Source: an uncultured Kiritimatiellota bacterium
GTDB taxonomy: Bacteria; Verrucomicrobiota; Kiritimatiellia; RFP12; DVOR01
Length of the DNA stretch: 64,000 nucleotides
Direction of reading: 5' to 3'
NCBI GenBank assembly: GCA_944391055.1
Contig: CALXSF010000001.1
Span: forward strand, 136,012-200,011
Positions 1 through 64,000 of the stretch are shown here, piece by piece. The notes beneath the pieces were generated by a model. It did not search any database. It was given only the letters and a program-made list of their open reading frames with translations, and was not told the DNA's origin. The first letter of the stretch is position 1. Each line of letters starts with the position of its first letter. The position numbers and the translations under genes were made by a program.

Positions 1-961
1 TCTTGCCGTCGGCGCGCTTGACCCAGACGCCGCGCTTCTCGCCCTCGTCGAAGGCGGCGTACCCGGCGTTGGGGTCGTTCTTGAGGGCGGGGTCGATCAT
101 CCAGACGCCCTTGAAGCCCAGCGCGTGGAGGTCGGCCATGTAGCCCTTGGGGTCGGGGTGGCCCTTGGGGTCGAAGGTGAGGGTGCGGTGGCCGCGCATG
201 TAGTCGATGTCCATCCACATGACGTCGCAGGGGATGCGCTCCTCGCGCATGCGCTTGGCCACGGCGAGGCACTCGGCGGCGTCCTTGTAGCCCCAGCGGC
301 TCTGCTGGTAGCCGAGGGCCCAGAGGGGCGGCATCGGGGTCTTGCCGGTGAGCGCGGCGAGCTGGCGGAGGGCATCCTGCGGGGTGGGGGCCTCGAGGAT
401 GAGCACGGGGAAGGTGGGGCCCTCGAAGACGAAGCGGATGTGCGCCTCGCCCAGCTCGAGCGTGCCGCGGTAGGTGCTGTCGGCGATGACGCCGAAGGCC
501 GTGCCGTCGGGGCGGACGCCGAGCACCCAGGGGTGGGACTGGTAGAGGCGGCGCGGGTCGTAGGTGGCGTAGCCGTAGTTGTCGGTGTTGTAGAGGGTGA
601 TGGTGCGGCCGTTGCGGCGCAGGGGGCCGACGGCCTCGCCGGTGCCGTAGAGGTCGGTGCCCTTGGGCACGTCGATGGTGGCGGAGGGGCGCGCGCCGTC
701 GTCGCCGAAGCGGACCTTGAGGCCCTTCCAGCCGGACGGGAGACCCTCGGCTTGCGCCTTGGGCGGGGCCTCCCACAGCGGGCTGGGCGTCCAATCGGCC
801 AGGGAGAGCTGGGCGGGCAGGAAGAGCGCCTGCGTGGGGCCGACCGTCAGGGTGGCGCCGGCGTGGTGGACGATGGCCTCGTCCGTCACGTCCGCGGCGG
901 GGAGGGACGCGCTGGCCAACAGTGTGGCCGCCAACAGGAAACGATGAAGTTTCGCTTTCAT
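1..961 (-). CDS. Glycoside hydrolase family 31 (alpha-glucosidase/xylosidase-like), secreted; 3' end runs off the window
   Basis: Manual translation from ATG at 961 (MKAKLHRFLLAATLLA, signal peptide) gives HPWVLGVRPDG, MPPLWALGYQQSRWGY, RIPCDVMWMDIDYM, FTFDPKGHPDP and WMIDP, all typical GH31 motifs. It is absent from the ORF track because no stop codon lies in the window. Confidence 0.88.
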   Translation of the reverse strand, partial: MKAKLHRFLLAATLLASASLPAADVTDEAIVHHAGATLTVGPTQALFLPAQLSLADWTPSPLWEAPPKAQAEGLPSGWKGLKVRFGDDGARPSATIDVPKGTDLYGTGEAVGPLRRNGRTITLYNTDNYGYATYDPRRLYQSHPWVLGVRPDGTAFGVIADSTYRGTLELGEAHIRFVFEGPTFPVLILEAPTPQDALRQLAALTGKTPMPPLWALGYQQSRWGYKDAAECLAVAKRMREERIPCDVMWMDIDYMRGHRTLTFDPKGHPDPKGYMADLHALGFKGVWMIDPALKNDPNAGYAAFDEGEKRGVWVKRADGK

Positions 962-978
962 GTCCTCATCGTACGACA
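962..978 (-). promoter_or_regulatory. Putative -10 element (TACGAT) 6 nt upstream of the GH31 ATG; possibly leaderless
   Basis: Minus strand reads TGTCG-TACGAT-GAGGAC-ATG. Confidence 0.4.
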
Positions 979-1040
979 CGCACGCGCCCCCGCCAAGCGT
1001 TTTGGCGGGGGCGCGCGCGGCTGCGTCCCGCGGTAGACAG

Positions 1041-1604
1041 TCAGCCCTCGGGGCCGATGGCCCGGATGACGCGGGCGGGATTGCCGGCGGCGACGACGTT
1101 GGGCGGGAGGCTTTTGGCGACGACGCTCCCGGCGCCGACGACGGTGTTCGCGCCGATGGTGACGCCGGGGAGGACGGTGACGTGGCCGCCGAGCCAGACG
1201 TTGTCCTCGATGACGATGGGCTCGGCGCGCTCGTTGTCGGTGAGCCGCTGGACGGGGTCGATGGGGTGGATGGCGGTGTAGAAGTGGCAGCCTGGGCCGA
1301 CCAGCACGTGCTCGCCGAGGGTGATGGGGGCGCAGTCGAGCATCACGCAGCCGTAGTTGAGGAAGGTGCGCGGGCCCAGGCGGATGTTCCGCCCGTAGTC
1401 GCAGTGGAAGGGCTGCTCCACCCAGGCGTCCTCGGCGACGGCGCCGAAGAGGTCGCGCAGGAGGCGCGCGCGGCGCTTGTCGTCGTTGGGGCGCAGGGCG
1501 TTGTAGTCGGCGCAGATGATCTGCGCGCGGAGGCGTTCGGGGGCGAGGGGCGCGGGGTTGTACCACTGGCCCCCGATCATCTTTTCGTAGGCGTCGGTGT
1601 CCAT
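1041..1604 (-). CDS. maa: Sugar O-acetyltransferase (maltose/galactoside O-acetyltransferase, hexapeptide-repeat family)
   Basis: PFHCDYGRNI, VLVGPGCHFYTAIHP, IEDNVWLGGHVTVLPGVTIGANTVVGAGSVV and AGNPARVIR. Confidence 0.88.
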   Translation of the reverse strand: MDTDAYEKMIGGQWYNPAPLAPERLRAQIICADYNALRPNDDKRRARLLRDLFGAVAEDAWVEQPFHCDYGRNIRLGPRTFLNYGCVMLDCAPITLGEHVLVGPGCHFYTAIHPIDPVQRLTDNERAEPIVIEDNVWLGGHVTVLPGVTIGANTVVGAGSVVAKSLPPNVVAAGNPARVIRAIGPEG

Positions 1605-1626
1605 GGTCGGGGGAACGGCTTCGCCG

Positions 1627-4188
1627 TCAGTCGGCGCGGAGGGGGTTGAGGTTTTCGCGGGGCTTGGCCTTGGGGTCGACGGCCTCGACCTTCGCCACCC
1701 GGCCGTCTTGGATGAGGATGCGGTGGAGGATGCGCTGGGAGGAGACGCCGAGGCGAAGTTCGAAGGGCGTGTCGGGGAGCACCCAGGTTTGGTCGTCGAG
1801 GGCGATCCTGAGGGCGTCCTCGTTCACGTCGAAGACGACCTCGCGGGTCTCGCCGGGGCGGAGGTGGACGCGGCGGAAGCCGCGGAGCATTTGGTCGAAC
1901 CAGCTCACGCGCGGGGTCTGCGCGTAGGCCACGTAGAGCTGCACCACCTCGTCGCCGGCGACCTTGCCGGTGTTGGTGACGGGGAGGCGGACGCGCCAGC
2001 CGGCGGGCCTTTCCACGGTCTCGGTCTCGCCGAAGAGCCCGGCCCAGAACCCCTCGGCGGGCCGCTCGACGCGCTCGACGATGGGCTCGGCGGTCGGCTT
2101 GCCGAGGCTGAAGGTGGTGTAGCTGAGGCCGTGGCCGAAGGGCCAGAGCGGGCCGTTGTAGTGGGTGCGGCCCTTGGCGTTGGGCTCCTCGTTGGAGCGC
2201 GGCTTGGCGGGGAAGTTGTAGGGGATCTGCCCGGCGCTGCGCAGCCAGGTGCCGTTGGTCTTGCCGCCGGGGTTGTAGGCGCCGAAGAGCGCCTCGGCCA
2301 CGGCCGTGCCGCCGTAGCCGCCGGGGAAGCCGGCCGCGAGGATGGCGGGGACGTACTTCTCCGCGAAGTTCACCGCCGGGGGGCGGCCGTGCAGGAGCAC
2401 GAGGACGACGGGTTTGCCGGTGGCGTGGACGGCGCGGAGCAGGTCGTCCTGCCTCCCGGGGAGGTTGAGGCTGTTGCGGGTGCGGCTTTCGCCGGAGGTC
2501 CGCCCCGTGTCGCCCAGCACCACGATGGCCACGTCGCTGGAGTGCGCGGCCCGGACGGCCTCGTCGATGCCGGCGCGCTCGGCGTCGCTGAGGGGCTCGG
2601 GGATGAGCTCGGTGTCGGGCCAGCCGGGGTTGACGGTGTCGCAGCCCTTGGCGTAGACCACCTCCACGCCGGTGCCCTCGAGCTGCCTGCGGATGCCGTC
2701 GAGCACCTTCACCTGCGGGAAGTCGCGCGGGCCGTAGTGGACGGGCATCCAGCCGGTGGTGTCGGCGTTGGGGCCGATGACCGCGACGCGCTTGAGCCGC
2801 TTGGCGTCGAGGGGGAGGAGCCCGCCCTCGTTCTTCAGCAGCACCAGGCACTCGCGCGAGGCCTGGAGGGCGATCTTCTGGAAGGCCTCGTTGCCGACCA
2901 CGCGGTCGGCGGCGGCGGGGCTGGCCACGTAGGGGTTGTCGAAGAGGCCGAGGAGGAACTTCACGCGCAGCACGTCGCGCACCGCCGCGTCCACGTCCGC
3001 CTCGCTCAGCGTGCCGTCTTCCATCGACTGGACGATCCACTTGGCGTGGTCGTCGGGCTGGGCGAAGTTGGTCCAGACGTTGAGCCCGGCCTTGATGCGG
3101 ATGGCGTGGGCCTCCTTGTTGTCCTTGGCGATGCGCATGGAGCCGGCCAGGCGTTCGACGGTGCCGCTGTCGGAGACCACGTAGCCCTTGAAGCCGAACT
3201 CGTCGCGCAGGCGGTGGCGGAGCAGCTCCGCGCTGGAGCCGACCGGCACGCCGTTGACGTCGTTGTAGGCGCACATCACGCCCAGCGGCCCGACCTCCGA
3301 GAAGACCCGCCGGAAGGGATAGAGGTGGATGGCCTCGAAGGTCTGCGCCGAGATGTGCGGGTCGGTGCGCGAATCCCAGCCGCGCGCGCCCTTGTTCTCG
3401 CCGTAGGCCACGAAATGCTTGGGGCTGGAGGCCACGCCGGCGTCCTGGATGCCCTGGGCGATGCGTTTGCCCATCTCGGCGACGAGGAAGGGATCCTCGG
3501 CGAGGGTGCCCTCCCAGCGGCCCCAGCGCTGGTCGCGCGCCACGTCGAGGATGGGGCCGTAGAGGTTGGTGTAGCCGACGGCCTTGGCCTCGCTGCCCAT
3601 CACGCGCCCGATCTCGTAGGCCAGGGCCGGATCCCACGTCATGCCCTGCGAATGGGGGCTGGGGAAGCTGGTGCCGTGGCGGACGCACGCGCCGCGGATG
3701 CCCTCGTTGGTCATGTCCGCCGGGATGCCCAGGCGCGTCTGCTCCACGAAGAAGCGCTGGAGGTTGTTGATGTAGCGCGCGTTCATCTCCGGGGTACGGT
3801 TGATGTCGCTGCGGCCGTTGGCGAAGGCGTCGGCGGCCTGGTCCACGTTGGCGATGCCGTCCTTCCACGCGCGTTTCAGCCACTTCTCCGTCGGGTGCTT
3901 GTCCCGGCAGGCGCTGGGATAGGCGTAGAGCGTCAGCAGCTGCATGGCCTTCTCCTCGCGCGTCATCCGGCCCAACAGGTCGTCGATACGCGCGTCCATG
4001 TCCGCCGAGGGGTCCTCGTAGACGTCCTTCTCACCGTTCTTGTTCAGGTCGATCCAGCCGTCCCGGTAGATCTCCGGGCGCTTCTCGAAGGGATAAGGGA
4101 AGGGGTTGGGCTCCGGGAAGCCCGCGCCGAGGGCCGGGCCGCCAAGCAAACACGTCGCCGCCAACACGGGCAGGAATTGTTTCGTCAT
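1627..4188 (-). CDS. Glycoside hydrolase family 3 (beta-xylosidase/beta-glucosidase-like), secreted, with C-terminal Fn3-like domain
   Basis: Signal peptide; DLNKNGEKDVYED, RLGIPAD, DVARDQRWGRWEG, KHFVAYG, nucleophile motif YVVSDSG, LVLLKNEG, PLWPFGHGLSYTTF and GDEVVQLY. Confidence 0.93.
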   Translation of the reverse strand: MTKQFLPVLAATCLLGGPALGAGFPEPNPFPYPFEKRPEIYRDGWIDLNKNGEKDVYEDPSADMDARIDDLLGRMTREEKAMQLLTLYAYPSACRDKHPTEKWLKRAWKDGIANVDQAADAFANGRSDINRTPEMNARYINNLQRFFVEQTRLGIPADMTNEGIRGACVRHGTSFPSPHSQGMTWDPALAYEIGRVMGSEAKAVGYTNLYGPILDVARDQRWGRWEGTLAEDPFLVAEMGKRIAQGIQDAGVASSPKHFVAYGENKGARGWDSRTDPHISAQTFEAIHLYPFRRVFSEVGPLGVMCAYNDVNGVPVGSSAELLRHRLRDEFGFKGYVVSDSGTVERLAGSMRIAKDNKEAHAIRIKAGLNVWTNFAQPDDHAKWIVQSMEDGTLSEADVDAAVRDVLRVKFLLGLFDNPYVASPAAADRVVGNEAFQKIALQASRECLVLLKNEGGLLPLDAKRLKRVAVIGPNADTTGWMPVHYGPRDFPQVKVLDGIRRQLEGTGVEVVYAKGCDTVNPGWPDTELIPEPLSDAERAGIDEAVRAAHSSDVAIVVLGDTGRTSGESRTRNSLNLPGRQDDLLRAVHATGKPVVLVLLHGRPPAVNFAEKYVPAILAAGFPGGYGGTAVAEALFGAYNPGGKTNGTWLRSAGQIPYNFPAKPRSNEEPNAKGRTHYNGPLWPFGHGLSYTTFSLGKPTAEPIVERVERPAEGFWAGLFGETETVERPAGWRVRLPVTNTGKVAGDEVVQLYVAYAQTPRVSWFDQMLRGFRRVHLRPGETREVVFDVNEDALRIALDDQTWVLPDTPFELRLGVSSQRILHRILIQDGRVAKVEAVDPKAKPRENLNPLRAD

Positions 4189-4309
4189 GTCCGATACTCC
4201 AAAAGAGGAAACGACTTTCGCTTTTTACGATAGCACAAACCAAGGGCCGCCGCCCGCCTGCGCGCACGGCCGCGCGGCCCTGCTGCGCACAAGCCTACGC
4301 AGGCGGCGC

Positions 4310-5605
4310 TCAGCGCAGCACCGGCGCGCGCAGCCTGCCGCGGCGGTAGGTGGCCACGGCCCGCCCGCGCAGCGTCCGCCCCAGCCACGGGGAGTTGCGC
4401 GACTTGCTGGCCAGCGCCTCCGGCGTCACCGTCCACTCCTCGTCCGGCGCCAGGATGGCCAGCTCGGCCGGCGCGCCAAGCTCCAAGGTCGGCGGCGGCA
4501 GCCCGAGCAGCCGGTTCGGCGCCGTCACCCACGCCGCGGCCCAGGCCAAGGGCGCCATGCCGCGGCGGCGCACCATCGTCTCCCACGTCACCCCCACCGC
4601 CGTCTCCAGGCCGATGACCCCGAAGGGCGCGGCCTTGAAGCCCTTGGCCTTGGTGGCCGGGGCGTGCGGGGCGTGGTCGGTGGCGAAGAGCGTCAGCGTG
4701 CCGTCGAGCACGCCCTGGCGGAGGGCCTCGACGTCGGCCCGCGTGCCGAGGGGTGGGTTCATCCGCCAATCGCCGTCGTTGCCGGGGATGTCCTCGGCGG
4801 CGAGCGCCAGGTGGTGGGGCGTGGCCTCGGCGGTGACCGGCAGGCCCTCGGCGCGCGCCGCGCGCACCAGCGCCACGCTCTCGGCGCAGGAAAGGTGTTG
4901 CAGGTGGAGCGCGCAGCCCGTGGCGCGGCAGAGGGCGATGTCCGCGCGCACGGCCTCCACCTCCGCCTCGGGCGGGAAGAGCGGCAGGCCGAACTCCCGC
5001 GCGGCGGGGCAGTCGCGCACGATGCCGCCTTGCTGGAGGCCCGGCAGCACGGCGTGGTCCATCACGGGGCGGCCCAGTTTCTTGGCGCGGAGCATCACCA
5101 CGCGCATGACCTCGGGGTCGGCGACCATCGCGCCGTCGTCCGAGAAGGCGACGGCCCCGGCCTCCTCCAACGCCTCGAGCGGGGCGCAGGCCTTGCCCGC
5201 GCGGCCGACAGTGGCGCAGGCGCAGGGGAAGACGGCCGCGGCGCCCTGGGCGTTGCGCGCGCGGCGCACCAGATCGGGCGTGTCGGTGGGCGGGTTGGTG
5301 TTGGGCATCGTCACCACGCGGGTGAAGCCGCCGTTGGCGGCCGCCGCGCAGCCCGAGACCAAATCCTCGGCCTCGGTCGCCCCCGGGTCGCGGAAATGGA
5401 CGTGGACGTCGCAGAGGCCGGGCGTCACCACCAGGCCGGGCCGGTCGATCACGGTCAGCCGCGCGGCGGGGGGCAGTTTCGCCGGCACGGGGGCGATGCG
5501 CCCCGAGGCGTCCACGAAGAGCGCCCCCCGCTCGTCGCGCCCGCACGAGGGGTCCAACAGGCGCGCGTCGGGGATGTAAACGGCTTTGGGTGTCTCGGTT
5601 TTCAT
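4310..5605 (-). CDS. pyrC: Dihydroorotase (type I, multifunctional-complex type)
   Basis: PGLCDVHVHFRDPG, AAANGGFTRVVTMPNTNP, AVAFSDDG, RMNPPL, TDHAPH, APFGVIGLETA and SKSRNSPW. Confidence 0.9.
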   Translation of the reverse strand: MKTETPKAVYIPDARLLDPSCGRDERGALFVDASGRIAPVPAKLPPAARLTVIDRPGLVVTPGLCDVHVHFRDPGATEAEDLVSGCAAAANGGFTRVVTMPNTNPPTDTPDLVRRARNAQGAAAVFPCACATVGRAGKACAPLEALEEAGAVAFSDDGAMVADPEVMRVVMLRAKKLGRPVMDHAVLPGLQQGGIVRDCPAAREFGLPLFPPEAEVEAVRADIALCRATGCALHLQHLSCAESVALVRAARAEGLPVTAEATPHHLALAAEDIPGNDGDWRMNPPLGTRADVEALRQGVLDGTLTLFATDHAPHAPATKAKGFKAAPFGVIGLETAVGVTWETMVRRRGMAPLAWAAAWVTAPNRLLGLPPPTLELGAPAELAILAPDEEWTVTPEALASKSRNSPWLGRTLRGRAVATYRRGRLRAPVLR

Positions 5606-5620
5606 ATGCCCATTGTAGCA
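5606..5620 (-). promoter_or_regulatory. Extended -10 promoter (TGC-TACAAT) 6 nt upstream of the pyrC ATG; predicted leaderless mRNA
   Basis: Minus strand reads TGTGC-TACAAT-GGGCAT-ATG, leaving no room for a Shine-Dalgarno sequence. Confidence 0.6.
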
Positions 5621-5716
5621 CACCGCCGCCCCTGCCGCACCGCCGTCGGCGCCGACGGGAGGAACCTTGGTCCGGGCCGGGAGCGGGGGAGGGCGGCGAG
5701 GCGCCGGCCAACGTGT

Positions 5717-5745
5717 TTGCGGGCCTCGTTTTTCGGATCGCGCCG
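5717..5745 (+). repeat. Dispersed intergenic repeat, copy 1
   Basis: TTGCGGGCCTCGTTTTTCGGATCGCGCCG matches the copies at 54076-54112 and 62706-62742. Confidence 0.8.
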
Positions 5746-5902
5746 TGTCCCGCCCCGAGACGCGGCGTGTCGCGCACCCTTTCGCGTTGCGTTGGGGCGC
5801 GGGAAAGCGGTATACTCACGTCATGTTGCGGGAAAAGCAGGTCGCGGGGGCGCAGGCCGAAGCCATGCCCGGCCTTCGGGAAGGGCGGGCGCGGAGGGCC
5901 CC

Positions 5903-7264
5903 ATGAACCGGACGGCGGAGCATTTGCGGCTGCTGCGGGAGGCCCCTGTGCGCGGGCTGATTCTGCGCCTGGCGGCGCCGACGGTCGCCAGCATGTTGGT
6001 CACCGCCTTTTACAACATCGTGGATGCGTGGTTCGTGGGCCTCTTGGACACGCAGAGCATGGCGGCGGTGGGCGTGGCGTTCCCCGCGATGGCGGTGATT
6101 CAGGCGGTCGGCTTCTTTTTCGGCCACGGCTCGGGCAACACCTTGGCGCGGATGCTTGGGGCGGGCGACCGCCACGGCGCGCGGCGCATGGCGGCGGTGG
6201 GCGTGGTCTGCTCCGCGGCGGCGGGCGGGCTTCTGGCGGGGCTGGGGCTGCTTTTCCTGCGGCCGCTGGCGCTGGCCATGGGGTCGACGCCGACGATTTT
6301 GCCGTACGCGGAGGCTTATCTCGCCGTGACGCTCTTGGGCGCCCCGGCGATGTGCGCCGCCCTGACGCTGAACAATCAGCTCCGCTTTCAGGGCAAGGCC
6401 GCGCTGGCGATGGCGGGCATCGTCTCGGGCGCCGTACTGAACTGTCTGCTGGATCCCCTTTTCATCTTCGTCTTCGGTTGGGGCGTGGCCGGCGCGGCCG
6501 CTGCCACGGCGGCCAGCCAGGCCGTCAGCCTCTGCGTGCTGTGGCGGATGAACCGCCGGCATGGCGTGGTGCCGGTGCGGCTGCGCGCCTTCGCGCCGAC
6601 GCGCGCGGCGTTGGGCGAGGTGGTGCGCGGGGGCGCGCCCTCCCTCTTCCGTCAGGGGCTGGGGTGCCTGGCCACGGCGGCGCTGAACCACGCCGCCGGG
6701 CCGTATGGCGACGCGGCCATCGCGGGCATGAGCATCGTCACGCGCATCGCGCTGTTCGTCGGCTCGGCGTTGGTCGGGTTCGGGCAGGGCTTCCAGCCTG
6801 TCTGCGCCTTTGCCTACGGGGCGCGTCAGTGGCGCCGGGTCTACGAGGGCTTTGTGTTCCTGGCGCGCTCGGGCGCGGTGTTTTTGGCGGCGGTGGCGGC
6901 GGTCTGCTGGGTGTGGGCGCCGGAGGTCGTGGGGCTTTTCCGGGGGGAGGATCCCGCGGTGCAGGCGGTGGGCGTGGCGGCGCTGCGCTGGCAGATGGCC
7001 ACGCTGGTGCTTTCGGCCTGGATCATCCCTTGCAACATGATGATGCAGGCCATCCGCAAGCCGGTGCGCGCCTCGCTGCTCGCCGCCTCGCGCCAGGGGC
7101 TCTTCTTCATCCCGGCCGTCGTGCTCCTGCCGCGCGTTTTCGGGCTGACGGGCGTCGAGGCCAGCCAGGCGGCGGCCGACGTCCTTGCCGCGCTGCTGAC
7201 CATCCCGCTGACGGCGCCGACCCTCCGCGCGCTGAGGCGCCGGGGCGCGGTTGTGCTACACTAA
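5903..7264 (+). CDS. MATE family efflux transporter
   Basis: About 12 hydrophobic segments; LAAPTVASMLVTAFYNIVDAWFVG, DPLFIFVFGWGVAGAAAAT and GFGQGFQPV; GGAGGG RBS before ATG 5903. Confidence 0.92.
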   Translation: MNRTAEHLRLLREAPVRGLILRLAAPTVASMLVTAFYNIVDAWFVGLLDTQSMAAVGVAFPAMAVIQAVGFFFGHGSGNTLARMLGAGDRHGARRMAAVGVVCSAAAGGLLAGLGLLFLRPLALAMGSTPTILPYAEAYLAVTLLGAPAMCAALTLNNQLRFQGKAALAMAGIVSGAVLNCLLDPLFIFVFGWGVAGAAAATAASQAVSLCVLWRMNRRHGVVPVRLRAFAPTRAALGEVVRGGAPSLFRQGLGCLATAALNHAAGPYGDAAIAGMSIVTRIALFVGSALVGFGQGFQPVCAFAYGARQWRRVYEGFVFLARSGAVFLAAVAAVCWVWAPEVVGLFRGEDPAVQAVGVAALRWQMATLVLSAWIIPCNMMMQAIRKPVRASLLAASRQGLFFIPAVVLLPRVFGLTGVEASQAAADVLAALLTIPLTAPTLRALRRRGAVVLH

Positions 7265-7271
7265 TCCCGCC

Positions 7272-8450
7272 ATGGAATACGATTTTGGGTTTTTCGACGT
7301 CCCGCTCCATCGCGAGCGGGGGGACAGCGTGAAGTGGACGCAGTTCGGGCCGGACGTGATCCCGCTCTGGATCGCGGACATGGATTTCCGGGCCTGCGAG
7401 GAGATCGTCTCGGCGCTGACGCGGCGCGCGCAGGAGGGGTGCTACGGCTACGCGCGCGACTCCCAGGCGGCCGTCCGGGCGATGATCGATTACCATCGCG
7501 CGCGGTATGGCTGGGAGATTGACCCGGAGTGGGTGGTGCCGCAGCCGGGGGTGGTCACGGCGCTCAACCTGTTCTGCCGGCTGTTGCGCGAGACGCGCCC
7601 GGGGCGTTCGGACGTCTTCATCAACGAGCCGGTCTACCATCACTTCATGTCCGCGGCCGTTTTGCAGGGCATCCGCGAGCGGCGCGTGGCGCTGCGGCCC
7701 TTCGGCGAGCCGTTGCCGGAGGCGCTGCCCGGCGCGGCGGGCGCGGGGGGATGGATGCTGTGCAACCCGCAGAACCCGCTGGGCCATCTGTGGCGGGAGG
7801 GCGAACTGCGGCGGATCCTCGACTTCGCGGCGGCGAACGACCTGCTGGTGGCCTCCGACGAGATCCACGGGGGGCTGGCGCTCGACGCGCCGTACGCTTA
7901 TCTGCCGCTGCTGGCGTTGGCGCGGGACGACGCGGAGCGCCGCCGCCTGATGGCCTTCGTGGCGCCGAGCAAGACGTGGAACGTGCCGGGGCTGGGGTGC
8001 GCCTTCGCCATCGTGCCGGACCCGGCGCTCCGCGCCCACTTCACGCGCGACTACGACAACCTCATCCCCGGCATTAACCTCTTCGGGTGGGTGGGGGCCG
8101 AGGCGGCCTATCGCTTCGGCGAGCCGTGGCGGCTGGGGATGCTGGCCTACCTCCGCCGCAACCGGGCGTTGCTGGAGGAGGCCGCCGCGGCGTGGGGGCT
8201 GCCGCTGTGCAGGCTGGAGGCGACGTATCTGGGCTTTCTGGACTGCACGTCGCTGGCGGCGCGGCTGGGGGGTGAGAGCCCGCGCGACTTCTTCCTGCGC
8301 GCGGCCAAGGTGGCCTTGCACGACGGCGCCATCTTCGGCGCGCCGGGGTGGGTGCGCGTGAACCTCGCCACCCAGACCGCCACGCTCCGCGCCGCCATCG
8401 AGCGCATGGGCAACGCGCTGGCCGCGCTGCGGGCGGGGGGCGCGCGATGA
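7272..8450 (+). CDS. patB: PLP-dependent MalY/PatB-family C-S lyase (cystathionine beta-lyase / cysteine desulfhydrase)
   Basis: VKW, IPLWIADMDF, LCNPQNPLG, SDEIHG, PLP lysine in APSKTWNVPGL, and EATYLGFLD. Confidence 0.85.
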   Translation: MEYDFGFFDVPLHRERGDSVKWTQFGPDVIPLWIADMDFRACEEIVSALTRRAQEGCYGYARDSQAAVRAMIDYHRARYGWEIDPEWVVPQPGVVTALNLFCRLLRETRPGRSDVFINEPVYHHFMSAAVLQGIRERRVALRPFGEPLPEALPGAAGAGGWMLCNPQNPLGHLWREGELRRILDFAAANDLLVASDEIHGGLALDAPYAYLPLLALARDDAERRRLMAFVAPSKTWNVPGLGCAFAIVPDPALRAHFTRDYDNLIPGINLFGWVGAEAAYRFGEPWRLGMLAYLRRNRALLEEAAAAWGLPLCRLEATYLGFLDCTSLAARLGGESPRDFFLRAAKVALHDGAIFGAPGWVRVNLATQTATLRAAIERMGNALAALRAGGAR

Positions 8451-9292
8451 GGCCGGCGGCGTTGGCGCTGCTGGCGGCGCTGGCCGCCGCCGTGGGGTGG
8501 GGGGAGGATGCGGGGCCGCCGCGGATGGACGCGGCGCAGCGGGCCGCCTTCGAGAAGCGCTACGGGCCGTTGTTCTATGGCGTGGAGCTGCCGCGGACCG
8601 GCGCGCGGGTGCTGTTGGTGGCGGACGTCTCCAAGTCGATGGCGCTGCGGGACGGTTCGCGCAAGGACGGCGGGCGGCGGTGGGACACGCTGATCGACGA
8701 GGTGGCCCAGATGGCCGAGACCATGGGGCGGCTCTCCGAGGGCGGGCGGGTCTGCTACACCGTCTCGGTGCTTTACGAGGGGGGCGATGAGCGGCACGGG
8801 GGGACGGAGCCGTTCGATCTGGCACGGCCCGGCGAGGCGGAGCGGCTGTTGGGGGAGCTGCGGGGGCGGGGCTTCGTCTCCGGCGGGAGCTTCGACCATA
8901 CCTTCGGGGAGACGCTTTGGCCGTTGGTGGCGCGTCAGCACATCACGCATATCTTTTATCTGGGCGACGACGACATCGGCCGTTATGGCGCGGAGCCCGC
9001 CCGCAAGGCCGTGTCGGCGTGGTACGCGCTGCCGCGCAAGGACCCCGCCCCCGACCAGCGGGCGCTGTGGGAGACGAAGGTGGCGTGGTGGAAGCCGTGG
9101 GGGCAGCGGCGGCGCGCCGCGCGCGGGGCCCCGGCCTTTAGGGAGGCGCTGCGCCTGCCGCCGCCCCCGCGCGACGTCGTCTTCTCCTGCGTGGCCATCG
9201 GGCAGCCCTCCGAACTGCTCAGGGAGTTGGCGGGGCTGGGGCGCGGCGAGTACGTGGAGCGGCTTTCGGGGCGCCGGCGGGCGAAGGAGTGA
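8447..9292 (+). CDS. Secreted hypothetical protein with a vWA/MIDAS-like motif
   Basis: Signal peptide MRPAALALLAALAAAVGWG; FYGVEL...RVLLVADVSKSM (DxSxS); IFYLGDD; ATGA overlap with the patB stop. Confidence 0.55.
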   Translation: MRPAALALLAALAAAVGWGEDAGPPRMDAAQRAAFEKRYGPLFYGVELPRTGARVLLVADVSKSMALRDGSRKDGGRRWDTLIDEVAQMAETMGRLSEGGRVCYTVSVLYEGGDERHGGTEPFDLARPGEAERLLGELRGRGFVSGGSFDHTFGETLWPLVARQHITHIFYLGDDDIGRYGAEPARKAVSAWYALPRKDPAPDQRALWETKVAWWKPWGQRRRAARGAPAFREALRLPPPPRDVVFSCVAIGQPSELLRELAGLGRGEYVERLSGRRRAKE

Positions 9293-9311
9293 GGGGCGGC
9301 GCGCGGGTGGG

Positions 9312-9340
9312 TTGCGCGGGCGCGGCGGGTGTTGTATCCT
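9312..9340 (+). promoter_or_regulatory. Sigma70-type promoter upstream of hydG
   Basis: TTGCGC-N17-TATCCT. Confidence 0.5.
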
Positions 9341-9424
9341 ATTGCGGTTTTTGCCCCATGGTGGCGCGCGGCACGTCCGCGCAAAGCAGGAAAAGGCGCG
9401 CCCAGGCAAAGGAGTGAGAGAAGC

Positions 9425-10849
9425 ATGTATCAGATGGACACAAGGTTGCCCGCCGACGCGACGGACTTCATCGACGACGCCAAATTGGAGGCGATGGTCG
9501 CCGGGCTTCGGGAGGATCCCGAGGCGGTGCGGCGCGTCATCGCCAAGAGCCTGCGCAAGGAGGCGCTGACCGTCGAGGAGACGGCGACGCTGCTGGGCGC
9601 GGAGAGCCCGGAGTTGGTGGAGGAGATTTTCGAGGCCGCGCGCACGCTCAAGCGCGAGGTCTACGGCAACCGCATCGTCTTCTTCGCGCCGCTCTATGTG
9701 GGGAACTTCTGCACGAACGACTGCAAGTACTGCGGGTTCCGCCGGTCGCTGACCAGCGCGGTGCGCCACACGCTCTCGGACGAGGAGCTGACGCGGGAGG
9801 TGGAGGCGCTGGAGGATCTGGGGCACAAGCGCCTGATCCTGGTCTATGGCGAGAGCCCGAAATACGACCCCGACTTCATCGCGCACACCACGCGCCTGGT
9901 CTACGCCACCAAGAAGGGACGCGGGGAGATCCGCCGCGTGAACATCAACGCCGCCCCGCTCGACGAGGCCGGCTTCCGCACCGTCAAGGCCGCCGGCATC
10001 GGCACCTATCAGATCTTCCAGGAGACTTACCACAAGCGGACTTACGCCCAGTGGCACCCCGCCGGGACCCAAAAGGCCGACTACATGTGGCGCCTCAATG
10101 CCTTCGACCGCGCCTTCCGCGCCGGCATCGACGACATGGGGCTCGGCGTGCTCTTCGGCCTCTATGACTGGCGCTTCGAGGTGTTGGCGATGGTGACGCA
10201 CGCGCGTTACCTTCAGGCCAAGTTCGGCGTGGGGCCGCACACCCTCAGCTTCCCGCGCATCAAGCCCGCCGAGGGGTTGGCGCTGAATCTGGAGTATCAG
10301 GTGACCGACGCGCAGTACAAACGCCTCGTCGCCATCCTTCGGCTGGCCGTCCCGTACACCGGGCTGATCATGACGGCCCGCGAGCCCGCGGCGCTCCGTC
10401 GCGAGGTGCTGGCCTTCGGCGTCTCGCAGATCGACGCGGGCACGAAGCTCGAAATCGGCGGCTACAACCAGAAGCGCAGCCGGGAGGGCGAGCAGACGCT
10501 CAACCGCGAGCAGTTCCAGGTGGGCGACACGCGCAGCCTCGACGCGGTCATCGGCGAAATCCTCGAGGGCGGCTACATCCCCAGCTTCTGCACCAGTTGC
10601 TATCGGCTGGGGCGCACCGGCGAGCATTTCATGGAATACGCCATCCCCGGCTTCATCGGCAAGTTCTGCACGCCGAACGCCATCATGACCCTGGCCGAGT
10701 ACCTCGAGGACTACGCCTCCCCCGAGACCAAGGCCAAGGGCCTGGCCGTCATCGAGCGCGAGGCCGCGAGGCTTGACCCCAAACTCCGTGAGGAGGTCGG
10801 GCGCCGCCTCGCGCGCATCCACGCCGGCGAGCGCGACCTTTACTTTTAA
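9425..10849 (+). CDS. hydG: [FeFe]-hydrogenase H-cluster radical SAM maturase HydG
   Basis: YGNRIVFFAPLYVGNFCTNDCKYC (CxxxCxxC), FQETYH, GPHTLSFPRI, and the C-terminal auxiliary-cluster motif CTSCYR...FC (Cx2Cx22C) that distinguishes HydG from ThiH. Confidence 0.92.
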   Translation: MYQMDTRLPADATDFIDDAKLEAMVAGLREDPEAVRRVIAKSLRKEALTVEETATLLGAESPELVEEIFEAARTLKREVYGNRIVFFAPLYVGNFCTNDCKYCGFRRSLTSAVRHTLSDEELTREVEALEDLGHKRLILVYGESPKYDPDFIAHTTRLVYATKKGRGEIRRVNINAAPLDEAGFRTVKAAGIGTYQIFQETYHKRTYAQWHPAGTQKADYMWRLNAFDRAFRAGIDDMGLGVLFGLYDWRFEVLAMVTHARYLQAKFGVGPHTLSFPRIKPAEGLALNLEYQVTDAQYKRLVAILRLAVPYTGLIMTAREPAALRREVLAFGVSQIDAGTKLEIGGYNQKRSREGEQTLNREQFQVGDTRSLDAVIGEILEGGYIPSFCTSCYRLGRTGEHFMEYAIPGFIGKFCTPNAIMTLAEYLEDYASPETKAKGLAVIEREAARLDPKLREEVGRRLARIHAGERDLYF

Positions 10850-10874
10850 CCTCCAACCATCCAAGGACCCACAC

Positions 10875-11588
10875 ATGGACACCCAAGCCCTACAGGCACT
10901 CCAAGAGGAAGACGGCCGCCTGCGCGACCTGCAGCGCGAACTCAAGATCCTGCTCCCCAAGCGCCGCGCCGAGGCCAAGGCGCGCCTTCAGGCCGCGCAG
11001 GACGCCGTGGAGGCGGCCGTCCAGGAAAACCTGGCGGCCGAACGCGAGTACCGCCGCTACGCCCGTGACTACGACCGCCAGCGCGAGCGCATGGCCCGCG
11101 CCGAGCGCAACGCCAGCGGCCAGACCAGCGCGCGCGCCCTCTTCGCCGCCGACAAGGAGCACCGCGACGCCGCCGAGGCCTCGCAGGCCGCCCTGGCCGG
11201 CGCCGCCGAGGCCGACGCCGCCCGCTCCCCCACCGAGCGCAAGCTGGACGCCGCCCGCAAGTTCGAGCTTGAGGAAGAGGACGCCGTCCGCGAGATCTTC
11301 GCCATGCTCGACGCGCGCAAGCAGCAGGTCGAGGCCGAGGAGGAGAAGGTCAAGGCCCGCCGCGACGAGCTGGCCCAGGCCGTCCCCGCCGGGCAGCTCC
11401 GCTATTACGAGCGCCTCCGCCTCACCCGCTGGCCCTGCCTCTCCGTCTTCAACCGCGCGGAGGGCGTCTGCACCGGCTGCAACCTCGTCCAGCCCCCCTC
11501 CGTCGCCCAGGCCGTCGCCCACGCCGACAAAGACCCCGCCGGCTCGGCCATGGTGACCTGCCCGGCCTGCGGCCGTATCCTGATCTGA
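10875..11588 (+). CDS. Coiled-coil protein with C-terminal C4 zinc ribbon (DUF164 family)
   Basis: Long heptad helical region followed by CTGCNL...VTCPACGRILI. Confidence 0.82.
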   Translation: MDTQALQALQEEDGRLRDLQRELKILLPKRRAEAKARLQAAQDAVEAAVQENLAAEREYRRYARDYDRQRERMARAERNASGQTSARALFAADKEHRDAAEASQAALAGAAEADAARSPTERKLDAARKFELEEEDAVREIFAMLDARKQQVEAEEEKVKARRDELAQAVPAGQLRYYERLRLTRWPCLSVFNRAEGVCTGCNLVQPPSVAQAVAHADKDPAGSAMVTCPACGRILI

Positions 11589-11594
11589 CCCCTT

Positions 11595-11945
11595 TCGCCG
11601 AGGCGGCCAATCGCCCGGGCCCGTCCCGGGAGGAAAGTCCGGACTCCACAGAGCGGGAAGGCCGGCTGTAATGGTCGGCGGGCGCGGGGCGAACCCGCGC
11701 GACGGAAAGTGCCACAGAAACAGACCGCCGCCCTCGGGCGGCAAGGGTGAAAAGGTGGGGCAAGAGCCCACCGGCGCTCGGCGAAAGCCGGCGTGTCAAG
11801 GCAAACCCCTTCCGGAGCAAGCCCAAATAGGCGGAGAGGCGCTGCTCGCGCCGCCAACGGCCGCAAGGCCGCATCCGCGGGTTGGGTGCTTAGTGTGATG
11901 ATTGGCGCCCGCAAGGGAACAGAACTCGGCTTACAGCCTCGGCGA
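11595..11945 (+). ncRNA. rnpB: RNase P RNA (type A), apparently lacking helix P18
   Basis: GAGGAAAGTCCGGACTCCACAG, GAAAGTGCCACAGAAA, GGGTGAAAAGGTG, GCAAACCCC...GGAGCAAG and ACAGAACTCGGCTTA. P1 is TCGCCGAGGC/GCCTCGGCGA; the P6 pseudoknot is GAGCGG/CTGCTC. Confidence 0.96.
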
Positions 11946-11947
11946 TC

Positions 11948-11981
11948 GCCCCGATGGGACAACCTCCCGTCGGGGCTTTTT
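11948..11981 (+). terminator. Intrinsic terminator after rnpB
   Basis: GCCCCGATGGGA-loop-TCCCGTCGGGGC followed by TTTTT. Confidence 0.8.
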
Positions 11982-12038
11982 CGTCCCGTCGCCGCGGGCC
12001 CGGGCGCGCGCGGCGTCGGGGGCGGGGCGGAAAAAGGG

Positions 12039-12067
12039 TTGCGCGGCGGGCGTGCGCATTGTATAAT
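12039..12067 (+). promoter_or_regulatory. Sigma70 promoter for tRNA-Arg and the macAB-like operon
   Basis: TTGCGC-N17-TATAAT; a second candidate, TTGCGG-N17-GATACT, lies at 12096-12124. Confidence 0.65.
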
Positions 12068-12133
12068 GCACCCCACTTTCGCCCGAAAAGGGGCTTTGCG
12101 GAAGGGGCGGAAGTGTGGGATACTGTCTTTGAG

Positions 12134-12209
12134 CGCCCTGTAGCTCAGTGGATAGAGCAGCGGTTTCCTAAACCGCGTGTCGCAGGTTCGATTCCTGTCT
12201 GGGCGACCA
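12134..12209 (+). tRNA. tRNA-Arg (anticodon CCT)
   Basis: Cloverleaf with D-arm GCTCAGTGGATAGAGC, anticodon arm GCGGT-TTCCTAA-ACCGC, T-arm GCAGG-TTCGATT-CCTGT and encoded CCA. Confidence 0.95.
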
Positions 12210-12235
12210 TTTCGATGACTTGCGGAGTGAGACAG

Positions 12236-13504
12236 ATGAAGAAAATCGCAGCGATCGTGGCGGTGTTGGCCCTCGCCGGGGGCGGGGTTTGGTGGTGGCT
12301 GGCGCGCCCGAAGGCGGAGGCCGCGCCCGTGGCCTACAAGACGGTGCCGCTGAAGACCGGCCAGGCGACGCAGACCATCCGCGCGACGGGCACCATCGAG
12401 CCGGAGGACCTGATCGACATCGGCGCGCAGATCACGGGCCAGATCATGGCCTTCGGCAAGGACGTGGACGGGAACGAGGTGGATTATTGCTCGGTGGTGA
12501 AGAAGGGGCAGCTGCTGGCGCGCATCGACGACGTGACGTACAAGGCGGAGGTGACCATCGCCAAGGCGACGCTCACGAGCGCGGAGGCGCAGCTCTCCAG
12601 CGCGAAGGCCGATGTGACGCAGTCGACGGCCAGCCTGCGCCAGGCGGAGCGCGATTGGGCCCGCGCCCAGAAGCTGGGCGTCGGCGACGCGCTCTCGCAG
12701 AAGGATTACGACGCCTATCAGAGCGCCTACGAGGTGGCGGCGGCGAACCTGGACGTGAGCAAGGCGCAGGTGGAGCAGGCGGAGGCGGCCATCGCGCAGG
12801 CGCAGGCGCAGCTGGAGAAGGCCGAGCGGAACCTGTCGTATTGCGACATCCTGTCGACGGTGGACGGGGTGATCATCGACCGGCGCGTGAACATCGGCCA
12901 GACGGTGACGGCCTCGATGAGCACGCCGTCGCTCTTCCTAGTGGCGAAGGACCTCAAAAAGATCGAAATCTGGGTGCCGGTGAACGAGGCGGACATCGGG
13001 TCGATCCGCGTGGGGCAGGAGGTGCGCTTCACGGTGGACGCCTTCGCGAACCGGGAGTTCAAGGGGAAGGTGGGGCGCATCCGCCTGAACGCGACGATGA
13101 CCTCGAACGTGGTGACGTACACGGTGGAGGTGGTGACGGACAACCCGGACGGCCTGCTCCTGCCGTACCTGACGGCGATCGTGAGCTTCATCCTCGACGA
13201 ATCCCCGGCGGACGCGCTGCTGGCGCCGGTGGCGGCGATGAGCTGGCGGCCGGAGGGGTGGGAGACGCCCGAGGCGTTGGTGGGCAAGGATTTGGTCTTC
13301 GTGCAGGACGCCTCGGGGCGGCCCCGCCCGGTGCCGGTGAAGGTCGGCGTCTCCGACGACGTGAACGTGGCCATTGAGACCGACGCCCTGCAGCCGGGCG
13401 ACGTGGTGATCACCGGCACGCTCACGCCCATCGAGGTGCAGCAGGCCTCCACCGCCGGGAAGAACCCCTTCCTGCCGCAGCCGCCGAAACGCCGCCGTCG
13501 CTGA
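12236..13504 (+). CDS. Periplasmic adaptor subunit (MacA/HlyD-like membrane fusion protein)
   Basis: N-terminal TM anchor; ATGTIEP, GAQITGQI, coiled-coil hairpin, STVDGVIIDRRVNIGQTV, VNEADIG and FTVDAF. Confidence 0.9.
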   Translation: MKKIAAIVAVLALAGGGVWWWLARPKAEAAPVAYKTVPLKTGQATQTIRATGTIEPEDLIDIGAQITGQIMAFGKDVDGNEVDYCSVVKKGQLLARIDDVTYKAEVTIAKATLTSAEAQLSSAKADVTQSTASLRQAERDWARAQKLGVGDALSQKDYDAYQSAYEVAAANLDVSKAQVEQAEAAIAQAQAQLEKAERNLSYCDILSTVDGVIIDRRVNIGQTVTASMSTPSLFLVAKDLKKIEIWVPVNEADIGSIRVGQEVRFTVDAFANREFKGKVGRIRLNATMTSNVVTYTVEVVTDNPDGLLLPYLTAIVSFILDESPADALLAPVAAMSWRPEGWETPEALVGKDLVFVQDASGRPRPVPVKVGVSDDVNVAIETDALQPGDVVITGTLTPIEVQQASTAGKNPFLPQPPKRRRR

Positions 13505-13518
13505 GGGGAGGCCCGCGC

Positions 13519-14220
13519 ATGAGCGACTGCCTGATCGAGCTGAAGGAGCTCACGAAGTCCTACAAGCTGGGCGACGTGGACGTGCCCGTGCTCAAGGGTA
13601 TCTCGATGAAGATCCGCGAGGGGACGCTCCTGGCCCTGATGGGGCCTTCGGGCGGCGGGAAATCCACCCTCATGAACATCCTCGGCTTCCTGGACACCTC
13701 GTCGGGCGGGCAGTATCTGCTGGACGGCCGGGACGTCACGACCCTTTCGGCGAACGCGCGCGCGGATCTGCGCAACGCGCGCATCGGCTTCGTCTTCCAG
13801 AACTTCAACCTTCTGGCGCGCACCTCCGCGCTGAAGAACGTGCTCATGCCCTTGGAGTATGCCAAGCATCGGCGCGGCGCGCGCGAGGAGCGCGCCTGGG
13901 CCGAGAGCCTGTTGCGGCGCGTGGGGCTGGGCGACCGCATGGAGCACCAGCCCTCGCAGATGTCCGGCGGGCAGCAGCAGCGCGTGGCCATCGCCCGCGC
14001 GCTGGTGAACCGCCCGAAGATCCTGTTCGCGGACGAGCCGACGGGCAACCTGGACTCGAAGACCTCGGAGGAGGTGCTCCGGATGTTCCAGGAGCTGAAC
14101 GAGCAGGAGGGCATCACCATCGTGCTGGTGACGCACTCGCCCGAGGTGGGCGCCTTCGCCAAGGAGGCCTACCATATCAAGGACGGCCTCATCGTGGGCG
14201 GGACGTACGACGAGAAGTGA
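13519..14220 (+). CDS. ABC transporter ATP-binding protein (MacB/LolD-like)
   Basis: [37 protein letters not shown] and [10 protein letters not shown]. Confidence 0.93.
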
Positions 14221-14230
14221 GGGCCGCGCC

Positions 14231-15607
14231 ATGTTCCTGCTTTCCCAGATCGCCTCCGCCTTCGTCTCCCTGCGGCGCAACGTCCTGCGCTCGCTCCTCA
14301 CCATGCTGGGCATCGTCATCGGCGTGGCCGTCGTCATCACCATGATGGAGATCGGCGCCGGGGCCTCGAAGTCCATCAAGGACTCCATCTCCAACATGGG
14401 CACCAACGTGATGATGATTTGGCCGTGGGCCGTCAAGACGGCCGGCATCAGCTCCGGGTCGGGCGGCTCCGTGCGCCTCACCGAGCAGGACTGCGCCGCC
14501 ATCGAGGCCGAATGCCTTTCCGTCGAGGCCGTCACCCCTTCCCTCTCCCGCCGCGGTATCCAGGCCGTCGCCGGCAACCGGAACTGGACGCCGTTCACGG
14601 TCTACTCCGGCAACGAGAAGTACTTCACCGTCCAATCGTGGAAGACCCCCGCCAGCGGGCGCTACTTCACCAAGCGCGAGGTCGACGTCGCCGCCTGCGT
14701 CTGCGTCATCGGCCAGACCGTCAAGCGCGAGCTTTTCCCCGACGTGGACCCCGTTGGCAGGGACATCCAGCTGCGCGGCGTCCTCTTCCGCGTCATCGGC
14801 GTGCTCCCCGTCAAGGGCGCCAACATGATGGGCATGGATCAGGACGACACCGTCATCGTCCCGTGGACCACCATGCGCCAGCGCCTCTCCAACTCCGGCG
14901 GCTCGGCCACCGGCTCGTCCGGCTCCTCCTCGAACTCCTCCGAGACCACCTCCGACACGAGCGACGTCTACCCCTCCACCTCCGCCTCCATCTACCCCGC
15001 GCGCGATTCCGTCCAGGCGCAGAACTACCCGCTCCCCGTCCGCTTCCGCAACGTCAATCAGATCACCGTCTCGGCCAAGACGCCCGAGCAGGTGCCCGAC
15101 GCCATCGAGCAGATCACGCAGGTGCTTCGCCGCCGCCACGGCATCCAGCCCGGCGAGGAGGACGACTTCGTCATCCGCGACATGTCCGAGATGCTCAAGA
15201 CGATGACCGCCACCAGCGGGCTCATGTCCATGCTCCTGCTCATCGTCGCGTTGCTCTCCCTCGTCGTCGGCGGCGTCGGGATCATGAACATCATGCTCGT
15301 GAGCGTCACCGAGCGCACGCGCGAGATTGGGCTGCGCATGGCCGTCGGCGCGCGCGGCAGCCGCATCCTCGCGCAATTCCTCACCGAGTCCGTCCTGCTC
15401 TGCCTGCTTGGCGGGCTTGTCGGCATCGCGGTCGGCCGCTGCGCCAGCATGATCATCGCGCGCGTGCTCGGCTGGCCCGTCAGCGTCTCCATTGGCGCCA
15501 TCGTCATCTCGGCGGGCGTCTCCGCGGCCATCGGCGTCGTGTTCGGATTCTATCCCGCTTGGCGCGCCAGCCGCCTCAACCCGATCGACGCGCTCCGCCA
15601 CGAATGA
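14231..15607 (+). CDS. ABC transporter permease (MacB/FtsX family)
   Basis: RSLLTMLGIVIGVAVV, VGGVGIMNIMLVSVTERTREIGLRMAVGA and YPAWRASRLNPIDALRHE. Confidence 0.93.
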   Translation: MFLLSQIASAFVSLRRNVLRSLLTMLGIVIGVAVVITMMEIGAGASKSIKDSISNMGTNVMMIWPWAVKTAGISSGSGGSVRLTEQDCAAIEAECLSVEAVTPSLSRRGIQAVAGNRNWTPFTVYSGNEKYFTVQSWKTPASGRYFTKREVDVAACVCVIGQTVKRELFPDVDPVGRDIQLRGVLFRVIGVLPVKGANMMGMDQDDTVIVPWTTMRQRLSNSGGSATGSSGSSSNSSETTSDTSDVYPSTSASIYPARDSVQAQNYPLPVRFRNVNQITVSAKTPEQVPDAIEQITQVLRRRHGIQPGEEDDFVIRDMSEMLKTMTATSGLMSMLLLIVALLSLVVGGVGIMNIMLVSVTERTREIGLRMAVGARGSRILAQFLTESVLLCLLGGLVGIAVGRCASMIIARVLGWPVSVSIGAIVISAGVSAAIGVVFGFYPAWRASRLNPIDALRHE

Positions 15608-15695
15608 GCCGTCCCGGGGCGCGGCGGCGCCTGCGGCGCTTTGCTTTGGGTGCGGGGTTCTGCTATACTAAAGCAAACCTTGACGGGAGAACCCA

Positions 15696-16637
15696 ATGAG
15701 CGACGAGCAACCGAAGAAGGGATCCAAGAAGAAGCGCGTGGTTTGCGGCCTTTGCGTGGCGGCGGTTTGGCTGGTCGCCATCTTCCTGTTGCCGATCTGG
15801 GCCTTGGCCGGGCTGATCGCCGTCTCCGCGGGCGTTTGCCTGTACGAGCTCTGCGCGATGCTGCGGAAGGCTGGCTACGCGCTCCCCTTCGGCGCGTTGG
15901 CGGTGGCCACGGCGGGTTGGTTCGGGCTGGCCTATTGGCTCATTCTTCGGCAGGGCGTGGAGGGGCTGCTGCCCTTGGCGGCGGCGTTCCCGATCTTCGT
16001 CATGGCGCTCTTCTTCCGCGTGCTTTTGGATGGCCGCGTCCAAAAGCCGATGGAGACGGCGGCGTTGACGGCGGCCGCCTTCGTCTACATCCCCTTCATG
16101 CTTTCCTTCCTGCTGCCCATCGCGATGGGTGGCGCGCGGGAGCTTGACGGCACGCTCACGCATTCCCATTCCCCGGGGATTTTCCTGGCCTTCGCGCTGA
16201 TCCTTGTCACCAAGCTCTCGGACACGGGCGGGTATTTCGTCGGCACGGCCCTCGGCAGGCACAAGATGTGCCCGCGCCTCTCCCCCGGGAAGAGCTGGGA
16301 GGGCACCGTCGGCGGCTATGCGTTCTCGTTCGTCGGCGCGGGGCTGGTCATCGGCGCCGCCCGCCTTTGGCCGGACGCGGTCTGCCTGGGGGCGGTGCGC
16401 GCGCTGACGGACTCGCCGGCGGCGGTGGCCTGGGCGTTCCTCACGGTGGCGGTGATCGTGACCGTCGGGATCTGCGGCGATTTGCTGGAGTCGCTCTTCA
16501 AGCGGCAGTGCGGCGTGAAAGATTCCTCCGCGCTCTTCCCCGCGATGGGCGGGTTCTTCGACACCTTTGACAGCATCATCTTTGTCCCGGCCACGTTTCT
16601 CTTCATGGCGATGGTGGGCGAATCCCTGCTTGGCTGA
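15696..16637 (+). CDS. cdsA: Phosphatidate cytidylyltransferase
   Basis: SDTGGYFVG, PRLSPGKSWEG, GDLLESLFKRQCGVKDS and GGFFDTFDS; TGCTATACT extended -10 at about 15661. Confidence 0.92.
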   Translation: MSDEQPKKGSKKKRVVCGLCVAAVWLVAIFLLPIWALAGLIAVSAGVCLYELCAMLRKAGYALPFGALAVATAGWFGLAYWLILRQGVEGLLPLAAAFPIFVMALFFRVLLDGRVQKPMETAALTAAAFVYIPFMLSFLLPIAMGGARELDGTLTHSHSPGIFLAFALILVTKLSDTGGYFVGTALGRHKMCPRLSPGKSWEGTVGGYAFSFVGAGLVIGAARLWPDAVCLGAVRALTDSPAAVAWAFLTVAVIVTVGICGDLLESLFKRQCGVKDSSALFPAMGGFFDTFDSIIFVPATFLFMAMVGESLLG

Positions 16638-16640
16638 TTT

Positions 16641-17786
16641 ATGCGCAGGCGGTTGGTCATCCTTGGGGCCACGGGGTCGATCGGCGCGAGCACGCTCCGC
16701 GTGGTCGCCGCGCACCCCGACCTGTTTGAGGTCGTGGGGTTGGCCGCCGGGCGCGACGCCGCCAAGCTGAGGGCCTTGGCCGAACGCTTCGGCGTCCGCC
16801 GTTTGGCGCTTGCCTCACCCAATGCGGCGGGGATCCCGCACGGCGTGCGCGCGCTGCAGGACTTGGCGGCCCTTCCCGAGGCCGACCTCGTCGTCATGGC
16901 CATCGCCGGCATGGCCGGCTACGCGCCGACCCTCGCGGCCATCGAGGCCGGGCATGACGTCGCCCTCGCCACCAAGGAAGTTCTTGTCATGGCCGGCGAG
17001 GAGGTCATGCGGCGGCGCGCGGCCAAAGGCGTCCGCCTTCTGCCCTTGGATTCCGAGCACTCCGCGCTCTTCCAGGCGCTCCAAAGCGGCGTCTATCAGC
17101 CCGCCTGCGTTCGGGCGGACCCTGCCGCCCCCCGTGCGGAGGAACGCGTGGGGGAGGCCATCCTCACCGCCAGCGGCGGCCCATTCCTTCGCCGCCGCGA
17201 CCTTGATTGGCGCCGGGTCACCGTCGCCGAGGCCCTCGACCACCCGCGTTGGAACATGGGCCCGAAAGTCACCGTCGACTCCGCCACCATGATGAACAAA
17301 GGCCTCGAGCTGATCGAGGCCCTTCACCTTTTTGCCCTTCGCCCCGAGCAGCTTCGCGTCTGGGTCCATCCCCAAAGCGTTGTCCATTCCCTTGTTCGTT
17401 TCCGTGACGGCGCGCTGCTTGCGCAGCTGGGCGTGGCGGACATGGCCTTGCCCATCCAGTATGCCCTCACTTGGCCTGACCGCGCCGGCCATGCGCCTGT
17501 CGCGCCCCTTACCCTTGCGCAAATGCGGGGCTTGGAGTTCGAGGAGCCCGACCTTTCCCGCTTCCCGTGCCTGCGGCTTGTCTTTGAGGCCCTGCCGCGG
17601 GGCGCGTGGACGCACCCCATCCTGACTCTGGCCAACGAGGTCGCCGTCCGGGCTTTCCTCGATGGCCGCCTTTCGGCCGACCGCATCGCGGCCGTCATCG
17701 AGGAAGGGCTGGCCGCCGGGCCCGCGCCTTTCGAGACCATCGTCCGTCGGGCCGAGGAGACCGTCGCCCGATTCCCAACGCCATGA
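16641..17786 (+). CDS. dxr: 1-deoxy-D-xylulose-5-phosphate reductoisomerase
   Basis: ILGATGSIG, LPLDSEHSA, LTASGGPF, HPRWNMGPKVTVDSATMMNKGLELIEA and HPQSVVHS. Confidence 0.96.
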   Translation: MRRRLVILGATGSIGASTLRVVAAHPDLFEVVGLAAGRDAAKLRALAERFGVRRLALASPNAAGIPHGVRALQDLAALPEADLVVMAIAGMAGYAPTLAAIEAGHDVALATKEVLVMAGEEVMRRRAAKGVRLLPLDSEHSALFQALQSGVYQPACVRADPAAPRAEERVGEAILTASGGPFLRRRDLDWRRVTVAEALDHPRWNMGPKVTVDSATMMNKGLELIEALHLFALRPEQLRVWVHPQSVVHSLVRFRDGALLAQLGVADMALPIQYALTWPDRAGHAPVAPLTLAQMRGLEFEEPDLSRFPCLRLVFEALPRGAWTHPILTLANEVAVRAFLDGRLSADRIAAVIEEGLAAGPAPFETIVRRAEETVARFPTP

Positions 17787-18706
17787 AGACCCATCCGCTC
17801 TATCCCCTCACTTTTCACCCGCAGTACCGCGATTGCCTTTGGGGTGGCGACGCCATCGCCACCCGCTACAACCGCGCCAACACCCCGCGCCCCTGTGCCG
17901 AAAGCTGGGAGGTCTCCGCCCTTCCCGGCGCCGAAAGCGTCGTCGCCAACGGCCCGTTTGAGGGGATTGGCCTTGGGCAGCTCACCGAGGTCTTCGGGCG
18001 CGAGCTCCTTGGCACCAAGGCGCCCGATCCGGCCACCTTCCCATTCCTCATCAAAATCCTTGACGTGCACGACCGCCTTTCCGTCCAAGTCCATCCCGGG
18101 GCCGAGGACGCCAAGGCGTTGGGGTGTGCCCCCAAGCATGAGATGTGGTACGTCCTCGCCTCCGAGCCTGGTGCCGCCCTGTGGGCCGGCGTCCGTCCCG
18201 GCGCCGATCTTGCCCGTCTCGCGGAGGAGGATCTCGTGGCGTATCCCACCGCCGAGGGGGACGTCTTCGACATCCCGCCCGGGCTGATCCACGCCATCGG
18301 CCCCGGCAACCTCATCTATGAGGTCCAGCAACCCAGCGACGCCACCTTCCGCATCCATGATTGGGGGCGTGGCCGCCCCATCCAGCCCGAACAGGCGCGG
18401 CGCGTGGCGCGTCCCGGGCTTTGCGCCCGGCAGTTCCCGCCGGTTGCCTCCAAGCGCGACCTCCGCCCCCGGCTGCAAACCCCGGATTTCTCCTTCGCCA
18501 CCCTTCACCTTCTCCGCGAGCGCACCCTCCACACCACCGAACAGAGCCTCATACTGCTCTTCTGCGCCCTCGGCAAGGCCACGCTGGAGCATGAGGGGCC
18601 CCATCCCCTCACGCTGCTCCCCGGCGATTCCGTCCTTCTGCCCCCGCGGCAGACCGTCTATCTCCAACCCTTGGCGCCCACGCGCCTCCTCCTCACCACG
18701 CTCTGA
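17783..18706 (+). CDS. manA: Mannose-6-phosphate isomerase, class I (cupin)
   Basis: LWGGD, AESWEVS, FPFLIKILD, LSVQVHP, KHEMWYVL, PGLIHAIG and YEVQQPSDATFRIHDWGR. Confidence 0.85.
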   Translation: MKTHPLYPLTFHPQYRDCLWGGDAIATRYNRANTPRPCAESWEVSALPGAESVVANGPFEGIGLGQLTEVFGRELLGTKAPDPATFPFLIKILDVHDRLSVQVHPGAEDAKALGCAPKHEMWYVLASEPGAALWAGVRPGADLARLAEEDLVAYPTAEGDVFDIPPGLIHAIGPGNLIYEVQQPSDATFRIHDWGRGRPIQPEQARRVARPGLCARQFPPVASKRDLRPRLQTPDFSFATLHLLRERTLHTTEQSLILLFCALGKATLEHEGPHPLTLLPGDSVLLPPRQTVYLQPLAPTRLLLTTL

Positions 18707-18716
18707 AAGGAGTCCC

Positions 18717-19643
18717 ATGAAAGCCCTGCGTCTCTTCGGCAACATCCTTGTCTGGCCGCTTGCCATCTCCAAGCCGCTTGACCGGCTCCATCACTCCCGC
18801 CTTCTCCGCATTCTGCGCCGCCTTGTCTTCGGTCTTGTGCTTGTGGTCTTTTGGCTGCTGGTCTTTGTGCTTGTCGGCGGCCTCGGCCCGCTGATCACCC
18901 ATGCCGGCGCGCCGATCGTCAAAGCCTTCGGCGTCCCCCTGACGGTCGGGAAATGCGTCATCCTCCCGCTGGGCGGCTATGTCCGCGTCGAGAACCTGAC
19001 CATCGCCAACCCCGACGCCTTCGTCTCGGCCAATCCCGACGTCTACAGCAAGGAGCCGCTCGCCAAGGTCGGCCTTCTTGAATGCGACGTCGCCATGCGC
19101 TCCCTGCTTTCCCGGGAGATCGCCGTCGACACCCTCCAGCTTACCGGGCTGCGCGCCCTTTACGCCTACGACCTCGACACCACCAACGTCGACGCCCTGC
19201 TTGCCCAGATGGGCATCCAGCCCGCCGCCCCCGCCGAGGCTGAGCCCGCGCCGGCGCCCGCCCAGCCCGCGGAGGGGCAGCCGCAGGCCGAGACGCCCGA
19301 CACGCCCGCCAAGGAGCCCCTCAAGTTCCGCCTTGCCTATGTCCGCCTCGAGGACAACTCCGTCTCCTTCCGCAAGTTCGTCACCGTCCCCATCGCCCTC
19401 CCCGCCCTCACGCTCAAGGACGTCAGCAGCGACGACCTCCAGCGCCGGATCGACGCCGTCGTCGAGCCCGCCGTCAAGGCCGTCCAAGGCGCCGCCGAGG
19501 GCGTCGGCGCGCTGGGCGGCCTTCTCGGTGACGGCGCAAAAGAGGTCGGCACGGGCGCGAAAGACGCCCTTGACGATGGCGCCAAGGCCGTCGGCAACCT
19601 CCTTGAGGGCCTTTTGGGGACCCCCAAGAAGAAAGACGAGTGA
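18717..19643 (+). CDS. Membrane-anchored AsmA-like envelope protein (hypothetical)
   Basis: N-terminal TM helix, then V.NLTIANP..F, LL...IAVDTLQL.G and TNVDALL, resembling AsmA N-terminal domains; ends in a low-complexity amphipathic tail. Confidence 0.5.
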   Translation: MKALRLFGNILVWPLAISKPLDRLHHSRLLRILRRLVFGLVLVVFWLLVFVLVGGLGPLITHAGAPIVKAFGVPLTVGKCVILPLGGYVRVENLTIANPDAFVSANPDVYSKEPLAKVGLLECDVAMRSLLSREIAVDTLQLTGLRALYAYDLDTTNVDALLAQMGIQPAAPAEAEPAPAPAQPAEGQPQAETPDTPAKEPLKFRLAYVRLEDNSVSFRKFVTVPIALPALTLKDVSSDDLQRRIDAVVEPAVKAVQGAAEGVGALGGLLGDGAKEVGTGAKDALDDGAKAVGNLLEGLLGTPKKKDE

Positions 19644-19660
19644 AGGTTTGTCGCCTGCGA

Positions 19661-19689
19661 AAGCCCCCGCCTGCGCGGGGGCTTTTTTT
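19661..19689 (+). terminator. Intrinsic terminator
   Basis: AAGCCCCCGC-CTGC-GCGGGGGCTT followed by a T-run. Confidence 0.8.
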
Positions 19690-19845
19690 GTGCCCGCCCG
19701 CCGTCATCGGCGCGGCACCGCGGGGCGCCCCGCCTGGCTTCGCGCGGATGGGCGGGGGAGGGGCTGCGCGGGGTGGGGCGCTTGGGCGCGCCTTGGCTTG
19801 CCGGCGGCCGACCGTGCGGTCGGCCTTGCCAAGGGCGCGCGCATG

Positions 19846-19880
19846 AAAAAGCCCCCGGCCTTGCGCAAGGCCGGGGGCTT
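19846..19880 (-). terminator. Intrinsic terminator for the GH31 gene
   Basis: AAAAA-GCCCCCGGCCTTG-CG-CAAGGCCGGGGGC; the U-tract is on the minus strand. Confidence 0.8.
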
Positions 19881-19897
19881 GGGTGATGGGGCGGCGC

Positions 19898-22800
19898 TCA
19901 CTTGGCGGAGCCGGAGCGGAAGAGCCGCAGGTCGGTCCAGACGCCGGTGTCGGTGGGGGCGGCGCCGCTTTCGCCGGTGAGGGTGAAGCGGAGCTGCTTG
20001 GCGCCGGCGGGGATGTCGACGTCGATGAGCTGGCGGACGTCCTGGGGCTTCATGCCGACGCGGGAGAAGATTTCCTTGCCGTCGGCGGTGATGCGGAAGG
20101 TGACGGCACCGGCGTTGGCGTTCCCGGTGAACATGCCGGCGTGGCCCCTGACCTTGTCCCAGGTGCCGTCGAGGTCGAGCGTCCAATCGGCGCCGACGGT
20201 GTCCTTGCGGCAGGCCGGGAAGTCGGAGCCGTCGACCTTGAGGGTCTCGTCGCCGATGGGCTTGGTCTCGTCGGGGAGGGGCGCGGCCTTGAGATCCTGC
20301 AGGATGTCGATCTCGGCGGCGGAGCCGAAGTTCTGGCCGTTCTGCGCGGAGGTGAAGGTGATGCGGACGTAACGGGCCCAGGTGGTGTCGAAGGAGACGA
20401 CGCGGGGCTCGACCTTCCCGAACTTGGCGAACTCGCCCTCGGCGACGGTGGCGTAGCGGCCGGGGAAGCGGGCGAGCTCGATCTTGTAGCCCTTGATGAC
20501 GCCGTTGCCGAGGTTGGCGCGGGGGAGGTAGGAGAGGGCGTTGACGGCGTAGAGGCCGTTCATGTCCACGTCGATGACGTAGGGGAAGGCGGTGGGCTGC
20601 TTGCCGTCCTTGCCGTAGTAGGAGTGCCACATGGTCTCCTCGGTACCGTCGAAGGCGGCGTTGACGTGGGCGTCGCCGGCCTGGGAGTTGACCGACAGGG
20701 TGAACTCGGATTTGTCGATCTCGTTCGTGACCTCGGGGACGGGGTAGGGCGCGGTGGGCTGGATGCCGGAGAAGGGCGCGGTGCGGACGAGGAAGGCGAC
20801 GGCCTCGCTGAGCGGGGTGCGGGCGAGCTTCACGCGGAGGGTGCCGTGCTTGTCGTCGGGGTCATAGAACCAGCATTGGCGGCCGTTGGCGTAGGCGGCG
20901 GAGGCCTGCTCGCCGTCGAGGCGGAGGATCTCCTGGCCGAGGGTGAGGTCGCCGTTGAGGAGGGTGACGGAGGTGGGCTTCACGGGGCAGTGGATGACGA
21001 ACTCGTAGGCGCGGGCCTCGGGCATCCCGTCGTAGCCATTGCCCTCCGCGGCGCCGAGCTCGACCTGGATGAGTCCGTGGGTGCCGCGGTCGAAGGCGCG
21101 GACGCAGATGTCCTGGGTGGTGTAGGCATCGGCCTTCCGGAAGGCCTGGGTCTCGCCGTCGTCCTCATAGAGGCGGAAGAAGGCGGCGCGTTCGCCGGAG
21201 AAGTCGGGGTAGACGTCGAAGGTGATGGGGTCGTAGGGCTTGTCGCCGAGGACGAGCATCTCGGGGTACATCGGGATGATGGAGCCGGCGCGCACGAAGA
21301 CGGGGAGCGTGGCGAGGGTGATGGGATAGGCGGCGATCGTGGTGGGGCCCTCGACGCGGCGGCCGTCGTTGTAGTCATACCACGTGCCCTCGGGCAGGTA
21401 AACGTCCTTGCGCCAGCCGCGGTTGAGCTTCATCGAGGTGTAGACGGGGGCGACGAGCACCTCCTCGCCGAGCATGAACTGGTACTTCGTCTCCTCGCCC
21501 CAGGTGTGCCGATCCTCGGGGAAGTTGTAGACGAGGGGGCGGACGATGGGCGCGCCGGTGACCCAGGCCTGCGCCATGTAGGAGTAGACGAAGGGGACGA
21601 GGCGGTTCTTGTGGAGGAGCGCGTCGCGGTTGAGGCTGCGGTAAGGCTCGGGGTAGCTCCACGGGCTCTTGTTGATGTGGCTCCAGCCGTTCATGACGTA
21701 GAGCGCGGTGGTCCAGCACTTCCACTGAAGGTCGCGCAGGTAGGTCTCGTTGGAGCCGCCGAAGATGCCGTCGATGTCGGTGGAGGCATAGGCCTGGCCG
21801 CTCATGGCCGAGCCGGCGTAGGTGGGGATGTTCCAGCGGATGAGGTCCCAGGAGCCGGACTGATCGCCCGTCCAGGCGATGCAGTAGCGCTGGGTGCCGG
21901 CCCAGCCCTGGACGCCCCACACGAAGGCGCGGGCGTCGGCGTTGCTCTCGATGCCCTCGGCCGCGGTCCTGCAGCACTCCAGGGCATGCTGGTAGGCGGG
22001 GCTGGACCAGGCGACGTCGATCTTCTGGACGCGGGAACCGGCCTGGCCGACCTCCCAGTTGATGCGGTCAAGCGCACCCTCGGTCCACAGACCGGTGTGG
22101 AAGCCGAGGTCGGCGAGCGCGGAGACGACGTAGCCCAGCTGCATATGGTCGCAGCCATAGCCGTCGTTCACCAGGAGCCAACCGCCGGGCATGCCGTGCT
22201 CGCGGTAAGCCTTGGCCACGCGCACGGCGTCGACGGGGGTGACCTCCTTGAAGGTGCCGTCCTCGTTCTGGGCGGGCTCGCGGGTCTCCTTGTCGCGGGT
22301 GATGTAGGCGTCGGCGTCGCCGAGTTGCAGGCCCCAGCGGGGAATGAGGTTCGGACGGCCGGTGTACTTGGTGTAAAGGTTGAGGTTCCCGGCGAAATCG
22401 CCGCCCACGAAGTAGAAGGCGTCGAAGCGGTTCTCGGCGTGGGTGGTGCGGATCTCCGTCTCGCCCGTGAAGTCGTATTCACCCGTGGCGAAGGTGTGGC
22501 GGAGCACGCCGTAGCCCGTGTTGGTCTGATAGAAGGGGGAGGGGTTGGGGTGGCCGCCCTCGTTCCAGTTGCCGTCGGCCAGGATGGCGATTTTCCTTCC
22601 CTTGTGGGCGAACTCACCGTTCTGCTGGCCGCCGCCGTAGAAGCGCTCGTCGGGGTTCGTGGCCAGGGTCTGCGTGGTGCCCTTCTCGGGGTCGAGGTCG
22701 AGCGGCTTGGCCTCGGTCCAGACGGTCAGGCCGGTGAGGCGGTCGGTCAGGGTGAAGCGGCAGTCGGCCTTGTCCACGGTCAGCGTGAGGGCGGTGGTGG

Positions 22801-23185
22801 AGAAGGTGTAGGCGCCGGCCTCGCGGTCGTCGGCGAAGACCACACGCGTCTTGTCCTCCGGCACGCCCACGAGGATCTGGGCCTTTTCGGGATCGTTCCG
22901 CGGGTCGGAGAAGTCGGCGGAGACGAAGGTCTTGACGTTGCCTTCCTTGTCCTTGACGGGGTTGCCGGCGCGGTCGCGCACAGGCTCCAGCTTCTGCGGG
23001 GCGGCCAGGATCCGGAAGACCTGCGGCGAGTAGAACTGCACGCGCACGGTGAGGCCGTTCTCCGTGATGAGATCGAAACTCTTCGACATGCCGCTCTGGG
23101 GCACCATCTTCAGCACCTTGCCCGGCGTGACCGCGAACGCGCCCGCCGCCAACAGCGCCATCAATCCTGCAACAGCTTGTTTCAT
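19898..23185 (-). CDS. Multimodular GH31, alpha-N-acetylgalactosaminidase (Nag31-like), with DUF5110, F5/8 type C (CBM32) and NPCBM-like modules
   Basis: GGGQQNG, WLLVNDGYG, GLWT, KIDVAW, GWAGTQRY, WTGDQSG, IRWNIPTY, DIDGIFGG and RDLQWK; C-terminal AFDG...TMWHS, SYLPR, AEIDI and NPCBM-like FRITADGK. Confidence 0.8.
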   Translation of the reverse strand: MKQAVAGLMALLAAGAFAVTPGKVLKMVPQSGMSKSFDLITENGLTVRVQFYSPQVFRILAAPQKLEPVRDRAGNPVKDKEGNVKTFVSADFSDPRNDPEKAQILVGVPEDKTRVVFADDREAGAYTFSTTALTLTVDKADCRFTLTDRLTGLTVWTEAKPLDLDPEKGTTQTLATNPDERFYGGGQQNGEFAHKGRKIAILADGNWNEGGHPNPSPFYQTNTGYGVLRHTFATGEYDFTGETEIRTTHAENRFDAFYFVGGDFAGNLNLYTKYTGRPNLIPRWGLQLGDADAYITRDKETREPAQNEDGTFKEVTPVDAVRVAKAYREHGMPGGWLLVNDGYGCDHMQLGYVVSALADLGFHTGLWTEGALDRINWEVGQAGSRVQKIDVAWSSPAYQHALECCRTAAEGIESNADARAFVWGVQGWAGTQRYCIAWTGDQSGSWDLIRWNIPTYAGSAMSGQAYASTDIDGIFGGSNETYLRDLQWKCWTTALYVMNGWSHINKSPWSYPEPYRSLNRDALLHKNRLVPFVYSYMAQAWVTGAPIVRPLVYNFPEDRHTWGEETKYQFMLGEEVLVAPVYTSMKLNRGWRKDVYLPEGTWYDYNDGRRVEGPTTIAAYPITLATLPVFVRAGSIIPMYPEMLVLGDKPYDPITFDVYPDFSGERAAFFRLYEDDGETQAFRKADAYTTQDICVRAFDRGTHGLIQVELGAAEGNGYDGMPEARAYEFVIHCPVKPTSVTLLNGDLTLGQEILRLDGEQASAAYANGRQCWFYDPDDKHGTLRVKLARTPLSEAVAFLVRTAPFSGIQPTAPYPVPEVTNEIDKSEFTLSVNSQAGDAHVNAAFDGTEETMWHSYYGKDGKQPTAFPYVIDVDMNGLYAVNALSYLPRANLGNGVIKGYKIELARFPGRYATVAEGEFAKFGKVEPRVVSFDTTWARYVRITFTSAQNGQNFGSAAEIDILQDLKAAPLPDETKPIGDETLKVDGSDFPACRKDTVGADWTLDLDGTWDKVRGHAGMFTGNANAGAVTFRITADGKEIFSRVGMKPQDVRQLIDVDIPAGAKQLRFTLTGESGAAPTDTGVWTDLRLFRSGSAK

Positions 23186-23294
23186 GCCAAACCTCTCTGA
23201 GAAGTGTCAAACATATCTTATTATAACAGAACGCCCCGCGCGCCGCGTGCCCTTTGGCGCGTCGGGCGGCGCGGGACGATCGAGGGGCGGGGCC

Positions 23295-26021
23295 TCACTC
23301 CAGCTCGAGGAGGAGCCCGCGTGTGGGCGGGAGGGTGATGGGGCCGGCGGCGGGGAAGTCGGCGGCCTCCTGGAAGCCTTTGGCGGGGCGGGCGCGCCAG
23401 CGGGCCTTGGCGGGGTCGCGGCCGAGGGCCTTGGCGGGGTCGCGGCCGAGGGCCTGCCAGTCGGCGTCCAAGGTGAGGGAGAGGGGCTTGTCGGTGAGGT
23501 TGGCGAGGGCCAGGAGGGTCTTGCCGTCGGGGCGGCGGTAGAGGGTGGCGAGGGCCTGGTCGGTGGAGGGGCGCACGGGGTTGGCGGGGTCCCACCAGCC
23601 GATGAGCGCGGTGCCGGGGACGATCCCGAAGGCGTCGAGGAGGCTCCGGGCGGGGCGGGGGTCGCCGGACCAAGGACGCCGCGGGAGCATCCCGAAGGCC
23701 AGGCCGCGCCAGGGGTTCTGCGGGCCGGTGAGCTGCTCGCTCATGAGGCCGAAGGGAATGCCGGACATCTCGACGAGGATGAAGTCGGGGCGGCGGTTCA
23801 TGGTGAAGGCGCCCTCGCCGTGCCAGAGGGAGTCGATGTAGGGATAGAGCTCCATGAAGCAGATGGCGGAGTTGGCCCAGGCGGCGAGGGGGTTGTGGTG
23901 GTTCCAGGAGTGCATGTCGATGAGGCGGCGGGTGGGGGCGTCGCGGTCAAGGATGCGGCGGGCGCGGCGCATGGCCACGCGGTCGAGGGCGGTGTCGTCG
24001 ATGTAGAGGCCGTCGACGTGGGCGTTGCGGAGGAGGTAGGCGAGGCCCTCGAGGTAGAAGTTGTCCCAGCGGGTGGAGGGGGTGGTGAGGACGGCGAGGT
24101 CGAGCTTGCCCTCAAGCCCGGGGTGGCGGAGGGTCTCGCGCCAGGCGGGGACGAAGTCGTCGCCGAGGTGGGCCTTGAGCCAGGGGTGCGGGCCGTTGCG
24201 GTTGGTGACGGGCCAGGGGACGCCGGGGCGGCGGGGCATGATGATCTCGCCGTCGAGGGCGTTGAGGGCGAAGAACTCGGGCATGTTCTGGGTGAGCTCG
24301 CGGGTGGTGTAGTAGACCTTGAGCTTCATGCCGGCGCGGTGGGCGGCCTCGGCCTCGGCGGCGAGGCGGGGGAGGAAGAGGTCGTTGTAGGGATAGTTGA
24401 TGAAGGGGTTGATGGCGCGGCCTTGGTGGATGTTGGCGACGGTGAAGCCCTCGGCGCGGAGGGCGGGCCAGTCCTCGCCCTTGAAGCCGGCGCCGGCGTG
24501 GAAGATGCGGTTCTCGGCCAGCTGGAAGTGCGGGTCGATGGGCTTGAAGGGCGTGAGGTACCAGTCGAGGTCATAGACCGTCTCCGCGCCGGCGGCGAGG
24601 TCGCGCGGGCCTCCGGTGAGGGTCAGCCGGGCGGAGCCGTCGGCCTCGCGGCGGAGCGTCACGCCGCCGTCGCCCCAGCCTTCGGGGAGGGCGAGGGGGC
24701 GGAAGGCGTAGTAGGCGTTGATGAGGGGGCGGACGTAGCCGGGGCCTTTGAGGCGGAGCATGAGGCCTTGGTTCACGCCGCCGACCCAGAGGGCGTCCTG
24801 ATGTTTGCGGACGTCCCACTTCCACGCGAAGTCCTTGGGCGCGAGGCCGCCCTCAAGCCCCAGGCCCATCGCGTAGCGCGAGGCAGCGGGGGTGAGCGCC
24901 AGCGAGAAGGTCGCCGCGCCGTGACGCGCCGCTTGGCCCCCGCGCGGGCGGACGGTCAGGCGCGTGGAGAGAAAACCGTCGTACTCCAGACGCCCTTGGA
25001 CGGTGAGCGTCAGCATGCCGTCGGCGGACTCCGACTCCGCCGTCCACGAGACGCCCACCGGCCCACGCTCGGTGAAGGCGAAGGACTTCGCCTCCCACGT
25101 TACCCCCTCCAACGTGAAGGCGGGCGCCTCGGCGAAGCCTTCCTGCGCCGGCGCGTCGGTGCGGGTGTTCGAGCCGTTGAAGAAGGAGCGGTAGGCCTTC
25201 GGCAGGCCGTTCTCCCCTAGGACAATCTCCCGGCCCAAGATGCGCAGCGTGCGCGTCGCCGCGTCCGCCTCCACGGGCGTGAAGGGGGCGGTGACGGTCT
25301 CCTCCTGGCCGATGGTGGAGTTGAGCCACCGCAGGCGCGCCAGGCGCCACCCCTCGTGGACGCCGCCCTCCGCCACCGGCTCCCCCGCCACCGTCAGGCT
25401 CACGGGGAAGGGACACCCGCCGAGCAGCAGCTCGAAATCCAGCGCACCCTTCGCCGTCTCCGGCACCTGCACGCCGAACCAAAGCGGCCGCACCTCCCCC
25501 TCCTTCGGCCACGGCAGCTGTTTCAAGAGCGGCGCCCCCAGGCGATCCGTGCCCTCGATCGAGAGGCAGGTCACCTCCGGCGCGTCGCGGAAGAGGCGCG
25601 TGAGGGCGTTGCCCACCGGCCGCGCCTCATAGGAGACCGTCGCCTGCGGCGCCTTGGCCCCGCCCACGATCGCCACCTGGAAGACGTAAAACTCCCCCGG
25701 CCGCGCCTCCCCGCGGAATCCCCCGAGCGCGCCCTTCCCGGCCTCCGTCAGCCACACCGCCGGCAGGATGCCGGGCCGCACCGCGCGGTCGCGCCGCTCG
25801 CCGAAAAGCCAAAAGTCCGCCGGGTGCGCCTTCGCGAAGGCCGCCCAAGCCTCGGGCGAGGCTGCGCGCTCCATTACCGTCGGCGCCAAGTCGGCGTCGG
25901 CCGCGCCGACGCTCTGCGCCTCCGGCAGGTTGTAATCCTCCGCCCCCGGGGTGGCCGAGGCGTCCGCGCGGAGCGCGAGCGGGAGGGACAGGGCAAGCAA
26001 GGCAAGGAAGGGTTGCTTCAT
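23295..26021 (-). CDS. Secreted putative glycoside hydrolase (DUF6067-like)
   Basis: Signal peptide MKQPFLALLALSL; RLRWLNSTIG, INPFINYP, KVYYTTREL, WDNFYLEGL, DGLYIDD, IDMHSWNH and PYIDSLWHGE. Confidence 0.6.
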   Translation of the reverse strand: MKQPFLALLALSLPLALRADASATPGAEDYNLPEAQSVGAADADLAPTVMERAASPEAWAAFAKAHPADFWLFGERRDRAVRPGILPAVWLTEAGKGALGGFRGEARPGEFYVFQVAIVGGAKAPQATVSYEARPVGNALTRLFRDAPEVTCLSIEGTDRLGAPLLKQLPWPKEGEVRPLWFGVQVPETAKGALDFELLLGGCPFPVSLTVAGEPVAEGGVHEGWRLARLRWLNSTIGQEETVTAPFTPVEADAATRTLRILGREIVLGENGLPKAYRSFFNGSNTRTDAPAQEGFAEAPAFTLEGVTWEAKSFAFTERGPVGVSWTAESESADGMLTLTVQGRLEYDGFLSTRLTVRPRGGQAARHGAATFSLALTPAASRYAMGLGLEGGLAPKDFAWKWDVRKHQDALWVGGVNQGLMLRLKGPGYVRPLINAYYAFRPLALPEGWGDGGVTLRREADGSARLTLTGGPRDLAAGAETVYDLDWYLTPFKPIDPHFQLAENRIFHAGAGFKGEDWPALRAEGFTVANIHQGRAINPFINYPYNDLFLPRLAAEAEAAHRAGMKLKVYYTTRELTQNMPEFFALNALDGEIIMPRRPGVPWPVTNRNGPHPWLKAHLGDDFVPAWRETLRHPGLEGKLDLAVLTTPSTRWDNFYLEGLAYLLRNAHVDGLYIDDTALDRVAMRRARRILDRDAPTRRLIDMHSWNHHNPLAAWANSAICFMELYPYIDSLWHGEGAFTMNRRPDFILVEMSGIPFGLMSEQLTGPQNPWRGLAFGMLPRRPWSGDPRPARSLLDAFGIVPGTALIGWWDPANPVRPSTDQALATLYRRPDGKTLLALANLTDKPLSLTLDADWQALGRDPAKALGRDPAKARWRARPAKGFQEAADFPAAGPITLPPTRGLLLELE
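23402..23454. repeat. Exact 24-bp tandem duplication in frame (ALGRDPAK x2)
   Basis: GGGCCTTGGCGGGGTCGCGGCCGA twice, plus a partial GGGCC. Confidence 0.9.
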
Positions 26022-26297
26022 GATGCGTGATCCTTTCGCCATCAGCATAGCCCATCCGCCGTCCTTCCGGCACGCCGTTCCCGCGTTTCCGCGGCCCCTG
26101 CGTCCGGCGCAACGCACGCCGCCCCCGCTTGCCTTAGGCGGCCTCGCGCGGGGCGTGGTGTGTTTGGCGTCGCCGGCGAAGGAGGGGGCGGCGTCGACGC
26201 GGGCAAGCGGGCCGACCTTGATTCGGCACGCCGACAAAAGAAAACCACTGGGCGCACGGATTGTGCCCAGCGGTTTGTCGTTTTTGGGTGTTCGGCC

Positions 26298-26561
26298 TTA
26301 GGCCATCTTGGCGAAGGCGAGCGCGGAGCGCGACTTCTTGCGGTCGGCGGTGTTGCGCTTGATGACGCCCTTCTTGGCGGCCTTGTCCAGCTTGGAGGCG
26401 TAAACGCGGACGGCTTCCTTGGCGGCGTCCTTGTCGCCGGCGACGAAGGCGGCTTCCATCTTCTTGCGATAAGTCAGCAGCTCGCTCTTCACCGAGCGGT
26501 TGCGCAGGTTGGCCTTGGCGGCGGTCTTCACGCGTTTGGCGGCGCTCTTGATGTTCGGCAT
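26298..26561 (-). CDS. rpsT: 30S ribosomal protein S20
   Basis: MPNIKSAAKRVKT...N...KS...LDKAAKKGVIKRNTADRKKSR. Confidence 0.98.
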   Translation of the reverse strand: MPNIKSAAKRVKTAAKANLRNRSVKSELLTYRKKMEAAFVAGDKDAAKEAVRVYASKLDKAAKKGVIKRNTADRKKSRSALAFAKMA

Positions 26562-26775
26562 GGGTGTGTCCTTGCTTTTCTGAAAACTGTTTTGGGGCGT
26601 CCGTTCCGGCCGCTTCCCTTCCGTAAAGCCCTCAATATACTACAATCCTTGCGCAAAATGCAAGCGCATAGTGCAAAATGCAAAATGTCGCAAAATGCAA
26701 TGACGCATCTTGAGGGACGAATCAAAGGGCTTGTGGGATGGCGGCGGATTTGGTACACTGCGTTCATTCTTTTGT

Positions 26776-26852
26776 GCGATAGTAGCTCAATTGGATAGAG
26801 CGTTGGCCTCCGAAGCCAAAGGTTGCGGGTTCGATTCCCGCCTTTCGCACCA
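26776..26852 (+). tRNA. tRNA-Arg (anticodon CCG)
   Basis: D-arm GCTCAATTGGATAGAGC, anticodon arm TTGGC-CTCCGAA-GCCAA, T-arm GCGGG-TTCGATT-CCCGC and encoded CCA. Confidence 0.95.
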
Positions 26853-26875
26853 TCTTTTTCCCGGGAGCGCGCGTC

Positions 26876-28129
26876 ATGGCAGTGGATTTCAAGTCGGCAT
26901 ACAAGACGGTGATGGACGACCATTTCGCGCCGCGGCTGGAGATTTCGTTCGTGGACGGGGACCGCCGCCAGACGCTTGTCTATGAGAAGGTGGCGTGGAC
27001 GATCGACGGTGTGCGCAAGGGGTTGCGCTACGGGGAGAACCCGGGGCAGGAGGCGGCGATGTACCGTCTGACGAACGGCAACCTGGCCATCGGCGAGGTG
27101 GAGACGATCCTGCCGGGGCGGGCGTTGGTGACGGACGCGGAGCTGTTGCAGTTCGGCAAGCATCCGGGGAAGATTAATCTGACGGACGCGGACAACGCGC
27201 TGAACATCCTTCGTTTCCTTTCGGCGACGCCGTGCGCGGTGATCGTGAAGCACAACAACCCGTGCGGCGTGGCCAAGGGCGCCACCATCGCGGAGGCGTA
27301 TGACCGGGCGAACAAGGCGGACATCCTCGCGGCCTTCGGCGGCTGCATCGCCCTGAACCGGACGTGCGACCGGGAGACGGCGGAGCTGATCACGCGCAAT
27401 TACGCGGAGGTGGTGGTGGCGCCGGATTTCGACGAGGGGGCGTTGGCGCTCTTCGCGGCGAAGAAAAACCTGCGCGTGATGCGGATCGGGGCGATGGCGC
27501 GGCTGGAGACCTACGCCGCGGAGCGTTTCGTGGATTTCAAGAGCCTGATGGACGGGGGGATCATCGCCCAACTGAGTTACCTGCCGGAGGCGCGGACGAC
27601 GGACGCTTTCATCGTGCCGGAGGTGACGGACAAGCAGGGCGTGACCCATGCCATCGCCCGGAAGCCGACGGCGAAGGAGTTGGACGACCTGCTCTTCGGC
27701 TGGTTGGTCGAGAGCGGGGTGACGTCGAACTCGGTGCTGTTCGTGAAGGACGGGGTGACGGTCGGCATCGGCACGGGCGAGCAGGATCGCGTGGGGGTCG
27801 CGGAGATCGCGCGGGACAAGGCTTATCGCAAACTGGCCGACCGCTACGCCCGGGAGACCTATGGCACGCCTTACAACGAGCTTGGCGACGCGGCGAAGCA
27901 GGCCGCGTGCGACGCTTTCGCCAAGGAGGCGAACGGCGGGCTGAAGGGCGCGGCGATGGTCTCGGACGCCTTCTTCCCCTTCCGCGACGGCGTTGAGGTG
28001 GGCATCCGCGAGGGGGTCACGGCGGTGGTCCAGCCCGGCGGCGCCATCCGCGACTGGGACATCATCGATTGCTGCAACGAGCATGGCGTGACGATGGTCT
28101 TCACGGGCCAACGGAGTTTCCGCCACTGA
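26876..28129 (+). CDS. purH: AICAR formyltransferase domain of PurH, without the N-terminal IMP cyclohydrolase (MGS-like) domain
   Basis: LRYGENPGQEA, NLTDADNAL, IVKHNNPCGVA, AFGGCIALNR, SNSVLFVKDG, GIGTGEQDRV, SDAFFPFRDG and QPGGAIRD; no ALISVSDK/GGRVKTLHP region. Confidence 0.85.
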   Translation: MAVDFKSAYKTVMDDHFAPRLEISFVDGDRRQTLVYEKVAWTIDGVRKGLRYGENPGQEAAMYRLTNGNLAIGEVETILPGRALVTDAELLQFGKHPGKINLTDADNALNILRFLSATPCAVIVKHNNPCGVAKGATIAEAYDRANKADILAAFGGCIALNRTCDRETAELITRNYAEVVVAPDFDEGALALFAAKKNLRVMRIGAMARLETYAAERFVDFKSLMDGGIIAQLSYLPEARTTDAFIVPEVTDKQGVTHAIARKPTAKELDDLLFGWLVESGVTSNSVLFVKDGVTVGIGTGEQDRVGVAEIARDKAYRKLADRYARETYGTPYNELGDAAKQAACDAFAKEANGGLKGAAMVSDAFFPFRDGVEVGIREGVTAVVQPGGAIRDWDIIDCCNEHGVTMVFTGQRSFRH

Positions 28130-28133
28130 GGGG

Positions 28134-28730
28134 ATGGCGATGCGGCGCGCGGCGGCGTTGGGGTTGATGGCGACGTGGCTGCTCTGCGGCTGCGCGGCGA
28201 CGATGGAGCGGTATGCGGATCCGGAGGCGCTGACGCTGCAAAGCCCGGTGGCGAACGCGCAGTCGCTGGACGTCCCCAAACGCTTCTTCGACGAGGAGTT
28301 GCCGGCGCGTTTCCAGCACAAGGGCATCGGCATCATCAACGACCAGGAGACCTTCCTGCGTTTCTGGTCGGCCTACACGACGGAGGCGACGGCGCTGCCG
28401 CCCTCCATCGATTTTGAGAACTTCGCGGTGCTTTTCGTCTATGACCCGGAGTATTACAACCGCGTCTTCATCCGCGGCCTGAATGTGTGGGAGGGCATCG
28501 CCAACCCCATCGTGGAGCGGACGAATTGGAAGCTGACCATCGGCGGCGACCCGAAGATGCGGGAGATCCGCCGTTTGCAGGGGTTGTCCGTGCCGGAGCC
28601 GAAGGTGAACGTGGGGTTGGTGGAGCTGCTGCGTAACAAGCCGGGGCGCCCGGGGGTGACGGCGGTGCTGGTGGAAGGGGCGGAGGATCCGGCCGAGAGC
28701 TTGGTGATCCCCGTCCCGGAGGGGCCTTGA
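28134..28730 (+). CDS. Hypothetical lipoprotein, weakly PrcB C-terminal-like
   Basis: Lipobox LLCGC; FW...LPPSIDFENFAVLFVY recalls the PrcB_C P.VDF motif. Confidence 0.45.
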   Translation: MAMRRAAALGLMATWLLCGCAATMERYADPEALTLQSPVANAQSLDVPKRFFDEELPARFQHKGIGIINDQETFLRFWSAYTTEATALPPSIDFENFAVLFVYDPEYYNRVFIRGLNVWEGIANPIVERTNWKLTIGGDPKMREIRRLQGLSVPEPKVNVGLVELLRNKPGRPGVTAVLVEGAEDPAESLVIPVPEGP

Positions 28731-29449
28731 TGCATCGTCAGCTCTCCTTCCGGCAGGCGTGCGAGCGGCTCCGTATCCCGGAGCAGACGTTGCGCGACGC
28801 GGTGAAATATGGCGAGGTCCCGTGCCGCAGGCAGGGCGACGAGGTGGTCTTTGACGCGGAGGCGCTGGCGGCGTGGGGGTCGCGGCGCATTTTGGCGTTG
28901 CGCCATCGCGACCTGCTCCCGGAGCACGCGGCCTCGACGCGCCTGGAGGCGCGCACGCCGGCGGAGGACACGCTTCTGCCGCAATTGCTGAAGCCCGCCT
29001 ACGTGGAGCTGGATTTCCGCGCGAAGACGCGCAAGAGCGTCATCCGCGACTTGGTGGAGATGGCCGATGGCCTGGAGCTGCTGTGCGACCCGGCGGATCT
29101 GCTGCGCCAGCTGGAGGAGCGCGAGGCCGTCTCGTCCACGGCGCTTCCGGGGGGCATCGCCCTGCCGCACCCGCACCATCCCGACCCTTACCTCATCATG
29201 GAGCCGTTCATGTTGGTGGCGCGCGCCCGCAAGCCGATTTGGTTCGGCGCGGACGACGACGCGCCGACCGACCTTTTCTGCCTGATTTGCTGTGGGGAGA
29301 ATATGCGCCACCTGCACGTGCTGGCGCGGCTCTGCATGATGATCCGCGAGACGGACTTCCTAGGGGAGGCCCGCGCGGCGGAGTCGCCGGAGGCGTTGGT
29401 GGAGGCGGCCTTCGCCGCCGAGCGCGCCGTCTTGGCGAAGTTGCGCTGA
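28727..29449 (+). CDS. Excisionase-like HTH fused to a PTS EIIA (Ntr/Fru type) domain
   Basis: N-terminal ACERLRIPEQTL...GEVPCRRQG...FD (HTH_17-like); C-terminal EREAVSSTALPGGIALPHP and HLHVLARL. Confidence 0.82.
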   Translation: MMHRQLSFRQACERLRIPEQTLRDAVKYGEVPCRRQGDEVVFDAEALAAWGSRRILALRHRDLLPEHAASTRLEARTPAEDTLLPQLLKPAYVELDFRAKTRKSVIRDLVEMADGLELLCDPADLLRQLEEREAVSSTALPGGIALPHPHHPDPYLIMEPFMLVARARKPIWFGADDDAPTDLFCLICCGENMRHLHVLARLCMMIRETDFLGEARAAESPEALVEAAFAAERAVLAKLR

Positions 29450-29471
29450 CGACAATCCCGTGAGGACGAAG

Positions 29472-29499
29472 AAGCCCTGCGGCACCCGCCGCAGGGCTT
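29472..29499. terminator. Hairpin between convergent genes (probable terminator)
   Basis: AAGCCCTGCGG-CACCCG-CCGCAGGGCTT. Confidence 0.6.
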
Positions 29500-29526
29500 G
29501 GGGTGGTTTGCGTGTGAAAAGTGTGC

Positions 29527-32500
29527 TTAAGTGTGCAACTCTTGGAGGGGCACGGGCGGGGGCGGGGCCTGGCGGAGGTTTTCCTCGATGCCCTCGACGG
29601 CGGCGAGGAAGCCTTGGAGGACGGTGGTGACGGGGAGGCCGCGAAGAAGCGCGGCGGAGCGGATGCGCAGGGCATCCTCGTTCGGGTCGGCGCCTGTCCC
29701 GGCGGTGTTGACGACCCAGTGGAGGGCGCCTTCGCGCAAGAGGTCGAGGGCGTTGGGACTGCCTTCGGCGAGGCGGAAGCAGGCGGCGGGGCGGAGCCCG
29801 GCGCGCCAGAGCGCGGTGGCGGTGCCGCGGGTGGCGACGAAACGGTAGCCAAGCGCGGCGAGCCGTTTGGCGGCGGCGACGCCGGCGGCCTTGTCGGCGT
29901 CGGCAAGGGCCAGGAGAAGCGTGGGGTGGGGGCGCTCGGGGGAGGGGAAGGGGAGGTTGGCGCCGGCGGCAAGCTGGCTTTTGAGGTAGGCGAGGCCGAC
30001 GGTGGGGGCGTGGCCCATGACCTCGCCGGTGGATTTCATCTCGGGGGTGAGGGCGACGTCCGCGCCAGGGAAACGGGCGAAGGGGAAGACGGCCTCCTTG
30101 GCGGCGAAGTGGCGGGGGACGCGTTCGGCGGGGAGGCCGGCCTCGGCGAGCGTCTGGCCGACCATGACGCGGGCGGCGACCGCGGCGAGGGAGACGCCGA
30201 TGGCCTTGGAGACGAAGGGGACGGTGCGGGAGGCGCGGGGGTTGACCTCAATCATGAAGATGTCGCGTCCGCGGACGGCCAACTGGAGGTTCATGAGGCC
30301 ACGGACGCGGAGGGCGCGGGCGAAGGCCTCGGCGTAGGCGCGGATACGGGCGAGCGTCTCGGGGTCGAGGGAGAGGGGCGGGGTGACGCAGGCGGCGTCG
30401 CCGGAGTGGACGCCGGCGGGCTCGACGTGCTCGAGGATGGCGCCGACGACGGTGCGGCCCTCGCCGTCGGTGACGGAATCGACGTCAAGCTCGATGGCGT
30501 TCTCCAGGAAGCGGTCGATGAGGATGGGTTTGCCTTCGGCGATGGCGACGGCCTGGCGGGCGAGGGCGTCGAGATCCTCGCGGCGATGGACGATGACCAT
30601 GCCGCGGCCGCCGAGGACGAAGGAGGGCCGGACGAGGACGGGATAGCCGATCGCGTCGGCGATGGCGAGGGCGTCCTCGGCGGAGTGGGCGATGCCGCTG
30701 GGCGGCTGAAGGATGCCAATCGCGTCGGCGAGGCGCTTGAAGCGGTCGCGATCCTCGGCGAGGTCGATGTCGTCGGGGCTGGTGCCGAGGATGGTGAGCC
30801 CGGCGGCCTTGAGGCTTTGGGCGAGGTTGAGGGGCGTCTGTCCGCCGAATTGGACGATGGCGCCGACGCAGCGCTCGCGTTCGTAGAGGGCGACGATGTC
30901 CTCAAGGGTGAGGGGCTCGAAGTAGAGGGCGTCGGAGGTGTCGTAGTCGGTGGAGACGGTCTCGGGGTTGGAATTGGCCATGACGACGCGATAGCCGAGG
31001 CCGCGGAGGGCGTAGGCGGCCTGGCAGCAGCAGTAGTCGAACTCGATGCCTTGGCCGATGCGGTTGGGGCCGCCGCCGATGATGAGGATGGCGGGTTTCC
31101 CCGAGGGCGGGAGGGGGCTTTGGGGGAGGGTGTAGGAGGCGTAGTAGTAGGGCGTCCGGGCGGCGAACTCGCCGGCGCAGGTGTCCACGAGGCCGTAGCC
31201 GGGGAGGACGCCCGCGGCGCGGCGCGCGGCGGCGACGGCGGCCTCGTCGGCGCCGAGGAGGTGGGCGATTTGACGGTCGGAGAAGCCGAAGGCCTTGGCT
31301 TGGCGGAGGCGGGCGGGGTCGGCGGCGAGCGCCTCGGGGGTGCGGGCGGCGGCGATCTCGTCCTCATAGAGGGCGAGTTCCTGGAGGTGGCGGAGGAAGT
31401 AGGGGTCGATGGCGGTGAGGGCGTGGAGGCGTTCGACGGCCCAGCCGCGGCGGAGGGCCTCGTGGATCTGGAAGAGGCGCTCGGCGGTGGGGCGGGCGAG
31501 CGCGGCGGCGAGGGCGTCGTCGGGGAGTTCGGCGAAGGCGTCGCGGCCGTCGGCGCCGAAGCCGGCGCGGCCGGTCTCGAGGGAGCGGAGGGCCTTTTGG
31601 AGGGCTTCCTGGAAGGTGCGGCCGATGGCCATGGCCTCGCCGACGGACTTCATCTGGGTGCCGAGGGTGTCGTCGGCGCCGTGGAACTTCTCGAAGGTGA
31701 AGCGGGGGGCCTTGACGACGACGTAGTCAAGGGCCGGCTCGAAGGAGGCTGGGGTGGTGCCGGTGATGTCGTTGCGGAGTTCGTCGAGGGTGTGGCCGAC
31801 GGCGAGGCGGGCGGCGATCTTGGCGATGGGGAAACCGGTGGCCTTGGAGGCGAGGGCGGAGGAGCGGGAGACGCGGGGGTTCATCTCGATGATGACGCGG
31901 CGGCCGGTCTTGGGGTCGACGGCCCATTGGACGTTGGAGCCGCCGGTGGCGATGCCGATGGCGCGCATGACGGCGAAGGAGTCGTCGCGCATGGCTTGGT
32001 ATTCGGCGTCGGAAAGGGTCTGGATGGGGGCGACGGTGACGGAGTCGCCGGTGTGGACGCCCATCGGGTCGAGGTTCTCGATGGAGCAGACGATGACGGC
32101 GTTGCCCTTGCGGTCGCAGACGACCTCCATCTCGAACTCCTTCCAGCCGAGGAGGGATTCCTCGATGAGGATCTCGGAGGTGGGGGAGGCGTCGAGGCCG
32201 GCCTGGGCGACGCGGTCGAAGTCGTCGGGCCCCTGCGCGATGCCGCCGCCGGTCCCGCCGAGCGTGAAGCCGGGGCGGACGATGAGGGGCCAGGAGGCGA
32301 TCTGCGCGGCGACGGCGCGGGCCTCCGCGAGGGTGTGGGCGGAGCCGGATTTGGGGACGTCGAGGCCGATGGCGAGCATGGCCTCCTTGAACTTCTGCCG
32401 ATCCTCCGCGCGGTCGATGGAGGCGGCGTTGGCGCCGATCATCTCCACGCCGTAACGGCCCAGGACGCCGCCGCGGAAGAGCGCCATCGCCAGGTTGAGG

Positions 32501-32784
32501 GCGGTCTGCCCGCCGAGGGTCGGGAGGAGGGCGTCGGGGCGTTCGCGGGCGATGATGGCCTCGAGGCTTTCGGGGGTGAGGGGCTCGACGTAGGTGCGGT
32601 CGGCGGTGGCCGGGTCGGTCATGATGGTGGCCGGGTTGGAGTTCACGAGGACGACCTCGTAGCCGTCGGCGCGGAGGGCTTTGCAGGCCTGCGTGCCGGA
32701 GTAGTCGAACTCGCACCCCTGGCCGATGACGATGGGGCCGGAGCCGATGAGGAGGATCTTGCGGATGTCTGTGCGCTTAGGCAT
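29527..32784 (-). CDS. carB: Carbamoyl-phosphate synthase large subunit
   Basis: [65 protein letters not shown] and [13 protein letters not shown], ending in an MGS domain. Confidence 0.97.
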
Positions 32785-34405
32785 GGTGCGTGTGCTCCTG
32801 GGCTTCGCGGTGGGCGAGCGCGGCGGCGAGGAAGCCGGCGAAGAGGGGGTGGGGCGCGCGGGGGCGGGACTTGAACTCGGGGTGGAACTGGCAGCCGACG
32901 AAGAAGGGGTGCGCGGGGAGCTCGACGACCTCGACGAGCCCGGTCTCGGGATTGGCCCCGGCGACGCGGAGCCCGGCCTGCTCGAGGGCCTCGCGGAAGG
33001 CGGGGTTGAACTCGTAGCGGTGGCGGTGGCGTTCGGAGACGCGCGCGGCGCCGTAGAGCGCGGCGGCGCGGGAGCCGGGCGCGAGGTCGCAGGCGTAGGC
33101 GCCCAGGCGCATGGTGCCGCCGAGGCCGCGGATGGCCTTTTGGCCTTCCATGAGGGCGATGACGGGGTGGGTGGTGTCGGGCGCGAACTCGGCGCTGTCG
33201 GCGTCGGCCCAGCCGAGGACGTCGCGGGCGAAGGCGATGACGGCGCATTGCATGCCCAGGCAGATGCCAAGGAAGGGGATGGCGGCCTCGCGGGCATGGG
33301 TGACGGCGCGGAACATGCCGAGGAGGCCGCGCCGGCCGAAGCCGCCCGGCACGAGGATGCCGTCGGCGCGGGCAAGGACGCGGGCGGGGTCGTCGCCCTC
33401 GAGCGCCTCGGATTCGACGCGCAGGATCTCCAGCTTGGCGTGGTGGGCCATGGCGGCGTGGGCGAGGGCCTCGTAGATGCTCTTGTAGGCGTCTTGGTGG
33501 CGGATGTATTTGCCGACGACGGCGATGGTGACGGGGCGCGTGGGGCGGAGGGCGCGGGCGAGCCAGGCGCGGTAGTCGCGCAGGTCGAGGGGGCGCGGGT
33601 CGAGGCGGAGGCAGCGGAGGGTCTGCTCGTCGAGGCGGCGCTGGGCGAGCTTGATGGGCACCTCGTGGATGGAGTGGCGGACGTCGAGCTCCTCGATGAC
33701 GCAGGCCTCGGGGACGTTGCAGAAGACGGCAAGCTTGCGCAGATGCTCGGGCTCGAGGCGGCGCTCGGCGCGGCAGACGAGGATGTCGGGCTGGATGCCG
33801 ATGTTGCGGAGCGTCCCGACGGATTGCTGCGAGGGCTTTGTCTTGAGCTCCTTGGCGGCCTTGAGGTAGGGGACGTAGGTGAGGTGGATGAAGAGGCAGT
33901 CGCCGGGGGGGCAGGAGAGGTGGAACTGCCGCGCGGCCTCGAGGAAGGGGAGGCTTTCGATGTCGCCGGCCGTGCCGCCGATCTCGGTGATGGCGATGTC
34001 GACGTCGGGGGCGTGGAGGGCGCGCATGGCGCGCTGGATCTCGTCGGTGACGTGCGGGATGACCTGGACGGTCGCGCCGAGGTATTCGCCCTTGCGCTCG
34101 CGGGCGATGACGGCGCCGTAGATCTTGCCGCTGGTGTAGTTGGAGGCCTTGGAGCAGGTGACGCCGGCGATGCGCTCGTAGTGGCCGAGGTCAAGGTCGG
34201 TCTCCGCGCCGTCGTCGGTGACGAAGACCTCGCCGTGTTGGTAGGGACTCATCGTGCCGGGGTCGACGTTGAGGTAGGGGTCGAGCTTCTGCATGGCCAC
34301 GCGGTAGCCGCGCTGGCGCAGGAGGAAGGCGAGGGCGGCGGCCGTGACGCCTTTGCCCAGGCTGCTGACGACGCCTCCGGTGACGAAGATGTGCTTGACG
34401 CTCAT
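32777..34405 (-). CDS. pyrG: CTP synthase
   Basis: [54 protein letters not shown] and QFHPEF. Confidence 0.97.
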
Positions 34406-35529
34406 TGGCGGGCCTCCATCAGGGCTGTGAAGGAACGGAAAAGGGACTGCGCCTCGCGCGGGCCGGGGGCGGCCTCGGGGTGGAACTGGACGGCGAAGGC
34501 GGGGAGCGCGCGGTGGCGGATGCCCTCGCAGGTGCCGTCGTTCAGGTTCACGTGGGTCTGCTCCAGGCAGTCGGGCAGGGCGCCGAGGGCGTAGTTGTGG
34601 TTCTGGCTGGTGATGGCGACCGTGCCGTCCAGAAGGTTCTTGACGGGGTGGTTGCAGCCGTGGTGGCCGAAGGGCAGGCGCTCGCACCGCGCCCCGCAGG
34701 CGAGGCCCAGCAGCTGGTGGCCCAGGCAGATGCCCATGAGCGGGACGCGGGCGGCGAGCAGCTCGCGCACCGCCTCCTGCGCGTAGGTGACGGCGGCGGG
34801 GTCGGCGGGGCCGTTGGAAAGGAAGACTCCGTCGGGCCGCCGCGCCAGCACCTCCGCCGCGGGCGTGGCCGCGGGCGTCACCTCCACGCGGCACCCTTCC
34901 GCGGCCAGGCGGCGGAGGATGTTGCGCTTCACGCCGAAATCATAGACCGTCACCCGGAAACGCCCCTCCGCGTTCCAGACATACGGCTCCGGCGCGGAGA
35001 CCCGCGCGGCGTAGTCCTGCCCGTCGAGCCCCGGCCACTCGCGGGCGCGCCGGATGGCCTCGGCCTCGTCGAGCGGGGCGTCCTCCACGTGGAGGTAGGC
35101 GCGTTGGGCGCCATGGTCGCGCAGATGGAGGGTGAGGGCGCGGGTGTCCACGCCGTAGATCCCCGGGCGCCCGCCGCGGAGGAGCGTCTCGCCAAGGCTC
35201 TCCGCGGCCCGGAAATTGCTGGGCGGATTGACGTTGCGCACCACGAGGCCGCTCAGGAAGAGCGCGCGGCTTTCGGCGTCCTCCGGGTTGCAGCCGTAGT
35301 TGCCGATCTCCGGCGCGGTGAGGACGACGAACTGCCCGGCGTAGGAGGGGTCGGTGAGGATCTCCTGGTAGCCGGTCATGCCGGTGTTGAAGACGGCCTC
35401 GCCGAGCGCGTCCTTGCGCGCCCCGAAGGCGACGCCGCGGAAGACGGCGCCGTCGGCGAGGGCAAGGAAGGCGGCCTGGGCGCGTTCGGCGGCCCATTTG
35501 CGGCGGAAGCGTTCAGTAAGCGCGTTCAT
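34402..35529 (-). CDS. carA: Carbamoyl-phosphate synthase small subunit
   Basis: [43 protein letters not shown] and [10 protein letters not shown]. Confidence 0.96.
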
Positions 35530-37246
35530 GGCGGTGCTCCATGTGGTTGACGAGGGCGCGGTTGGCCACCCGGTTGCCGCCGGGCGTGGGATAGTCGCCG
35601 GTGAAGTACCAGTCGCCCGCGTGGTTGGGGCAGCAGCGGCGCAGGTCGGCGACGGATTGGAAAATCACCCGCAGCTCGGCGCGGAGGGACTGCGGGCGGA
35701 GGCGCCGCGCGATGGCCCCGACCAGCCGATCCGTCGGCACGCGGTCGTAAAGCGTGCGCAGGACGTTCGCCTGGCGCCCCGGGGGCAGCGTCAGCTGCCG
35801 GCGGGCCTCGTCGTAGGCGGCGAGCAGGAGGCCCTCCGCCTTCTCCTCCCGCAGCACGTCCTCCAAGGCGTTGAAGGCGACCAGCTCGTCAAGCGTGGCC
35901 ATGTCGATGCCGTAACAGTCGGGGTAGCGGATCGGCGGGGCGCTGCTGGCGACGATGATGCGGCGGGGGCCCAGGCGGTCAAGGATGGGGAGGATGGCGT
36001 TGCGCATGGTGTTGCCGCGCACGATGGAGTCGTCGAGCACCACGAGCGTGTCGTCCGCGCGGACCAGGCCGTAGGTGACGTCGTAGACGTGCATGGCCAG
36101 GTCGTTGCGGGCGGCCTCGTCGGCGATGAAGGTGCGGAACTTGGCGTCCTTCACCGCCACCTGCCCGAAGCGCACCGTCCGCCCCTTCGTGGCGGCGATG
36201 CCCAGCAGCGTCTCGAGCAGGCCGTGGAAGCAGACCTGGGCGGAATTGGGGATGTAGCTGAGGAAGAGGCGGTCAAGGTCGCCGCCCAGGGCGCGGACGA
36301 TCTGCGGCGCGAGGGCGTGCCCCAAGCGTTTGCGCTCGGCGTGGATTTCCGCGTCGTTGGCCCGGGAGAAGTAGATGCGCTCGAAGACGCACGCCCGGCG
36401 CGGCGCGGGGTCCAGGCAGTCCTCGAGCGCCGCCGTGCCGTCGGGGCGGATGATGAGTGCCTTGCCGGGCGGCAGTTCGCGCACCGCGCCGGTCGGCACG
36501 TCGAAGGCCGCCTGGATGGCGGGGCGCTCGGAGGCGACGGCCACCGCCTCGTCGCCCTCCCACCAAAAGGCCGGGCGGATGCCGTGCGCGTCGCGCAGGG
36601 CGAAGGCCGTGCCGTCGCCGAGCGCCCCGCAGAGGACGAACGCGCCGTCGAAACGCGAGGCGGCCTCGCGCAGGACGTGCGCGAGGCCGCGGAACCCTTC
36701 GGGGCGGGCGTGCTCCCGCTCCAATGCGTGCGTGAGGCATTGGAGGATGACGGCGCCGTCGGCGAGGCTGGGCAGATGATGCCCGGAGGCGGCGAGCGCG
36801 TCGGCCAGGTCGCGCGTGTCGGTGAGGTTGAAGTTCCCCGCCAGCAGCAGGAGCCGGTCGAGGAAGGCGCTGTCGCGCACGAAGGGGTGGCAGGCGGCGA
36901 GGTCGTGTCGGCCGAAGGTGGCGTAGCGCAAATGGCCGAGGAAGAGCTCGCCGCGGAAGGCCGCGGGGTCCTCCGCCAAGCGCCGCCCGCAGCGCGACAC
37001 GAGGTCGGCCAAGGGGAGGGGGGCGACGGATTTCTCCAGGTCATAGCAGGGGCGCCCCTGACTGGGCCGGAGGTGGAGGCAGGCGAGCCCCGCGCCGTCC
37101 TGGCCGCGGTTGTGCTGTTTCTCCAGCATGAGCGCGGTTTTCTGGAAGCCGTAGGCCCGCGCGCCGTGCGCCTGCTCGTAATGGGCGGCGGGCCTCCTCA
37201 GGCGGAGGAGCGCCACGCCGCATTCGTGTTTGACCGCGTCGGACAT
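35513..37246 (-). CDS. purF: Amidophosphoribosyltransferase (long form resembling that of Bacteroidota)
   Basis: MSDAVKHECGVALLRL (Ntn Cys), KQHNRGQDGAG, GHLRYATFG, CVFERIYFSR, PRPP loop VVLDDSIVRGNT, RYPDCYGIDM and WYFTGDYPTPGG. Confidence 0.85.
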   Translation of the reverse strand: MSDAVKHECGVALLRLRRPAAHYEQAHGARAYGFQKTALMLEKQHNRGQDGAGLACLHLRPSQGRPCYDLEKSVAPLPLADLVSRCGRRLAEDPAAFRGELFLGHLRYATFGRHDLAACHPFVRDSAFLDRLLLLAGNFNLTDTRDLADALAASGHHLPSLADGAVILQCLTHALEREHARPEGFRGLAHVLREAASRFDGAFVLCGALGDGTAFALRDAHGIRPAFWWEGDEAVAVASERPAIQAAFDVPTGAVRELPPGKALIIRPDGTAALEDCLDPAPRRACVFERIYFSRANDAEIHAERKRLGHALAPQIVRALGGDLDRLFLSYIPNSAQVCFHGLLETLLGIAATKGRTVRFGQVAVKDAKFRTFIADEAARNDLAMHVYDVTYGLVRADDTLVVLDDSIVRGNTMRNAILPILDRLGPRRIIVASSAPPIRYPDCYGIDMATLDELVAFNALEDVLREEKAEGLLLAAYDEARRQLTLPPGRQANVLRTLYDRVPTDRLVGAIARRLRPQSLRAELRVIFQSVADLRRCCPNHAGDWYFTGDYPTPGGNRVANRALVNHMEHRHERAY

Positions 37247-37257
37247 TCCCGGGGGCC

Positions 37258-39324
37258 TCAGTAGACGAAGAGCATGTCGCGGTATTTCGGGAGCGGCCAG
37301 CGCGCGTCGTCCACGTCTTCCTCCAGTTTGTCCACCGTCGCGCGCAGGGCCGCCAAGGCGTCGAGGATGGCCGCCGGCGAATCGCCCAGCGCGCGTTCCA
37401 GCGCGGCGCATTGCGCGTGGAGGGCGTCGAGGCCGCGGCCCAGGGTCTCGGCCACGTCGCGCACGCTCGCGACGCCGGGCTCGACGCCGATCGCCCGCGC
37501 GGCCTCGACGGCCTTGCAGACGGCCCCGAACTCGGCGGTCGCCGCGGGTTCGATCATGCTCCGGGCCATCTCCAGCGCCGCCTTCCCCTCAATGGTCACC
37601 TTGCGCTCGTACTCCTCCATGAAGACGTCGTGGCGGCTTTCCATCTCGGTGGGCAGGAGGACGCCCTCCTTGGCGAAGAGGTCGAGGTTCTTCTGCGCGA
37701 GCATCGGGGCGAGGGCCTCGGGCGTCGTGCGGAGGTTGGGCAGCCCGCGGCGCGCGGCCTCGGCGACCCATTCGTCGGAGTAGCCGTCGCCGTTGAAGAT
37801 GACGCGGCGGTGGTCTTTGATGACGGCCTGGAGGATTTTCTGGAGGCCGTCGTTGAACTTTTCCTTCGGGAGCTTGCCGATGGCGTCGGCCAGGACGTCC
37901 ATGCTTTCGGCGACGATGGTGTTGAGCACCATGCAGACGCCCGCGCAGTTCTGGCTGGAGCCGGGGGCGCGGAACTCGAACTTGTTGCCCGTGAAGGCGA
38001 AGGGCGAGGTGCGGTTGCGGTCGGTCGCGTCGCGCGGCAGGGGCGGCAGGGTGTCCACGCCCACGCGCAGGGTGGGGGTCTGGCCGCCGGCGGCGCGGGA
38101 ACCTTTCTCGATGCGGTCGATCACGCCGGTCAGCTCGTCGCCCAGGAAGATGGAGAGGATGGAGGGCGGGGCCTCGTTCGCGCCGAGGCGGTGGTCGTTG
38201 CCCGCGCCGGCGGTGGCGGCGCGCAGGATGTCGGCGTGCAGATCCACCGCGCGGATGACGCTTGCCAGCACGGCGAGGAAGATGGCGTTGTCCTGCGGGT
38301 TCTTGCCGGGGTCGAGGAGGTTCTTGCCGTTGTAGGCCACGGACCAGTTGTTGTGCTTGCCGCTGCCGTTCACCCCGGCGAAGGGCTTCTCGTGGAGCAG
38401 GCAGACGAAGCCGTGGCGGTCGGCCACGTTGCGGAGCGTCTCCATGATGAGCATGTTGTGGTCGACGGCCAGGTTGAGCTCCTCGAACATCGGCGCCAGC
38501 TCGAACTGCGCCGGGGCCACCTCGTTGTGGCGCGTCTTCGCGGGGATGCCCAGGCGCCAAAGCTCCCGCTCCACCTCCTCCATGAAGGCGATGACGCGTG
38601 GCTTGATGGAGCCGAAATAGTGGTCTTCCAGCTGCTGGTGCCGCGCGGGCGGCGCGCCGAAGAGCGTCCGGCCGCACTGGATCAGGTCGGGGCGCTTGAG
38701 ATAGAAGGCCTTGTCGATGAGGAAATATTCCTGCTCCGGGCCGAGCGTGCAGACGACGCGGCCGTCCGCGGGTTCGCCGAAGCACGCCATCAGCCGCCGA
38801 ACGGCCTTTTCCATCGCCTGCATCGAGCGCAGGAGCGGCGTCTTCTTGTCCAGCACCTCGCCGGTGTACGAGCAGAAGACCGTCGGGATGCAGAGCGTGG
38901 CGCCGTTGGCGTGGCGTTTGATGAAGGCCGGGCTCGTGACGTCCCAGGCCGTGTAGCCGCGCGCCTCGAAGGTCCGCCGCAGGCCGCCGCTGGGGAAGCT
39001 CGAGGCGTCCGGCTCGCCCATGATCAGGTTCTTGCCCGAGAAGCGCGCCAAGGTCTGCCCCACGCCCATGGGCTCGAAGAAGGCGTCGTGCTTCTCCGCC
39101 GTGCTGCCCGTGAGCGGCTGGAACCAGTGGGTGAAGTGCGTCGCCCCGCGCGCCATCGCCCATTGCTTGAGCGCGTGGGCCACCTCGTTGGCGATCGCGG
39201 GATCCAACGGCGCGTGGTCGCGCATCGTGTGCAGCAACGCCTCCGCCGTGTCCTTGGCCAGATACTCACGCATGACGCCCTCGTTGAAGACGTCCGTGCC
39301 GTATTCGATGTCCGTGTTGTCCAT
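37258..39324 (-). CDS. glnA: Glutamine synthetase type III
   Basis: GATHFTHWFQPLTG, AEKHD, EPDASSFPSGGLR, HNEVAP, HEKPFAGVNGSGKHNNW, HRLGANEAPP and DRNRTSPFAFTGNKFEFR. Confidence 0.96.
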   Translation of the reverse strand: MDNTDIEYGTDVFNEGVMREYLAKDTAEALLHTMRDHAPLDPAIANEVAHALKQWAMARGATHFTHWFQPLTGSTAEKHDAFFEPMGVGQTLARFSGKNLIMGEPDASSFPSGGLRRTFEARGYTAWDVTSPAFIKRHANGATLCIPTVFCSYTGEVLDKKTPLLRSMQAMEKAVRRLMACFGEPADGRVVCTLGPEQEYFLIDKAFYLKRPDLIQCGRTLFGAPPARHQQLEDHYFGSIKPRVIAFMEEVERELWRLGIPAKTRHNEVAPAQFELAPMFEELNLAVDHNMLIMETLRNVADRHGFVCLLHEKPFAGVNGSGKHNNWSVAYNGKNLLDPGKNPQDNAIFLAVLASVIRAVDLHADILRAATAGAGNDHRLGANEAPPSILSIFLGDELTGVIDRIEKGSRAAGGQTPTLRVGVDTLPPLPRDATDRNRTSPFAFTGNKFEFRAPGSSQNCAGVCMVLNTIVAESMDVLADAIGKLPKEKFNDGLQKILQAVIKDHRRVIFNGDGYSDEWVAEAARRGLPNLRTTPEALAPMLAQKNLDLFAKEGVLLPTEMESRHDVFMEEYERKVTIEGKAALEMARSMIEPAATAEFGAVCKAVEAARAIGVEPGVASVRDVAETLGRGLDALHAQCAALERALGDSPAAILDALAALRATVDKLEEDVDDARWPLPKYRDMLFVY

Positions 39325-39381
39325 GCTTTCTCCGGGTTGTGGCCCCCGCGCAAACCGTCCGGGCGCCATCCGCCCCTTTGT

Positions 39382-39397
39382 TGCAACCGCCGTGCCA
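39382..39397 (-). promoter_or_regulatory. Sigma54 (-24/-12) promoter for the glnA operon
   Basis: Minus strand TGGCAC-GGCGG-TTGCA (GG-N10-GC), about 58 nt upstream of the glnA ATG; GGAGA RBS present. Confidence 0.85.
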
Positions 39398-39539
39398 AAT
39401 GTCTTTCTTTGGCGGAAAAGCGGCCGTCGTGCCCGCCGACGCCGCCAAGTCACGTTACATTTCTTTCCTTCGGGGCCACGCCCTGGGCACGCGCCATCCA
39501 AACTAACCGACTATCGCCCAGCGTCTTCGATGTGGCTCT

Positions 39540-39582
39540 ATACAAATCTGTAAGCGTCGGGCGGCCTTTTACAACCTTGTAA
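39540..39582. promoter_or_regulatory. Two palindromic WTACA-N4-TGTAA sites; candidate enhancer (bEBP) binding sites
   Basis: ATACA-AATC-TGTAA at 39540-39553 and TTACA-ACCT-TGTAA at 39569-39582, AT-rich within a GC-rich genome. Confidence 0.6.
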
Positions 39583-39672
39583 TGGCCTGTGTCTGCCTTT
39601 GCCCCCCTTCCTCCCCGCTCTTATCGTCCGGGGGACCATTTCTTTGCGCGCAGACGCCCCGCGCCGAGCCGC

Positions 39673-39688
39673 TGGCATGGGATTTGCA
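39673..39688 (+). promoter_or_regulatory. Sigma54 (-24/-12) promoter for gltB
   Basis: TGGCAT-GGGAT-TTGCA (GG-N10-GC), 35 nt upstream of ATG 39724; AAGGA RBS present. Confidence 0.82.
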
Positions 39689-39723
39689 ACAAGTCGGCGA
39701 TGCCAACAAAGGAACGACGCACC

Positions 39724-44052
<4,329 letters not shown>

Positions 44053-44139
44053 CCAGGCGCCGGCCGTGGGCGTTGCGTTTCGGCGGGGCGCTTGTGGTAT
44101 AATGCGGGCCATTCGCAACCCAAAACGGAGAATGCAGAC

Positions 44140-44610
44140 ATGATTCTGAGCAAGTTGGCGCTCACGCTCACGGAGCAGGACATCAACACGGGCTTGGCGA
44201 CGGCGTTCGCCAAGATGGGCGAGGGGCCGCAGGGCGAGGCGCTGAAGAAGGTGAAGGATCCGCGGGTGTCGCTGAAGGACGGCAAGCTGATCTTCAAGTG
44301 CAAGGCCTCGATGGGCTTTCTGCCGGTGCCGGTGGAGGCGCAGATCCGCCTGACGCCGGCGCAGGAGGGGGCGGCGCTGGACATCACGTTGGCGAAGGTG
44401 TCGCTGGCGATGATGGGGGGGGACGCGATCGCGGGGCAGCTGATGGGGCAGCTGGCGGGCGCGGTGGCGGGCAAGCCGGGGCTGTCGGTGGCGGGGAACA
44501 CGCTGACGGCGGAGCTGAAGACGCTGGCGGATCTGCGCGGCATCACGCTGGGTGGGCGCCTGCGGGACATCGCCATCGTGAACGGCACCATCGCGCTGGA
44601 TTTTGAGTGA
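44140..44610 (+). CDS. Hypothetical protein
   Basis: Coding-like codon usage, GGAGA RBS and its own TGTGG-TATAAT promoter at about 44093-44103; no recognised motif. Confidence 0.6.
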   Translation: MILSKLALTLTEQDINTGLATAFAKMGEGPQGEALKKVKDPRVSLKDGKLIFKCKASMGFLPVPVEAQIRLTPAQEGAALDITLAKVSLAMMGGDAIAGQLMGQLAGAVAGKPGLSVAGNTLTAELKTLADLRGITLGGRLRDIAIVNGTIALDFE

Positions 44611-44628
44611 GCCGCCGAGGCGGCGACG

Positions 44629-44665
44629 AAAAACGCCCCCGTGCCTTGCGGCGCGGGGGCGTTTT
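44629..44665. terminator. Bidirectional intrinsic terminator
   Basis: AAAAACGCCCCCGTGCC-TTGC-GGCGCGGGGGCGTTTT between convergent genes. Confidence 0.8.
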
Positions 44666-44680
44666 CGCGTTTTGGGGGGC

Positions 44681-45259
44681 TCAGAGGGAGGCGAGGATGG
44701 GCTTGACCATCCAGGCGCCGCCGACGCAGACGACCTGCGGGATGGCGAGCCATTCCTCGGCGGTGGCCTGCGAAATGCCGCCGGTGGGCATGACCTGGAC
44801 GCCGGTGTGGCCGATGGCCGCGAGGATGCTCTTGAGGAGGGGGATGCCGCCGGCGTCGCGGGCGGGGAAGAACTTGACCATGCCGCAGCCGAGGCGGAGG
44901 GCGGCCATGAATTCGCTGGCGGTGGCGACGCCGGGGACGAAGGGGAGGCCGCGTTCGGCGGCGGCCTCGAGGATGGCGGGGTCGAGGCCGGGGGCGACGG
45001 CGAATTGGGCGCCGGCGGCGTGGGCGCGGGCGAGCTCGTCCTCGGTGAGGACGGTGCCGGCGCCGACGAAGATGTCGGGGACCTCGGCGGCGATGCGGCG
45101 GATGGATTCCTCGGCGGCGGGGGTGCGGAAGGTGACCTCGGCGGCGGTGATGCCTTGGGCGAGGAGGGCCTTGGCGAGGGGGACGGCGCGGGCGGGGTCG
45201 TCGAGGACGATGACGGGGACGACGCGGGCGGCGCGGAAGCGTTGGATGAAGTCTTGCAT
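44681..45259 (-). CDS. eda: 2-dehydro-3-deoxyphosphogluconate (KDPG)/KHG aldolase
   Basis: AEVTFRT, VGAGTVL, PGVATASE, VKFFPA and MPTGGI. Confidence 0.94.
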   Translation of the reverse strand: MQDFIQRFRAARVVPVIVLDDPARAVPLAKALLAQGITAAEVTFRTPAAEESIRRIAAEVPDIFVGAGTVLTEDELARAHAAGAQFAVAPGLDPAILEAAAERGLPFVPGVATASEFMAALRLGCGMVKFFPARDAGGIPLLKSILAAIGHTGVQVMPTGGISQATAEEWLAIPQVVCVGGAWMVKPILASL

Positions 45260-45274
45260 GGGTGTGCGTTCCTT

Positions 45275-46621
45275 TCAGGCGAAGAGGGCGTTGGCGTTGC
45301 CGAAGGCGATGGCGCGGACCATGGCGCCGACGGCGGGGAGGTCGTCGGGGAGGAGGCCGCCCTGCATGTCGCGGCCGAGGAGGCGGCAGAGGATGCGGCG
45401 GAAGTATTCGTGGCGGGGGACGGAGAGGACGGAGCGGCTGTCGGTGAGCATGCCGGGGAATTGGGCGAGGCAGCCGAGGGCGGAGATGGCGCGGAGGTTC
45501 TCCTCGATGCCGTCCATCTGGTCGAGGAACCACCAGGCGGGGCCGAGGTTGACGCGGCCGCCGGGGGTGCCGTCCTGGAAGGAGCCGCAGAGGACGGCGA
45601 GCATGGCGGTGTCCTTGGGGTTGAGGTTGTAGAGGATGGTGCGGGGGAGGGCGCCGTCGGCGGCGAGGGCGGAGAGGTGGCGGGCGAGGGGCTCGGCGTA
45701 GGGGAAGTCGGCGATGGCGTCGAAGCCGGTGTCGGGGCCGAGGGCGGCGAACATGGGGGCGTTGGGGTTGCGGAGGGCGCCGATGTGGAGCTGGCGGACC
45801 CAGCCGGTCTCGGCGTCGAGGCGGGCGAGCCAGGCGAGCATCCAGGCGGCGAAGGCGTCGCGGGCCGGCTGGCCGGGGTCGCGGCCCGCGCGGACGGCCT
45901 CGTAGGTGGCGGCGGCCTCGGCGTCGGGGCAGGGGGCGGCGAAGGATTCGACGGAGTAGTCGGAGAGGCGGCAGCCGTTGGCGTGGAAGAAGGCGTGGCG
46001 GTCGCGGAGGTGGGCGAGCATGGCCTCGAAGGGGAGGTCGGCGGCCTTGAGGGCGAGGTGGCGGCCGGGGCGCCAGGCGGGGCGCATGGCCAGGCCGTCG
46101 GCGCGGGCGTTCTGGGCGCGGTGGTCGGCGAGGTCGTCGTCGGGGTCGTCGGTGGTGCAGACGAGGCGGACGCCGAGGCGCAGGAGGATGTCGCGGGGGC
46201 CGTTGCCGGGGGCGGCGAGGCGGGCGTTGGCGCGGGCCCAGACCTCCTCGGCGGTGTCGGGGGAGAGGAGGAGGTCGTCGATGCCGAAGACACGGGCGAG
46301 CTCGAGGTGGGTCCAGTGGTAGAGCGGGTTGCGGAGGAGCTTGGGGACGGTGGCGCACCAGGCGAGGAACTTGGCGTGGTCGTCGGCGGGGCCGGTGATG
46401 AGGGCCTCGGGGACGCCGACGGTGCGCATGGCGCGCCATTTGTAGTGGTCGCCGCCGAGCCAGGCCTGGGTGATGTTGGCGAAGGGGCGGTTGGCGGCGA
46501 TCTCGGCGGGGGAGAGGTGGCAGTGGTAGTCGACGATGGGGCAGGGCTCGGCGAAGTCGTGGTAGAGCGCGCGGGCCTGGGGGGTGTCGAGGAGGAAATC
46601 GGGGTGGATGAAGGGGCGCAT
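45275..46621 (-). CDS. uxaC: Uronate (glucuronate) isomerase
   Basis: PIVDYHCHL, WLGGDHYKWRAMR, NPLYHWTHLEL, CTTDDP, WWFLDQ and MLTDSRSVLS.RHEYFRRILC. Confidence 0.95.
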   Translation of the reverse strand: MRPFIHPDFLLDTPQARALYHDFAEPCPIVDYHCHLSPAEIAANRPFANITQAWLGGDHYKWRAMRTVGVPEALITGPADDHAKFLAWCATVPKLLRNPLYHWTHLELARVFGIDDLLLSPDTAEEVWARANARLAAPGNGPRDILLRLGVRLVCTTDDPDDDLADHRAQNARADGLAMRPAWRPGRHLALKAADLPFEAMLAHLRDRHAFFHANGCRLSDYSVESFAAPCPDAEAAATYEAVRAGRDPGQPARDAFAAWMLAWLARLDAETGWVRQLHIGALRNPNAPMFAALGPDTGFDAIADFPYAEPLARHLSALAADGALPRTILYNLNPKDTAMLAVLCGSFQDGTPGGRVNLGPAWWFLDQMDGIEENLRAISALGCLAQFPGMLTDSRSVLSVPRHEYFRRILCRLLGRDMQGGLLPDDLPAVGAMVRAIAFGNANALFA

Positions 46622-46676
46622 GACGGGAAAAGAAAGTGGCCGCCGCCCGGGGAGGCGGCGGCGTGGGGTGGGGGGA

Positions 46677-48656
46677 TCAGACGCCGGAGTAGGCCAGGAA
46701 GCCGCCGTCGACGGGGATGACGATGCCGGTGACGAAGGAGGCGTCGTCGGAGACGAGGTAGCGCACGGCGCCGCAGAGGTCGCCGGGCTGGCCGAATTTG
46801 CGCATGGGGGTCTTGGCGATGACCTTGTTGCCGCGGGCGGTGAGGGTCTTGCCGTCGGGCTCGAGCATGAGGAAGCGGTTTTGGTTGGTGATGAAGAAGC
46901 CGGGGGCGATGGCGTTGACGCGCACGCCCATGGGGGCGAGGTGTGTGGCGAGCCAGCGGGTGAAGTTCTCGATGGAGGCCTTGGCGGCGGCGTAGGCGGC
47001 GACCTTGGTGAGGGGCTGCGTGGCGGCCATCGAGGAGATGTTGACGATGGCGCCGCCGCGGCCGAGCATCTCTTTGGCGAAGACCTGCGAGGGGAGGAGG
47101 GTGCCGATGAAGTTGAGGCGGTTGACGAACTCGAAGCCTTCGATGTCGAGGCCGAAGAAGGTGTCCTCGAGCTTGGCCTCTGGGGTCATCTGCTCGGCGG
47201 CGCAGGTGCCTTTGGGGTGGTTGCCGCCGGCGCCGTTGATGAGGATGTCGACGCGGCCCCACTTCGCGAGGACGGCGTCGCGCGCGGCCTCGAGGGAGGC
47301 GCGGTCGAGGACGTTCGCGGCGAGGGGGAGTGTCTCGGTGAGGCCCTTGGCGGCGAGGGCTTGGGCGAAGGCCTGGGCCTTCTCGCCGTGGAGGTCGAGG
47401 AGGGCGACCTTGGCGCCGTGGCGGAGGAAGTCTTCGGTCATCACGGAACAGAGGACGCCGGCCGCGCCGGTGACGACGACGATCTTGCCGTCGAGGTCGG
47501 TGCCGTGGACAAGGCCATATTCGAGGCCGCGGAGCTCGGCGAGGCCGACGAGGCGCCCGCCGTAGGAGTAGCCGCTGTAGCAGGTGCGGCCCTTGTCGAT
47601 CTCCATGAGCCGGCCGTGGTCGGGGCGGACGACGATCTGCTCGCCGCGGCGGGCCTCTTCGTCGAGGAGGAGGCGCATGAGGCGGGGCATGTCGACCTTG
47701 CCGCAGAGGTGGCAGCCGGATTCGTGGAAGGTGCCGCCCTCGGCGTAGACGACGTTGCGGAAGTGGACGAAATGGACGCGGCGGGCGAATTCGCGGAAGA
47801 TGGCGACCTCGTCGTTGGCACGGCCGCCGCCGAGGGAGCCGGTGCAGAGGGTCAGGCCCATGTTCTCGCTGGGCACCTTGGCGCACAGCTCGCGGATGTC
47901 GTCGGCGTCGGAGAGGATGCGGGGGAGGCCGAAGAGCGGGCGCGGGGGGTCGTCGGGGTGGATGGCCATGCGCACGCCGAGCTCCTCGCAGAGGGGGGCC
48001 AGTTCGTTGAGGAAGGCGTAGAGGTTGGCGCGGAGCTGGGCGTCGCCGACGCCCTCGTAGGTCTTGAGGAGGTCGCGGAAGCCTTCGACCGTGAGGTCGT
48101 CCACCGTGCCGGGAAGGCCGAGAAGGATGCCTTTGGAGGTCTTTTCGAGAAGGGCGGGGTCGGCGGCGTCGAACCAGGCTTTGGCCTTGGCCCGGAGCTC
48201 GGGGGCGTAGTCGCCCTCGGCGCCGGGGCGTTTGAGGACGAAGAGGTCGAAGGCCGCAACGGCCACCTCGTCGAAGTTCAGCACGCTGGAACCGTCGGGG
48301 AGCGGATAGTCGAGCTGGCTGCGCGTCCAGTCGAGGATCGGCATGAAGTTGTAGCAGACGACCTTGATGCCGCAGGCGGCCAGGTTGCGGAGCGTCTGCT
48401 TGTAGTTGTCGATGTACGCCTGGAAGTCGCCGGTGCGCGTCTTGATGCTTTCATGGACGGGGACGCTTTCGACGACCGTCCACGCCATGCCGGCGGCGCG
48501 GACGGCCTCCTGCCGCGCACGGATCTCCTCGATGGGCCAGACCTCGCCGCACCGGCGCTCGTAGAGGGCGGCCACCACGTCGGTGACGCCCGCTTGGCGG
48601 ATTTCCTTCAGTGAGATGGGGTCTTGTGTGCCGAACCAACGCCAGCCTTGCTTCAT
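46677..48656 (-). CDS. uxuA: Fusion of mannonate dehydratase (UxuA) and an SDR-type D-mannonate oxidoreductase (UxuB-like)
   Basis: N-terminal WRWFG, VVESVPVHE, CYNFMP.LDWTR, IHPDDPP, LCTGSLG and RPDHG; C-terminal VVTGAAG, LINGAGGN, NISSM, YAAAK and VRVNAIAPGFF, all in one 659-aa ORF. Confidence 0.9.
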   Translation of the reverse strand: MKQGWRWFGTQDPISLKEIRQAGVTDVVAALYERRCGEVWPIEEIRARQEAVRAAGMAWTVVESVPVHESIKTRTGDFQAYIDNYKQTLRNLAACGIKVVCYNFMPILDWTRSQLDYPLPDGSSVLNFDEVAVAAFDLFVLKRPGAEGDYAPELRAKAKAWFDAADPALLEKTSKGILLGLPGTVDDLTVEGFRDLLKTYEGVGDAQLRANLYAFLNELAPLCEELGVRMAIHPDDPPRPLFGLPRILSDADDIRELCAKVPSENMGLTLCTGSLGGGRANDEVAIFREFARRVHFVHFRNVVYAEGGTFHESGCHLCGKVDMPRLMRLLLDEEARRGEQIVVRPDHGRLMEIDKGRTCYSGYSYGGRLVGLAELRGLEYGLVHGTDLDGKIVVVTGAAGVLCSVMTEDFLRHGAKVALLDLHGEKAQAFAQALAAKGLTETLPLAANVLDRASLEAARDAVLAKWGRVDILINGAGGNHPKGTCAAEQMTPEAKLEDTFFGLDIEGFEFVNRLNFIGTLLPSQVFAKEMLGRGGAIVNISSMAATQPLTKVAAYAAAKASIENFTRWLATHLAPMGVRVNAIAPGFFITNQNRFLMLEPDGKTLTARGNKVIAKTPMRKFGQPGDLCGAVRYLVSDDASFVTGIVIPVDGGFLAYSGV

Positions 48657-48678
48657 GACGTGCCGCTCCTTGCCTTGC

Positions 48679-49779
48679 TCAACGGTCCACGCGGGCGGAA
48701 CCGCCGCCCACCAGTTTCTCGACCTCGGCCAACGTGGCCATCGAGGTGTCGCCCGGCGTGGTCATGGCCAACGCCCCATGCGCCGCGCCGTACTCCACCG
48801 CCGCCGCGGGGTCGCCTTTCGTCAGGAGCCCGTAGATGAGGCCGGAGGCGAAGCTGTCGCCGCCGCCCACGCGGTCCAGGATTTCCAGCCCGGGGCGTTG
48901 GGTGGCCTCGTGGAACCGGCCGTCGGCCCAGCAAATGGCGCCCCAGTCGTTCACGGTGGCGGTCTTCACCGCGCGGAGGGTGGTGGCGACGACCTTGAAG
49001 TTGGGGTAGGCCTTGACGGCCTCGCCGATCATGCGTTTGAAGCCGTCGATGGGCAGTGCCGTGAGGTTTTTGTCCACGCCCGGCACCTCCAGGCCGAGGG
49101 CGGCGGTGAAGTCCTCCTCGTTGCCGATCATGACGTCGACGTACTGCGCCAGCTCGCGGTTTACCTCGCGGGCGTGCTCCTGGCCGCCGTTGCCTTTCCA
49201 GAGCGAGGGGCGGTAATTCAGGTCATAGGAGGTGACGACACCGTTGCACTTGGCGGCCTTGAGGGCCTCGATGGCCACCTCGGGCGTGGTGCCCGAGAGC
49301 CCGGCGAAGATGCCGCCGGTGTGGAACCAGCGCACGCCCTCGCCGCCGAAGAGCGCGTCCCAGTCCACGTCGCCGGTGCGCAGGGCGGCGACGGCGGTGT
49401 GGCCGCGGTCGGAGCAGCCCCGCGCGCCGCGCACGCCAAAGCCGCGCTCGGTGAAGTTCAGCCCGTTGCGGACGTTCCAGCCCACGCCGTCATAGGGCAT
49501 CCAGCGGATATGCGAGGCGTCGACCCCGCCTTGGAGGATGAAGTCCTCGACCAACCGCCCCACGGGGTTGTCGGCCAGCGCCGTCACCACCGAGGCGCGC
49601 ATGCCGAAGCAACGGCGCAGGCCGCGCGCCACGTTGTACTCGCCGCCGCCCTCCCAGACGGTGAACTGCCGCGTGGTGTGGATGCGCCCCTCGCCGGGAT
49701 CCAGGCGCAGCATCACCTCGCCCAACGAAACAATGTCCCAACGGCAGGAGGCCGCCGGCTTCACGTCGATAATCGCCAT
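48679..49779 (-). CDS. kdgK: 2-keto-3-deoxygluconate kinase (PfkB family)
   Basis: LGEVMLRL, GGGEYNVA, SYDLNYRPSLW, GNEEDF and DRVGGGDSFASG. Confidence 0.85.
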   Translation of the reverse strand: MAIIDVKPAASCRWDIVSLGEVMLRLDPGEGRIHTTRQFTVWEGGGEYNVARGLRRCFGMRASVVTALADNPVGRLVEDFILQGGVDASHIRWMPYDGVGWNVRNGLNFTERGFGVRGARGCSDRGHTAVAALRTGDVDWDALFGGEGVRWFHTGGIFAGLSGTTPEVAIEALKAAKCNGVVTSYDLNYRPSLWKGNGGQEHAREVNRELAQYVDVMIGNEEDFTAALGLEVPGVDKNLTALPIDGFKRMIGEAVKAYPNFKVVATTLRAVKTATVNDWGAICWADGRFHEATQRPGLEILDRVGGGDSFASGLIYGLLTKGDPAAAVEYGAAHGALAMTTPGDTSMATLAEVEKLVGGGSARVDR

Positions 49780-49806
49780 AATGGAAGTCCTTTCCTTGCA
49801 AATCGT

Positions 49807-59235: not shown

Positions 59236-61989
59236 ATGGCCGAGCAACCCAAGGAGCCCGCCTCCGACAACGTTCAGGCGCCCCCGCCGCCCAACCCCAA
59301 AAAGACCCCCAAGGGTGCGCCCCGGGAGCCCGACGACAACGGGCCGAAGTGGCGCCGCCCGCTCATCGTCTGGATCCTGCTGGGGGTCTTCATCCTCTCG
59401 CTCGTCGGCGTCTTCCGGGGCGGGAACGAGGGGCTGACGCAGCCGCTGGGGGGCGGGGCCGCCGCGCCGCTGAGCCAGTTTGACTTCTGGAAGCGGGTGG
59501 AGGCCGGGCGCGTCCTCGGGAACGACGGGCGCCCCGCGGGCAACGCCTCCCTGCCGCAGGCGCTGCTGGTGCGCGAGGACAATGGCGCGACCTTCCTGGA
59601 GGGCCGTTGGGTGGAGGCCGCGCAGGACGGCGCGCCGAAGGCGCAGGGGCGGCCCTTCCGCCTGAACGTCCTGGACGTCTCCGGGCTGGAGGATCGCCTC
59701 GCCGAGGCGGGGGTCAAGATCGTCCAGGAGAACCGCCGCAACCTGTTGGGCGCGGTCTTGGTCTCCATCCTGCCGCTGCTGCTCATCTGCCTGCTTTTCT
59801 ATTTCCTCATCGCGCGCCAGATGAAGGGGATGGGCGGCGACGGCGGGCCCTTCGCCTTCGGCAAGTCCCGTGCGCGCCTGCTCAGCAAAGAGGACGCCAA
59901 GGTGCGCTTCAAGGACGTGGCCGGCGTGGACGAGGCGAAGGAGGAGGTGCAGGAGATCGTTGAGTTCCTGCGCGACCCCAAGCGCTTCGAGGCCCTCGGC
60001 GGGCGCGTCCCCAAGGGCGTCCTCCTCATGGGCCCCCCCGGCACCGGAAAGACCTTGCTGGCAAAGGCCATCGCCGGCGAGGCCAAGGTGCCCTTCTTCA
60101 GCATCAGCGGCTCGGACTTCGTGGAGATGTTCGTGGGCGTCGGCGCCAGCCGCGTGCGTGACATGTTCGCCCAGGCCAAGAAGAACGCGCCCTGCATCCT
60201 CTTCATCGACGAGATCGACGCCATCGGCCGCACGCGCTTCACCGGCATCGGCGGCGGCCACGACGAACGCGAGCAGACCCTCAACGCCATGCTCGTGGAG
60301 ATGGATGGCTTCGAGGGCAACACCGGCGTCATCGTCATGGCCGCCACCAACCGCGTGGACGTCCTTGACCCCGCCCTCACCCGCCCCGGCCGTTTCGACC
60401 GCCAGATTGTCGTCGACCTCCCCACCGTCGAGGGCCGCCTCGCCATCCTCAAGGTCCATGCCGCCAAGGTGCGGCTCGGCCCCGACGTCGACCTCCAGCG
60501 CATCGCCCGCGGCACCCCGGGCTTCTCCGGCGCAGACCTCGCCAATCTGCTCAACGAGGCGGCGCTGCTCGCCGCCCGCGAGCGCCGGACCGACGTCTGC
60601 CACGCCGACCTCGAGGAGGCGCGCGACAAGATCCTCTGGGGCCGCGAGCGCCGTTCCCACGCGATGGCCGACCGCGACCGCCGCATCACGGCCTGGCACG
60701 AAGGCGGCCACGCCCTCGCCCAAGTCCTTCTCGACCACACCGAGCCCCTCCACAAAGTCACCATCATCCCCCGTGGTCGGGCCTTGGGCGCGACCATGAC
60801 CCTCCCCGAGCGCGACGTCCTCAACCGCACGGAGGCCGAGATGAAGGATATGCTCGTGGTGCTCACCGCGGGCAGGATCGCCGAGCGACTCTTCACCGGC
60901 GACCTTTCCACCGGCGCCTCCCAGGACATCAAGATGGCCACCCGCCTTGCCCGCCAGATGGTCTGCGCCTATGGCATGAGCGAGGCGTTCGGCTTCCAGG
61001 CCTTCGGCGACAATGAGGAGCAGGTCTACCTCGGGCGCGAGCTGGGCCGCAAGCAGGATCACTCCGAGGCCACCGCCCAGACCATCGACGCCGAGGTCTC
61101 CCGTCTGCTGCGCGAGGCCTACATCCGCGGCGAGCGGCTCATCTCCGAGAACAAGGAGCGCCTCGCCCAGCTCGTCGACTATCTGCTTGAGGTCGAGACC
61201 GCCGACGGCCGCGACGTCGAGCGCCTGGTCAAGACCGGCGAGCGCCCCGCGCCCAAACCCAAGGCCATCCCCGCGCCGGCGCCCCGCGTCATCGCCGTCG
61301 ACGGGCCCAGCGGCGCCGGCAAATCCTCCGTCTCCCGCGCCGTGGGGCGGCGTCTCGGCTTCCTCCATGTCGACAGCGGCGCGCTCTACCGCATCGTCAC
61401 CTGGCAATGCCTTGAGCGGGGCGTCGACACCGCCGACCCCGCCGCCGTCGCCGCGCTCGCCGAGACGCTCCGGATCGACTGCAAGCCCGAGGACGGCCGC
61501 GTCGTCTTCGAGATCGACGGCGTCCGCCCCGACAAGGAGCTCCGCGAGCCCCGCATCAACGCCCACGCCTCCCCCGTCGCCACCGTCCCCGCGGTCCGCG
61601 CGAAGGTCACCGAGCTGCTCCGTTCCCTCACCCGCTTCGGCGACCTCATCGTGGAGGGGCGCGACATCACCACCGCCGTCTTCCCCGAGACCCCCGCGCG
61701 CTTCTACCTCGAGGCCGACCCCGCCGTCCGGGCCCAGCGCCGCCAGGCCGAGGAAGTCCAGAAGGGCGTCGCCAACCAGACCGTCGAGGCCGTCCAAGCC
61801 TCGCTGCTGGCCCGCGACAAGATCGATTCCTCCCGCGCCTGCGCCCCCCTCCGCAAGGCCGATGGCGTCACCGTCATCGACTCCACCCACCTCGGCCTCG
61901 ACCAAGTCATCCAGGCCGTCCTCGACGCCCTGCCGCCCGACTGGCGCCCCGCCGCCGAGCCCAAACCCGAGGAGTCCGCCCATGCCTAA
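59236..61989 (+). CDS. ftsH: FtsH ATP-dependent zinc metalloprotease fused at its C-terminus to cytidylate kinase (Cmk)
   Basis: Two TM helices, GPPGTGKT (60031), [12 protein letters not shown] motif [22 protein letters not shown] and HEGGH (60697); then a Pro-rich linker and, from 61288, [46 protein letters not shown] and IDST. There is no internal stop. Confidence 0.93.
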
Positions 61990-62596
61990 ACTCCGCCTTG
62001 CCGTGCTCGGCTCCGGCGCCGGCACCAACATGCAGTCCATCCTCGACGCCATCGCCGGCGGCACCCTCGACGCCGAGGTCGTCTGCGTGATCTCCGACGT
62101 CGCGGACGCGCCCATCCTCGAGCGCGCCCGCCGCCACAACATCCCCGCGCGCTTCCTCTCCGCCGCCCCCTACAAGACCAAGCTCGAGGGCCCCGCCGAG
62201 GAGGCCTACATCCAGGCCATCCGCGAGGTCGGCGCCGACACCGTCGTGCTCGCCGGCTTCATGCGCATCGTCAAGCCTGGCCTTCTCGCCGCCTTCCCCG
62301 GGCGCGTCCTCAACATCCACCCCGCCCTGCTCCCCGCCTTCCCCGGCCTTCACTCGTGGAAGCAGGCCTTGGACTACGGCTGCAAGGTCGCCGGGTGCAC
62401 CGTCCACTTCGTCGACGCCGGCACCGACAGCGGCCCCATCATCGTGCAGCGGACCGTCCCCGTCCTTGAGGGCGACACCCCCGAGACCCTCCACGCCCGC
62501 ATTCAGGCGCAGGAGCATTTGGCCTATCCCGAGGCCCTCCGCCTGCTTGCCGCCGGCCGCCTCTCCATCCGCGGCCGCACCGTCGCCATCGCTTGA
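61982..62596 (+). CDS. purN: Phosphoribosylglycinamide formyltransferase
   Basis: [48 protein letters not shown] and QEH..YP. Confidence 0.96.
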
Positions 62597-62618
62597 TGCC
62601 CCGCCTTTTGGGAAAACT

Positions 62619-62658
62619 GGGCCGTCCGCCAATAGAGGCGGGCGGCCCCTTTCGTTTT
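62619..62658 (+). terminator. Probable intrinsic terminator after purN
   Basis: GGGCCGTCCGCC-AATAGA-GGCGGGCGGCCC followed by CTTTCGTTTT. Confidence 0.65.
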
Positions 62659-62705
62659 CGGGGGCGGCGCGCGTGCGGCCGACCGTTCGCGGCGGGGCGT
62701 CGGGA

Positions 62706-62742
62706 ACGAGATTGCGGGCCTCGTTTCCCGGATCGCGCCGCA
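62706..62742 (+). repeat. Dispersed intergenic repeat, copy 3
   Basis: ACGAGATTGCGGGCCTCGTTTCCCGGATCGCGCCGCA. Confidence 0.85.
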
Positions 62743-62926
62743 AGTCACCCTCGGGGACGGCGCGGCGCCTGCCTGACCCCGCCGCGTTTGGGGTGGGCGC
62801 GGCGCGGAGGACGGGGATTGGGCGGGGCGCAAAAATTACGGAATACCCCTTGACCAAATTGGGGGGGTGGTATATTAGTGGCCAATGAAGGGTGCTGTGC
62901 CCTTCGCAACCCCGAAAGGAGAAACC

Positions 62927-63619
62927 ATGAAACGTCTGTCCCTGTTTTGTGTCGTGCTCGGCTTGGCCGGGATGGCACAGGCCATCACCTTCGACTGGAG
63001 CCAAGCCGCCGACGTCTCCCTGACGCGCGACGCGGCGAGCGGCGTCTACACCGCCGCCGATCTCGACATCGCCGCCGGGAGCGCCTTCGCCATCCAGCTC
63101 ACGGTCCATGTCGCGAATCCCGCCGACTTCAACTATTACTCAACGTGGTATTCCAACCGGGCCTTCCTGACGCTGGGCAACGCGGACGGGCGGCAGCTGA
63201 CCATCGACAACCGTTATCACACGCAAGACCGCGACCAGCCGATGGGCGTCTGGGCGGGCGGCGTCTACCAAACCATCGACGCGACGTTGGAGATGGCCGC
63301 GGAGAACCGCTTCGTCTTCGCCTACGACCCGGAGGCCAGGGAGATGACCATCACCCAGAACGGCAGGCTCATCGCCACGCTGGACGAGAAGGCGCTGCCC
63401 GAGTTCGCCGCCATCACCACCCTCTCGCTGGCGGGCTGGGCGGACGCCGACGGGACGCTGCACGACGCGTGGGCCGACTCCGCGCTCCTTCCCCTCGACC
63501 CCGACAATTGGTCGATCGACAACGTTTCCTATACCGTCTCACTTCTCCCCGAGCCCACCGCCTTGGCGCTGCTTGCGCTGGGCGTGGCCGGCGCGGCGCT
63601 CCGGCGCCGCGCGGCCTGA
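62927..63619 (+). CDS. PEP-CTERM exosortase-target surface protein
   Basis: AAGGAG RBS; signal peptide MKRLSLFCVVLGLAGMAQA; C-terminus LPEPTALALLALGVAGAALRRRAA. Confidence 0.92.
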   Translation: MKRLSLFCVVLGLAGMAQAITFDWSQAADVSLTRDAASGVYTAADLDIAAGSAFAIQLTVHVANPADFNYYSTWYSNRAFLTLGNADGRQLTIDNRYHTQDRDQPMGVWAGGVYQTIDATLEMAAENRFVFAYDPEAREMTITQNGRLIATLDEKALPEFAAITTLSLAGWADADGTLHDAWADSALLPLDPDNWSIDNVSYTVSLLPEPTALALLALGVAGAALRRRAA

Positions 63620-63642
63620 GGCCGGGACTGTCTGTGTGAGCC

Positions 63643-63672
63643 ACCCCCGCCCGTCATCGGGCGGGGGTTTTT
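63643..63672 (+). terminator. Intrinsic terminator
   Basis: ACCCCCGCCCG-TCAT-CGGGCGGGGGT followed by TTTT. Confidence 0.8.
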
Positions 63673-63774
63673 CCTTGCCGGCGCGCGGCGCAGGGGAGAC
63701 TGGCCCGCGTCGGCGGCCGGGGCGGCGCGGTTATGGTATAATTCCCCGCCAGTCAAAACGAGGATTTCAGCGAC

Positions 63775-64000
63775 ATGGACGAAAACGCGCACGCACCCGC
63801 CGAGGAATCGGACACCGCACGGCACTTCCTGCGGCAGTGGATCGAGGAGGATTTGGCGGCGGGGAGGAACGACGGCACGGTGGTGACGCGCTTCCCGCCG
63901 GAGCCGAACGGATGGATCCACATCGGCCACGCCAAGGCCGTCTGGGTGGATTTCGGGATGGCCGCGCTCTTCGGCGGCAAGTGCCATCTGCGCATGGACG
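63775..64000 (+). CDS. glnS: Glutaminyl-tRNA synthetase, 5' fragment (runs off the window)
   Basis: Manual translation: [14 protein letters not shown]...[40 protein letters not shown], containing the HIGH motif. Confidence 0.88.

What the first reader, a model, noticed from the sequence alone, without database searches (positions are those of the whole stretch)
39382..39688. Back-to-back consensus sigma54 promoters driving GS type III and GOGAT
The 399-nt divergent region contains a perfect TGGCAC-N5-TTGCA facing glnA and TGGCAT-N5-TTGCA facing gltB, each at a sensible distance from an RBS and ATG. Sigma54 control of glnA is classical in Proteobacteria. Sigma54 control of a GSIII together with gltB in a PVC anaerobe suggests an undescribed Ntr-like regulon. 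It predicts rpoN and an NtrC-family activator elsewhere in the genome.
Basis: partly seen in the sequence, partly recalled or inferred. Interest (0 to 1): 0.7.

Follow-up and report, generated by a model that had tools for sequence, protein, structure and literature searches.

The report
Back-to-back sigma-54 promoters for glnA/gltB
The gap between the glutamine synthetase and glutamate synthase genes of this uncultured gut bacterium holds two real-looking sigma-54 promoters facing outwards and a shared pair of activator-binding sites, a layout also found in Victivallis and other relatives, so it is an ordinary kind of nitrogen switch with a probably different activator.

Summary
TGGCACGGCGGTTGCA (39397-39382, minus strand) and TGGCATGGGATTTGCA (39673-39688, plus strand) are the only two exact TGGCAY-N5-TTGCW matches in 64 kb (0.07 expected). 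They face outwards in the 399-nt gap between a type III glutamine synthetase gene (glnA) and gltB.

The same back-to-back pair occurs in Victivallis vadensis, uncultured Lentisphaeria, Kiritimatiellia and Opitutales, although the surrounding spacer DNA does not align. GSIII loci labelled Clostridia, Lachnospiraceae or Collinsella lack it.

Between the promoters lie two dyads, ATACAAATCTGTAA and TTACAACCTTGTAA, 29 bp apart. They are the only two such sites in the window. A blind metagenome scan for this dyad pair retrieved glnA, gltB, PII-linked and GlnD-like loci. Sigma-54 motifs were 48-fold denser beside the dyads than elsewhere in those loci.

In V. vadensis and three other loci, a GAF-AAA+-HTH (NifA-like) activator gene lies at or near the end of the gltB gene array. 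I therefore read this as an Ntr-like GS/GOGAT switch that probably uses a one-component GAF activator rather than NtrBC.

Not shown: rpoN and the activator in this genome (absent from about 83 kb examined), and any transcription start site. It is a new variant of a known kind, of moderate interest.

The parts
39382..39397 (-). Sigma-54 type -24/-12 promoter of glnA: TGGCACGGCGGTTGCA, 11/11 consensus positions. Predicted transcription start about 39371, leader about 47 nt.
   Evidence: conserved equivalents in L013, L010, L009, L007, L015, L208, L205 and L209
39673..39688 (+). Sigma-54 type -24/-12 promoter of gltB: TGGCATGGGATTTGCA, 10/11 consensus positions. Predicted transcription start about 39699, leader about 25 nt.
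   Evidence: equivalents facing gltB in L013, L010, L009, L205 and L209, weaker in L001, L108 and L208
39540..39553 (.). Dyad 1, ATACAAATCTGTAA (one mismatch to TTACA-N4-TGTAA). Candidate enhancer (activator-binding) site, centred about -153 from the predicted gltB start and about -176 from the predicted glnA start.
   Evidence: 2 sites in 64 kb, 0.05 expected; conserved paired dyads in relatives
39569..39582 (.). Dyad 2, TTACAACCTTGTAA (perfect). It lies 29 bp from dyad 1, centred about -124 from the predicted gltB start and about -205 from the predicted glnA start.
   Evidence: pairs spaced 29-33 bp in L004, L005, L013, L108, L205, L208 and L209
37258..39324 (-). glnA, type III glutamine synthetase (688 aa).
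   Evidence: GSIII_N 6e-74, Gln-synt_C, Gln-synt_C-ter; the exact protein is called on the source contigs
35513..37246 (-). Class-II glutamine amidotransferase, distantly PurF-like (577 aa). It starts 11 nt after the glnA stop.
   Evidence: syntenic in L001, L007, L008, L010 and L013
34402..35529 (-). carA (carbamoyl-phosphate synthase small, glutamine-hydrolysing subunit). Its start overlaps the end of the previous gene.
32777..34405 (-). pyrG (CTP synthase). ATGA start/stop overlap with carA.
29527..32784 (-). carB (carbamoyl-phosphate synthase large subunit). Its start overlaps the pyrG stop. It is the last gene of the tightly packed glnA array.
39724..44052 (+). gltB, glutamate synthase large subunit (1442 aa). 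No gltD or activator gene follows it in this genome.
   Evidence: downstream genes

Best explanation
The 399-nt spacer is a bidirectional, enhancer-dependent control region for ammonium assimilation. RNA polymerase carrying sigma-54 would bind the two outward-facing -24/-12 elements as closed complexes. One drives glnA (GSIII) and, probably as a single operon, the PurF-like amidotransferase, carA, pyrG and carB. The other drives gltB.

A single pair of TTACA-N4-TGTAA dyads, 29 bp apart and about 120-205 bp upstream of both predicted starts, would serve as the shared enhancer. An AAA+ activator would assemble there, loop to either promoter and open it by ATP hydrolysis.

By analogy with relatives, the activator is most likely a roughly 510-aa GAF-AAA+-Fis-type-HTH protein. 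It is NifA-like and has no receiver domain, so the nitrogen signal would be read directly by the GAF domain or through a partner such as PII, not through an NtrB-NtrC phosphorelay.

Shown: the motifs, their rarity, their conservation, the co-occurrence of dyads with promoters, and the linkage of the activator gene to the module in relatives.
Inferred: sigma-54 dependence, operon extent, that the dyads are activator sites, the activator's identity in this genome, and the signal sensed.
For: - Rarity: two exact -24/-12 matches against 0.07 expected, both in one spacer, facing outwards at sensible distances from an RBS and ATG. Two dyad matches against 0.05 expected, both in the same spacer.
- No sigma-70-like promoter in the spacer.
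- Conservation without alignable background. The spacer of the closest relative, L013 (GSIII 86% identical), does not align with the window's. It still has TGGCACGCCTCTTGCA facing glnA, TGGCACGGCTCTTGCA facing gltB and three TTTTACAAAAATGTAAAA dyads.
- The same back-to-back arrangement occurs in L010 (Kiritimatiellia), L009 (Opitutales, with the dyad variant ACGACA-N4-TGTCGT), L001 (Lentisphaeria), L108, L208, the L205-type human-gut contigs and Victivallis vadensis L209.
- Among 80 GSIII loci, motifs scoring at least 10/11 upstream of glnA occur in records labelled Lentisphaeria, Kiritimatiellia, Opitutales and Akkermansia, two high-GC records with implausible labels (L007, L013), one Omnitrophota and one Geobacteraceae. 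None occurs in loci labelled Clostridia, Lachnospiraceae, Ruminococcus or Collinsella.
- A blind metagenome scan for the dyad pair gave 26 of 120 loci with an outward-facing sigma-54 motif within 400 bp, covering 16 distinct dyad sequences. Motif density was 0.43 per kb beside the dyads against 0.009 per kb elsewhere in the same loci. The genes downstream were GSIII glnA, GSI glnA, gltB and GlnD-like, and many loci carried PII.
- Activator linkage: glnA<->gltB-gltD-dapF-aminotransferase-[GAF activator] in V. vadensis. The same gltB-to-activator gene order occurs in Victivallaceae BBE-744-WT-12, where glnA is off the locus. glnA<->gltB-gltD-activator occurs in L208, and L108 has the activator about 1.7 kb after gltB.
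- Short homologues with a closely similar C-terminal HTH region (GNMSAAxRxLxxSPRxxxYK) sit directly beside the dyad pair and glnA in at least 12 Fibrobacter-like loci.
- The glnA array is translationally coupled: an 11-nt gap, then overlapping stop/start codons.
Against: - No rpoN and no Sigma54_activat gene was found in the 64-kb window or in about 19 kb of additional contig. The two essential trans-acting factors are therefore unproven for this organism.
- In this genome gltB is not followed by gltD or an activator gene, unlike Victivallis.
- Dyad 1 has a mismatch.
- Some Fibrobacter-like homologues have GAFIGA or GAFLGA instead of GAFTGA, and no -24/-12 motif precedes their glnA. The dyad-binding protein therefore does not always work through sigma-54.
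- A few dyad-pair hits drive genes with no obvious nitrogen role (L182, L196).
- No transcript or binding data exist.
Confidence: 0.72

Rival explanations
1. The promoters are sigma-54 dependent, but they are activated by a classical two-component NtrB/NtrC system: a REC-AAA+-HTH response regulator encoded elsewhere in the genome.
For: This is the textbook arrangement for glnA in Proteobacteria (established knowledge; PMC3162934). The activator of this genome was not found, so its domain make-up is unknown. No activator gene lies within the 10-kb loci of the closest relatives L013, L010 and L009.
Against: Every activator gene found physically linked to the module has either a GAF domain or no sensor domain, never REC. 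The spacer has no GCAC-N7-9-GTGC (NtrC-like) site. The conserved dyad TTACA-N4-TGTAA differs from the enteric NtrC site.
Confidence: 0.15
2. The dyads are operators for a sigma-54-independent dimeric regulator (repressor or class I activator), and the enhancer for the sigma-54 promoters is elsewhere or absent.
For: In Fibrobacter-like loci the dyads occur without a recognisable -24/-12 motif, and next to homologues with a degenerate GAFTGA motif. In L076 a dyad lies just downstream of a sigma-54 motif.
Against: The dyads lie 120-205 bp upstream of both predicted starts, in pairs spaced about three helical turns apart. That fits an enhancer, not an operator. Sigma-54 motifs are 48-fold enriched beside dyad pairs. 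The gene adjacent to the dyads is a homologue of sigma-54 activators.
Confidence: 0.08
3. The two -24/-12 matches are chance or non-functional relics, and glnA and gltB are transcribed from unrecognised housekeeping promoters.
For: PVC housekeeping promoters are poorly defined, so the negative sigma-70 scan is weak evidence. No rpoN was found in the sequence available.
Against: Two matches against 0.07 expected. Orientation and position are correct. The motifs are kept in at least eight other taxa whose spacers do not otherwise align.
Confidence: 0.04

Closest known systems
Enterobacterial glnAp2 / NtrBC system
   Same: A sigma-54 -24/-12 promoter drives glutamine synthetase. Two activator sites about three helical turns apart lie more than 100 bp upstream (NtrC sites near -140 and -108 in E. 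coli; my own knowledge). An AAA+ activator is needed for open-complex formation.
   Different: The enzyme here is GSIII, not GSI. gltB is controlled from the same spacer. The site is TTACA-N4-TGTAA, not TGCACC-N5-GGTGCA. The activators linked to the module in relatives have a GAF domain instead of a phosphorylated receiver.
Geobacter sulfurreducens RpoN regulon (PMC2725144)
   Same: It lies outside the enteric paradigm. RpoN-dependent promoters were shown or predicted for both glutamine synthetase (glnB-glnA, by primer extension) and the GOGAT operon.
   Different: GS is type I there. The genes are not divergent, and a shared enhancer or GAF activator is not described in the passages I read.
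NifA (TIGR01817), the GAF-AAA+-HTH activator of nif genes
   Same: It is the best-scoring family for the linked activators, with the same three-domain architecture. One homologue (L023) passes the equivalog cutoff (534 against 528.85 bits).
   Different: The L108-type protein scores below the cutoff (463 bits). The targets are glnA and gltB. I did not check whether the host genomes carry nif genes. The NifA site TGT-N10-ACA is absent from the spacer, and the recognition-helix region differs from that of the L023 and L189 proteins.
Divergent sigma-54 operon pairs with a shared enhancer (E. coli zraP/zraSR and hyc/hyp; my own knowledge, not checked here)
   Same: Two outward-facing sigma-54 promoters have the activator's binding sites between them. 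In Victivallis the activator gene lies within one of the two transcription units, as zraR does.
   Different: The regulon (nitrogen assimilation), the sensor domain and the DNA motif all differ.

Membership tests
Sigma-54 (RpoN) dependent promoter | GG and GC doublets exactly 10 bp apart within the TGGCAC-N5-TTGCW consensus | tested here: met
   Scores of 11/11 and 10/11. These are the only two exact matches in 64 kb, against 0.07 expected.
Sigma-54 (RpoN) dependent promoter | Correct orientation and a plausible distance to the RBS and start codon of a gene | tested here: met
   The -12 C lies 58 nt from the glnA ATG and 36 nt from the gltB ATG. Both motifs face their genes.
Sigma-54 (RpoN) dependent promoter | Conservation at orthologous genes in related genomes | tested here: met
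   Seen in L013, L010, L009, L007, L015, L205, L208 and L209, and more weakly in L001 and L108. The spacers are otherwise unalignable.
Sigma-54 (RpoN) dependent promoter | rpoN present in the same genome | not testable with these tools
   The source is a 212,857-bp metagenome contig, of which only about 83 kb could be read. No RpoN-box ORF or Sigma54 domain was found there.
Sigma-54 (RpoN) dependent promoter | Cognate AAA+ enhancer-binding protein with GAFTGA in the same genome | not testable with these tools
   None was found in the sequence available. It is present and linked to the module in V. vadensis, Victivallaceae BBE-744-WT-12, L108 and L208.
Sigma-54 (RpoN) dependent promoter | Upstream enhancer sites about 80-200 bp from the promoter | tested here: met
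   A paired dyad is centred 124-205 bp upstream of the two predicted starts. That it binds the activator is an inference.
Sigma-54 (RpoN) dependent promoter | Transcription start 11-13 nt downstream of the GC, dependent on rpoN | not testable with these tools
   No transcript data are available.
Classical NtrB/NtrC regulon | Activator is a REC-AAA+-HTH response regulator paired with the NtrB kinase | tested here: inconclusive
   The activator of this genome is unknown. Linked activators in relatives have GAF or no sensor domain, not REC.
Classical NtrB/NtrC regulon | NtrC-type binding sites (TGCACC-N5-GGTGCA) upstream of glnA | tested here: not met
   No GCAC-N7-9-GTGC occurs in 39325-39723 on either strand.
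NifA family (TIGR01817) regulon | Activator passes the NifA equivalog cutoff | tested here: inconclusive
   L023 scores 534.2 (passes 528.85). The L108-type protein scores 462.8 and the Fibrobacter-like short form 313, both below the cutoff.
NifA family (TIGR01817) regulon | UAS of the form TGT-N10-ACA | tested here: not met
   None is present in the spacer.

The most novel reading that the evidence does not exclude
A single-component nitrogen regulator replaces NtrBC across Lentisphaerota, Kiritimatiellota, parts of Verrucomicrobiota and Planctomycetota, with a sensor-less offshoot in Fibrobacterota. It is a NifA-like GAF-AAA+-HTH protein with the recognition region GNMSAAAR-L-LSPR(V/M)(I/M)HY. 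It would bind pairs of TTACA-N4-TGTAA dyads and fire back-to-back sigma-54 promoters for GSIII and GOGAT. In Victivallis it would activate its own synthesis from the end of the gltB operon. Neither the regulator's role nor its DNA motif appears in the literature I could search.
Probability: 0.45. Interest if true: 0.6.

Novelty: new variant of a known kind. Interest (0 to 1): 0.5.

Why it matters
Nitrogen control in PVC bacteria, including gut Lentisphaerae and Kiritimatiellae, is essentially uncharted. A 2025 survey of predicted sigma-54 regulons reports glutamine synthetase control mainly in Pseudomonadota and does not cover Lentisphaerae (PMC12316311).

This locus and its relatives give a concrete, testable model: defined promoters, a defined enhancer motif, a candidate activator family and a cultured organism (Victivallis vadensis) that carries all the parts in one 10-kb stretch. 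If confirmed, the model would allow reconstruction of nitrogen regulons in thousands of metagenome-assembled genomes. It would also add a GAF-sensing alternative to the NtrBC phosphorelay for GS/GOGAT control. It does not change the general picture of how sigma-54 works.

Tried and rejected
- Rfam scans of the spacer and of the long L001 leader found nothing, so there is no evidence for a glutamine riboswitch or other known RNA.
- The sigma-70 promoter scan of the spacer found none.
- Searches for NtrC, NifA, NtcA, TnrA/GlnR and IHF consensus sites in the spacer found none.
- Global alignment of the spacer with that of the closest relative is uninformative. The regions do not align, and the motifs were found only by pattern.
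- I looked for rpoN and the activator in the source organism. I annotated about 38 ORFs of the window with Pfam, scanned six frames for GAFTGA, ESELFGH and the RpoN box, and extended about 8-10 kb past each window end on the source contig. None was found.
- I tried to pick the organism's own activator among 120 homologues by amino-acid composition. Two candidates came from other samples.
- PII (GlnB) is not in the window or the added flanks.
- I first took the human-gut L205-type contigs for Akkermansia. Their GSIII is closest to a Lentisphaeria record (67%), so I dropped that label.
- Literature searches for sigma-54 with GSIII or PVC phyla, and for the dyad written in several ways, found no description.

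Full report
**1. What is in the sequence**

The window has 70% G+C. At 37258-39324 on the minus strand it encodes a 688-aa type III glutamine synthetase (GSIII_N, Gln-synt_C, Gln-synt_C-ter). At 39724-44052 on the plus strand it encodes a 1442-aa glutamate synthase large subunit (four GOGAT domains; NCBIfam 1581 bits).

The spacer between the two start codons is 39325-39723, exactly 399 nt. It contains TGGCACGGCGGTTGCA on the minus strand (39397 to 39382) and TGGCATGGGATTTGCA on the plus strand (39673-39688). These are the only exact matches to TGGCAY-N5-TTGCW in 64 kb. The expectation is 0.07, and no shuffle gave two. One further one-mismatch site lies inside ftsH and is at chance level.

Taking the C of the GC as -12, the transcription starts would fall near 39371 and 39699, giving leaders of about 47 and 25 nt. 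The spacer has no sigma-70-like promoter and no Rfam match.

**2. Where the sequence comes from**

The exact GSIII protein is encoded on ENA metagenome contigs, among them BRZ_EL__NODE_71 (212,857 bp). The window is positions 8081-72080 of that contig, reversed.

The closest GSIII locus in the species-level genome collection is 86% identical (L013). That record is 63% G+C and carries an implausible Agathobacter label. Next come an uncultured Lentisphaeria (70%), Victivallaceae (63-64%) and Kiritimatiellia (61-62%). 'PVC bacterium from a gut-type habitat' is a fair description. 'Anaerobe' is an inference.

**3. The glnA side is a long operon**

Four genes follow glnA on the minus strand: a 577-aa class-II amidotransferase (distantly PurF-like), carA, pyrG and carB. 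The junctions are an 11-nt gap and then overlapping stop and start codons. Terminator-like hairpins across the array were at the level expected from shuffles, and none lies at a gene junction.

The promoter therefore probably drives one glutamine-producing enzyme and four genes for glutamine-consuming enzymes. The order glnA-amidotransferase-carA-pyrG, divergent from gltB, is kept in L013, L001 and L010.

**4. Are the promoters real? Comparative evidence**

The spacer of L013 does not align with that of the window. It nevertheless has TGGCACGCCTCTTGCA facing glnA and TGGCACGGCTCTTGCA facing gltB.

Back-to-back motifs scoring 10-11 of 11 also flank the glnA/gltB spacer in these loci:
- L010 (Kiritimatiellia)
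- L009 (Opitutales)
- the L205-type human-gut contigs
- Victivallis vadensis L209

The gltB-side motif is weaker (9/11) in L001, L108 and L208.

Among 80 GSIII loci, a motif of at least 10/11 within 400 nt upstream of glnA occurs in eight. They are labelled Lentisphaeria, Kiritimatiellia, Opitutales, Akkermansia, Omnitrophota and Geobacteraceae, plus the two mislabelled high-GC records L007 and L013. No locus labelled Clostridia, Lachnospiraceae, Ruminococcus or Collinsella has one. From the shuffle rates, about 0.5 such sites would be expected by chance across all 80 upstream regions.

**5. A conserved enhancer-like element**

Between the promoters lie ATACAAATCTGTAA (39540-39553) and TTACAACCTTGTAA (39569-39582), 29 bp apart. 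They are the only two matches to TTACA-N4-TGTAA (one mismatch allowed) in the window, against 0.05 expected.

Equivalent dyads in the relatives:

| Locus | Dyads |
|---|---|
| L013 | three copies of TTTTACAAAAATGTAAAA, two of them 30 bp apart |
| V. vadensis (L209) | two, 32 bp apart |
| L205-type contigs | two, 33 bp apart |
| L108 and L208 | two each, 31-32 bp apart |
| L015 (labelled Akkermansia) | three |
| L001 | one, plus a partial second copy |
| L009 | the variant ACGACA-N4-TGTCGT, twice, 30 bp apart |
| L010, L007, L008 (L010 and L008 labelled Kiritimatiellia) | look-alikes with a 5-nt centre |

In the window the dyad centres lie about 124 and 153 bp upstream of the predicted gltB start, and about 176 and 205 bp upstream of the predicted glnA start. 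That geometry fits a shared enhancer.

**6. An independent test of the dyad**

I scanned the JGI metagenome collection for two TTACA-N4-TGTAA dyads separated by 12-20 nt, with no other condition. Many of the 120 loci returned are unrelated repeats.

Even so, 26 loci (16 distinct dyad sequences) have an outward-facing sigma-54 motif within 400 bp. Motif density is 0.43 per kb there against 0.009 per kb elsewhere in the same loci.

The first ORFs downstream of those promoters are GSIII glnA, a GSI glnA, gltB and proteins of about 870 aa whose N-termini look like GlnD (not checked with a profile). There are also a few others, including a P5C-dehydrogenase-like and a CobA-like protein, both identified only by eye. 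tblastn finds GSIII, GltB or PII in about 30 of the 120 loci. The dyad pair is thus a marker of nitrogen-assimilation loci well beyond this window.

**7. Which activator?**

Evidence from Fibrobacter-like loci:
- In at least twelve of them, a 345-430-aa sigma-54-activator homologue without a sensor domain is encoded directly beside the dyad pair, and in most of those loci GSIII glnA lies on the other side of the pair.

Evidence from PVC loci:
- L108 and L208 carry a roughly 515-aa GAF-AAA+-HTH protein near the end of the gltB(-gltD) array, divergent from glnA.
- Victivallaceae BBE-744-WT-12 has gltB-gltD-dapF-aminotransferase-activator.
- Victivallis vadensis has the whole unit: glnA, a 264-bp spacer, then gltB-gltD-dapF-aminotransferase-activator. 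Its spacer contains both promoters and both dyads.

The short and GAF forms share a closely similar C-terminal helix-turn-helix region, GNMSAAxRxLxxSPRxxxYK. The family is about 60% identical across Victivallis, Lentisphaeria and Planctomycetia records. Its best NCBIfam match is NifA, below the equivalog cutoff for the L108 type.

I infer that this family binds the dyads. In Victivallis that would make a positive autoregulatory loop. The spacer contains no NtrC-like, NifA-like, NtcA, TnrA/GlnR or IHF consensus site.

**8. What is missing**

Neither rpoN nor any sigma-54 activator is encoded in the window or in the roughly 19 kb of contig I could add. In this genome gltB is followed by an LmeA-like gene, not by gltD and the activator. 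I could not reach the rest of the contig or the bin. The two trans-acting factors are therefore a prediction for this organism, supported only by relatives.

Some Fibrobacter-like homologues carry GAFIGA or GAFLGA, and I see no -24/-12 motif at their glnA. In that phylum the same DNA-binding module may act without sigma-54. This weakens a simple equation of 'dyad' with 'sigma-54 enhancer'.

**9. Comparison with what is known**

Functionally this works like enteric glnAp2 with NtrC: a sigma-54 promoter with paired upstream activator sites. This is established knowledge.

Sigma-54 control of both GS and GOGAT has been reported in Geobacter sulfurreducens (PMC2725144). A 2025 survey of predicted regulons finds glutamine synthetase under sigma-54 mainly in Pseudomonadota, with nitrogen functions fading in other classes. 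It does not mention Lentisphaerae (PMC12316311).

I found no paper on sigma-54 and GSIII in PVC bacteria, and none on the dyad. The library I searched lacks most subscription journals, so this absence is weak evidence.

Membership as a sigma-54 promoter is met for every cis feature that I could test. Membership in the classical NtrBC regulon fails on the binding-site feature and is doubtful on activator architecture. Membership in the NifA regulon fails on the UAS feature.

**10. Verdict**

The promoters are almost certainly functional elements. The interpretation as an Ntr-like regulon is supported, with one amendment: the activator is probably a one-component NifA-like GAF protein that recognises a TTACA-N4-TGTAA dyad pair.

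It is a new variant of a well-known kind of system. It is of moderate interest, mainly because it supplies a ready-made model for nitrogen control in poorly studied phyla that can be tested in a cultured organism.

Noticed in passing
window 29527-39324 (-): glnA heads a tightly coupled five-gene array: glnA, a PurF-like class-II amidotransferase, carA, pyrG and carB. The junctions are an 11-nt gap and then overlapping stop/start codons. The glutamine-making enzyme is thus grouped with glutamine-using enzymes. The order as far as pyrG is conserved in L001, L010 and L013.
   Followed up: partly
window 28637-29449 (+): The ORF combines an excisionase-type HTH_17 domain with a PTS EIIA-2 domain that weakly resembles the nitrogen-PTS protein PtsN (53 bits against a cutoff of 139). 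It lies just beyond the carB end of the glnA gene array, on the opposite strand.
   Followed up: no
window 55524-58136 (+): An 869-aa protein has a hydrazine-synthase-alpha middle domain (HZS_alpha, 3e-29) and weak PD40 and cytochrome c matches. The genome shows no other sign of anammox.
   Followed up: no
window 59236-61989 (+): FtsH (AAA plus Peptidase_M41) is fused in frame to a cytidylate kinase domain. The source contig calls it as one 917-aa gene.
   Followed up: no
window 46677-48761 (-): D-mannonate dehydratase (UxuA) is fused to a short-chain dehydrogenase domain in one ORF. It sits within a uxaC-kdgA-kdgK-like hexuronate cluster.
   Followed up: no
L001 3630-3908: In the Lentisphaeria relative, the -12 GC of the sigma-54 motif lies 264 nt upstream of the glnA start. 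The leader carries two copies of GGTCCTGCGGAGCAGGTA(G/C)CCGAG. No Rfam family matches, so it may be an undescribed leader element.
   Followed up: partly
L004 2623-3705, L005 2384-3523, and L093, L095, L116, L119, L130, L137, L163, L187, L188, L192: Fibrobacter-like loci encode short sigma-54-activator homologues without a sensor domain, next to the dyad pair and in most cases GSIII glnA. Several have GAFIGA or GAFLGA instead of GAFTGA, and no -24/-12 motif is visible at glnA in L004 and L005. They may be sigma-54-independent descendants of the family.
   Followed up: partly
L106, L162, L193, L124, L184, L189, L200: Proteins of about 870-885 aa whose N-termini look like GlnD (PII uridylyltransferase) are preceded by a sigma-54 motif and the same dyad pair, and PII genes occur in the same loci. 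They come from lower-GC metagenome contigs of unknown taxonomy. The motif may therefore extend beyond PVC and Fibrobacter-like bacteria.
   Followed up: partly
L007 about 2080-2130: A short tandem repeat, about five copies of ACTTAACC, lies upstream of the glnA promoter in a 69% G+C relative.
   Followed up: no
L013 and L007 record titles: The two high-GC relatives are deposited as 'Agathobacter rectalis' and 'Clostridiales bacterium CCNA10'. Those labels clash with their 63-69% G+C and PVC-like gene content, which suggests mis-binned or mislabelled MAGs.
   Followed up: no
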